NCBI GenBank assembly: GCA_009914755.4
Contig: CP086569.2
Span: forward strand, 53,888,001 to 53,952,000
From: the human T2T-CHM13v2.0 reference genome, Homo sapiens
DNA length: 64,000 nt
Reading direction: 5' to 3'
Both the position numbers and the translations under genes were made by a program. Below the pieces are notes generated by a model. That model was not told the DNA's origin. It did not search any database and saw only the letters and a list, made by a program, of their open reading frames with translations. The stretch's first letter is position 1. Every line of letters starts with the position of its first letter. Shown piece after piece: positions 1-64,000 of the stretch.

Positions 1-4
1 TGTA

Positions 5-3000
5 TTGCAATCCAATAGAATGGAATCGAATGGCATGGAATATAAAGAAATGGAATCGAAGAGAATGGAAACAAATGGATTGGAATTGAATGGAATGGAA
101 TTGAATAGAATGGGAACGAATGGAATGAAATTGTATGCAGTAGAAGAGAATAGAATGGAATGCAAGCGAAAGGAAAGGAATGGATTGGAATGGAATGGAA
201 TTCATTGGAATGCAAGGGAATGTAGTGTAATGGACAGGCCTGGAATAAAGTGGAATGCTACGGTCTCGAATGGAATAAAAATGTATGGAATGGAATGCAA
301 TGAAACGGAATCGAATGTCATAGAATGTAATGGAATGCAACAAAATGGAATCCAAAATCATTGACTGGAAAGGCTGGGAGTCGAAAGGAATTGACTCCAA
401 TGGAATGGAATCAAATGGAATGGAAGTGAATAGAATCGAACTAAATCGAATGGAATGGAATTGATAGGAACGGAATGGAAAGGAATGCAATGATTTGGCA
501 TGGAATGGAATCGAATGGCATCGAATGGAATGGAATGGAATGCAATGGAATGGAATATATTAGAATGTAATGAACTTTAATGGAATGTACTCGAATGGAT
601 TCGACTGGAATGGAATGTTCTGGAAGTGAATGGACTCCAATGGAATGGATTCAAAAGGAATGGAATCGTACGGAATGGAATCTAATGGAATGGAATTAAA
701 TGGAAATGAATCAAATTGAATAGCACGGAATTGAATTGAATGGAATGGAATGCAATGGAATCTAATGAAACGGAAAGGAAAGGAATGGAATGGAATGGAA
801 TGGGCTGGAATGGAAAGGAATAGAAACGAATGGAATGGAATCGAACTGAAGAGACTGGAATGGAATGCACTGGAATGGAAGGGAGTGTAATGGAAGGTTC
901 TCGAAAAAAATGGAATCGAATGGAATGGAATTGAATGGAACGGAATAGAGTCGAATGGAATTGAATGGAATGGAATGGACTAGAGTGAAATGGAATCGAA
1001 CCACAAGGAATGGACAGGAATAGAATGGTCTCGAATTGAATGGAATCGTATGGAATGGCATCAAACGGAATGGAATGGACAGCCACGGAATGGAATGCAC
1101 TCGAATGCAATGGAGTCGAAACTAATGGACTGGAATAGAATGGACTCGACTGGTACGGACTCCAATGGAATGGAATCGAATGGAAGGGAATCGAACGGAA
1201 TGGACTCGAAGGGAAAAGACTGCAATGGAAAGGTCTCGAATGGAATGGAAATTAATGGAATGGAATGGAATCGAATGAAAAGGAGTCAAAAGGAATGGAA
1301 TCGAATGGCAAGAAATCGAATGTAATGGAATCGCAAGGAATTGATGTGAACGGAACGGAATGGAATGGAATCCAAAGGAATGGAATAGAATGGAATGGAA
1401 TCGAATGGAAAGGACTCGAATGGAAATCACTCGAATAGAATGCAATTTAATAAAATAGGATCAAATGTAATGGAATGGAATGGAAAGGAATCGAAACGAA
1501 AGGAATGGAGACAGATGGAATGGAATGGAACAGAGAGCAATGGTATAGAATGGAATGGAATCATGTGGAATGGAATTGAATGGAATGGAATAATATGAAA
1601 TGGAATGGAATGGAATGCCCTTGAATTAAATGGACTGGAATGGAATGGACTCGAACAGAGTGGAATGGAAAGTGTTGAGATAGAATGGAATGGACTCCTT
1701 TGGAATGGTGTAGTATGCAATGCAATCGACTGGCCGGGAATCAAAAGGAATGTAATGGAATGGATTGGACTGGAATGCAATGGACTCGAATAGATTGGAA
1801 ACGGAATGCAAAGGAATGGAATGGAATAGTATGGAATGGAATGGAAAGGAATGGAGTGGAATAGACTAGAGTGGAATGGAATGGACTGGAAAGCAATGGA
1901 CTGGAATGGAACATTCTTGAATGGACTGGAATCAAACGGAATGGAATGCAATGCAATCAAATGGCATGGAATAAAATAGAATGAAAGAGAATCAAATGGA
2001 ATTGAATCGAATGGAATCGAATGGATTGGAAAGGAATAGAATGGAATGGAATGGAATTGACTCAAATGGAATGGACTAGAATGGAATGGATTCGAATGGA
2101 AGGCAAAGGAATGGAATCTATTGGAATGGACTGTAATGGAATGGAATGGAAGGGATTGGAATGGACTCGAATGGAATGGACTGCAATAGAAAGGATTCGA
2201 ATGGAATGAAAAAGAATTGAATGGAATAGAACAGAATGGAATCAAATCGAATGAAATGGAATGGAATAGAAAGGAATGGAAAGGATTCGAATGGAATGCA
2301 ATCGAATGGAATGGAATCGAACGGAATGGAATAAAATGGAAGAAAACTGGCAAGAAATGGAATCGAAATGAATGGAGTGTTATGGAACGGACTCAAAAGG
2401 AATTGAATGTAATAGAATGGAGTGGAGTGGATTCGAATATAATGGACTGGAATGGAATGAAATCACATGGAATGGGAACGAATGGAATGGAATGGAAAGG
2501 AATGGAATCGAATGGAAAGGAATCGAATGGAAGGGAATGAAATTGAATCAACAGGAATGGAAGGGAATAGAATAGACGGTAATGGAATGGACTCGAATAG
2601 AATGGACACGAATGCTCAAATTGAATGGACTCGAGTGGAATGGAAACGAAAGGAATGTCATCGAATGGAATTGAATCGATTGGAATGAAATCGCATAGAA
2701 TGGAGTGGAATCAAATGGAATTGAATCGAAAGGAAAGGAAGCGAATGGACTGAAATGAAATGGAATGGAATTGAATGGAAAGTAATGCAATGGAATAGAA
2801 TGGAACGAAATTTCACGTAATGGAATCAAACTGAATGGAATCAAATCAATGGAATCAAATCAAATGGAATGGAAAGGAATTGAATGGAGTAGATTGGATT
2901 GGATGGGATTGGAATGAAATGTACTGGAAAGGACTCGAATTTCATGAAACGGAATGGAATGAATTGGAACGGAATGGACTCGAATGGAATGGAATGTCAT

Positions 3001-3543
3001 GGAATGGCATCAAATGGAATGGCATCAAATGGAATGGAATCGAATGCAATGGAATGCTATGGAATGGAATGGAATGCATTGGAATGGAATGTCCTCTAAT
3101 GGAATGGATTCGAGTGGAATGGAATCGAATATAATGGAGTCGAATGAAATGGAATTGAAAGGAATGGGATCGAATACAATGGAATATACTGGAATGTAAT
3201 GTAATGAACTCGAATGTAATTGACTGGAATGGAATGTACATGAATGGAATGTAATCGAATGGAAAGTAATCCAATGGAATAGAATCTAATGCAATAAAAT
3301 CGACTCAGATAGAGTAGAATGTAATGGAATGGAGTGCAGTGCAATGGAATGGAATGGAATGGAATGCAATGGAATGGAATGGAATGGAATGGAATGGAAT
3401 GGAATGGGATGGGTTGGAATGGTATGGAATGGATAGTAATGGACTGGAGTGAAATGGACTGGAAAGGAATGGACTCAAATTGAAAGGGCTCGAAAGGAAT
3501 GGAGCCAAATGGAATGGTCTGGAATGGAATGAACACGAATGTA
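5..3543 (+). repeat. HOR unit U1 (3539 bp); subtype A (tgtaTTGcaatcc anchor, ...gaattgaatagaatgggaacgaatggaatgaaattgtatgcagtagaagagaatag..., tgcaagggaatgtag)
   Basis: Unit phase chosen arbitrarily at the anchor gta(a/t)tgcaatc(c/t)aatagaatggaatcgaatggcatggaatataaagaaatgg. Anchor at 5; next anchor at 3544. Confidence 0.85.
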
Positions 3544-6500
3544 ATGCAATCCAATAGAATGGAATCGAATGGCATGGAATATAAAGAAATGGAATCGAAG
3601 AGAATGGAAAAAAATGGAATGGAATTGAATGGAATGGAATTGAATGGAATGGGAACGAATGGAGTGAAATTTTATGCAGCAGAAAGGAATAGAATGGAAT
3701 GCAAGCGAAAGGAAAGGAATGGATTGGAATGGAATGGAATTCATTGGAATGGAAGGGAATGTAGTGTAATGGACAGGCCTGGAATAAAGTGGAATGCTAC
3801 GGTCTCGAATGGAATAAAAATGTATGGAATGGAATGCAATGAAACGGAATCGAATGTCATAGAATGTAATGGAATGCAAAAAAATGGAATCCAAAATCAT
3901 TGACTGGAAAGGCTGGGTGTCGAAAGGAATTGACTCCAATGGAATGGAATCGAATGGAATGGAAGTGAATAGAATCGAACTAAATCGAATGGAATGGAAT
4001 TGATAGGAACGGAATGGAAAGGAATGCAATGATTTGGCATGGAATGGAATCGAATGGCATCGAATGGAATGGAATGGAATGCAATGGAATGGAATGTATT
4101 AGAATGTAATGAACTTTAATGGAATGTACTCGAATGGATTCGACTGGAATGGAATGTTCCGGAAGTGAATGGACTCCAATGGAATGGATTCAAAAGGAAT
4201 GGAATCGTACGGAATGGAATCTAATGGAATGGAATTAAATGGAAATGAATCAAATTGAATAGCACGGAATTGAATTGAATGGAATCGAATGCAATGGAAT
4301 CTAATGAAACAGAAAGGAAAGGAATGGAATGGAACGGAATGGGCTGGAATGGAAAGGAATCGAAACGAATGGAATGGAATCGAACTGAAGAGACTGGAAT
4401 GGAATGCACTGGAATGGAAGGGAGTGTAATGGAAGGTTCTCGAAAAAAATGGAATCGAATGGAATGGAATTGAATGGAACGGAATAGAGTCGAATGGAAT
4501 TGAATGGAATGGAATGGACTAGAGTGAAATGGAATCGAACCACAAGGAATGGACAGGAATAGAATGGTCTCGAATTGAATGGAATCGTATGGAATGACAT
4601 CAAACGGAATGGAATGGACACCCACGGAATGGAATGCACTCGAATGCAATGGAGTCGAAACTAATGGACTGGAATAGAATGGACTCGACTGGTACGGACT
4701 CCAATGGAATGGAATCGAATGGAAGGGAATCGAACGGAATGGACTCGAAGGGAAAAGACTGCAATGGAAAGGTCTCGAATGGAATGGAAATTAATGGAAT
4801 GGAATGGAATCGAATGAAATGGAGTCAAAAGGAATGGAATCGAATGGCAAGAAATCGAATGTAATGGAATCGCAAGGAATTGATGTGAACGGAACGGAAT
4901 GGAATGGAATCCAAAGGAATGGAATAGAATGGAATGGAATCGAATGGAAAGGACTCGAATGGAAATCACTCGAATAGAATGCAATTTAATAAAATAGGAT
5001 CAAATGTAATGGAATGGAATGGAAAGGAATCGAAACGAAAGGAATGGAGACAGATGGAATGGAATGGAACAGAGAGCAATGGTATAGAATGGAATGGAAT
5101 CATGTGGAATGGAATTGAATGGAATGGAATAATATGAAATGGAATGGAATGGAATGCCCTTGAATTAAATGGACTGGAATGGAATGGACTCGAACAGAGT
5201 GGAATGGAAAGTGTTGAGATAGAATGGAATGGACTCCTTTGGAATGGTGTAGTATGCAATGCAATCGACTGGCCGGGAATCAAAAGGAATGTAATGGAAT
5301 GGATTGGACTGGAATGCAATGGACTCGAATAGATTGGAAACGGAATGCAAAGGAATGGAATGGAATAGTATGGAATGGAATGGAAAGGAATGGAGTGGAA
5401 TAGACTAGAGTGGAATGGAATGGACTGGAAAGCAATGGACTGGAATGGAACATTCTTGAATGGACTGGAATCAAACGGAATGGAATGCAATGCAATCAAA
5501 TGGCATGGAATAAAATAGAATGAAAGAGAATCAAATGGAATTGAATCGAATGGAATCGAATGGATTGGAAAGGAATAGAATGGAATGGAATGGAATTGAC
5601 TCAAATGGAATGGACTAGAATGGAATGGATTCGAATGGAAGGCAAAGGAATGGAATCTATTGGAATGGACTGTAATGGAATGGAATGGAAGGGATTGGAA
5701 TGGACTCGAATGGAGTGGACTGCAATAGAAAGGATTCGAATGGAATGAAAAAGAATTGAATGGAATAGAACAGAATGGAATCAAATCGAATGAAATGGAA
5801 TGGAATAGAAAGGAATGGAATGAAATGGAATGGAAAGGATTCGAATGGAATGCAATCGAATGGAATGGAATCGAACGGAATGGAATAAAATGGAAGAAAA
5901 CTGGCAAGAAATGGAATCGAAATGAATGGAGTGTTATGGAACGGACTCAAAAGGAATTGAATGTAATAGAATGGAGTGGAGTGGACTCGAATATAATGGA
6001 CTGGAATGGAATGAAATCACATGGAATGGGAACGAATGGAATGGAATGGAAAAGAATGGAATCGAATGGAAAGGAATCGAATGGAAGGGAATGAAATTGA
6101 ATCAACAGGAATGGAAGGGAATAGAATAGATGGTAATGGAATGGACTCGAATAGAATGGACACGAATGCTCAAATTGAATGGACTCGAATGGAATGGAAA
6201 CGAAAGGAATGTCATCGAATGGAATTGAATCGATTGGAATGAAATCGCATAGAATGGAGTGGAATCAAATGGAATTGAATCGAAAGGAAAGGAAGCGAAT
6301 GGACTGAAATGAAATGGAATGGAATTGAATGGAAAGTAATGCAATGGAATAGAATGGAACGAAATTTCACGGAATGGAATCAAACTGAATGGAATCAAAT
6401 CAATGGAATCAAATTAAATGGAATGGAAAGGAATTGAATGGAGTAGATTGGATTGGATGAGATTGGAATGAAATGAACTGGAAAGGACTCGAATTTCATG

Positions 6501-7092
6501 AAACGGAATGGAATGAATTGGAATGGAATGGACTCGAATGGAATGGAATGTCATGGAATGGCATCAAATGGAATGGCATCAAATGGAATGGAATCGAATG
6601 CAATGGAATGCTACGGAATGGAATGGAATGCATTGGAATGGAATGTCCTCTAATGGAATGGATTCGAGTGGAATGGAATCGAATATAATGGAGTCGAATG
6701 AAATGGAATTGAAAGGAATGGGATCGAATACAATGGAATATACTGGAATGTAATGTAATGAACTCGAATGTAATTGACTGGAATGGAATGTACATGAATG
6801 GAATGTAATCGAATGGAAAGTAATCCAATGGAATAGAATCTAATGCAATAAAATCGACTCAGATAGAGTAGAATGTAATGGAATGGAGTGCAGTGCAATG
6901 GAATGGAATGGAATGGAATGGAATGCAATGGAATGGAATGGAATGGAATGGAATGTGATGGGATGGAATGGTATGGAATGGATAGTAATGGACTGGAGTG
7001 AAATGGACTGGAAAGGAATGGACTCAAATTGAAAGGGCTCGAAAGGAATGGAGCCAAATGGAATGGTCTGGAATGGAATGAACACGAATGTA
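3544..7092 (+). repeat. HOR unit U2 (3549 bp); subtype B (ggaaaaaaatgg, gtgaaattttatgcagcagaaaggaatag)
   Basis: Anchor atgcaatccaatagaatgg at 3544. Pseudo-ORFs are identical to U3, e.g. 4221..4649 equals 7770..8198. Confidence 0.85.
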
Positions 7093-10000
7093 ATGCAATC
7101 CAATAGAATGGAATCGAATGGCATGGAATATAAAGAAATGGAATCGAAGAGAATGGAAAAAAATGGAATGGAATTGAATGGAATGGAATTGAATGGAATG
7201 GGAACGAATGGAGTGAAATTTTATGCAGCAGAAAGGAATAGAATGGAATGCAAGCGAAAGGAAAGGAATGGATTGGAATGGAATGGAATTCATTGGAATG
7301 GAAGGGAATGTAGTGTAATGGACAGGCCTGGAATAAAGTGGAATGCTACGGTCTCGAATGGAATAAAAATGTATGGAATGGAATGCAATGAAACGGAATC
7401 GAATGTCATAGAATGTAATGGAATGCAAAAAAATGGAATCCAAAATCATTGACTGGAAAGGCTGGGTGTCGAAAGGAATTGACTCCAATGGAATGGAATC
7501 GAATGGAATGGAAGTGAATAGAATCGAACTAAATCGAATGGAATGGAATTGATAGGAACGGAATGGAAAGGAATGCAATGATTTGGCATGGAATGGAATC
7601 GAATGGCATCGAATGGAATGGAATGGAATGCAATGGAATGGAATGTATTAGAATGTAATGAACTTTAATGGAATGTACTCGAATGGATTCGACTGGAATG
7701 GAATGTTCCGGAAGTGAATGGACTCCAATGGAATGGATTCAAAAGGAATGGAATCGTACGGAATGGAATCTAATGGAATGGAATTAAATGGAAATGAATC
7801 AAATTGAATAGCACGGAATTGAATTGAATGGAATCGAATGCAATGGAATCTAATGAAACGGAAAGGAAAGGAATGGAATGGAACGGAATGGGCTGGAATG
7901 GAAAGGAATCGAAACGAATGGAATGGAATCGAACTGAAGAGACTGGAATGGAATGCACTGGAATGGAAGGGAGTGTAATGGAAGGTTCTCGAAAAAAATG
8001 GAATCGAATGGAATGGAATTGAATGGAACGGAATAGAGTCGAATGGAATTGAATGGAATGGAATGGACTAGAGTGAAATGGAATCGAACCACAAGGAATG
8101 GACAGGAATAGAATGGTCTCGAATTGAATGGAATCGTATGGAATGACATCAAACGGAATGGAATGGACACCCACGGAATGGAATGCACTCGAATGCAATG
8201 GAGTCGAAACTAATGGACTGGAATAGAATGGACTCGACTGGTACGGACTCCAATGGAATGGAATCGAATGGAAGGGAATCGAACGGAATGGACTCGAAGG
8301 GAAAAGACTGCAATGGAAAGGTCTCGAATGGAATGGAAATTAATGGAATGGAATGGAATCGAATGAAATGGAGTCAAAAGGAATGGAATCGAATGGCAAG
8401 AAATCGAATGTAATGGAATCGCAAGGAATTGATGTGAACGGAACGGAATGGAATGGAATCCAAAGGAATGGAATAGAATGGAATGGAATCGAATGGAAAG
8501 GACTCGAATGGAAATCACTCGAATAGAATGCAATTTAATAAAATAGGATCAAATGTAATGGAATGGAATGGAAAGGAATCGAAACGAAAGGAATGGAGAC
8601 AGATGGAATGGAATGGAACAGAGAGCAATGGTATAGAATGGAATGGAATCATGTGGAATGGAATTGAATGGAATGGAATAATATGAAATGGAATGGAATG
8701 GAATGCCCTTGAATTAAATGGACTGGAATGGAATGGACTCGAACAGAGTGGAATGGAAAGTGTTGAGATAGAATGGAATGGACTCCTTTGGAATGGTGTA
8801 GTATGCAATGCAATCGACTGGCCGGGAATCAAAAGGAATGTAATGGAATGGATTGGACTGGAATGCAATGGACTCGAATAGATTGGAAAGGGAATGCAAA
8901 GGAATGGAATGGAATAGTATGGAATGGAATGGAAAGGAATGGAGTGGAATAGACTAGAGTGGAATGGAATGGACTGGAAAGCAATGGACTGGAATGGAAC
9001 ATTCTTGAATGGACTGGAATCAAACGGAATGGAATGCAATGCAATCAAATGGCATGGAATAAAATAGAATGAAAGAGAATCAAATGGAATTGAATCGAAT
9101 GGAATCGAATGGATTGGAAAGGAATAGAATGGAATGGAATGGAATTGACTCAAATGGAATGGACTAGAATGGAATGGATTCGAATGGAAGGCAAAGGAAT
9201 GGAATCTATTGGAATGGACTGTAATGGAATGGAATGGAAGGGATTGGAATGGACTCGAATGGAATGGACTGCAATAGAAAGGATTCGAATGGAATGAAAA
9301 AGAATTGAATGGAATAGAACAGAATGGAATCAAATCGAATGAAATGGAATGGAATAGAAAGGAATGGAATGAAATGGAATGGAAAGGATTCGAATGGAAT
9401 GCAATCGAATGGAATGGAATCGAACGGAATGGAATAAAATGGAAGAAAACTGGCAAGAAATGGAATCGAAATGAATGGAGTGTTATGGAACGGACTCAAA
9501 AGGAATTGAATGTAATAGAATGGAGTGGAGTGGACTCGAATATAATGGACTGGAATGGAATGAAATCACATGGAATGGGAACGAATGGAATGGAATGGAA
9601 AAGAATGGAATCGAATGGAAAGGAATCGAATGGAAGGGAATGAAATTGAATCAACAGGAATGGAAGGGAATAGAATAGATGGTAATGGAATGGACTCGAA
9701 TAGAATGGACACGAATGCTCAAATTGAATGGACTCGAATGGAATGGAAACGAAAGGAATGTCATCGAATGGAATTGAATCGATTGGAATGAAATCGCATA
9801 GAATGGAGTGGAATCAAATGGAATTGAATCGAAAGGAAAGGAAGCGAATGGACTGAAATGAAATGGAATGGAATTGAATGGAAAGTAATGCAATGGAATA
9901 GAATGGAACGAAATTTCACGGAATGGAATCAAACTGAATGGAATCAAATCAATGGAATCAAATTAAATGGAATGGAAAGGAATTGAATGGAGTAGATTGG

Positions 10001-10641
10001 ATTGGATGAGATTGGAATGAAATGAACTGGAAAGGACTCGAATTTCATGAAACGGAATGGAATGAATTGGAATGGAATGGACTCGAATGGAATGGAATGT
10101 CATGGAATGGCATCAAATGGAATGGCATCAAATGGAATGGAATCGAATGCAATGGAATGCTACGGAATGGAATGGAATGCATTGGAATGGAATGTCCTCT
10201 AATGGAATGGATTCGAGTGGAATGGAATCGAATATAATGGAGTCGAATGAAATGGAATTGAAAGGAATGGGATCGAATACAATGGAATATACTGGAATGT
10301 AATGTAATGAACTCGAATGTAATTGACTGGAATGGAATGTACATGAATGGAATGTAATCGAATGGAAAGTAATCCAATGGAATAGAATCTAATGCAATAA
10401 AATCGACTCAGATAGAGTAGAATGTAATGGAATGGAGTGCAGTGCAATGGAATGGAATGGAATGGAATGGAATGCAATGGAATGGAATGGAATGGAATGG
10501 AATGTGATGGGATGGAATGGTATGGAATGGATAGTAATGGACTGGAGTGAAATGGACTGGAAAGGAATGGACTCAAATTGAAAGGGCTCGAAAGGAATGG
10601 AGTCAAATGGAATGGTCTGGAATGGAATGAACACGAATGTA
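7093..10641 (+). repeat. HOR unit U3 (3549 bp); subtype B, near-identical copy of U2
   Basis: Anchor at 7093. The 134-aa + pseudo-ORF at 7048 is identical to the one at 3499. A second GGCC site (tggccggg) is present, as in U1 and U2. Confidence 0.85.
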
Positions 10642-13600
10642 ATGCAATCCAATAGAATGGAATCGAATGGCATGGAATATAAAGAAATGGAATCGAAGAG
10701 AATGGAAACAAATGGAATGGAATTGAATGGAATGGAATTGAATGGAATGGGAACGAATGGAGTGAAATTGTATGCAGTAGAAGGGAATAGAATGGAATGC
10801 AAGCGAAAGGAAAGGAATGGATTGGAATGGAATGGAATTCATTGGAATGGAAGGGAATGTAGTGTAATGGACAGGCCTGGAATAAAGTGGAATGCTACGG
10901 TCTCGAATGGAATAAAAATGTATGGAATGGAATGCAATGAAACGGAATCGAATGTCATAGAATGTAATGGAATGCAAAAAAATGGAATCCAAAATCATTG
11001 ACTGGAAAGGCTGGGTGTCGAAAGGAATTGACTCCAATGGAATGGAATCGAATGGAATGGAAGTGAATAGAATCGAACTAAATCGAATGGAATGGAATTG
11101 ATAGGAACGGAATGGAAAGGAATGCAATGATTTGGCATGGAATGGAATCGAATGGCATCGAATGGAATGGAATGGAATGCAATGGAATGGAATGTATTAG
11201 AATGTAATGAACTTTAATGGAATGTACTCGAATGGATTCGACTGGAATGGAATGTTCTCGAAGTGAATGGACTCCAATGGAATGGATTCCAAAGGAATGG
11301 AATCGTACGGAATGGAATCTAATGGAATGGAATTAAATGGAAATGAATCAAATTGAATAGCACGGAATTGAATTGAATGGAATGGAATGCAATGGAATCT
11401 AATGAAACGGAAAGGAAAGGAATGGAATGGAATGGAATGGGCTGGAATGGAAAGGAATCGAAACGAATGGAATGGAATCGAACTGAAGAGACTGGAATGG
11501 AATGCACTGGAATGGAAGGGAGTGTAATGGAAGGTTCTCGAAAAAAATGGAATGGAATGGAATGGAATTGAATGGAACGGAATAGAGTCGAATGGAATTG
11601 AATGGAATGGAATGGACTAGAGTGAAATGGAATCGAACCACAAGGAATGGACAGGAATAGAATGGTCTCGAATTGAATGGAATCGTATGGAATGGCATCA
11701 AACGGAATGGAATGGACAGCCACGGAATGGAATGCACTCGAATGCAATGGAGTCGAAACTAATGGACTGGAATAGAATGGACTCGACTGGTACGGACTCC
11801 AATGGAATGGAATCGAATGGAAGGGAATCGAACGGAATGGACTCGAAGGGAAAAGACTGCAATGGAAAGGTCTCGAATGGAATGGAAATTAATGGAATGG
11901 AATGGAATCGAATGAAATGGAGTCAAAAGGAATGGAATCGAATGGCAAGAAATCGAATGTAATGGAATCGCAAGGAATTGATGTGAACGGAACGGAATGG
12001 AATGGAATCCAAAGGAATGGAACAGAATGGAATGGAATCGAATGGAAAGGACTCGAATGGAAATCACTCGAATAGAATGCAATTTAATAAAATAGGATCA
12101 AATGTAATGGAATGGAATGGAAAGGAATCGAAACGAAAGGAATGGAGACAGATGGAATGGAATGGAACAGAGAGCAATGGTATAGAATGGAATGGAATCA
12201 TCTGGAATGGAATTGAATGGAATGGAATAATATGAAATGGAATGGAATGGAATGGAATGCCCTTGAATTAAATGGACTGGAATGGAATGGACTCGAACAG
12301 AGTGGAATGGAAAGTGTTGAGATAGAATGGAATGGACTCCTTTGGAATGGTGTAGTATGCAATGCAATCGACTGGCAGGGAATCAAAAGGAATGTAATGG
12401 AATGGATTGGACTGGAATGCAATGGACTCGAATAGATTGGAAACGGAATGCAAAGGAATGGAATGGAATAGTATGGAATGGAATGGAAAGGAATGGAGTG
12501 GAATAGACTAGAGTGGAATGGAATGGACTGGAAAGCAATGGACTGGAATGGAACTTTCTTGAATGGACTGGAATCAAACGGAATGGAATGCAATGCAATC
12601 AAATGGCATGGAATAAAATAGAATGAAAGAGAATCAAATGGAATTGAATCGAATGGAATCGAATGGATTGGAAAGGAATAGAATGGAATGGAATGGAATG
12701 GACTAGAATGGAATGGATTCGAATGGAAGGCAAAGGAATGGAATCTATTGGAATGGACTGTAATGGAATGGAATGGAAGGGATTGGAATGGACTCGAATG
12801 GAATGGACTGCAATAGAAAAGATTCGAATGGAATGAAAAAGAATTGAATGGAATAGAACAGAATGGAATCAAATCGAATGAAATGGAATGGAATAGAAAG
12901 GAATGGAATGAAATGGAATGGAAAGGATTCGAATGGAATGCAATCGAATGGAATGGAATCGAACGGAATGGAATAAAATGGAAGAAAACTGGCAAGAAAT
13001 GGAATCGAAATGAATGGAGTGTTATGGAACGGACTCAAAAGGAATTGAATGTAATAGAATGGAGTGGAGTGGATTCGAATATAATGGACTGGAATGGAAT
13101 GAAATCACATGGAATGGGAACGAATGGAATGGAATGGAAAAGAATGGAATCGAATGGAAAGGATTCGAATGGAAGGGAATGAAATTGAATCAACAGGAAT
13201 GGAAGGGAATAGAATAGACGGTAATGGAATGGACTCGAATAGAATGGACACGAATGCTCAAATTGAATGGACTCGAATGGAATGGAAACGAAAGGAATGT
13301 CATCGAATGGAATTGAATCGATTGGAATGAAATCGCATAGAATGGAGTGGAATCAAATGGAATTGAATCGAAAGGAAAGGAAGCGAATGGACTGAAATGA
13401 AATGGAATGGAATTGAATGGAAAGTAATGCAATGGAATAGAATGGAACGAAATTTCACGGAATGGAATCAAACTGAATGGAATCAAATCAATGGAATCAA
13501 ATCAAATGGAATGGAAAGGAATTGAATGGAGTAGATTGGATTGGATGGGATTGGAATGAAATGTACTGGAAAGGACTCGAATTTCATGAAACGGAATGGA

Positions 13601-14180
13601 ATGAATTGGAACGGAATGGACTCGAATGGAATGGAATGTCATGGAATGGCATCAAATGGAATGGCATCAAATGGAATGGAATCGAATGCAATGGAATGCT
13701 ATGGAATGGAATGGAATGCATTGGAATGGAATGTCCTCTAATGGAATGGATTCGAGTGGAATGGAATCGAATATAATGGAGTCGAATGAAATGGAATTGA
13801 AAGGAATGGGATCGAATACAATGGAATATACAGGAATGTAATGTAATGAACTCGAATGTAATTGACTGGAATGGAATGTACATGAATGGAATGTAATCGA
13901 ATGGAAAGTAATCCAATGGAATAGAATCTAATGCAATAAAATCGACTCAGATAGAGTAGAATGTAATGGAATGGAGTGCAGTGCAATGGAATGGAATGGA
14001 ATGGAATGGAATGCAATGGAATGGAATGGAATGGAAAGGAATGTGATGGGATGGAATGGTATGGAATGGATAGTAATGGACTGGAGTGAAATGGACTGGA
14101 AAGGAATGGACTCAAATTGAAAGGGCTCGAAAGGAATGGAGTCAAATGGAATGGTCTGGAATGGAATGAACACGAATGTA
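10642..14180 (+). repeat. HOR unit U4 (3539 bp); subtype C (ggaaacaaatgg, gtgaaattgtatgcagtagaagggaatag)
   Basis: Anchor at 10642. Near-identical to U5. The second GGCC site is lost (gactggcaggg). Confidence 0.85.
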
Positions 14181-17100
14181 ATGCAATCCAATAGAATGGA
14201 ATCGAATGGCATGGAATATAAAGAAATGGAATCGAAGAGAATGGAAACAAATGGAATGGAATTGAATGGAATGGAATTGAATGGAATGGGAACGAATGGA
14301 GTGAAATTGTATGCAGTAGAAGGGAATAGAATGGAATGCAAGCGAAAGGAAAGGAATGGATTGGAATGGAATGGAATTCATTGGAATGGAAGGGAATGTA
14401 GTGTAATGGACAGGCCTGGAATAAAGTGGAATGCTACGGTCTCGAATGGAATAAAAATGTATGGAATGGAATGCAATGAAACGGAATCGAATGTCATAGA
14501 ATGTAATGGAATGCAAAAAAATGGAATCCAAAATCATTGACTGGAAAGGCTGGGTGTCGAAAGGAATTGACTCCAATGGAATGGAATCGAATGGAATGGA
14601 AGTGAATAGAATCGAACTAAATCGAATGGAATGGAATTGATAGGAACGGAATGGAAAGGAATGCAATGATTTGGCATGGAATGGAATCGAATGGCATCGA
14701 ATGGAATGGAATGGAATGCAATGGAATGGAATGTATTAGAATGTAATGAACTTTAATGGAATGTACTCGAATGGATTCGACTGGAATGGAATGTTCTGGA
14801 AGTGAATGGACTCCAATGGAATGGATTCAAAAGGAATGGAATCGTACGGAATGGAATCTAATGGAATGGAATTAAATGGAAATGAATCAAATTGAATAGC
14901 ACGGAATTGAATTGAATGGAATGGAATGCAATGGAATCTAATGAAACGGAAAGGAAAGAAATGGAATGGAATGGAATGGAATGGGCTGGAATGGAAAGGA
15001 ATCGAAACGAATGGAATGGAATCGAAGTGAAGAGACTGGAATGGAATGCACTGGAATGGAAGGGAGTGTAATGGAAGGTTCTCGAAAAAAATGGAATGGA
15101 ATGGAATGGAATTGAATGGAACGGAATAGAGTCGAATGGAATTGAATGGAATGGAATGGACTAGAGTGAAATGGAATCGAACCACAAGGAATGGACAGGA
15201 ATAGAATGGTCTCGAATTGAATGGAATCGTATGGAATGGCATCAAACGGAATGGAATGGACAGCCACGGAATGGAATGCACTCGAATGCAATGGAGTCGA
15301 AACTAATGGACTGGAATAGAATGGACTCGACTGGTACGGACTCCAATGGAATGGAATCGAATGGAAGGGAATCGAACGGAATGGACTCGAAGGGAAAAGA
15401 CTGCAATGGAAAGGTCTCGAATGGAATGGAAATTAATGGAATGGAATGGAATCGAATGAAATGGAGTCAAAAGGAATGGAATCGAATGGCAAGAAATCGA
15501 ATGTAATGGAATCGCAAGGAATTGATGTGAACGGAACGGAATGGAATGGAATCCAAAGGAATGGAACAGAATGGAATGGAATCGAATGGAAAGGACTCGA
15601 ATGGAAATCACTCGAATAGAATGCAATTTAATAAAATAGGATCAAATGTAATGGAATGGAATGGAAAGGAATCGAAACGAAAGGAATGGAGACAGATGGA
15701 ATGGAATGGAACAGAGAGCAATGGTATAGAATGGAATGGAATCATCTGGAATGGAATTGAATGGAATGGAATAATATGAAATGGAATGGAATGGAATGGA
15801 ATGGAATGCCCTTGAATTAAATGGACTGGAATGGAATGGACTCGAACAGAGTGGAATGGAAAGTGTTGAGATAGAATGGAATGGACTCCTTTGGAATGGT
15901 GCAGTATGCAATGCAATCGACTGGCAGGGAATCAAAAGGAATGTAATGGAATGGATTGGACTGGAATGCAATGGACTCGAATAGATTGGAAACGGAATGC
16001 AAAGGAATGGAATGGAATAGTATGGAATGGAATGGAAAGGAATGGAGTGGAATAGACTAGAGTGGAATGGAATGGACTGGAAAGCAATGGACTGGAATGG
16101 AACTTTCTTGAATGGACTGGAATCAAACGGAATGGAATGCAATGCAATCAAATGGCATGGAATAAAATAGAATGAAAGAGAATCAAATGGAATTGAATCG
16201 AATGGAATCGAATGGATTGGAAAGGAATAGAATGGAATGGAATGGAATTGACTCAAATGGAATGGACTAGAATGGAATGGATTCGAATGGAAGGCAAAGG
16301 AATGGAATCTATTGGAATGGACTGTAATGGAATGGAATGGAAGGGATTGGAATGGACTCGAATGGAATGGACTGCAATAGAAAGGATTCGAATGGAATGA
16401 AAAAGAATTGAATGGAATAGAACAGAATGGAATCAAATCGAATGAAATGGAATGGAATAGAAAGGAATGGAATGAAATGGAATGGAAAGGATTCGAATGG
16501 AATGCAATCGAATGGAATGGAATCAAACGGAATGGAATAAAATGGAAGAAAACTGGCAAGAAATGGAATCGAAATGAATGGAGTGTTATGGAACGGACTC
16601 AAAAGGAATTGAATGTAATAGAATGGAGTGGAGTGGACTCGAATATAATGGACTGGAATGGAATGAAATCACATGGAATGGGAACGAATGGAATGGAATG
16701 GAAAGGAATGGAATCGAATGGAAAGGAATCGAATGGAAGGGAATGAAATTGAATCAACAGGAATGGAAGGGAATAGAATAGACGGTAATGGAATGGACTC
16801 GAATAGAATGGACACGAATGCTCAAATTGAATGGACTCGAATGGAATGGAAACGAAAGGAATGTCATCGAATGGAATTGAATCGATTGGAATGAAATCGC
16901 ATAGAATGGAGTGGAATCAAATGGAATTGAATCGAAAGGAAAGGAAGCGAATGGACTGAAATGAAATGGAATGGAATTGAATGGAAAGTAATGCAATGGA
17001 ATAGAATGGAACGAAATTTCACGGAATGGAATCAAACTGAATGGAATCAAATCAATGGAATCTAATCAAAGGAATGGAAAGGAATTGAATGGAGTAGATT

Positions 17101-17748
17101 GGATTGGATGGGATTGGAATGAAATGTACTGGAAAGGACTCGAATTTCATGAAACGGAATGGAATGAATTGGAACGGAATGGACTCGAATGGAATGGAAT
17201 GTCATGGAATGGCATCAAATGGAATGGCATCAAATGGAATGGAATCGAATGCAATGGAATGCTATGGAATGGAATGGAATGCATTGGAATGGAATGTCCT
17301 CTAATGGAATGGATTCGAGTGGAATGGAATCGAATATAATGGAGTCGAATGAAATGGAATTGAAAGGAATGGGATCGAATTCAATGGAATATACTGCAAT
17401 GTAATGTTATGAACTCGAATGTAATTGACTGGAATGGAATGTACATGAATGGAATGTAATCGAATGGAAAGTAATCCAATGGAATAGAATCTAATGCAAT
17501 AAAATCGACTCAGATAGAGTAGAATGTAATGGAATGGAGTGCAGTGCAATGGAATGGAATGGAATGGAATGCAATGGAATGGAATGGAATGGAATGGAAT
17601 GGAATGGAACGGAATGGGATGGAATGGTATGGAATGGATAGTAATGGACTGGAGTGAAATGGACTGGAAAGGAATGGACTCAAATTGAAAGGGCTCGAAA
17701 GGAATGCAGTCAAATGCAATGGTCTGGAATGGAATGAACACGAATGTA
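14181..17748 (+). repeat. HOR unit U5 (3568 bp); subtype C, near-identical copy of U4
   Basis: Anchor at 14181. The pseudo-ORF at 14136 is identical to the one at 10597. Confidence 0.85.
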
Positions 17749-20700
17749 TTGCAATCTAATAGAATGGAATCGAATGGCATGGAATATAAAGAAATGGAAT
17801 CGAAGAGAATGGAAACAAATGGAATGGAATTGAATGGAATGGAATTGAATAGAATGGGAACGAATGGAATGAAATTGTATGCAGTAGAAGAGAATAGAAT
17901 GGAATGCAAGCGAAAGGAAAGGAATGGATTGGAATGGAATGGAATTCATTGGAATGCAAGGGAATGTAGTGTAATGGACAGGCCTGGAATAAAGTGGAAT
18001 GCTACGGTCTCGAATGGAATAAAAATGTATGGAATGGAATGCAATGAAACGGAATCGAATGTCATAGAATGTAATGGAATGCAAAAAAATGGAATCCAAA
18101 ATCATTGACTGGAAAGGCTGGGTGTCGAAAGGAATTGACTCCAATGTAATGGAATCAAATGGAATGGAAGTGAATAGAATCGAACTAAATCGAATGGAAT
18201 GGAATTGATAGGAACGGAATGGAAAGGAATGCAATGATTTGGCATGGAATGGAATCGAATGGCATCGAATGGAATGGAATGGAATGCAATGGAATGGAAT
18301 GTATTAGAATGTAATGAACTTTAATGGAATGTACTCGAATGGATTCGACTGGAATGGAATGTTCTGGAAGTGAATGGACTCCAATGGAATGGATTCCAAA
18401 GGAATGGAATCGTACGGAATGGAATCTAATGGAATGGAATTAAATGGAAATGAATCAAATTGAATAGCACGGAATTGAATTGAATGGAATGGAATGCAAT
18501 GGAATCTAATGAAACGGAAAGGAAAGGAATGGAATGGAATGGAATGGGCTGGAATGGAAAGGAATCGAAACGAATGGAATGGAATCGAACTGAAGAGACT
18601 GGAATGGAATGCACTGGAATGGAAGGGAGTGTAATGGAAGGTTCTCGAAAAAAATGGAATGGAATGGAATGGAATTGAATGGAACGGAATAGAGTCGAAT
18701 GGAATTGAATGGAATGGAATGGACTAGAGTGAAATGGAATCGAACCACAAGGAATGGACAGGAATAGAATGGTCTCGAATTGAATGGAATCGTATGGAAT
18801 GGCATCAAACGGAATGGAATGGACAACCACGGAATGGAATGCACTCGAATGCAATGGAGTCGAAACTAATGGACTGGAATAGAATGGACTCGACTGGTAC
18901 GGACTCCAATGGAATGGAATCGAATGGAAGGGAATCGAACGGAATGGACTCGAAGGGAAAAGACTGCAATGGAAAGGTCTCGAATGGAATGGAAATTAAT
19001 GGAATGGAATGGAATCGAATGAAATGGAGTCAAAAGGAATGGAATCGAATGGCAAGAAATCGAATGTAATGGAATCGCAAGGAATTGATGTGAACGGAAC
19101 GGAATGGAATGGAATCCAAAGGAATGGAACAGAATGGAATGGAATCGAATGGAAAGGACTCGAATGGAAATCACTCGAATAGAATGCAATTTAATAAAAT
19201 AGGATCAAATGTAATGGAATGGAATGGAAAGGAATCGAAACGAAAGGAATGGAGACAGATGGAATGGAATGGAACAGAGAGCAATGGTATAGAATGGAAT
19301 GGAATCATCTGGAATGGAATTGAATGGAATGGAATAATATGAAATGGAATGGAATGGAATGGAATGGAATGCCCTTGAATTAAATGGACTGGAATGGAAT
19401 GGACTCGAACAGAGTGGAATGGAAAGTGTTGAGATAGAATGGAATGGACTCCTTTGGAATGGTGTAGTATGCAATGCAATCGACTGGCAGGGAATCAAAA
19501 GGAATGTAATGGAATGGATTGGACTGGAATGCAATGGACTCGAATAGATTGGAAACGGAATGCAAAGGAATGGAATGGAATAGTATGGAATGGAATGGAA
19601 AGGAATGGAGTGGAATAGACTAGAGTGGAATGGAATGGACTGGAAAGCAATGGACTGGAATGGAACTTTCTTGAATGGACTGGAATCAAACGGAATAGAA
19701 TGCAATGCAATCAAATGGCATGGAATAAAATAGAATGAAAGAGAATCAAATGGAATTGAATCGAATGGAATCGAATGGATTGGAAAGGAATAGAATGGAA
19801 TGGAATGGAATTGACTCAAATGGAATGGACTAGAATGGAATGGATTCGAATGGAAGGCAAAGGAATGGAATCTATTGGAATGGACTGTAATGGAATGGAA
19901 TGGAAGGGATTGGAATGGACTCGAATGGAATGGACTGCAATAGAAAGGATTCGAATGGAATGAAAAAGAATTGAATGGAATAGAACAGAATGGAATCAAA
20001 TCGAATGAAATGGAATGGAATAGAAAGGAATGGAATGAAATGGAATGGAAAGGATTCGAATGGAATGCAATCGAATGGAATGGAATCAAACGGAATGGAA
20101 TAAAATGGAAGAAAACTGGCAAGAAATGGAATCGAAATGAATGGAGTGTTATGGAACGGACTCAAAAGGAATTGAATGTAATAGAATGGAGTGGAGTGGA
20201 CTCGAATATAATGGACTGGAATGGAATGAAATCACATGGAATGGGAACGAATGGAATGGAATGGAAAGGAATGGAATCGAATGGAAAGGAATCGAATGGA
20301 AGGGAATGAAATTGAATCAACAGGAATGGAAGGGAATAGAATAGACGGTAATGGAATGGACTCGAATAGAATGGACACGAATGCTCAAATTGAATGGACT
20401 CGAATGGAATGGAAACGAAAGGAATGTCATCGAATGGAATTGAATCGATTGGAATGAAATCGCATAGAATGGAGTGGAATCAAATGGAATTGAATCGAAA
20501 GGAAAGGAAGCGAATGGACTGAAATGAAATGGAATGGAATTGAATGGAAAGTAATGCAATGGAATAGAATGGAACGAAATTTCACGGAATGGAATCAAAC
20601 TGAATGGAATCAAATCAATTGAATCTAATCAAAGGAATGGAAAGGAATTGAATGGAGTAGATTGGACTGGATGGGATTGGAATGAAATGTACTGGAAAGG

Positions 20701-21311
20701 ACTCGAATTTCATGAAACGGAATGGAATGAATTGGAACGGAATGGACTCGAATGGAATGGAATGTCATGTAATGGCATCAAATGGAATGGCATCAAATGG
20801 AATGGAATCGAATGCAATGGAATGCTATGGAATGGAATGGAATGCATTGGAATGGAATGTCCTCTAATGGAATGGATTCGAGTGGAATGGAATCGAATAT
20901 AATGGAGTCGAATGAAATGGAATTGAAAGGAATGGGATCGAATTCAATGGAATATACTGCAATGTAATGTAATGAACTCGAATGTAATTGACTGGAATGG
21001 AATGTACATGAATGGAATGTAATCGAATGGAAAGTAATCCAATGGAATAGAATCTAATGCAATAAAATCGACTCAGATAGAGTAGAATGTAATGGAATGG
21101 AGTGCAGTGCAATGGAATGGAATGGAATGGAATGCAATGGAATGGAATGGAATGGAATGGAATGGAATGGAACGGAATGGGATGGAATGGTATGGAATGG
21201 ATAGTAATGGACTGGAGTGAAATGGACTGGAAAGGAATGGACTCAAATTGAAAGGGCTCGAAAGGAATGCAGTCAAATGCAATGGTCTGGAATGGAATGA
21301 ACACGAATGTA
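17749..21311 (+). repeat. HOR unit U6 (3563 bp); subtype A (same private variants as U1)
   Basis: Anchor variant tgtattgcaatctaatagaatgg at 17749. Shares gaattgaatagaatgggaacgaatggaatgaaattgtatgcagtagaagagaatag and tgcaagggaatgtag with U1. Confidence 0.85.
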
Positions 21312-24300
21312 TTGCAATCTAATAGAATGGAATCGAATGGCATGGAATATAAAGAAATGGAATCGAAGAGAATGGAAACAAATGGAATGGAATTGAATGG
21401 AATGGAATTGAATAGAATGGGAACGAATGGAATGAAATTGTATGCAGTAGAAGAGAATAGAATGGAATGCAAGCGAAAGGAAAGGAATGGATTTGAATGG
21501 AATGGAATTCATTGGAATGCAATGGAATGTAGTGTAATGGACAGGCCTGGAATAAAGTGGAATGCTACGGTCTCGAATGGAATAAAAATGTATGGAATGG
21601 AATGCAATGAAACGGAATCGAATGTCATAGAATGTAATGGAATGCAAAAAAATGGAATCCAAAATCATTGACTGGAAAGGCTGGGTGTCGAAAGGAATTG
21701 ACTCCAATGTAATGGAATCAAATGGAATGGAAGTGAATAGAATCGAACTAAATCGAATGGAATGGAATTGATAGGAACGGAATGGAAAGGAATGCAATGA
21801 TTTGGCATGGAATGGAATCGAATGGCATCGAATGGAATGGAATGGAATGCAATGGAATGGAATGTATTAGAATGTAATGAACTTTAATGGAATGTACTCG
21901 AATGGATTCGACTGGAATGGAATGTTCTGGAAGTGAATGGACTCCAATGGAATGGATTCCAAAGGAATGGAATCGTACGGAATGGAATCTAATGGAATGG
22001 AATTAAATGGAAATGAATCAAATTGAATAGCACGGAATTGAATTGAATGGAATGGAATGCAATGGAATCTAATGAAACGGAAAGGAAAGGAATGGAATGG
22101 AATGGAATGGGCTGGAATGGAAAGGAATCGAAACGAATGGAATGGAATCGAACTGAAGAGACTGGAATGGAATGCACTGGAATGGAAGGGAGTGTAATGG
22201 AAGGTTCTCGAAAAAAATGGAATGGAATGGAATGGAATTGAATGGAACGGAATAGAGTCGAATGGAATTGAATGGAATGGAATGGACTAGAGTGAAATGG
22301 AATCGAACCACAAGGAATGGACAGGAATAGAATGGTCTCGAATTGAATGGAATCGTATGGAATGGCATCAAACGGAATGGAATGGACAGCCACGGAATGG
22401 AATGCACTCGAATGCAATGGAGTCGAAACTAATGGACTGGAATAGAATGGACTCGACTGGTACGGACTCCAATGGAATGGAATCGAATGGAAGGGAATCG
22501 AACGGAATGGACTCGAAGGGAAAAGACTGCAATGGAAAGGTCTCGAATGGAATGGAAATTAATGGAATGGAATGGAATCGAATGAAATGGAGTCAAAAGG
22601 AATGGAATCGAATGGCAAGAAATCGAATGTAATGGAATCGCAAGGAATTGATGTGAACGGAACGGAATGGAATGGAATCCAAAGGAATGGAACAGAATGG
22701 AATGGAATCGAATGGAAAGGACTCGAATGGAAATCACTCGAATAGAATGCAATTTAATAAAATAGGATCAAATGTAATGGAATGGAATGGAAAGGAATCG
22801 AAACGAAAGGAATGGAGACAGATGGAATGGAATGGAACAGAGAGCAATGGTATAGAATGGAATGGAATCATCTGGAATGGAATTGAATGGAATGGAATAA
22901 TATGAAATGGAATGGAATGGAATGGAATGGAATGCCCTTGAATTAAATGGACTGGAATGGAATGGACTCGAACAGAGTGGAATGGAAAGTGTTGAGATAG
23001 AATGGAATGGACTCCTTTGGAATGGTGTAGTATGCAATGCAATCGACTGGCAGGGAATCAAAAGGAATGTAATGGAATGGATTGGACTGGAATGCAATGG
23101 ACTCGAATAGATTGGAAACGGAATGCAAAGGAATGGAATGGAATAGTATGGAATGGAATGGAAAGGAATGGAGTGGAATAGACTAGAGTGGAATGGAATG
23201 GACTGGAAAGCAATGGACTGGAATGGAACTTTCTTGAATGGACTGGAATCAAACGGAATGGAATGCAATGCAATCAAATGGCATGGAATAAAATAGAATG
23301 AAAGAGAATCAAATGGAATTGAATCGAATGGAATCGAATGGATTGGAAAGGAATAGAATGGAATGGAATGGAATTGACTCAAATGGAATGGACTAGAATG
23401 GAATGGATTCGAATGGAAGGCAAAGGAATGGAATCTATTGGAATGGACTGTAATGGAATGGAATGGAAGGGATTGGAATGGACTCGAATGGAATGGACTG
23501 CAATAGAAAGGATTCGAATGGAATGAAAAAGAATTGAATGGAATAGAACAGAATGGAATCAAATCGAATGAAATGGAATGGAATAGAAAGGAATGGAATG
23601 AAATGGAATGGAAAGGATTCGAATGGAATGCAATCGAATGGAATGGAATCGAACGGAATGGAATAAAATGGAAGAAAACAGGCAAGAAATGGAATCGAAA
23701 GGAATGGAGTGTTATGGAACGGACTCAAAAGGAATTGAATGTAATAGAATGGAGTGGAGTGGACTCGAATATAATGGACTGGAATGGAATGAAATCACAT
23801 GGAATGGGAACGAATGGAATGGAATGGAAAGGAATGGAATCGAATGGAAAGGAATCGAATGGAAGGGAATGAAATTGAATCAACAGGAATGGAAGGGAAT
23901 AGAATAGACGGTAATGGAATGGACTCGAATAGAATGGACACGAATGCTCAAATTGAATGGCCTCGAATGGAATGGAAACGAAAGGAATGTCATCGAATGG
24001 AATTGAATCGATTGGAATGAAATCGCATAGAATGGAGTGGAATCAAATGGAATTGAATCGAAAGGAAAGGAAGCGAATGGACTGAAATGAAATGGAATGG
24101 AATTGAATGGAAAGTAATGCAATGGAATAGAATGGAACGAAATTTCACGGAATGGAATCAAACTGAATGGAATCAAATCAATGGAATCAAATCAAATGGA
24201 ATGGAAAGGAATTGAATGGAGTAGATTGGATTGGATGGGATTGGAATGAAATGTACTGGAAAGGACTCGAATTTCATGAAACGGAATGGAATGAATTGGA

Positions 24301-24870
24301 ACGGAATGGACTCGAATGGAATGGAATGTCATGGAATGGCATCAAATGGAATGGCGTCAAATGGAATGGAATCGAATGCAATGGAATGCTATGGAATGGA
24401 ATGGAATGCATTGGAATGGAATGTCCTCTAATGGAATGGATTCGAGTGGAATGGAATCGAATATAATGGAGTCGAATGAAATGGAATTGAAAGGAATGGG
24501 ATCGAATACAATGGAATATATTGGAATGTAATGTAATGAACTCGAATGTAATTGACTGGAATGGAATGTACATGAATGGAATGTAATCGAATGGAAAGTA
24601 ATCCAATGGAATAGAATCTAATGCAATAAAATCGACTCAGATAGAGTAGAATGTAATGGAATGGAGTGCAGTGCAATGCAATGGAATGGAATGGAATGCA
24701 ATGGAATGGAATGGAATGGAATGGAATGGAATGGAATGGGATGGAATGGTATGGAATGGATAGTAGTGGACTGGAGTGAAATGGACTGGAAAGGAATGGA
24801 CTCAAATTGAAAGGGCTCGAAAGGAATGGAGTCAAATGGAATGGTCTGGAATGGAATGAACACGAATGTA
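21312..24870 (+). repeat. HOR unit U7 (3559 bp); subtype A, near-identical to U6
   Basis: Anchor at 21312. The pseudo-ORF at 21267 differs from the one at 17704 at only 3 residues. Confidence 0.85.
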
Positions 24871-27800
24871 ATGCAATCCAATAGAATGGAATCGAATGGC
24901 ATGGAATATAAAGAAATGGAATCGAAGAGAATGGAAACAAATGGAATGGAATTGAATGGAATGGAATTGAATGGAATGGGAACGAATGGAGTGAAATTGT
25001 ATGCAGTAGAAGGGAATAGAATGGAATGCAAGCGAAAGGAAAGGAATGGATTGGAATGGAATGGAATTCATTGGAATGGAAGGGAATGTAGTGTAATGGA
25101 CAGGCCTGGAATAAAGTGGAATGCTACGGTCTCGAATGGAATAAAAATGTATGGAATGGAATGCAATGAAACGGAATCGAATGTCATAGAATGTAATGGA
25201 ATGCAAAAAAATGGAATCCAAAATCATTGACTGGAAAGTCTGGGTGTCGAAAGGAATTGACTCCAATGGAATGGAATCGAATGGAGTGGAAGTGAATAGA
25301 ATCGAACTAAATCGAATGGAATGGAATTGATAGGAACGGAATGGAAAGGAATGCAATGATTTGGCACGGAATGGAATCGAATGGCATCGAATGGAATGGA
25401 ATGGAATGCAATGGAATGGAACGTATTAGAATGTAATGAACTTTAATGGAATGTACTCGAATGGATTCGACTGGAATGGAATGTTCTGGAAGTGAATGGA
25501 CTCCAATGGAATGGATTCAAAAGGAATGGAATCGTACGGAATGGAATCTAATGGAATGGAATTAAATGGAAATGAATCAAATTGAATAGCACGGAATTGA
25601 ATTGAATGGAATGGAATGCAATGGAATCTAATGAAACGGAAAGGAAAGGAATGGAATGGAATGGAATGGGCTGGAATGGAAAGGAATCGAAACGAATGGA
25701 ATGGAATCGAACTGAAGAGACTGGAATGGAATGCACTGGAATGGAAGGGAGTGTAATGGAAGGTTCTCGAAAAAAATGGAATCGAATGGAATGGAATTGA
25801 ATGGAACGGAATAGAGTCGAATGGAATTGAATGGAATGGAATGGACTAGAGTGAAATGGAATCGAACCACAAGGAATGGACAGGAATAGAATGGTCTCGA
25901 ATTGAATGGAATCGTATGGAATGGCATCAAACGGAATGGAATGGACAGCCACGGAATGGAATGCACTCGAATGCAATGGAGTCGAAACTAATGGACTGGA
26001 ATAGAATGGACTCGACTGGTACGGACTCCAATGGAATGGAATCGAATGGAAGGGAATCGAACGGAATGGACTCGAAGGGAAAAGACTGCAATGGAAAGGT
26101 CTCGAATGGAATGGAAATAAATGGAATGGAATGGAATCGAATGAAATGGAGTCAAAAGGAATGGAATCGAATGGCAAGAAATCGAATGTAATGGAATCGC
26201 AAGGAATTGATGTGAACGGAACGGAATGGAATGGAATCCAAAGGAATGGAATAGAATGGAATGGAATCGAATGGAAAGGACTCGAATGGAAATCACTCGA
26301 ATAGAATGCAATTTAATAAAATAGGACCAAATGTAATGGAATGGAATGGAAAGGAATCGAAACGGAAGGAATGGAGACAGATGGAATGGAATGGAACAGA
26401 GAGCAATGGTATAGAATGGAATGGAATCATCTGGAATGGAATGGAATGGAATGGAATGAAATGCCCTTGAATTAAATGGACTGGAATGGAATGAACTCGA
26501 ACAGAGTGGAATGGAAAGTGTTGAGATAGAATGGAATGGACTCTTTTGGAATGGTCTAGTATGCAATGCAATCGACTGGCAGGGAATCAAAAGGAATGTA
26601 ATCGAATGGATTGGACTGGAATGCAATGGACTTGAATAGATTGCAAACGGGATGCAAAGTAATGGAATGGAATAGTATGGAATGGAATGGAAAGGAATGG
26701 AGTGGAATAGACTAGAGTGGAATGGAATGGACTGGAAAGAAATGGACTGGAATGGAACTTTCTTGAATGGACTGGAATCAAACGGAATGGAATGCAATGC
26801 AATCAAATGGCATGGAATAAAATAGAATGAAAGAGAATCAAATGGAATTGAATCGAATGGAATCGAATGGATTGGAAAGGAATAGAATGGAATGGAATGG
26901 AATTGACTCAAATGGAATGGACTAGAATGGAATGGATTCGAATGGAAGGCAAAGGAATGGAATCTATTGGAATGGACTGTAATGGAATGAAATGGAAGGG
27001 ATTGGAATGGACTCGAATGGAATGGACTGCAATAGAAAGGATTCGAATGGAATGAAAAAGAATTGAATGGAATAGAACAGAATGGAATCAAATCGAATGA
27101 AATGGAATGGAATAGAAAGGAATGGAATGAAATGGAATGGAAAGGATTCGAATGGAATGCAATCCAATAGAATGGAATCGAACGGAATGGAATAAAATGG
27201 AAGAAAACTGGCAAGAAATGGAATCGAAATGAATGGAGTGTTATGGAACGGACTCAAAAGGAATTGAATGTAATAGAATGGAGTGGAGTGGACTCGAATA
27301 TAATGGACTGGAATGGAATGAAATCACACGGAATGGGAACGAATGGAATGGAATGGAAAGGAATGGAATCGAATGGAAAGGAATCGAATGGAAGGGAATG
27401 AAATTGAATCAACAGGAATGGAAGGGAATAGAATAGACGGTAATGGAATGGACTCGAATAGAATGGACACGAATGCTCAAATTGAATGGACTTGAATGGA
27501 ATGGAAACGAAAGGAATGTCATCGAATGGAATTGAATCGATTGGAATGAAATCGCATAGAATGGAGTGGAATCAAATGGAATTGAATCGAAAGGAAAGGA
27601 AGCGAATGGACTGAAATGAAATGGAATGGAATTGAATGGAAAGTAATGCAATGGAATAGAATGGAACGAAATTTCACGGAATGGAATCAAACTGAATGGA
27701 ATCAAATCAATAGAATCAAATCAAATGGAATGGAAAGGAATTGAATGGAGTAGATTGGATTGGATGGGATTGGAATGAAATGTACTGGAAAGGACTCGAA

Positions 27801-28364
27801 TTTCATGAAACGGAATGGAATGAATTGGAACGGAATGGACTCGAATGGAATGGAATGTCATGTAATGGCATCAAATGGAATGGCATCAAATGGAATGGAA
27901 TCGAATGCAATGGAATGCTATGGAATGGAATGGAATGCATTGGAATGGAATGTCCTCTAATGGAATGGATTCGAGTGGAATGGAATCGAATATAATGGAG
28001 TCGAATGAAATGGAATTGAAAAGAATGGGATCGAATACAATGGAATATACTGGAATGTAATGTAATGAACTCGAATGTAATTGACTGGAATGGAATGTAC
28101 ATGAATGGAATGTAATCGAATGGAAAGTAATCCAATGGAATAGAATCTAATGCAATAAAATCGACTCAGATAGAGTAGAATGTAATGGAATGGAGTGCAG
28201 TGCAATGGAATGGAATGGAATGCAATGGAATGGAATGGAATGGAATGGGATGGAATGGCATGGAATGGATAGTAATGGACTGGAAAGGAATGGACTCAAA
28301 TTGAAAGGGCTCGAAAGGAATGGAGACAAATGGAATGGTCTGGAATGGAATGAACACGAATGTA
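24871..28364 (+). repeat. HOR unit U8 (3494 bp); subtype C backbone with several private deletions and substitutions
   Basis: Anchor at 24871. Shorter unit: about 20 bp is missing near 26440-26470 and about 30 bp near 28210-28300. A private substitution cluster lies near 26630-26660. Confidence 0.8.
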
Positions 28365-31300
28365 ATGCAATCCAATAGAATGGAGTCGAATGGCAGGGAA
28401 TATAAAGAAATGGAATCGAAGAGAATCGAAGCAAATGGAATGGAATTGAATGGAATGGAATTGAATGGAATGGGAACGAATGGAGTGAAATTGTATGCAG
28501 TAGAAGAGAATAGAATGGAATGCAAGCGAAAGGAAAGGAATGGATTGGAATGGAATGGAATTCATTGGAATGGAAGGGAATGTAGTGTAATGGACAGGCC
28601 TGGAATAAAGTGGAATGCTACGGTCTTGAATGGAATAAAAATGTATGGAATGGAATGCAATGAAACGGAATCGAATGTCATAGAATGTAATGCAATGCAA
28701 AAAAATGGAATCCAAAATCATTGACTGGAAAGTCTGGGTGTCGAAAGGAATTGACTCCAATGGAGTGGAATCGAATGGAATGGAAGTGAATAGAATCAAA
28801 CTAAATCGAATGGAATGGAATTGATAGGAACGGAATGGAAAGGAATGCAATGATTTGGCATGGAATGGAATCGAATGTCTTCAAATGGAATGGAATGGAA
28901 TGCAATGGAATGGAATGTATTAGAATGTAATGAACTTTAATGGAATATACTCGAATGGATTCGACTGGAATGGAATGTTCTGGAAGTGAATGGACTCCAA
29001 TGGAATGGATTCAAAAGGAATGGAATCGTACGCAATGGAATCTAATGGAATGGAATTAAATGGAAATGAATCAAATTGAATAGCACGGAATTGAATTGAA
29101 TGGAATGGAATGCAATGGAATCTAATGAAACGGAAAGGAAAGGAATGCAATGGAATGGAATGGGCTGGAATGGAAAGGAATCGAAACGAATGGAATGGAA
29201 TCGAACTGAAGAGACTGGAATGGAAAGCACTGGAATGGAAGGGAGTGTAATGTAAGGTTCTCGAAAAAAATGGAATCGAATGGAATGCAATTGAATGGAA
29301 CGGAATAGAGTCGAATGCAATTGAATGGAATGGAATGGACTAGAGTGAAATGGAATCGAACCACAAGGAATGGACAGGAATAGAATGGTCTCGAATTGAA
29401 TGGAATCGTATGGAATGGCATCAAACGGAATGGAATGGACAGCCACGGAATGGAATGGACAGCCACGGAATGGAATGCACTCGAATGCAATGGAGTCGAC
29501 ACTAATGGACTGGAATAGAATGGACTCGACTGGTACGGACTCCAATGGAATGGAATCGAATGGAAGGGAATCGAACGGAATGGACTCGAAGGGAAAAGAC
29601 TGCAATGGAAAGGTCTCGAATGGAATGGAAATTAATGGAATGGAATGGAATCGAATGAAATGGAGGCAAAAGGAATGGAATCGAATGGCAAGAAATCGAA
29701 TGTAATGGAATCGCAAGGAATTGATGTGAACGGAACGGAATGGAATGGAATCCAAAGGAATGGAATAGAATGGAATGGAATCGAATGGAAAGGACTCGAA
29801 TGGAAATCACTCGAATAGAATGCAATTTAATAAAATAGGATCAAATGTAATGGAATGGAATGGAAAGGAATCGAATCGAAAGGAATGGAGACAGATGGAA
29901 TGGAATGGAACAGACAGCAATGGTATAGAATGGAATGGAATCATCTGGAATGGAATTGAATGGAATGGAATAATATGAAATGGAATGGAATTGAATGGAA
30001 TGGAATGCCCTTGAATTAAATGGACTGGAATGGAATGGACTCGAACAGAGTGGAATGGAAAGTGTTGAAATAGAATGGAATGGACTCGTTTGGAATGGTC
30101 TAGTATGCAATGCAATCGACTGGCAGGGAATCAAAAGGAATGTAATGGAATGGATTGGACTGGAATGCAATGGACTCGAATAGATTGGAAACGGAATACA
30201 AAGGAATGGAATGGAATAGTATGGAATGGAATGGAAAGGAATGGAGTGGAATAGACTATAGTGGAACGGAATGGACTGGAAAGCAATGGACTGGAATGGA
30301 ACTTTCTTGAATGGACTGGAATCAAACGGAATGGAATGCAATGCAATCAAATGGCATGGAATAAAATAGAATGAAAGAGAATCAAATGGAATTGAATCGA
30401 ATGGAATAGAATGGATTGGAAAGGAATAGAATGGAATGGAATGGAATTGACTCAAATGGAATGGACTAGAATGGAATGGATTCGAATGGAAGGCAAAGGA
30501 ATGGAATCTATTGGAATGGACTGTAATGGAATGGAATGGAAGGGATTGGAATGTACTCGAATGGAATGGACTGCAATAGAAAGGATTCGAATGGAATGAA
30601 AAAGAATTGAATGGAATAGAACAGAATGGAATCAAATCGAATGAAATGGAATGGAATAGAAAGGAATGGAATGAAATGGAATGGAAAGGATTCGAATGGA
30701 ATGCAATCGAATGGAATGGAATCGAACGGAATGGAATAAAATGGAAGAAAACTGGCAAGAAATGGAGTCGAAATGAATGGAGTGTTATGGAACGGACTCA
30801 AAAGGAATTGAATGTAATAGAATGGAGTGGAGTGGACTCGAATATAATGGACTGGAATGGAATGAAATCACATGGAATGGGAACGAATGGAATGGAATGG
30901 AAATGAATGGAATCGAATGGAAAGGAATCGAATGGAAGGGAATGAAATTGAATCAACAGGAATGGAAGGGAGTAGAATAGACGGTAATGGAATGGACTCG
31001 AATAGAATGGACACGAATGCTCAAATTGAATGGACTCGAATGGAATGGAAACGAAAGGAATGTCATCGAATGGAATTGAATCGATTGGAATGAAATCACA
31101 TAGAATGGAGTGGAATCAAATGGAATTGAATCGAAAGGAAAGGAAGCGAATGGACTGAAATGAAATGGAATGGAATTGAATGGAAATTAATGCAATGGAA
31201 TAGAATGGAACGAAATTTCACGGAATGGAATCAAACTGAATGGAATCAAATCAATGGAATATAATCAAATGGAATGGAAAGGAATTGAATGGAGTAGATT

Positions 31301-31913
31301 GGATTGGATGGGATTGGAATGAAATGTACTGGAAAGGACTCGAATTTCATGAAACGGAATGGAATGAATTGGAACGGAATGGACCTGAATGGAATGGAAT
31401 GTCATGGAATGGCATCAAATGGAATGGAATCGAATGCGATGGAATGCTATGGAATGGAATGGAATGCATTGGAATGGAATGTCCTCTAATGGAATGTATT
31501 CGAGTGGAATGGAATCGAATATAATGGAGTCTAATGAAAGGGAATTGAAAGGAATGGGACCGAATACAATGGAATATACTGGAATGTAATGTAATGAACT
31601 CGAATGTAATTGACTGGAATGGAATGTACATGAATGGAATGTAATCGAATGGAAAGCAATCGAATGGAATAGAATCTAATGCAATAAAATGGACTCAAAT
31701 AGAGTAGAATGTAATGGAATGGAGTGCAGTGCAATGGAATGGAATGGAATGGAATGCAATGGAATGGAATGGAATGGAATGGGATGGAATGGTATGGAAT
31801 GGATAGTAATGGACTGGAGTGAAATGGACTGGAAAAGAATGGACTCAAATTGAAAGGGCTCGAAAGGAATGGAGTCAAATGGAATGGTCTGGAATGGAAT
31901 GAACATGAATGTA
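28365..31913 (+). repeat. HOR unit U9 (3549 bp); divergent subtype sharing private variants with U10
   Basis: Anchor at 28365. Shared with U10: a 20-bp tandem duplication ggaatggaatggacagccac (29427-29466), gtcgacactaatgg, and gtgttgaaatagaatggaatggactcgtttggaatggtctag. Confidence 0.8.
29427..29466 (+). repeat. 20-bp perfect tandem duplication ggaatggaatggacagccac (U9)
   Basis: Read directly from the sequence. Single copy in other units. Confidence 0.9.
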
Positions 31914-32965
31914 ATGCAATCCAATAGAATGGAATCGAATGGCATGGAATATAAAGAAATGGAATCGAAGAGAATGGAAACAAATGGAATGGAATTGAAT
32001 GGAATGGAATTGAATGGAATGGGAACGAATGGAGTGAAATTGTATGCAGTAGAAGAGAATAGAATGGAATGCAAGCGAAAGGAAAGGAATGGATTGGAAT
32101 GGAATGGAATTCATTGGAATGGAAGGGAATGTAGTGTAATGGACAGGCCTGGAATAAAGTGGAATGCTACGGTCTCGAATGGAATAAAAATGTATGGAAT
32201 GGAATGCAATGAAACGGAATCGAATGTCATAGAATGTAATGGAATGCAAAAAAATGGAATCCAAAATCATTGACTGGAAAGGCTGGGTGTCGAAAGGAAT
32301 TGACTCCAATGGAATGGAATCGAATGGAATGGAAGTGAATAGAATCGAACGAAATCGAATGGAATGGAATTGATAGGAACGGAATGGAAAGGAATGCAAT
32401 GATTTGGCATGGAATGGAATCGAATGGCATCGAATGGAATGGAATGGAATGCAATGGAATGGAATGTATTAGAATGTAATGAACTTTAATGGAATGTACT
32501 CGAATGGATTCGACTGGAATGGAATGTTCTCGAAGTGAATGGACTCCAATGGAATGGATTCGAAAGGAATGGAGTCTAATGGAATGGAATTAAATGGAAA
32601 TGAATCAAATTGAATAGAACGGAATTGAATTGAATGGAATCGAATGCAATGGAATCTAATGAAATGGAAAGGAAAGGAATGGAATGGATTGGAATGGAAT
32701 GGGCTGGAATGGAATGGAATCGAAACGAATGGAATGGAATCGAACTGAAGAGACTGGAATGGAATGCACTGGAATGGAAGGGAATGTAATGGAAGGTTCT
32801 CGAAAAAAATGGAATCGAAAGGAATGGAATTGAATGGAACGGAATAGAGTCGAATGGAATTCAATGGAATGGAATGGACTAGAGTGAAATGGAATCGAAC
32901 CACAAGGAATGGACAGGAATAGAATGGTCTCGAATTGAATGGAATCGTATGGAATGGCATCAAAC

Positions 32966-33005
32966 GGAATGGAATGGACAGCCACGGAATGGAATGGACA
33001 GCCAC
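32966..33005 (+). repeat. Same 20-bp tandem duplication ggaatggaatggacagccac (U10)
   Basis: Read directly. Shared only by the adjacent units U9 and U10. Confidence 0.9.
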
Positions 33006-33389
33006 GGAATGGAATGCACTCGAATGCAATGGAGTCGACACTAATGGACTGGAATAGAATGGACTCGACTGGTACGGACTCCAATGGAATGGAATCGAAT
33101 GGAAGGGAATCGAACGGAATGGACTCGAAGGGAAAAGACTGCAATGGAAAGGTCTCGAATGGAATGGAAATTAATGGAATGGAATGGAATCGAATGAAAT
33201 GGAGTCAAAAGGAATGGAATCGAATGTCAAGAAATCGAATGTAATGGAATCGCAAGGAATTGATGTGAACGGAACGGAATGGAATGGAATCCAAAGGAAT
33301 GGAATAGAATGGAATGGAATCGAATGGAAAGGACTCGAATGGAAATCACTCGAATAGAATGCAATTTAATAAAATAGGATCAAATGTAA

Positions 33390-34090
33390 TGGAATGGAAT
33401 GGAAAGGAATCGAAACGAAAGGAAAGGAGACAGATGGAATGGAATGGAACAGAGAGCAATGGTATAGAATGGAATGGAATCATCTGGAATGGAATTGAAT
33501 GGAATGGAATAATATGAAATGGAAAGGAATGGAATGGAATGCCCTTGAATTAAATGGACTGGAATGGAATGGACTCGAACAGAGTGGAATGGAAAGTGTT
33601 GAAATAGAATGGAATGGACTCGTTTGGAATGGTCTAGTATGCAATGCAATCGACTGGCAGGGAATCAAAAGGAATGTAATCGAATGGATTGGACTGGAAT
33701 GCAATGGACTCGAATAGATTGGAAACGGAAAGCAAAGGAATGGAATGGAAAGGAATCGAAACGAAAGGAATGGAGACAGATGGAATGGAATGGAACAGAG
33801 AGCAATGGTATAGAATGGAATGGAATCATCTGGAATGGAATTGAATGGAATGGAATAATATGAAATGGAATGGAATGGAATGGAATGGAATGCCCTTGAA
33901 TTAAATGGACTGGACTCGAACAGAGTGGAATGGAAAGTGTTGAGATAGAATGGAATGGACTCCTTTGGAATGGTGTAGTATGCAATGCAATCGACTGGCA
34001 GGGAATCAAAAGGAATGTAATGGAATGGACTGGACTGGAATGCAATGGACTCGAATAGATTGGAAACGGAATGCAAAGGAATGGAATGGA
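33390..34090 (+). repeat. Two tandem copies of a ~347-bp HOR sub-block inside U10 (junction ~33725-33750)
   Basis: ggaaaggaatcgaaacgaaagg occurs at 33401 and again at 33748. The junction sequence attggaaacggaaAgcaaaggaatggaatggaaaggaatcgaaacg joins two normally non-adjacent parts of the HOR. Copy 1 carries U9/U10-type variants; copy 2 carries standard subtype-C variants. Confidence 0.8.
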
Positions 34091-35813
34091 ATAGTTTGGA
34101 ATGGAATGGAAAGGAATGGAGTGGAATAGACTAGAGTGGAATGGAATGGACTGGAAAGCAATGGACTGGAATGGAACTTTCTTGAATGGACTGGAATCAA
34201 ACGGAATGGAATGCAATGCAATCAAATGGCATGGAATAAAATAGAATGAAAGAGAATCAAATGGAATTGAATCGAATGGAATCGAATGGATTGGAAAGGA
34301 ATAGAATGGAATGGAATGGAATGGACTCAAATGGAATGGACTAGAATGGAATGGATTCGAATGGAAGGCAAAGGAATGGAATCTATTGGAATGGACTGTA
34401 ATGGAATGGAATGGAAGGGATTGGAATGGACTCGAATGGAATGGACTGCAATAGAAAGGATTCGAATGGAATGAAAAAGAATTGAATGGAATAGAACAGA
34501 ATGGAATCAAATCGAATGAAATGGAATGGAATAGAAAGGAATGGAATGAAATGGAATGGAAAGGATTCGAATGGAATGCAATCGAATGGAATGGAATCGA
34601 ACGGAATGGAATAAAATGGAAGAAAACTGGCAAGAAATGGAATCGAAATGAATGGAGTGTTATGGAACGGACTCAAAAGGAATTGAATGTAATAGAATGG
34701 AGTGGAGTGGACTCGAATATAATGGACTGGAATGGAATGAAATCACATGGAATGGGAACGAATGGAATGGAATGGAAAGGAATGGAATCGAATGGAAAGG
34801 AATCGAATGGAAGGGAATGAAATTGAATCAACAGGAATGGAAGGGAATAGAATAGACGGTAATGGAATGGACTCGAATTGAATGGACACGAATGCTCAAA
34901 TTGAATGGACTCGAATGGAATGGAAACGAAAGGAATGTCATCGAATGGAATTGAATCGATTGGAATGAAATCGCATAGAATGGAGTGGAATCAAATGGAA
35001 TTGAATCGAAAGGAAAGGAAGCGAATGGACTGAAATGAAATGGAATGGAATTGAATGGAAAGTAATGCAATGGAATAGAATGGAACGAAATTTCACGGAA
35101 TGGAATCAAACTGAATGGAATCAAATCAATGGAATCAAATCAAATGGAATGGAAAGGAATTGAATGGAGTAGATTGGATTCGATGGGATTGGAATGAAAT
35201 GTACTGGAAAGGACTCGAATTTCATGAAACGGAATGGAATGAATTGGAACGGAATGGACTCGAATGGAATGGAATGTCATGGAATGGCATCAAATGGAAT
35301 GGCATCAAATGGAATGGAATCGAATGCAATGGAATGCTATGGAATGGAATGGAATGCATTGGAATGGAATGTCCTCTAATGGAATGGATTCGAGTGGAAT
35401 GGAATCGAATATAATGGAGTCGAATGAAATGGAATTGAAAGGAGTGGGATCGAATACAATGGAATATACTGGAATGTAATGTAATGAACTCGAATGTAAT
35501 TGACTGGAATGGAATGTACATGAATGGAATGTAATCCAATGGAAAGTAATCCAATAGAATAGAATCTAATGCAATAAAACCGACTCAGATAGAGTAGAAT
35601 GTAATGGAATGGAGTGCAGTGCAATGGAATGGAATGGAATGGAATGCAATGGAATGGAATGGAATGGAATGGAATGGAATGGGATGGAATGGGATGGAAT
35701 GGATAGTAATGGACTGGAGTGAAATGGACTGGAAAGGAATGGACTCAAATTGAAAGGGCTCGAAAGGAATGGAGTCAAATGGAATGGTCTGGAATGGAAT
35801 GAACACGAATGTA

Positions 35814-38800
35814 ATGCAATCCAATAGAACGGAATCGAATGGCATGGAATATAAAGAAATGGAATCGAAGAGAATGGAAACAAATGGAATGGAATTGAAT
35901 GGAATGGAATTGAATGGAATGGGAACGAATGGAGTGAAATTGTATGCAGTAGAAGGGAATAGAATGGAATGCAAGCGAAAGGAAAGGAATGGATTGGAAT
36001 GGAATGGAATTCATTGGAATGGAAGGGAATGTAGTGTAATGGACAGGCCTGGAATAAAGTGGAATGCTACGGTCTCGAATGGAATAAAAATGTATGGAAT
36101 GGAATGCAATGAAACGGAATCGAATGTCATAGAATGTAATGGAATGCAAAAAAATGGAATCCAAAATCATTGACTGGAAAGGCTGTGTGGCGAAAGGAGT
36201 TGACTCCAATGGAATGGAATCGAATGGAATGGAAGTGAATAGAATCGAACTAAATCGAATGGAATGGAATTGATAGGAACGGAATGGAAAGGAATGCAAT
36301 GATTTGGCATGGAATGGAATCGAATGGCATCGAATGGAATGGAATGGAATGCAATGGAATGGAATGTATTAGAATGTAATGAACTTTAATGGAATGTACT
36401 CGAATGGATTCGACTGGAATGGAATGTTCTGGAAGTGAATGGACTCCAATGGAATGGATTCAAAAGGAATGGAATCGTACGGAATGGAATCTAATGGAAT
36501 GGAATTAAATGGAAGTGAATCAAATTGAATAGCACGGAATTGAATTGAATGGAATGGAATGCAACGGAATCTAATGAAACGGAAAGGAAAGGAATGGAAT
36601 GGAATGGAATGGGCTGGAATGGAAAGGAATCGAAACGAATGGAATGGAATCGAACTGAAGAGACTGGAATGGAATGCACTGGAATGGAAGGGAGTTTAAT
36701 GGAAGGTTCTCGAAAAAAATGGAATCGAATGGAATGGAATTGAATGGAACGGAATAGAGTCGAATGGAATTGAATGGAATGGAATGGACTAGAGTGAAAT
36801 GGAATCGAACCACAAGGAATGGACAGGAATAGAATGGTCTCGAATTGAATGGAATCGTATGGAATGGCATCAAACGGAATGGAATGGACAGCCACGGAAT
36901 GGAATGCACTCGAATGCAATGGAGTCGAAACTAATGGACTGGAATAGAATGGACTCGACTGGTACGGACTCCAATGGAATGGAATCGAATGGAAGGGAAT
37001 CGAACGGAATGGACTCGAAGGGAAAAGACTGCAATGGAAAGGTCTCGAATGGAATGGAAATTAATGGAATGGAATGGAATCGAATGAAATGGAGTCAAAA
37101 GGAATGGAATCGAATGGCAAGAAATCGAATGAAATGGAATCGCAAGGAATTGATGTGAACGGAACGGAATGGAATGGAATCCAAAGGAATGGAATAGAAT
37201 GGAATGGAATCGAATGGAAAGGACTCGAATGGAAATCACTCGAATAGAATGCAGTTTAATAAAATAGGATCAAATGTAATGGAATGGAATGGAAAGGAAT
37301 CGAAACGAAAGGAATGGAGACAGATGGAATGGAATGGAACAGAGAGCAATGGTATAGAATGGAATGGAATCATCTGGAATGGAATTGAATGGAATGGAAT
37401 AATATGAAATGGAATGGAATGGAATGGAATGGAATGCCCTTGAATTAAATGGACTGGAATGGAATGGACTCGAACAGAGTGGAATGGAAAGTGTTGAGAT
37501 AGAATGGAATGGACTCCTTTGGAATGGTGTAGTATGCAATGCAATCGACTGGCAGGGAATCAAAAGGAATGTAATGGAATGGATTGGACTGGAATGCAAT
37601 GGACTCGAATAGATTGGAAACGGAATGCAAAGGAATGGAATGGAATAGTATGGAATGGAATGGAAAGGAATGGAGTGGAATAGACTAGAGTGGAATGGAA
37701 TGGACTGGAAAGCAATGGACTGGAATGGAACTTTCTTGAATGGACTGGAATCAAACGGAATGGAATGCAATGCAATCAAATGGCATGGAATAAAATAGAA
37801 TGAAAGAGAATCAAATGGAATTGAATCGAATGGAATCGAATGGATTGGAAAGGAATAGAATGGAATGGAATGGAATGGACTAGAATGGAATGGATTCGAA
37901 TGGAAGGCAAAGGAATGGAATCTATTGGAATGGACTGTAATGGAATGGAATGGAAGGGATTGGAATGGACTCGAATGGAATGGACTGCAATAGAAAGGAT
38001 TCGAATGGAATGAAAAAGAATTGAATGGAATAGAACAGAATGGAATCAAATCGAATGAAATGGAATGGAATAGAAAGGAATGGAATGAAATGGAATGGAA
38101 AGGATTCGAATGGAATGCAATCGAATGGAATGGAATCGAACGGAATGGAATAAAATGGAAGAAAACTGGCAAGAAATGGAATCGAAATGAATGGAGTGTT
38201 ATGGAACGGACTCAAAAGGAATTGAATGTAATAGAATGGAGTGGAGTGGACTCGAATATAATGGACTGGAATGGAATGAAATCACATGGAATGGGAACGA
38301 ATGGAATGGAATGGAAAGGAATGGAATCGAATGGAAAGGAATCGAATGGAAGGGAATGAAATTGAATCAACAGGAATGGAAGGGAATAGAATAGACGGTA
38401 ATGGAATGGACTCGAATAGAATGGACACGAATGCTCAAATTGAATGGACTCGAATGGAATGGAAACGAAAGGAATGTCATCGAATGGAATTGAATCGATT
38501 GGAATGAAATCGCATAGAATGGAGTGGAATCAAATGGAATTGAATCGAAAGGAAAGGAAGCGAATGGACTGAAATGAAATGGAATGGAATTGAATGGAAA
38601 GTAATGCAATGGAATAGAATGGAACGAAATTTCACGGAATGGAATCAAACTGAATGGAATCAAATCAATGGAATCAAATCAAATGGAATGGAAAGGAATT
38701 GAATGGAGTAGATTGGATTGGATGGGATTGGAATGAAATGTACTGGAAAGGACTCGAATTTCATGAAACGGACTGGAATGAATTGGAACGGAATGGACTC

Positions 38801-41181
38801 GAATGGAATGGAATGTCATGGAATGGCATCAAATGGAATGGCATCAAATGGAATGGAATCGAATGCAATGGAATGCTATGGAATGGAATGGAATGCATTG
38901 GAATGGAATGTCCTCTAATGGAATGGATTCGAGTGGAATGGAATCGAATATAATGGAGTCGAATGAAAAGGAATTGAAAGGAGTGGGATCGAATACAATG
39001 GAATATACTGGAATGTAATGTAATGAACTCGAATGTAATTGACTGGAATGGAATGTACATGAATGGAATGTAATCGAATGGAAAGTAATCCAATGGAATA
39101 GAATCTAATGCAATAAAACCGACTCAGATAGAGTAGAATGTAATGGAATGGAGAGCAGTGCAATGGAATGGAATGGAATGGAATGCAATGGAATGGAATG
39201 GAATGGAATGGAATGGAATGGAATGCCCTTGAATTAAATGGACTGGAATGGAATGGACTCCAACAGAGTGGAATGGAAAGTGTTGAGATAGAATGGAATG
39301 GACTCCTTTGGAATGGTGTAGTATGCAATGCAATCGACTGGCAGGGAATCAAAAGGAATGTAATGGAATGGATTGGACTGGAATGCAATGGACTCGAATA
39401 GATTGGAAACGGAATGCAAAGGAATGGAATGGAATAGTATGGAATGGAATGGAAAGGAATGGAGTGGAATAGACTAGAGTGGAATGGAATGGACTGGAAA
39501 GCAATGGACTGGAATGGAACTTTCTTGAATGGACTGGAATCAAACGGAATGGAATGCAATGCAATCAAATGGCATGGAATAAAATAGAATGAAAGAGAAT
39601 CAAATGGAATTGAATCGAATGGAATCGAATGGATTGGAAAGGAATAGAATGGAATGGAATGGAACTGACTCGAATGGAATGGACTAGAATGGAATGGATT
39701 CGAATGGAAGGCAAAGGAATGGAATCTATTGGAATGGACTGTAATGGAATGGAATGGAAAGGATTGGAATGGACTCGAATGGAATGGACTGCAATAGAAA
39801 GGATTCGAATGGAATGAAAAAGAATTGAATGGAATAGAACAGAATGGAATCAAATCGAATGAAATGGAATGGAATAGAAAGGAATGGAATGAAATGGAAT
39901 GGAAAGGATTCGAATGGAATGCAATCGAATGGAATGGAATCGAACGGAATGGAATAAAATGGAAGAAAACTGGCAAGAAATGGAATCGAAATGAATGGAG
40001 TGTTATGGAACGGACTCAAAAGGAATTGAATGTAATAGAATGGAGTGGAGTGGACTCGAATATAATGGAATGGAATGGAATGAAATCACAAGGAATGGGA
40101 ACGAATGGAATGGAATGGAAAGGAATGGAATCGAATGGAAAGGAATCGAATGGAAGGGAATGAAATTGAATCAACAGGAATGGAAGGGAATAGAATAGAC
40201 GGTAATGGAATGGACTCGAATAGAATGGACACGAATGCTCAAATTGAATGGACTCGAATGGAATGGAAACGAAAGGAATGTCATCGAATGGAATTGAATG
40301 GATTGGAATGAAATCGCATAGAATGGAGTGGAATCAAATGGAATTGAATCGAAAGGAAAGGAAGCGAATGGACTGAAATGAAATGGAATGGAATTGAATG
40401 GAAAGTAATGCAATGGAATAGAATGGAACGAAATTTCACGGAATGGAATCAAACTGAATGGAATCAAATCAATGGAATCAAATCAAATGGAATGGAAAGG
40501 AATTGAATGGAGTAGATTGGATTGGATGGGATTGGAATGAAATGTACTGGAAAGGACTCGAATTTCATGAAACGGAATGGAATGAATTGGAACGGAATGG
40601 ACTCGAATGGAATGGAATGTCATGGAATGGCATCAAATGGAATGGCATCAAATGGAATGGAATCGAATGCAATGGAATGCTATGGAATGGAATGGAATGC
40701 ATTGGAATGGAATGTCCTCTAATGGAATGGATTCGAGTAGAATGGAATCGAATATAATGGAGTCGAATGAAATGGAATTGAAAGGAGTGGGATCGAATAC
40801 AATGGAATATACTGGAATGTAATGTAATGAACTCGAATGTAATTGACTGGAATGGAATGTACATGAATGGAATGTAATCGAATGGAAAGTAATCCAATTG
40901 AATAGAATCTAATGCAATAAAACCGACTCAGATAGAGTAGAATGTAATGGAATGGAGTGCAGTGCAATGGAATGGAATGGAATGGAAGGCAATGGAATGG
41001 AATGGAATGGAATGGAATGGAATGGAATGGAATGGAATGGAATGGAATGGGATGGAATGGGATGGAATGGATAGTAATGGACTGGAGTGAAATGGACTGG
41101 AAAGGAATGGACTCAAATTGAAAGGGCTCGAAAGGAATGGAGTCAAATGGAATGGTCTGGAATGGAATGAACACGAATGTA
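35814..41181 (+). repeat. HOR unit U11 (5368 bp); carries a ~1.8-kb internal tandem duplication
   Basis: Anchor at 35814; next anchor at 41182. The block around 37400-39195 is repeated at about 39196-41000, with pseudo-ORF offsets of 1774-1804 bp. The minus-strand pseudo-ORF at 38915..39976 spans the junction. Confidence 0.8.
37400..41000 (+). repeat. Two tandem copies of a ~1.8-kb HOR sub-block inside U11 (junction ~39180-39230, inside a GGAAT run)
   Basis: ggaatgcccttgaattaaatgg occurs at about 37436 and again at about 39225. gagtgcagtgcaatgg occurs at about 39151 and about 40955. The copies differ at diagnostic sites (cacatgg vs cacaagg; presence/absence of ttgactcaaatgg; cgaacagag vs ccaacagag). 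Confidence 0.8.
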
Positions 41182-44100
41182 ATGCAATCCAATAGAATGG
41201 AATCGAATGGCATGGAATATAAAGAAATGGAATCGAAGAGAATGGAAACAAATGGAATGGAATTGAATGGAATGGAATTGAATGGAATGGGAACGAATGG
41301 AGTGAAATTGTATGCAGTAGAAGGGAATAGAATGGAATGCAAGCGAAAGGAAAGGAATGGATTGGAATGGAATGGAATTCATTGGAATGGAAGGGAATGT
41401 AGTGTAATGGACAGGCCTGGAATAAGGTGGAATGCTACGGTCTCGAATGGAATAAAAATGTATGGAATGGAATGCAATGAAACGGAATCGAATGTCATAG
41501 AATGTAATGGAATGCAAAAAAATGGAATCCTAAATCATTGACTGGAAAGGCTGGGTGTCGAAAGGAATTGACTCCAATGGAATGGAATCGAATGGAATGG
41601 AAGTGAATAGAATCGAACTAAATCGAATGGAATGGAATTGATAGGAACGGAATGGAAAGGAATGCAATGAATTGGTATGGAATGGAATCGAATGGCATCG
41701 AATGGAATGGAATGGAATGCAATGGAATGGAATGTATTAGAATGTAATGAACTTTAATGGAATGTACTCGAATGGATTCGACTGGAATGGAATGTTCTGG
41801 AAGTGAATGGACTCCAATGGAATGGATTCAAAAGGAATGGAATCGTACGGAATGGAATCTAATGGAATGGAATTAAATGGAAATGAATCAAATTGAATAG
41901 CACGGAATTGAATTGAATGGAATGGAATGCAATGGAATCTAATGAAACGGAAAGGAAAGGAATGGAATGGAATGGAATGGGCTGGAATGGAAAGGAATCG
42001 AAACGAATGGAATGGAATCGAACTGAAGAGACTGGAATGGAATGCACTGGAATGGAAGAGAGTGTAATGGAAGGTTCTCGAAAAAAATGGAATCGAATGG
42101 AATGGAATTGAATGGAACGGAATAGAGTCGAATGGAATTGAATGGAATGGAATGGACTAGAGTGAAATGGAATCGAACCACAAGGAATGGACAGGAATAG
42201 AATGGTCTCGAATTGAATGGAATCGTATGGAATGGCATCAAACGGAATGGAATGGACAGCCACGGAATGGAATGCACTCGAATGCAATGGAGTCGAAACT
42301 AATGGACTGGAATAGAATGGACTCGACTGGTACGGACTCCAATGGAATGGAATCGAATGGAAGGGAATCGAACGGAATGGACTCGAAGGGAAAAGACTGC
42401 AATGGAAAGGTCTCGAATGGAATGGAAATTAATGGAATGGAATGGAATCGAATGAAATGGAGTCAAAAGGAATGGAATCGAATGGCAAGAAATCGAATGT
42501 AATGGAATCGCAAGGAATTGATGTGAACGGAACGGAATGGAATGGAATCCAAAGGAATGGAATAGAATGGAATGGAATCGAATGGAAAGGACTCGAATGG
42601 AAATCACTCGAATAGAATGCAATTTAATAAAATAGGATCAAATGTAATGGAATGGAATGGAAAGGAATCGAAACGAAAGGAATGGAGACAGATGGAATGG
42701 AATGGAACAGAGAGCAATGGTATAGAATGGAATGGAATCATCTGGAATGGAATTGTATGGAATGGAATAATATGAAATGGAATGGAATGGAATGGAATGG
42801 AATGCCCTTGAATTAAATGGACTGGAATGGAATGGACTCGAACAGAGTGGAATGGAAAGTGTTGAGATAGAATGGAATGGACTCCTTTGGAATGGTGTAG
42901 TATGCAATGCAATCGACTGGCAGGGAATCAAAAGGAATGTAATGGAATGGATTGGACTGGAATGCAATGGACTCGAATAGATTGGAAACGGAATGCAAAG
43001 GAATGGAATGGAATAGTATGGAATGGAATGGAAAGGAATGGAGTGGAATAGACTAGAGTGGAATGGAATGGACTGGAAAGCAATGGACTGGAATGGAACT
43101 TTCTTGAATGGACTGGAATCAAACGGAATGGAATGCAATGCAATCAAATGGCATGGAATAAAATAGAATGAAAGAGAATCAAATGGAATTGAATCGAATG
43201 GAATCGAATGGATTGGAAAGGAATAGAATGGAATGGAATGGAATGGACTAGAATGGAATGGATTCGAATGGAAGGCAAAGGAATGGAATCTATTGGAATG
43301 GACTGTAATGGAATGGAATGGAAGGGATTGGAATGGACTCGAATGGAATGGACTGCAATAGAAAGGATTCGAATGGAATGAAAAAGAATTGAATGGAATA
43401 GAACAGAATGGAATCAAATCGAATGAAATGGAATGGAATAGAAAGGAATGGAATGAAATGGAATGGAAAGGATTCGAATGGAATGCAATCGAATGGAATG
43501 GAATCGAACGGAATGGAATAAAATGGAAGAAAACTGGCAAGAAATGGAATCGAAATGAATGGAGTGTTATGGAACGGACTCAAAAGGAATTGAATGTAAT
43601 AGAATGGAGTGGAGTGGACTCGAATATAATGGACTGGAAAGGAATGAAATCACAAGGAATGGGAACGAATGGAATGGAATGGAAAGGAATGGAATCGAAT
43701 GGAAAGGAATCGAATGGAAGGGAATGAAATTGAATCAACAGGAATGGAAGGGAATAGAATAGACGGTAATGGAATGGACTCGAATAGAATGGACACTAAT
43801 GCTCAAATTGAATGGACTCGAATGGAATGGAAACGAAAGGAATGTCATCGAATGGAATTGAATGGATTGGAATGAAATCGCATAGAATGGAGTGGAATCA
43901 AATGGAATTGAATCGAAAGGAAAGGAAGCGAATGGACTGAAATGAAATGGAATGGAATTGAATGGAAAGTAATGCAATGGAATAGAATGGAACGAAATTT
44001 CACGGAATGGAATCAAACTGAATGGAATCAAATCAATGGAATCAAATCAAATGGAATGGAAAGGAATTGAATGGAGTAGATTGGATTGGATGGGATTGGA

Positions 44101-44735
44101 ATGAAATGTACTGGAAAGGACTCGAATTTCATGAAACGGAATGGAATGAATTGGAACGGAATGGACTCGAATGGAATGGAATGTCATGGAATGGCATCAA
44201 ATGGAATGGCATCAAATGGAATGGAATCGAATGCAATGGAATGCTATGGAATGGAATGGAATGCATTGGAATGGAATGTCCTCTAATGGAATGGATTCGA
44301 GTGGAATGGAATCGAATATAATGGAGTCGAATGAAATGGAATTGAAAGGAATGGGATCGAATAGAATGGAATATACTGGAATGTAATGTAATGAACTCGA
44401 ATGTAATTGACTGGAATGGAATGTACATGAATGGAATGTAATCGAATGGAAAGTAATCCAATGGAATAGAATCTAATGCAATAAAATCGACTCAGATAGA
44501 GTGGAATGTAATTTAATGGAGTGCAGTGCAATGGAATGGAATAGAATGGAATGCAATGGAATGGAATGGAATGGAATGGAATGGAATGGAATGGGATGGA
44601 ATGGGATGGAATGGTATGGAATGGATAGTAATGGACTGGAGTGAAATGGACTGGAAAGGAATGGACTCAAATTGAAAGGGCTCGAAAGGAATGGAGTCAA
44701 ATGGAATGGTCTGGAATGGAATGAACACGAATGTA
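41182..44735 (+). repeat. HOR unit U12 (3554 bp); subtype C
   Basis: Anchor at 41182. Confidence 0.85.
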
Positions 44736-47700
44736 ATGCAATCCAATAGAATGGAATCGAATGGCATGGAATATAAAGAAATGGAATCGAAGAGAATGGA
44801 AACAAATGGAATGGAATTGAATGGAATGGAATTGAATGGAATGGGAACGAATGGAGTGAAATTGTATGCAGTAGAAGGGAATAGAATGGAATGCAAGCGA
44901 AAGGAAAGGAATGGATTGGAATGGAATGGAATTCATTGGAATGGAAGGGAATGTAGTGTAATGGACAGGCCTGGAATAAAGTGGAATGCTACGGTCTCGA
45001 ATGGAATAAAAATGTATGGAATGGAATGCAATGAAACGGAATCGAATGTCATAGAATGTAATGGAATGCAAAAAAATGGAATCCAAAATCATTGACTGGA
45101 AAGGCTGGGTGTCGAAAGGAATTGACTCCAATGGAATGGAATCGAATGGAATGGAAGTGAATAGAATCGAACTAAATCGAATGGAATGGAATTGATAGGA
45201 ACGGAATGGAAAGGAATGCAATGATTTGGCATGGAATGGAATCGAATGGCATCGAATGGAATGGAATGGAATGCAATGGAATGGAATGTATTAGAATGTA
45301 ATGAACTTTAATGGAATGTACTCGAATGGATTCGACTGGAATGGAATGTTCTGGAAGTGAATGGACTCCAATGGAATGGATTCAAAAGGAATGGAATCGT
45401 ACGGAATGGAATCTAATGGAATGGAATTAAATGGAAATGAATCAAATTGAATAGCACGGAATTGAATTGAATGGAATGGAATGCAATGGAATCTAATGAA
45501 ACGGAAAGGAAAGGAATGGAATGGAATGGAATGGGCTGGAATGGAAAGGAATCGAAACGAATGGAATGGAATCGAACTGAAGAGACTGGAATGGAATGCA
45601 CTGGAATGGAAGGGAGTGTAATGGAAGGTTCTCGAAAAAAATGGAATCGAATGGAATGGAATTGAATGGAACGGAATAGAGTCGAATGGAATTGAATGGA
45701 ATGGAATGGACTAGAGTGAAATGGAATCGAACCACAAGGAATGGACAGGAATAGAATGGTCTCGAATTGAATGGAATCGTATGGAATGGCATCAAACGGA
45801 ATGGAATGGACAGCCACGGAATGGAATGCACTCGAATGCAATGGAGTCGAAACTAATGGACTGGAATAGAATGGACTCGACTGGTACGGACTCCAATGGA
45901 ATGGAATCGAATGGAAGGGAATCGAACGGAATGGACTCGAAAGGAAAAGACTGCAATGGAAAGGTCTCGAATGGAATGGAAATTAATGGAATGGAATGGA
46001 ATCGAATGAAATGGAGTCAAAAGGAATGGAATCGAATGGCAAGAAATCGAATGTAATGGAATCGCAAGGAATTGATGTGAACGGAACGGAATGGAATGGA
46101 ATCCAAAGGAATGGAATAGAATGGAATGGAATCGAATGGAAAGGACTCGAATGGAAATCACTCGAATAGAATGCAATTTAATAAAATAGGATCAAATGTA
46201 ATGGAATGGAATGGAAAGGAATCGAAACGAAAGGAATGGAGACAGATGGAATGGAATGGAACAGAGAGCAATGGTATAGAATGGAATGGAATCATCTGGA
46301 ATGGAATTGAATGGAATGGAATAATATGAAATGGAATGGAATGGAATGGAATGGAATGGAATGGAATGCCCTTGAATTAAATGGACTGGAATGGAATGGA
46401 CTCGAACAGAGTGGAATGGAAAGTGTTGAGATAGAATGCAATGGACTCCTTCGGAATGGTCTAGTATGCAATGCAATCGACTGGCAGGGAATCAAAAGGA
46501 ATGTAATCGAATGGATTGGACTGGAATGCAGTGGACTCGAATAGATTGGAAACGGAATGCAAAGGAATGGAATGGAATAGTATGGAATGGAATGGAAAGG
46601 AATGGAGTGGAATAGACTAGAGTGGAATGGAATGGACTGGAAAGCAATGGACTGGAATGGAACTTTCTTGAATGGACTGGAATCAAACGGAATGGAATGC
46701 AATGCAATCAAATGGCATGGAATAAAATAGAATGAAAGAGAATCAAATGGAATTGAATCGAATGGAATCGAATGGATTGGAAAGGAATAGAATGGAATGG
46801 AATGGAATTGACTCAAATGGAATGGACTAGAATGGAATGGATTCGAATGGAAGGCAAAGGAATGGAATCTATTGGAATGGACTGTAATGGAATGGAATGG
46901 AAGGGATTGGAATGGACTCGAATGGAATGGACTGCAATAGAAAGGATTCGAATGGAATGAAAAAGAATTGAATGGAATAGAACAGAATGGAATCAAATCG
47001 AATGAAATGGAATGGAATAGAAAGGAATGGAATGAAATGGAATGGAAAGGATTCGAATGGAATGCAATCGAATGGAATGGAATCGAACGGAATGGAATAA
47101 AATGGAAGAAAACTGGCAAGAAATGGAATCGAAATGAATGGAGTGTTATGGAACGGACTCAAAAGGAATTGAATGTAATAGAATGGAGTGGAGTGGACTC
47201 GAATATAATGGACTGGAATGGAATGAAATCACATGGAATGGGAACGAATGGAATGGAATGGAAAGGAATGGAATCGAATGGAAAGGAATCGAATGGAAGG
47301 GAATGAAATTGAATCAACAGGAATGGAAGGGAATAGAATAGACGGTAATGGAATGGACTCGAATAGAATGGACACGAATGCTCAAATTGAATGGACTCCA
47401 ATGGAATGGAAACGAAAGGAATGTCATCGAATAGAATTGAATCGACTGGAATGAAATCGCAAGAATGGAGTGGAATCAAATGGAATTGAATCGAAAGGAA
47501 AGGAAGCGAATGGACTGAAATGAAATGGAATGGAATTGAATGGAAAGTAATGCAATGGAATAGAATGGAACGAAATTTCACGGAATGGAATCAAACTGAA
47601 AGGAATCAAATCAATGGAATCTAATCAAATGGAATGGAAAGGATTTGAATGGAGTAGATTGGATTGGATGGGATTGGAGTGAAATGTACTGGAAAGGACT

Positions 47701-48313
47701 CGAATTTCATGAAACGGAATGGAATGAATTGGAACGGAATGGACTCGAATGGAATGGAATGTCATGGAATGGCATCAAATGGAATGGCATCAAATGGAAT
47801 GGAATCGAATGCAATGGAATGCTATGGAATGGAATGGAATGCATTGGAATGGAATGTCCTCTAATGGAATGGATTCGAGTGGAATGGAATCGAATATAAT
47901 GGAGTCGAATGAAATGGAATTGAAAGGAATGGGATCGAATACAACGGAATATGCTGGAATGTAATGTAATGAACTCGAATGTAATTGACTGGAATGGAAT
48001 GTACATGAATGGAATGTAATCGAATGGAAAGTAATCCAATGGAATAGAATCTAATGCAATAAAATCGACTCAGATAGAGTAGAATGTAATGGAATGGAGT
48101 GCAGTGCAATGCAATGGAATGGAATGGAATGCAATGGAATGGAATGGAATGGAATGGAATGGAATGGAATGGGATGGAATGGGATGGAATGGTATGGAAT
48201 GGATAGTAATGGACTGGAGTGAAATGGACTGGAAAGGAATGGACTCAAATTGAAAGGGCTCGAAAGGAATGGAGTCAAATGGAATGGTCTGGAATGGAAT
48301 GAACACGAATGTA
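44736..48313 (+). repeat. HOR unit U13 (3578 bp); subtype C
   Basis: Anchor at 44736. Confidence 0.85.
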
Positions 48314-51300
48314 ATGCAATCCAATAGAATGGAATCGAATGGCATGGAATATAAAGAAATGGAATCGAAGAGAATGGAAACAAATGGAATGGAATTGAAT
48401 GGAATGGAATTGAATGGAATGGGAACGAATGGAGTGAAATTGTATGCAGTAGAAGGGAATAGAATGGAATGCAAGCGAAAGGAAAGGAATGGATTGGAAT
48501 GGAATGGAATTCATTGGAATGGAAGGGAATGTAGTGTAATGGACAGGCCTGGAATAAAGTGGAATGCTACGGTCTCGAATGGAATAAAAATGTATGGAAT
48601 GGAATGCAATGAAACGGAATCGAATGTCATAGAATGTAATGGAATGCAAAAAAATGGAATCCAAAATCATTGACTGGAAAGGCTGGGTGTCGAAAGGAAT
48701 TGACTCCAATGGTATGGAATCGAATGGAATGGAAGTGAATAGAATCGAACTAAATCGAATGGAATGGAATTGATAGGAACGGAATGGAAAGGAATGCAAT
48801 GAATTGGCATGGAATGGAATCGAATGGCATCGAATGGAATGGAATGGAATGCAATGGAATGGAATGTATTAGAATGTAATGAACTTTAATGGAATGTACT
48901 CGAATGGATTCGACTGGAATGGAATGTTCTGGAAGTGAATGGACTCCAATGGAATGGATTCAAAAGGAATGGAATCGTACGGAATGGAATCTAATGGAAT
49001 GGAATTAAATGGAAATGAATCAAATTGAATAGCACGGAATTGAATTGAATGGAATGGAATGCAATGGAATCTAATGAAACGGAAAGGAAAGGAATGGAAT
49101 GGAATGGAATGGGCTGGAATGGAAAGGAATCGAAACGAATGGAATGGAATCGAACTGAAGAGACTGGAATGGAATGCACTGGAATGGAAGGGAGTGTAAT
49201 GGAAGGTTCTCGAAAAAAATGGAATCGAATGGAATGGAATTGAATGGAACGGAATAGAGTCGAATGGAATTGAATGGAATGGAATGGACTAGAGTGAAAT
49301 GGAATCGAACCACAAGGAATGGACAGGAATAGAATGGTCTCGAATTGAATGGAATCGTATGGAATGGCATCAAACGGAATGGAATGGACAGCCACGGAAT
49401 GGAATGCACTCGAATGCAATGGAGTCGAAACTAATGGACTGGAATAGAATGGACTCGACTGGTACGGACTCCAATGGAATGGAATCGAATGGAAGGGAAT
49501 CGAACGGAATGGACTCGAAGGGAAAAGACTGCAATGGAAAGGTCTCGAATGGAATGGAAATTAATGGAATGGAATGGAATCGAATGAAATGGAGTCAAAA
49601 GGAATGGAATCGAATGGCAAGAAATCGAATGTAATGGAATCGCAAGGAATTGATGTGAACGGAACGGAATGGAATGGAATCCAAAGGAATGGAATAGAAT
49701 GGAATGGAATCGAATGGAAAGGACTCGAATGGAAATCACTGGAATAGAATGCAATTTAATAAAATAGGATCAAATGTAATGGAATGGAATGGAAAGGAAT
49801 CGAAACGAAAGGAATGGAGACAGATGGAATGGAATGGAACAGAGTGCAATGGTATAGAATGGAATGGAATCATCTGGAATGGAATTGAATGGAATGGAAT
49901 AATATGAAATGGAATGGAATGGAATGGAATGGAATGCCCTTGAATTAAATGGACTGGAATGGAATGGACTCGAACAGAGTGGAATGGAAAGTGTTGAGAT
50001 AGAATGGAATGGACTCCTTTGGAATGGTGTAGTATGCAATGCAATCGACTGGCAGGGAATCAAAAGGAATGTAATGGAATGGATTGGACTGGAATGCAAT
50101 GGACTCGAATAGATTGGAAACGGAATGCAAAGGAATGGAATGGAATAGTATGGAATGGAATGGAAAGGAATGGAGTGGAATAGACTAGAGTGGAATGGAA
50201 TGGACTGGAAAGCAATGGACTGGAATGGAACTTTCTTGAATGGACTGGAATCAAACGGAATGGAATGCAATGCAATCAAATGGCATGGAATAAAATAGAA
50301 TGAAAGAGAATCAAATGGAATTGAATCGAATGGAATCGAATGGATTGGAAAGGAATAGAATGGAATGGAATGGAATTGACTCAAATGGAATGGACTAGAA
50401 TGGAATGGATTCGAATGGAAGGCAAAGGAATGGAATCTATTGGAATGGACTGTAATGGAATGGAATGGAAGGGATTGGAATGGACTCGAATGGAATGGAC
50501 TGCAATAGAAAGGATTCGAATGGAATGAAAAAGAATTGAATGGAATAGAACAGAATGGAATCAAATCGAATGAAATGGAATGGAATAGAAAGGAATGGAA
50601 TGAAATGGAATGGAAAGGATTCGAATGGAATGCAATCGAATGGAATGGAATCGAACGGAATGGAATAAAATGGAAGAAAACTGGCAAGAAATGGAATCGA
50701 AATGAATGGAGTGTTATGGAACGGACTCAAAAGGAATTGAATGTAATAGAATGGAGTGGAGTGGACTCGAATATAATGGACTGGAATGGAATGAAATCAC
50801 AAGGAATGGGAACGAATGGAATGGAATGGAAAGGAATGGAATCGAATGGAAAGGAATCGAATGGAAGGGAATGAAATTGAATCAACAGGAATGGAAGGGA
50901 ATAGAATAGACGGTAATGGAATGGACTCGAATAGAATGGACACGAATGCTCAAATCGAATGGACTCGAATGGAATGGAAACGAAAGGAATGTCATCGAAT
51001 GGAATTGAATGGATTGGAATGAAATCGCATAGAATGGAGTGGAATCAAATGGAATTGAATCGAAAGGAAAGGAAGCGAATGGACTGAAATGAAATGGAAT
51101 GGAATTGAATGGAAAGTAATGCAATGGAATAGAATGGAACGAAATTTCACGGAATGGAATCAAACTGAATGGAATCAAATCAATGGAATCAAATCAAATG
51201 GAATGGAAAGGAATTGAATGGAGTAGATTGGATTGGATGGGATTGGAATGAAATGTACTGGAAAGGACTCGAATTTCATGAAACGGAATGGAATGAATTG

Positions 51301-51887
51301 GAACGGAATGGACTCGAATGGAATGGAATGTCATGGAATGGCATCAAATGGAATGGCATCAAATGGAATGGAATCGAATGCAATGGAATGCTATGGAATG
51401 GAATGGAATGCATTGGAATGGAATGTCCTCTAATGGAATGGATTCGAGTGGAATGGAATCGAATATAATGGAGTCGAATGAAATGGAATTGAAAGGAGTG
51501 GGATCGAATACAATGGAATATACTGGAATGTAATGTAATGAACTCGAATGTAATTGACTGGAATGGAATGTACATGAATGGAATGTAATCGAATGGAAAG
51601 TAATCCAATGGAATAGAATCTAATGCAATAAAACCGACTCAGATAGAGTAGAATGTAATGGAATGGAGTGCAGTGCAATGGAATGGAATGGAATGGAATG
51701 CAATGGAATGGAATGTAATGGAATGGAATGGAATGGAATGGAATGGAATGGAATGGGATGGAATGGGATGGAATGGATAGTAATGGACTGGAGTGAAATG
51801 GACTGGAAAGGAATGGACTCAAATTGAAAGGGCTCGAAAGGAATGGAGTCAAATGGAATGGTCTGGAATGGAATGAACACGAATGTA
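48314..51887 (+). repeat. HOR unit U14 (3574 bp); subtype C
   Basis: Anchor at 48314. Confidence 0.85.
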
Positions 51888-54800
51888 ATGCAATCCAATA
51901 GAATGGAATCGAATGGCATGGAATATAAAGAAATGGAATCGAAGAGAATGGAAACAAATGGAATGGAATTGAATGGAATGGAATTGAATGGAATGGGAAC
52001 GAATGGAGTGAAATTGTATGCAGTAGAAGGGAATAGAATGGAATGCAAGCGAAAGGAAAGGAATGGATTGGAATGGAATGGAATTCATTGGAATGGAAGG
52101 GAATGTAGTGTAATGGACAGGCCTGGAATAAAGTGGAATGCTACGGTCTCGAATGGAATAAAAATGTATGGAATGGAATGCAATGAAACGGAATCAAATG
52201 TCATAGAATGTAATGGAATGCAAAAAAATGGAATCCAAAATCATTGACTGGAAAGGCTGGGTGTCGAAAGGAATTGACTCCAATGGTATGGAATCGAATG
52301 GAATGGAAGTGAATAGAATCGAACTAAATCGAATGGAATGGAATTGATAGGAACGGAATGGAAAGGAATGCAATGAATTGGCATGGAATGGAATCGAATG
52401 GCATCGAATGGAATGGAATGGAATGCAATGGAATGGAATGTATTAGAATGTAATGAACTTTAATGGAATGTACTCGAATGGATTCGACTGGAATGGAATG
52501 TTCTGGAAGTGAATGGACTCCAATGGAATGGATTCAAAAGGAATGGAATCGTACGGAATGGAATCTAATGGAATGGAATTAAATGGAAATGAATCAAATT
52601 GAATAGCACGGAATTGAATTGAATGGAATGGAATGCAATGGAATCTAATGAAACGGAAAGGAAAGGAATGGAATGGAATGGAATGGGCTGGAATGGAAAG
52701 GAATCGAAACGAATGGAATGGAATCGAACTGAAGAGACTGGAATGGAATGCACTGGAATGGAAGGGAGTGTAATGGAAGGTTGTCGAAAAAAATGGAATC
52801 GAATGGAATGGAATTGAATGGAACGGAATAGAGTCGAATGGAATTGAATGGAATGGAATGGACTAGAGTGAAATGGAATCGAACCACAAGGAATGGACAG
52901 GAATAGAATGGTCTCGAATTGAATGGAATCGTATGGAATGGCATCAAACGGAATGGAATGGACAGCCACGGAATGGAATGCACTCGAATGCAATGGAGTC
53001 GAAACGTCGAAACTAATGGACTGGAATAGAATGGACTCGACTGGTACGGACTCCAATGGAATGGAATCGAATGGAAGGGAATCGAACGGAATGGACTCGA
53101 AGGGAAAAGACTGCAATGGAAAGGTCTCGAATGGAATGGAAATTAATGGAATGGAATGGAATCGAATGAAATGGAGTCAAAAGGAATGGAATCGAATGGC
53201 AAGAAATCGAATGTAATGGAATCGCAAGGAATTGATGTGAACGGAACGGAATGGAATGGAATCCAAAGGAATGGAATAGAATGGAATGGAATCGAATGGA
53301 AAGGACTCGAATGGAAATCACTCGAATAGAATGCAATTTAATAAAATAGGAACAAATGTAATGGAATGGAATGGAAAGGAATCGAAACGAAAGGAATGGA
53401 GACAGATGGAATGGAATGGAACAGAGTGCAATGGTATAGAATGGAATGGAATCATCTGGAATGGAATTGAATGGAATGGAATAATATGAAATGGAATGGA
53501 ATGGAATGGAATGGAATGCCCTTGAATTAAATGGACTGGAATGGAATGGACTCGAACAGAGTGGGATGGAAAGTGTTGAGATAGAATGGAATGGACTCCT
53601 TTGGAATGGTGTAGTATGCAATGCAATCGACTGGCAGGGAATCAAAAGGAATGTAATCGAATGGATTGGACTGGAATGCAATGGACTCGAATAGATTGGA
53701 AACGGAATGCAAAGGAATGGAATGGAATAGTATGGAATGGAATGGAAAGGAATGGAGTGGAATAGACTAGAGTGGAATGGAATGGACTGGAAAGCAATGG
53801 ACTGGAATGGAACTTTCTTGAATGGACTGGAATCAAACGGAATGGAATGCAATGCAATCAAATGGCATGGAATAAAATAGAATGAAAGAGAATCAAATGG
53901 AATTGAATCGAATGGAATCGAATGGATTGGAAAGGAATAGAATGGAATGGAATGGAATTGACTCAAATGGAATGGACTAGAATGGAATGGATTCGAATGG
54001 AAGGCAAAGGAATGGAATCTATTGGAATGGACTGTAATGGAATGGAATGGAAGGGATTGGAATGGACTCGAATGGAATGGACTGCAATAGAAAGGATTCG
54101 AATGGAATGAAAAAGAATTGAATGGAATAGAACAGAATGGAATCAAATCGAATGAAATGGAATGGAATAGAAAGGAATGGAATGAAATGGAATGGAAAGG
54201 ATTCGAATGGAATGCAATCGAATGGAATGGAATCGAACGGAATGGAATAAAATGGAAGAAAACTGGCAAGAAATGGAATCGAAATGAATGGAGTGTTATG
54301 GAACGGACTCAAAAGGAATTGAATGTAATAGAATGGAGTGGAGTGGACTCGAATATAATGGACTGGAATGGAATGAAATCACATGGAATGGGAACGAATG
54401 GAATGGAATGGAAAGGAATGGAATCGAATGGAAAGGAATCGAATGGAAGGGAATGAAATTGAATCAACAGGAATGGAAGGGAATAGAATAGACGGTAATG
54501 GAATGGACTCGAATAGAATGGACACGAATGCTGAAATTGAATGGACTCGAATGGAATGGAAACGAAAGGAATGTCATCAAATGGAATTGAATCGATTGGA
54601 ATGAAATCGCATAGAATGGAGTGGAATCAAATGGAATTGAATCGAAAGGAAAGGAAGCGAATGGACTGAAATGAAATGGAATGGAATTGAATGGAAAGTA
54701 ATGCAATGGAATAGAATGGAACGAAATTTCACGGAATGGAATCAAACTGAATGGAATCAAATCAATAGAATCAAATCAAATGGAATGGAAAGGAATTGAA

Positions 54801-55474
54801 TGGAGTAAATTGGATTGGATGGGATTGGAATGAAATGTACTGGAAACGACTCGAATTTCATGAAACGGAATGGAATGAATTGGAACGGAATGGACTCGAA
54901 TGGAATGGAATGTCATGGAATGGCATCAAATGGAATGGCATCAAATGGAATGGAATCGAATGCAATGGAATGCTATGGAATGGAATGGAATGCATTGGAA
55001 TGGAATGTCCTCTAATGGAATGGATTCGAGTGGAATGGAATCGAATATAATGGAGTCGAATGAAATGGAATTGAAAGGAGTGGGATCGAATACAATGGAA
55101 TATACTGGAATGTAATGTAATGAACTCGAATGTAATTGACTGGAATGGAATGTACATGAATGGAATGTAATCGAATGGAAAGTAATCCAATGGAATAGAA
55201 TCTAATGCAATAAAACCGACTCAGATAGAGTAGAATGTAATGGAATGGAGTGCAGTGCAATGGAATGGAATGGAATGGAATGCAATGGAATGGAATGGAA
55301 TGGAATGGAATGGAATGGAATGGAATGGAATGGAATGGAATGGGATGGAATGGGATGGAATGGATAGTAATGGACTGGAGTGAAATGGACTGGAAAGGAA
55401 TGGACTCAAATTGAAAGGGCTCGAAAGGAATGGAGTCAAATGGAATGGTCTGGAATGGAATGAACACGAATGTA
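51888..55474 (+). repeat. HOR unit U15 (3587 bp); subtype C with an 8-bp tandem duplication gtcgaaac and the ggttGtcg variant
   Basis: Anchor at 51888. gtcgaaacgtcgaaac at 52998-53013. ggttgtcgaaaaaaatgg at about 52780. Confidence 0.85.
52998..53013 (+). repeat. 8-bp tandem duplication gtcgaaac/gtcgaaac (U15)
   Basis: gagtcgaaacgtcgaaactaatgg, versus gagtcgaaactaatgg in other units. Confidence 0.9.
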
Positions 55475-58400
55475 ATGCAATCCAATAGAATGGAATCGAA
55501 TGGCATGGAATATAAAGAAATGGAATCGAAGAGAATGGAAACAAATGGAATGGAATTGAATGGAATGGGAACGAATGGAGTGAAATTGTATGCAGTAGAA
55601 GGGAATAGAATGGAATGCAAGCGAAAGGAAAGGAATGGATTGGAATGGAATGGAATTCATTGGAATGGAAGGGAATGTAGTGTAATGGACAGGCCTGGAA
55701 TAAAGTGGAATGCTACGGTCTCGAATGGAATAAAAATGTATGGAATGGAATGCAATGAAACGGAATCGAATGTCATAGAATGTAATGGAATGCAAAAAAA
55801 TGGAATCCAAAATCATTGACTGGAAAGGCTGGGTGTCGAAAGGAATTGACTCCAATGGTATGGAATCGAATGGAATGGAAGTGAATAGAATCGAACTAAA
55901 TCGAATGGAATGGAATTGATAGGAACGGAATGGAAAGGAATGCAATGAATTGGCATGGAATGGAATCGAATGGCATCGAATGGAATGGAATGGAATGCAA
56001 TGGAATGGAATGTATTAGAATGTAATGAACTTCAATGGAATGTACTCGAATGGATTCGACTGGAATGGAATGTTCTGGAAGTGAATGGATTCCAATGGAA
56101 TGGATTCAAAAGGAATGGAATCGTACGGAATGGAATCTAATGGAATGGAATTAAATGGAAATGAATCAAATTGAATAGCACGGAATTGAATTGAATGGAA
56201 TGGAATGCAATGGAATCTAATGAAACGGAAAGGAAAGGAATGGAATGGAATGGAATGGGCTGGAATGGAAAGGAATCGAATCGAATGGAATGGAATCGAA
56301 CTGAAGAGACTGGAATGGAATGCACTGGAATGGAAGGGAGTGTAATGGAAGGTTGTCGAAAAAAATGGAATCGAATGGAATGGAATTGAATGGAACGGAA
56401 TAGAGTCGAATGGAATTGAATGGAATGGAATGGACTAGAGTGAAATGGAATCGAACCACAAGGAATGGACAGGAATAGAATGGTCTCGAATTGAATGGAA
56501 TCGTATGGAATGGCATCAAACGGAATGGAATGGACAGCCACGGAATGGAATGCACTCGAATGCAATGGAGTCGAAACGTCGAAACTAATGGACTGGAATA
56601 GAATGGACTCGACTGGTACGGACTCCAATGGAATGGAATCGAATGGAAGGGAATCGAACGGAATGGACTCGAAGGGAAAAGACTGCAATGGAAAGGTCTC
56701 GAATGGAATGGAAATTAATGGAATGGAATGGAATCGAATGAAATGGAGTCAAAAGGAATGGAATCGAATGGCAAGAAATCGAATGTAATGGAATCGCAAG
56801 GAATTGATGTGAACGGAACGGAATGGAATGGAATCCAAAGGAATGGAATAGAATGGAATGGAATCGAATGGAAAGGACTCGAATGGAAATCACTCGAATA
56901 GAATGCAATTTAATAAAATAGGAACAAATGTAATGGAATGGAATGGAAAGGAATCGAAACGAAAGGAATGGAGACAGATGGAATGGAATGGAACAGAGTG
57001 CAATGGTATAGAATGGAATGGAATCATCTGGAATGGAATAATATGAAATGGAATGGAATGGAATGGAATGGAATGGAATGGAATGCCCTTGAATTAAATG
57101 GACTGGAATGGAATGGACTCGAACAGAGTGGAATGGAAAGTGTTGAGATAGAATGCAATGGACTCCTTCGGAATGGTCTAGTATGCAATGCAATCGACTG
57201 GCAGGGAATCAAAAGGAATGTAATCGAATGGATTGGACTGGAATGCAGTGGACTCGAATAGATTGGAAACGGAATGCAAAGGAATGGAATGGAATAGTAT
57301 GGAATGGAATGGAAAGGAATGGAGTGGAATAGACTAGAGTGGAATGGAATGGACTGGAAAGCAATGGACTGGAATGGAACTTTCTTGAATGGACTGGAAT
57401 CAAACGGAATGGAATGCAATGCAATCAAATGGCATGGAATAAAATAGAATGAAAGAGAATCAAATGGAATTGAATCGAATGGAATCGAATGGATTGGAAA
57501 GGAATAGAATGGAATGGAATGGAATTGACTCAAATGGAATGGACTAGAATGGAATGGATTCGAATGGAAGGCAAAGGAATGGAATCTATTGGAATGGACT
57601 GTAATGGAATGGAATGGAAGGGATTGGAATGGACTCGAATGGAATGGACTGCAATAGAAAGGATTCGAATGGAATGAAAAAGAATTGAATGGAATAGAAC
57701 AGAATGGAATCAAATCGAATGAAATGGAATGGAATAGAAAGGAATGGAATGAAATGGAATGGAAAGGATTCGAATGGAATGCAATCGAATGGAATGGAAT
57801 CGAACGGAATGGAATAAAATGGAAGAAAACTGGCAAGAAATGGAATCGAAATGAATGGAGTGTTATGGAACGGACTCAAAAGGAATTGAATGTAATAGAA
57901 TGGAGTGGAGTGGACTCGAATATAATGGACTGGAATGGAATGAAATCACATGGAATGGGAACGAATGGAATGGAATGGAAAGGAATGGAATCGAATGGAA
58001 AGGAATCGAATGGAAGGGAATGAAATTGAATCAACAGGAATGGAAGGGAATAGAATACACGGTAATGGAATGGACTCGAATAGAATGGACACGAATGCTC
58101 AAATTGAATGGACTCGAATGGAATGGAAACGAAAGGAATGTCATCGAATGGAATTGAATCAATTGGAATGAAATCGCATAGAATGGAGTGGAATCAAATG
58201 GAATTGAATCGAAAGGAAAGGAAGCGAATGGACTGAAATGAAATGGAATGGAATTGAATGGAAAGTAATGCAATGGAATAGAATGGAACGAAATTTCACG
58301 GAATGGAATCAAACTGAATGGAATCAAATCAATGGAATCAAATCAAATGGAATGGAAAGGAATTGAATGGAGTAGATGGGATTGGATGGGATTGGAATGA

Positions 58401-59036
58401 AATGTACTGGAAACGACTCGAATTTCATGAAACGGAATGGAATGAATTGGAACGGAATGGACTCGAATGGAATGGAATGTCATGGAATGGCATCAAATGG
58501 AATGGCATCAAATGGAATGGAATCGAATGCAATGGAATGCTATGGAATGGAATGAAATGCATTGGAATGGAATGTCCTCTAATGGAATGGATTCGAGTGG
58601 AATGGAATCGAATATAATGGAGTCGAATGAAATGGAATTGAAAGGAGTGGGATCGAATACAATGGAATATACTGGAATGTAATGTAATGAACTCGAATGT
58701 AATTGACTGGAATGGAATGTACATGAATGGAATGTAATCGAATGGAAAGTAATCCAATGGAATAGAATCTAATGCAATAAAACCGACTCAGATAGAGTAG
58801 AATGTAATGGAATGGAGTGCAGTGCAATGGAATGGAATGGAATGGAATGCAATGGAATGGAATGGAATGGAATGGAATGGAATGGAATGGAATGGAATGG
58901 AATGGGATGGAATGGGATGGAATGGATAGTAATGGACTGGAGTGAAATGGACTGGAAAGGAATGGACTCAAATTGAAAGGGCTCGAAAGGAATGGAGTCA
59001 AATGGAATGGTCTGGAATGGAATGAACACGAATGTA
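55475..59036 (+). repeat. HOR unit U16 (3562 bp); subtype C with the same 8-bp duplication, ggttGtcg, and a 15-bp deletion
   Basis: Anchor at 55475. gtcgaaacgtcgaaac at 56570-56585. The pseudo-ORF at 55430 is 129 aa rather than 134 (MELNGMELNGMGTNG becomes MELNGMGTNG). Confidence 0.85.
56570..56585 (+). repeat. Same 8-bp tandem duplication gtcgaaac/gtcgaaac (U16)
   Basis: Read directly. Shared only with U15. Confidence 0.9.
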
Positions 59037-62000
59037 ATGCAATCCAATAGAATGGAATCGAATGGCATGGAATATAAAGAAATGGAATCGAAGAGAATGG
59101 AAACAAATGGAATGGAATTGAATGGAATGGGAACGAATGGAGTGAAATTGTATGCAGTAGAAGGGAATAGAATGGAATGCAAGCGAAAGGAAAGGAATGG
59201 ATTGGAATGGAATGGAATTCATTGGAATGGAAGGGAATGTAGTGTAATGGACAGGCCTGGAATAAAGTGGAATGCTACGGTCTCGAATGGAATAAAAATG
59301 TATGGAATGGAATGCAATGAAACGGAATCGAATGTCATAGAATGTAATGGAATGCAAAAAAATGGAATCCAAAATCATTGACTGGAAAGGCTGGGTGTCG
59401 AAAGGAATTGACTCCAATGGAATGGAATCGAATGGAATGGAAGTGAATAGAATCGAACTAAATCGAATGGAACGGAATTGATAGGAACGGAATTTAAAGG
59501 AATGCAATGATTTGGCATGGAATGGAATCGAATGGCATCGAATGGAATGGAATGGAATGCAATGGAATGGAATGTATTAGAATGTAATGAACTTTAATGG
59601 AATGTACTCGAATGGATTCGACTGGAATGGAATGTTCTGGAAGTGAATGGACTCCAATGGAATGGATTCAAAAGGAATGGAATCGTACGGAATGGAATCT
59701 AATGGAATGGAATTAAATGGAAATGAATCAAATTGAATAGCACGGAATTGAATTGAATGGAATGGAATGCAATGGAATCTAATGAAACGGAAAGGAAAGG
59801 AATGGAATGGAATGGAATGGGCTGGAATGGAAAGGAATCGAAACGAATGGAATGGAATCGAACTGAAGAGACTGGAATGGAATGCACTGGAATGGAAGGG
59901 AGTGTAATGGAAGGTTGTCGAAAAAAATGGAATCGAATGGAATGGAATTGAATGGAACGGAATAGAGTCGAATGGAATTGAATGGAATGGAATGGACTAG
60001 AGTGAAATGGAATCGAACCACAAGGAATGGACAGGAATAGAATGGTCTCGAATTGAATGGAATCGTATGGAATGGCATCAAACGGAATGGAATGGACAGC
60101 CACGGAATGGAATGCACTCGAATGCAATGGAGTCGAAACTAATGGACTGGAATAGAATGGACTCGACTGGTACGGACTCCAATGGAATGGAATCGAATGG
60201 AAGGGAATCGAACGGAATGGACTCGAAGGGAAAAGACTGCAATGGAAAGGTCTCGAATGGAATGGAAATTAATGGAATGGAATGGAATCGAATGAAATGG
60301 AGTCAAAAGGAATGGAATCGAATGGCAAGAAATCGAATGTAATGGAATCGCAAGGAATTGATGTGAACGGAACGGAATGGAATGGAATCCAAAGGAATGG
60401 AATAGAATGGAATGGAATCGAATGGAAAGGACTCGAATGGAAATCACTCGAATAGAATGCAATTTAATAAAATAGGATCAAATGTAATGGAATGTAATGG
60501 AAAGGAATCGAAACGAAAGGAATGGAGACAGATGGAATGGAATGGAACAGAGAGCAATGGTATAGAATGGAATGGAATCATCTGGAATGGAATTGAATGG
60601 AATGGAATAATATGAAATGGAATGGAATGGAATGGAATGGAATGCCCTTGAATTAAATGGACTGGAATGGAATGGACTCGAACAGAGTGGAATGGAAAGT
60701 GTTGAGATAGAATGGAATGGACTCCTTTGGAATGGTGTAGTATGCAATGCAATCGACTGGCAGGGAATCAAAAGGAATGTAATGGAATGGATTGGACTGG
60801 AATGCAATGGACTGGAATAGATTGGAAACGGAATGCAAAGGAATGGAATGGAATAGTATGGAATGGAATGGAAAGGAATGGAGTGGAATAGACTAGAGTG
60901 GAATGGAATGGACTGGAAAGCAATGGACTGGAATGGAACTTTCTTGAATGGACTGGAATCAAACGGAATGGAATGCAATGCAATCAAATGGCATGGAATA
61001 AAATAGAATGAAAGAGAATCAAATGGAATTGAATCGAATGGAATCGAATGGATTGGAAAGGAATAGAATGGAATGGAATGGAATTGACTCAAATGGAATG
61101 GACTAGAATGGAATGGATTCGAATGGAAGGCAAAGGAATGGAATCTATTGGAATGGACTGTAATGGAATGTAATGGAAGGGATTGGAATGGACTCGAATG
61201 GAATGGACTGCAATAGAAAGGATTCGAATGGAATGAAAAAGAATTGAATGGAATAGAACAGAATGGAATCAAATCGAATGAAATGGAATGGAATAGAAAG
61301 GAATGGAATGAAATGGAATGGAAAGGATTCGAATGGAATGCAATCGAATGGAATGGAATCGAACGGAATGGAATAAAATGGAAGAAAACTGGCAAGAAAT
61401 GGAATCGAAATGAATGGAGTGTTATGGAACGGACTCAAAAGGAATTGAATGTAATAGAATGGAGTGGAGTGGACTCGAATATAATGGACTGGAATGGAAT
61501 GAAATCACATGGAATGGGAACGAATGGAATGGAATGGAAAGGAATGGAATCGAATGGAAAGGAATCGAATGGAAGGGAATGAAATTGAATCAACAGGAAT
61601 GGAAGGGAATAGAATAGACGGTAATGGAATGGACTCGAATAGAATGGACACGAATGCTGAAATTGAATGGACTCGAATGGAATGGAAACGAAAGGAATGT
61701 CATCGAATGGAATTGAATCGATTGGAATGAAATCGCATAGAATGGAGTGGAATCAAATGGAATTGAATCGAAAGGAAAGGAAGCGAATGGACTGAAATGA
61801 AATGGAATGGAATTGAATGGAAAGTAATGCAATGGAATAGAATGGAATGAAATTTCACGGAATGGAATCAAACTGAATGGAATCAAATCAATGGAATCAA
61901 ATCAAATGGAATGGAAAGGAATTGAATGGAGAAGATTGGATTCGATGGGATTGGAATGAAATGTACTGGAAAGGACTCGAATTTCATGAAACGGAATGGA

Positions 62001-62610
62001 ATGAATTGGAACGGAATGGACTCGAATGGAATGGAATGTCATGGAATGGCATCAAATGGAATGGCATCAAATGGAATGGAATCGAATGCAATGGAATGCT
62101 ATGGAATGGAATGGAATGCATTGGAATGGAATGTCCTCTAATGGAATGGATTCGAGTGGAATGGAATCGAATATAATGGAGTCGAATGAAATGGAATTGA
62201 AAGGAGTGGGATCGAATACAATGGAATATACTGGAATGTAATGTAATGAACTCGAATGTAATTGACTGGAATGGAATGTACATGAATGGAATGTAATCGA
62301 ATGGAAAGTAATCCAATGGAATAGAATCTAATGCAATAAAACCGACTCAGATAGAGTAGAATGTAATGGAATGGAGTGCAGTGCAATGGAATGGAATGGA
62401 ATGGAATGGAATGCAATGGAATGGAATGGAATGGAATGGAATGGAATGGAATGGAATGGAATTGAATGGAATGGAATGGGATGGAATGGGATGGAATGGA
62501 TAGTAATGGACTGGAGTGAAATGGACTGGAAAGGAATGGACTCAAATTGAAAGGGCTCGAAAGGAATGGAGTCAAATGGAATGGTCTGGAATGGAATGAA
62601 CACGAATGTA
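59037..62610 (+). repeat. HOR unit U17 (3574 bp); subtype C with ggttGtcg and the 15-bp deletion but without the 8-bp duplication
   Basis: Anchor at 59037. The pseudo-ORF at 58992 is 129 aa. ggttgtcg at about 59917. gagtcgaaactaatgg is intact at about 60121. Confidence 0.85.
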
Positions 62611-64000
62611 ATGCAATCCAATAGAATGGAATCGAATGGCATGGAATATAAAGAAATGGAATCGAAGAGAATGGAAACAAATGGAATGGAATTGAATGGA
62701 ATGGAATTGAATGGAATGGGAACGAATGGAGTGAAATTGTATGCAGTAGAAGGGAATAGAATGGAATGCAAGCGAAAGGAAAGGAATGGATTGGAATGGA
62801 ATGGAATTCATTGGAATGGAAGGGAATGTAGTGTAATGGACAGGCCTGGAATAAAGTGGAATGCTACGGTCTCGAATGGAATAAAAATGTATGGAATGGA
62901 ATGCAATGAAACGGAATCGAATGTCATAGAATGTAATGGAATGCAAAAAAATGGAATCCAAAATCATTGACTGGAAAGGCTGGGTGTCGAAAGGAATTGA
63001 CTCCAATGGAATGGAATCGAATGGAATGGAAGTGAATAGAATCGAACTAAATCGAATGGAATGGAATTGATAGGAACGGAATGGAAAGGAATGCAATGAT
63101 TTGGCATGGAATGGAATCGAATGGCATCGAATGGAATGGAATGGAATGCAATGGAATGGAATGTATTAGAATGTAATGAACTTTAATGGAATGTACTCGA
63201 ATGGATTCGACTGGAATGGAATGTTCTGGAAGTGAATGGACTCCAATGGAATGGATTCAAAAGGAATGGAATCGTACGGAATGGAATATAATGGAATGGA
63301 ATTAAATGGAAATGAATCAAATTGAATAGCACGGAATTGAATTGAATGGAATGGAATGCAATGGAATCTAATGAAACGGAAAGGAAAGGAATGGAATGGA
63401 ATGGAATGGGCTGGAATGGAAAGGAATCGAAACGAATGGAATGGAATCGAACTGAAGAGACTGGAATGGAATGCACTGGAATGGAAGGGAGTGTAACGGA
63501 AGGTTCTCGAAAAAAATGGAATCGAATGGAATGGAATTGAATGGAACGGAATAGAGTCGAATGGAATTGAATGGAATGGAATGGACTAGAGTGAAATGGA
63601 ATCGAACCACAAGGAATGGACAGGAATAGAATGGTCTCGAATTGAATGGAATCGTATGGAATGGCATCAAACGGAATGGAATGGACAGCCACGGAATGGA
63701 ATGCACTCGAATGCAATGGAGTCGAAACTAATGGACTGGAATAGAATGGACTCGACTGGTACGGACTCCAATGGAATGGAATCGAATGGAAGGGAATCGA
63801 ACGGAATGGACTCGAAGGGAAAAGACTGCAATGGAAAGGTCTCGAATGGAATGGAAATTAATGGAATGGAATGGAATCGAATGAAATGGAGTCAAAAGGA
63901 ATGGAATCGAATGGCAAGAAATCGAATGTAATGGAATCGCAAGGAATTGATGTGAACGGAACGGAATGGAATGGAATCCAAAGGAATGGAATAGAATGGA
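62611..64000 (+). repeat. HOR unit U18 (partial, first ~1390 bp); subtype C
   Basis: Anchor at 62611. The window ends inside the unit. Confidence 0.8.

What the first reader, a model, noticed from the sequence alone, without database searches (positions are those of the whole stretch)
3544..24870. Adjacent HOR units occur as near-identical pairs (U2=U3, U4=U5, U6=U7), each pair a different subtype
Within each pair the six-frame pseudo-ORF strings are letter-identical or differ at 1-3 residues. Examples are 3499 vs 7048, 10597 vs 14136, and 17704 vs 21267. Between pairs there are many fixed differences. Subtype B has ggaaaaaaatgg and ttttatgcagcagaaagg. Subtype C has ggaaacaaatgg and ttgtatgcagtagaaggg. 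Subtype A has tgtattgcaat, agaatgggaacg and gtagaagagaat. This block-wise pattern is the signature of very recent local duplication or gene conversion (unequal sister-chromatid exchange) acting on one or two units at a time.
Basis: seen in the sequence. Interest (0 to 1): 0.5.

Follow-up and report, generated by a model that had tools for sequence, protein, structure and literature searches.

The report
Recent one-unit duplications in DYZ1

Summary
All 64 kb are human Y-chromosome DYZ1 (HSat3A6). The units are 3.5-3.6 kb, built from GGAAT, and 98.4-99.5% identical over their full length to a published 3564-bp DYZ1 clone.

The pairing claim is only partly true.
- U2/U3 (3499-7047 vs 7048-10596) is a real near-identical pair: 3 substitutions, no indels, 99.915%, and 13 derived sites found in no other unit.
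The true second duplicate is phase-shifted: 16062-19624 vs 19625-23187, with 8 substitutions, no indels, 99.775%. U6 is a hybrid, U7-like at its 5' end and U5-like at its 3' end.
- U4/U5 is not a pair. It is 99.46% identical with 5 indel events, no closer than either is to U14, ~34-38 kb away. The "subtype C" motifs are simply the DYZ1 consensus.

The mechanism it proposed is right in kind. There were two independent duplications of exactly one unit, best explained by unequal sister-chromatid exchange. With the published Yq12 pedigree mutation rate they date to roughly 1,100 and 2,900 generations. This behaviour is documented for Yq12, so interest is low.

The parts
1..64000 (-). Uninterrupted DYZ1 (HSat3A6) array of about 18 units. 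The conventional TTCCA strand is the window's minus strand. The alignment consensus is 3564 bp.
   Evidence: A GGAAT-based tandem repeat covers 9-64000. The units are 98.4-99.5% identical to the published 3564-bp DYZ1 HaeIII clone. Seven of eight published DYZ1 primers hit once per unit. The consensus length is 3564 bp.
3499..7047 (.).
   Evidence: It differs from U3 by 3 substitutions and 0 indels. Thirteen derived substitutions are shared only by U2 and U3.
7048..10596 (.). U3, second copy of duplication 1 (3549 bp).
   Evidence: Same evidence as for U2. The differences lie at 4311/7860, 5341/8890 and 5715/9264. Each is a singleton against the consensus, and two fall in CpG sites.
6964..7053 (.). 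Breakpoint interval of duplication 1, about 90 bp. The homologous intervals are 3415-3504 and 10513-10602.
   Evidence: The last U1-vs-U2 difference is at 3414 and the first U3-vs-U4 difference is at 7054. The run of lag-one identity is therefore one unit plus about 90 bp.
16062..19624 (.). First copy of duplication 2 (3563 bp): the 3' part of U5 plus the 5' part of U6. The phase can be moved within the breakpoint interval.
   Evidence: It differs from 19625-23187 by 8 substitutions and 0 indels, 99.775%, the minimum of the phase scan. It is also the minimum of the lag-one scan.
19625..23187 (.). Second copy of duplication 2 (3563 bp): the 3' part of U6 plus the 5' part of U7.
17704..21266 (.). 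U6, the hybrid unit made by the exchange. Its 5' part matches U7 and its 3' part matches U5.
   Evidence: A triplet test gives 14 of 16 informative sites U7-like on the left and 15 of 16 U5-like on the right (Fisher p = 6.8e-6, permutation p = 2e-4).
19465..20088 (.). Best-supported switch interval inside U6. The conservative interval is 18591-20087, if the U5 singleton at alignment column 2150 arose after the duplication.
10597..17703 (.). U4 and U5, claimed as a pair but not one. They are identical only over the first ~660 bp, where both carry the consensus.
   Evidence: They differ by 19 substitutions and 5 indel events. The first difference is at 11259. Phases starting within U4 (each unit-length stretch compared with the stretch one unit further on) give the lowest lag-one identities among U1-U5.
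3499..3903 (+). The 134-codon stop-free pseudo-ORF at the start of the unit. It is a by-product of the GGAAT repeat, not a gene.

Best explanation
The window is a stretch of the human Y-chromosome long-arm satellite DYZ1 (HSat3A6), a 3.56-kb higher-order repeat derived from the pentamer GGAAT/ATTCC.

Inside the flagged region, two independent events each added exactly one repeat unit. The likely mechanism is exchange between copies misaligned by one unit, most plausibly sister chromatids, since this part of the Y has no homologue.

Event 1 is the younger. The exchange fell within a ~90-bp interval at the U1/U2, U2/U3 and U3/U4 junction position. It produced U2 and U3, which have since gained 3 point differences.

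Event 2 is older. The exchange fell between two already related neighbours, the present U5 and U7, at a point in the second half of the unit. It created the hybrid U6 (U7 5' part plus U5 3' part). The two 3563-bp copies now differ at 8 sites.

U4/U5 and the other units show only the ordinary background of ~0.5-1.5% divergence, with mosaic sharing of variants. That background comes from older exchanges and from gene conversion.

Shown here: the identity of the repeat, the two runs of one-period identity, and the hybrid structure of U6. Inferred: that the exchange was between sister chromatids, and the ages.
For: Identity of the repeat:
- A pentamer-based array covers the whole window.
- The alignment consensus is 3564 bp.
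- There is one conserved GGCC (HaeIII) site per unit.
- Seven of eight published DYZ1 primers hit once per unit, at the published offsets from the HaeIII site (primers from PMC3925983).
- The units are 98.4-99.5% identical over their full length to the 3564-bp MZT1a DYZ1 clone.
- A 3604-bp contig of human contamination is 99.89% identical to the window consensus.
- GC content is 38-40%, matching the 38% reported for DYZ1 (10.1101/2022.12.01.518658).

The duplications:
- U2/U3 differ by 3 substitutions and no indels. The next closest pair in the window differs by 15 substitutions and 2 indel events, and the median over non-adjacent pairs is 1.17%.
- The run of lag-one identity for event 1 is 3549 + 90 bp. 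Dense differences resume immediately on both sides. An exchange at a one-unit offset predicts exactly this. A conversion tract of arbitrary length does not.
- U6 switches once from U7-like to U5-like.
- The 13 sites shared only by U2 and U3, and 9 sites restricted to U6 and U7 (some also in U1), carry derived alleles almost absent from seven external DYZ1 sequences: a single match, at one U2/U3 site in L006. They therefore look local, not family-wide.

Literature:
- Whole-unit de novo structural variants arise about once per Y transmission, and the Yq12 single-nucleotide rate is 3.86e-7 per bp per generation (PMC12240836).
Against: - The sequence alone cannot separate a crossover from replication slippage or template switching of one unit. 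It also cannot exclude a gene-conversion tract that happens to be one unit long.
- For event 2 the low-divergence run spans about 1.4 units (15028-20087). The 'exactly one unit' argument is weaker there and depends on U5 and U7 having been similar beforehand.
- The overall distance effect across the window is modest. Adjacent pairs are closer than non-adjacent pairs (Mann-Whitney p = 0.0035), but the Mantel test gives r = 0.13, p = 0.10.
- No second Y haplotype could be examined, so the copy-number gain itself was not observed.
- Over-homogenisation of neighbouring units by the assembler or polisher cannot be excluded with these tools.
Confidence: 0.8

Rival explanations
1. Gene conversion without any change in copy number. 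One unit-sized stretch was overwritten by its neighbour through non-crossover repair from a sister chromatid misaligned by one unit.
For: Twenty-nine per cent of de novo Yq12 single-nucleotide changes match non-orthologous Yq12 sites, which the authors interpret as interlocus gene conversion (PMC12240836). A 2026 preprint puts the figure at 17% of events (PMC13252187). The units show mosaic sharing of variants. U1 carries the U6/U7 5' haplotype and the U2/U3 middle haplotype. U4 is U5-like at its 5' end and U3-like at its 3' end.
Against: The event 1 run of identity equals one period to within 90 bp. A conversion tract has no reason to be 3549 bp long. Both events have zero indels across 3.55 kb, although the units otherwise differ by 1-5 indel events. 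Conversion tracts of several kb would also be unusually long.
Confidence: 0.12
2. One reading: the array is organised as three adjacent pairs (U2=U3, U4=U5, U6=U7), each a distinct subtype made by its own recent duplication in the reader's unit phase.
For: The first 402 bp of each unit match within each claimed pair. The quoted motifs are present where stated.
Against: Full-unit identities for U4/U5 (99.46%) and U6/U7 (99.49%) are no better than for U5/U6 (99.47%) or U4-U14 and U5-U14. The 'subtype C' motifs are the consensus, present in 11-15 units and in all six external contigs. Phases starting within U4 (each unit-length stretch compared with the stretch one unit further on) give the lowest lag-one identity in the U1-U5 stretch.
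Confidence: 0.03
3. Assembly or polishing artefact. Neighbouring near-identical repeats were homogenised or mis-joined by a long-read assembler, creating false identity.
For: Yq12 is among the hardest regions of the genome to assemble. No read-level data are available here.
Against: The copies keep 3 and 8 singleton differences. They sit among units with normal divergence. The hybrid unit has a single clean switch, whereas polishing errors would be expected to give patchy mixing.
Confidence: 0.05

Closest known systems
DYZ1 / HSat3A6, the 3.56-kb HaeIII repeat of human Yq12
   Same: The pentamer origin, the 3564-bp consensus and the single HaeIII site per unit all match. The units are 98.4-99.5% identical over their full length to a published clone, the published primer sites are present, and GC content is about 38-40%.
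   Different: Nothing essential differs. This stretch contains some irregular units: U8 is short, U9 is diverged, U10 has an internal duplication and U11 is 1.5 units long. Three units carry an extra HaeIII site. No DYZ2 boundary lies within the window.
Homogenisation of satellite arrays by unequal crossing-over (the classical unequal-exchange model, as applied to Yq12 by Rhie et al. 2023 and Hallast et al. 2023)
   Same: Neighbouring units are closer than distant ones. There are duplications of exactly one period and a hybrid unit at the exchange point. The published descriptions of Yq12 invoke the same mechanism.
   Different: The published analyses stress large duplications (up to 5 Mb) and gradients at the scale of whole arrays. 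Here the events are resolved at single-unit scale, with breakpoint intervals of ~90 bp and ~0.6-1.5 kb. This is a finer view of the same process.
De novo whole-unit structural variants in Yq12 seen in pedigrees (Porubsky et al. 2025, PMC12240836)
   Same: Those variants are gains or losses of whole repeat units, about once per Y transmission. They are the live version of the events inferred here.
   Different: The reported de novo variants affected DYZ2 units (2.4-4.8 kb). The two events here are in DYZ1 and are old enough to have gained 3 and 8 substitutions.

Membership tests
DYZ1 / HSat3A6 (human Yq12 satellite) | The sequence derives from tandem GGAAT/ATTCC pentamers. | tested here: met
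   Tandem Repeats Finder reports multiples of the pentamer (AATGG)n across 9-64000. GC skew is strong and constant.
DYZ1 / HSat3A6 (human Yq12 satellite) | The higher-order period is about 3.56 kb. | tested here: met
   Unit lengths are 3494-3587 bp for 14 regular units. The alignment consensus is 3564 bp, the published unit length (PMC3925983).
DYZ1 / HSat3A6 (human Yq12 satellite) | There is one HaeIII (GGCC) site per unit, giving the classic ~3.5-kb male-specific fragment. | tested here: met
   A conserved GGCC lies at unit offset 277 (262 in U16-U17; 236 in the 5'-truncated U1) in every unit. Extra sites occur in U1-U3 and U7 only.
DYZ1 / HSat3A6 (human Yq12 satellite) | The sequence is highly identical over its full length to an experimentally cloned DYZ1 unit. 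| tested here: met
   Identity to the 3564-bp MZT1a blood clone from PMC3925983 Additional file 1 is 98.41-99.47%, in reverse-complement orientation.
DYZ1 / HSat3A6 (human Yq12 satellite) | The published DYZ1 PCR primer sites are present in the right order. | tested here: met
   Seven of the eight primers in PMC3925983 Table 5 hit once per unit with 0-2 mismatches, at the published distances from the HaeIII site. Primer H misses only because, as printed, it lacks one G. Two sexing primers recalled from memory also hit once per unit, 154 bp apart, but I could not verify them in the paper library.
DYZ1 / HSat3A6 (human Yq12 satellite) | The array lies in Yq12 and alternates with DYZ2/HSat1B blocks. 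| not testable with these tools
   The window is DYZ1 from end to end, and no human genome collection is available. Published DYZ1 blocks are 50 kb to 3.6 Mb, so a 64-kb window without DYZ2 is expected.
One-unit tandem duplication by unequal (sister-chromatid) exchange | The run of identity at a lag of one unit equals one repeat period, with divergence resuming on both sides. | tested here: met
   For event 1 the run is 3639 bp against a 3549-bp unit. For event 2 two 3563-bp copies differ by 8 substitutions and no indels, but the low-divergence run extends to about 1.4 units.
One-unit tandem duplication by unequal (sister-chromatid) exchange | The middle unit is a hybrid, with a single switch between the haplotypes of its two neighbours. 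| tested here: met
   U6 is U7-like at 14 of 16 sites on the left and U5-like at 15 of 16 on the right (permutation p = 2e-4). For event 1 the switch falls at the unit junction, so U2 and U3 are whole copies.
One-unit tandem duplication by unequal (sister-chromatid) exchange | There is a gain of one unit relative to the ancestral or a sister haplotype. | not testable with these tools
   No other Y assemblies could be searched. The external DYZ1 contigs recovered (L001-L006) are short contaminant fragments.
   The identities are 99.915% (U2/U3), 99.463% (U4/U5) and 99.494% (U6/U7). The non-pairs U5/U6 (99.467%), U14/U15 and U12/U14 are as close or closer.

The most novel reading that the evidence does not exclude
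The two one-unit duplications, with their private haplotypes of 13 sites (shared only by U2 and U3) and 9 sites (restricted to U6 and U7, some also in U1) and their breakpoints resolved to ~90 bp and ~0.6 kb, could be lineage-specific markers. Scored across the many available Y assemblies, they might allow direct calibration of the per-unit unequal-exchange rate in DYZ1. They might also show whether exchanges favour particular positions in the unit, for example the pure (GGAAT)n tracts where the out-of-register U11 junction lies.
Probability: 0.25. Interest if true: 0.25.

Novelty: already known. Interest (0 to 1): 0.1.

Why it matters
It matters little beyond housekeeping. The window is confidently placed in human Yq12 DYZ1. 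It gives a clean example, at single-unit resolution, of the unequal-exchange homogenisation already described for this region. The practical lesson concerns method. Comparing only the first ~400 bp of each 3.56-kb unit overstated the regularity, and duplicated segments in a satellite need not be in phase with the chosen unit boundaries. If the two events could be scored across the published Y assemblies, they might help calibrate DYZ1 turnover rates.

Tried and rejected
- Literature searches for two DYZ1 sexing primers recalled from memory found nothing. A search for 'DYZ1, primers, 154 bp' returned an irrelevant paper. Primers and a full clone sequence from PMC3925983 were used instead.
- An exact scan of metagenome contigs for the U2/U3-specific 37-mer found nothing. 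The degenerate control pattern found only 4 metagenome contigs and 2 'bacterial genome' contigs, all with consensus alleles. The absence of B-type alleles elsewhere therefore has little power.
- Multi-unit duplications were looked for at lags of 2-6 units in both halves of the window. No window had 14 or fewer differences, so 'two units at a time' is rejected.
- The Mantel test of divergence against array distance was weak (r = 0.13, p = 0.10). The adjacency effect is real (Mann-Whitney p = 0.0035) but is driven by a few pairs.
- The alignment-based event counts inflated indel events, so the phase scan was redone with direct pairwise alignments.
- The pseudo-ORFs were not pursued as genes. They are stop-free frames of a GGAAT repeat that recur in every unit. 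No protein, RNA-family or structure searches were warranted.
Full report
**What the window is**

Tandem Repeats Finder reports one continuous pentamer-based array, (AATGG)n and its multiples, across 9-64000. GC content is a constant 38-40% with strong G-over-C skew.

A 45-bp anchor recurs every ~3.55 kb. It defines units starting at 3499, 7048, 10597, 14136, 17704, 21267, 24826, 28320, 31869, 35769, 41137, 44691, 48269, 51843, 55430, 58992 and 62566. A MAFFT alignment of all units has a consensus of 3564 bp.

That length, the pentamer and the single conserved GGCC per unit pointed to the human Y satellite DYZ1. I tested this directly in three ways.
- Seven of the eight DYZ1 primers printed in PMC3925983 hit once per unit, on the expected strand and at the published distances from the HaeIII site.
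- The 3564-bp DYZ1 clone printed in that paper's Additional file 1 aligns to the HaeIII-phased units of the window at 98.41-99.47% over its full length, in reverse complement.
- A pattern scan recovered human-contaminant DYZ1 contigs from a 'Streptomyces' assembly, a 'Polyangiaceae' MAG and four metagenomes. The 3604-bp MAG contig is 99.89% identical to the window consensus.

The window is therefore DYZ1/HSat3A6 from Yq12. Published descriptions give ~3.5-3.6 kb units, 38% GC, >98% identity among units and mostly antisense orientation. All of these agree with the window.

**Checking the observation**

The stop-free 134-codon frame that begins each unit is identical for 3499 vs 7048 and for 10597 vs 14136, and differs at 2 residues for 17704 vs 21267. 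This frame covers only 402 bp of each 3.56-kb unit.

The 10597/14136 string is also identical at 24826, 44691 and 48269. The 'subtype C' motifs occur in 11-15 of the 18 units and in all six external DYZ1 contigs. They are simply the DYZ1 consensus. The 'subtype B' motifs are indeed exclusive to U2 and U3. The 'subtype A' motifs occur in U6, U7 and also U1.

All-against-all global alignment of full units gives:

| Pair | Substitutions | Indel events | Identity |
|---|---|---|---|
| U2/U3 | 3 | 0 | 99.915% |
| U4/U5 | 19 | 5 | 99.463% |
| U6/U7 | 18 | 2 | 99.494% |
| U5/U6 (not claimed) | 19 | 1 | 99.467% |

U4-U14 and U5-U14, which lie ~34-38 kb apart, are as close as U4/U5.

**What is really there**

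Duplicated segments need not be in phase with the chosen unit boundary, so I compared every position with its homologue one unit further on. In the whole window only two unit-length stretches have 8 or fewer differences. One starts at about 3421 (3 differences) and the other at about 15910 (8 differences). The median is 30-33.

Direct pairwise alignments at stepped phases confirm this.
- 3499-7047 vs 7048-10596: 3 substitutions, no indels.
- 16062-19624 vs 19625-23187: 8 substitutions, no indels, both 3563 bp (99.775%).
- Every phase starting within U4 (each unit-length stretch compared with the stretch one unit further on): 99.18-99.47% with 1-5 indel events, the worst in the U1-U5 stretch.

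For the first event, the last U1-vs-U2 difference is at 3414 and the first U3-vs-U4 difference is at 7054. Dense differences lie beyond both points. The identity run is thus one period (3549 bp) plus about 90 bp. This places the exchange point in a ~90-bp interval at the unit junction (6964-7053 and its homologues). The three differences are all singletons against the consensus, and two are in CpG sites.

For the second event, a triplet analysis shows that U6 is a hybrid. It matches U7 at 14 of 16 informative sites up to alignment column 2150, and matches U5 at 15 of 16 sites from column 2773. The switch therefore lies at window 19465-20088 (Fisher p = 6.8e-6, permutation p = 2e-4). This is the product expected when two neighbours, the present U5 and U7, pair out of register by one unit and exchange.

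**Mechanism and rivals**

A run of lag-one identity exactly one period long, plus a hybrid middle unit, is the classical footprint of unequal exchange. On the male-specific Y the partner is most plausibly the sister chromatid. Rhie et al. describe Yq12 rearrangements as consistent with unequal exchange and saw sister-chromatid exchanges there in about 15% of Strand-seq libraries. Porubsky et al. observed whole-unit de novo structural variants about once per Y transmission.

- Gene conversion is the main rival. It clearly operates in Yq12: 29% of de novo single-nucleotide changes match non-orthologous sites, and 17% of events do in a 2026 preprint. It probably explains the mosaic sharing of variants seen here. 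U1 carries the U6/U7 5' haplotype and the U2/U3 middle haplotype, and U4 is U3-like at its 3' end. A conversion tract, however, has no reason to be 3549 ± 90 bp long or to remove every indel difference over 3.5 kb.
- An assembly artefact cannot be excluded without reads. The clean single switch and the retained singleton differences argue against it.
- Two-unit events are not supported.

**Ages (inference)**

These use the pedigree-measured Yq12 rate of 3.86e-7 per bp per generation (PMC12240836) and t = k/(2µL).
- Three differences in 3549 bp give about 1,100 generations (Poisson 95% interval about 230-3,200).
- Eight differences in 3563 bp give about 2,900 generations (about 1,250-5,700).

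At the roughly ten-fold lower euchromatic Y rate (my background knowledge), the ages would exceed the age of the human Y tree, so the satellite-specific rate is the more credible. 'Very recent' should be read as tens of thousands of years.

**Local or family-wide?**

Thirteen substitution sites are derived in U2 and U3 only. Nine are restricted to U6 and U7, some also in U1. Their derived alleles are almost absent from the published clone and the six external contigs: a single match, at one U2/U3 site in L006. This fits a local origin, but seven short sequences give little power.

**Context in the window**

Adjacent units are on average closer than non-adjacent ones (median 0.86% vs 1.17%, Mann-Whitney p = 0.0035). 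Median differences rise with lag, 33, 38, 45, 51 for lags of 1-4 units in the first half. The Mantel correlation over the whole window is weak (p = 0.10).

The middle of the window is irregular. U8 is short (3494 bp). U9 is the most diverged unit (54 substitutions from the consensus). U10 has a ~346-bp internal tandem duplication. U11 is 1.5 units long, with an out-of-register junction inside a pure (GGAAT)n run. Units from U10 onward share a set of 3'-end alleles absent from U1-U9, which suggests two sub-domains.

**Verdict**

The phenomenon is the known homogenisation of DYZ1 by unequal exchange, so it is already known and of low interest.

Noticed in passing
L001 (NZ_JBFAJD010000109.1, 'Streptomyces sp. 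NPDC050549'); L002 (CAYVXY010000078.1, 'uncultured Polyangiaceae' MAG); L003-L006 (metagenome contigs): Public 'bacterial' genome and metagenome contigs consist of human Y DYZ1. L002 is 3604 bp and 99.89% identical to the window consensus, and L001 is 99.3% identical. These are human male DNA contamination in those assemblies.
   Followed up: partly
window 33391-34091 (inside U10, 31869-35768): U10 is 3900 bp because of an internal tandem duplication of ~346 bp, consensus positions ~1512-1857. Tandem Repeats Finder reports period 341, 2.0 copies and 93% matches. The duplication is out of register with the unit.
   Followed up: partly
window 35769-41136 (U11), junction at ~39189-39204: U11 is 5368 bp, about 1.5 units. 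A nearly full unit, up to consensus position ~3435, is joined directly to consensus position ~1646 of the next. The junction lies inside an uninterrupted (GGAAT)n run, which suggests an out-of-register exchange or deletion between two pure pentamer tracts.
   Followed up: partly
window 24826-31868 (U8, U9): U8 is the shortest full unit (3494 bp, with several deletions of 15-30 bp). U9 is the most diverged (54 substitutions from the consensus, ~97% identity). Together with U10 and U11 they form an irregular zone in the middle of the window.
   Followed up: no
alignment columns 3618, 3754, 3837, 3902, i.e. the 3' ends of units from ~35000 to 64000: Most units from U10/U11 onward share derived alleles near the 3' end of the unit that U1-U9 lack. 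The 64 kb may therefore span two array sub-domains, with the boundary in the irregular U8-U11 zone.
   Followed up: no
window 1732, 5271, 8820 (U1-U3) and 23959 (U7): These are extra HaeIII (GGCC) sites in addition to the conserved one per unit. U1-U3 share one, as they also share derived alleles at alignment columns 1643, 2174 and 2352. These units would cut into ~1.5-kb and ~2.05-kb fragments instead of 3.56 kb. U1 is also related to U2/U3 in its middle third.
   Followed up: partly
window 1-460 (U1 5' part) vs 17704-18160 and 21267-21720: U1 shares the 5' 'subtype A' haplotype (6 derived sites) with the non-adjacent U6 and U7, about 17-21 kb away. In its middle part it matches U2/U3. This mosaic suggests older exchanges or gene conversion.
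   Followed up: partly
whole window: Most indels between units are multiples of 5 bp (5, 10, 15, 20), alongside a few shorter ones (1 and 8 bp). This fits slippage in the pentamer register. Two of the three U2/U3 point differences hit CpG sites.
   Followed up: no
window 3499-3903 and every unit start: The 134-codon ATG-initiated open frames that recur at each unit start (MESNGMVWNG...) are by-products of the stop-poor GGAAT repeat. They are not evidence of coding sequence.
   Followed up: partly
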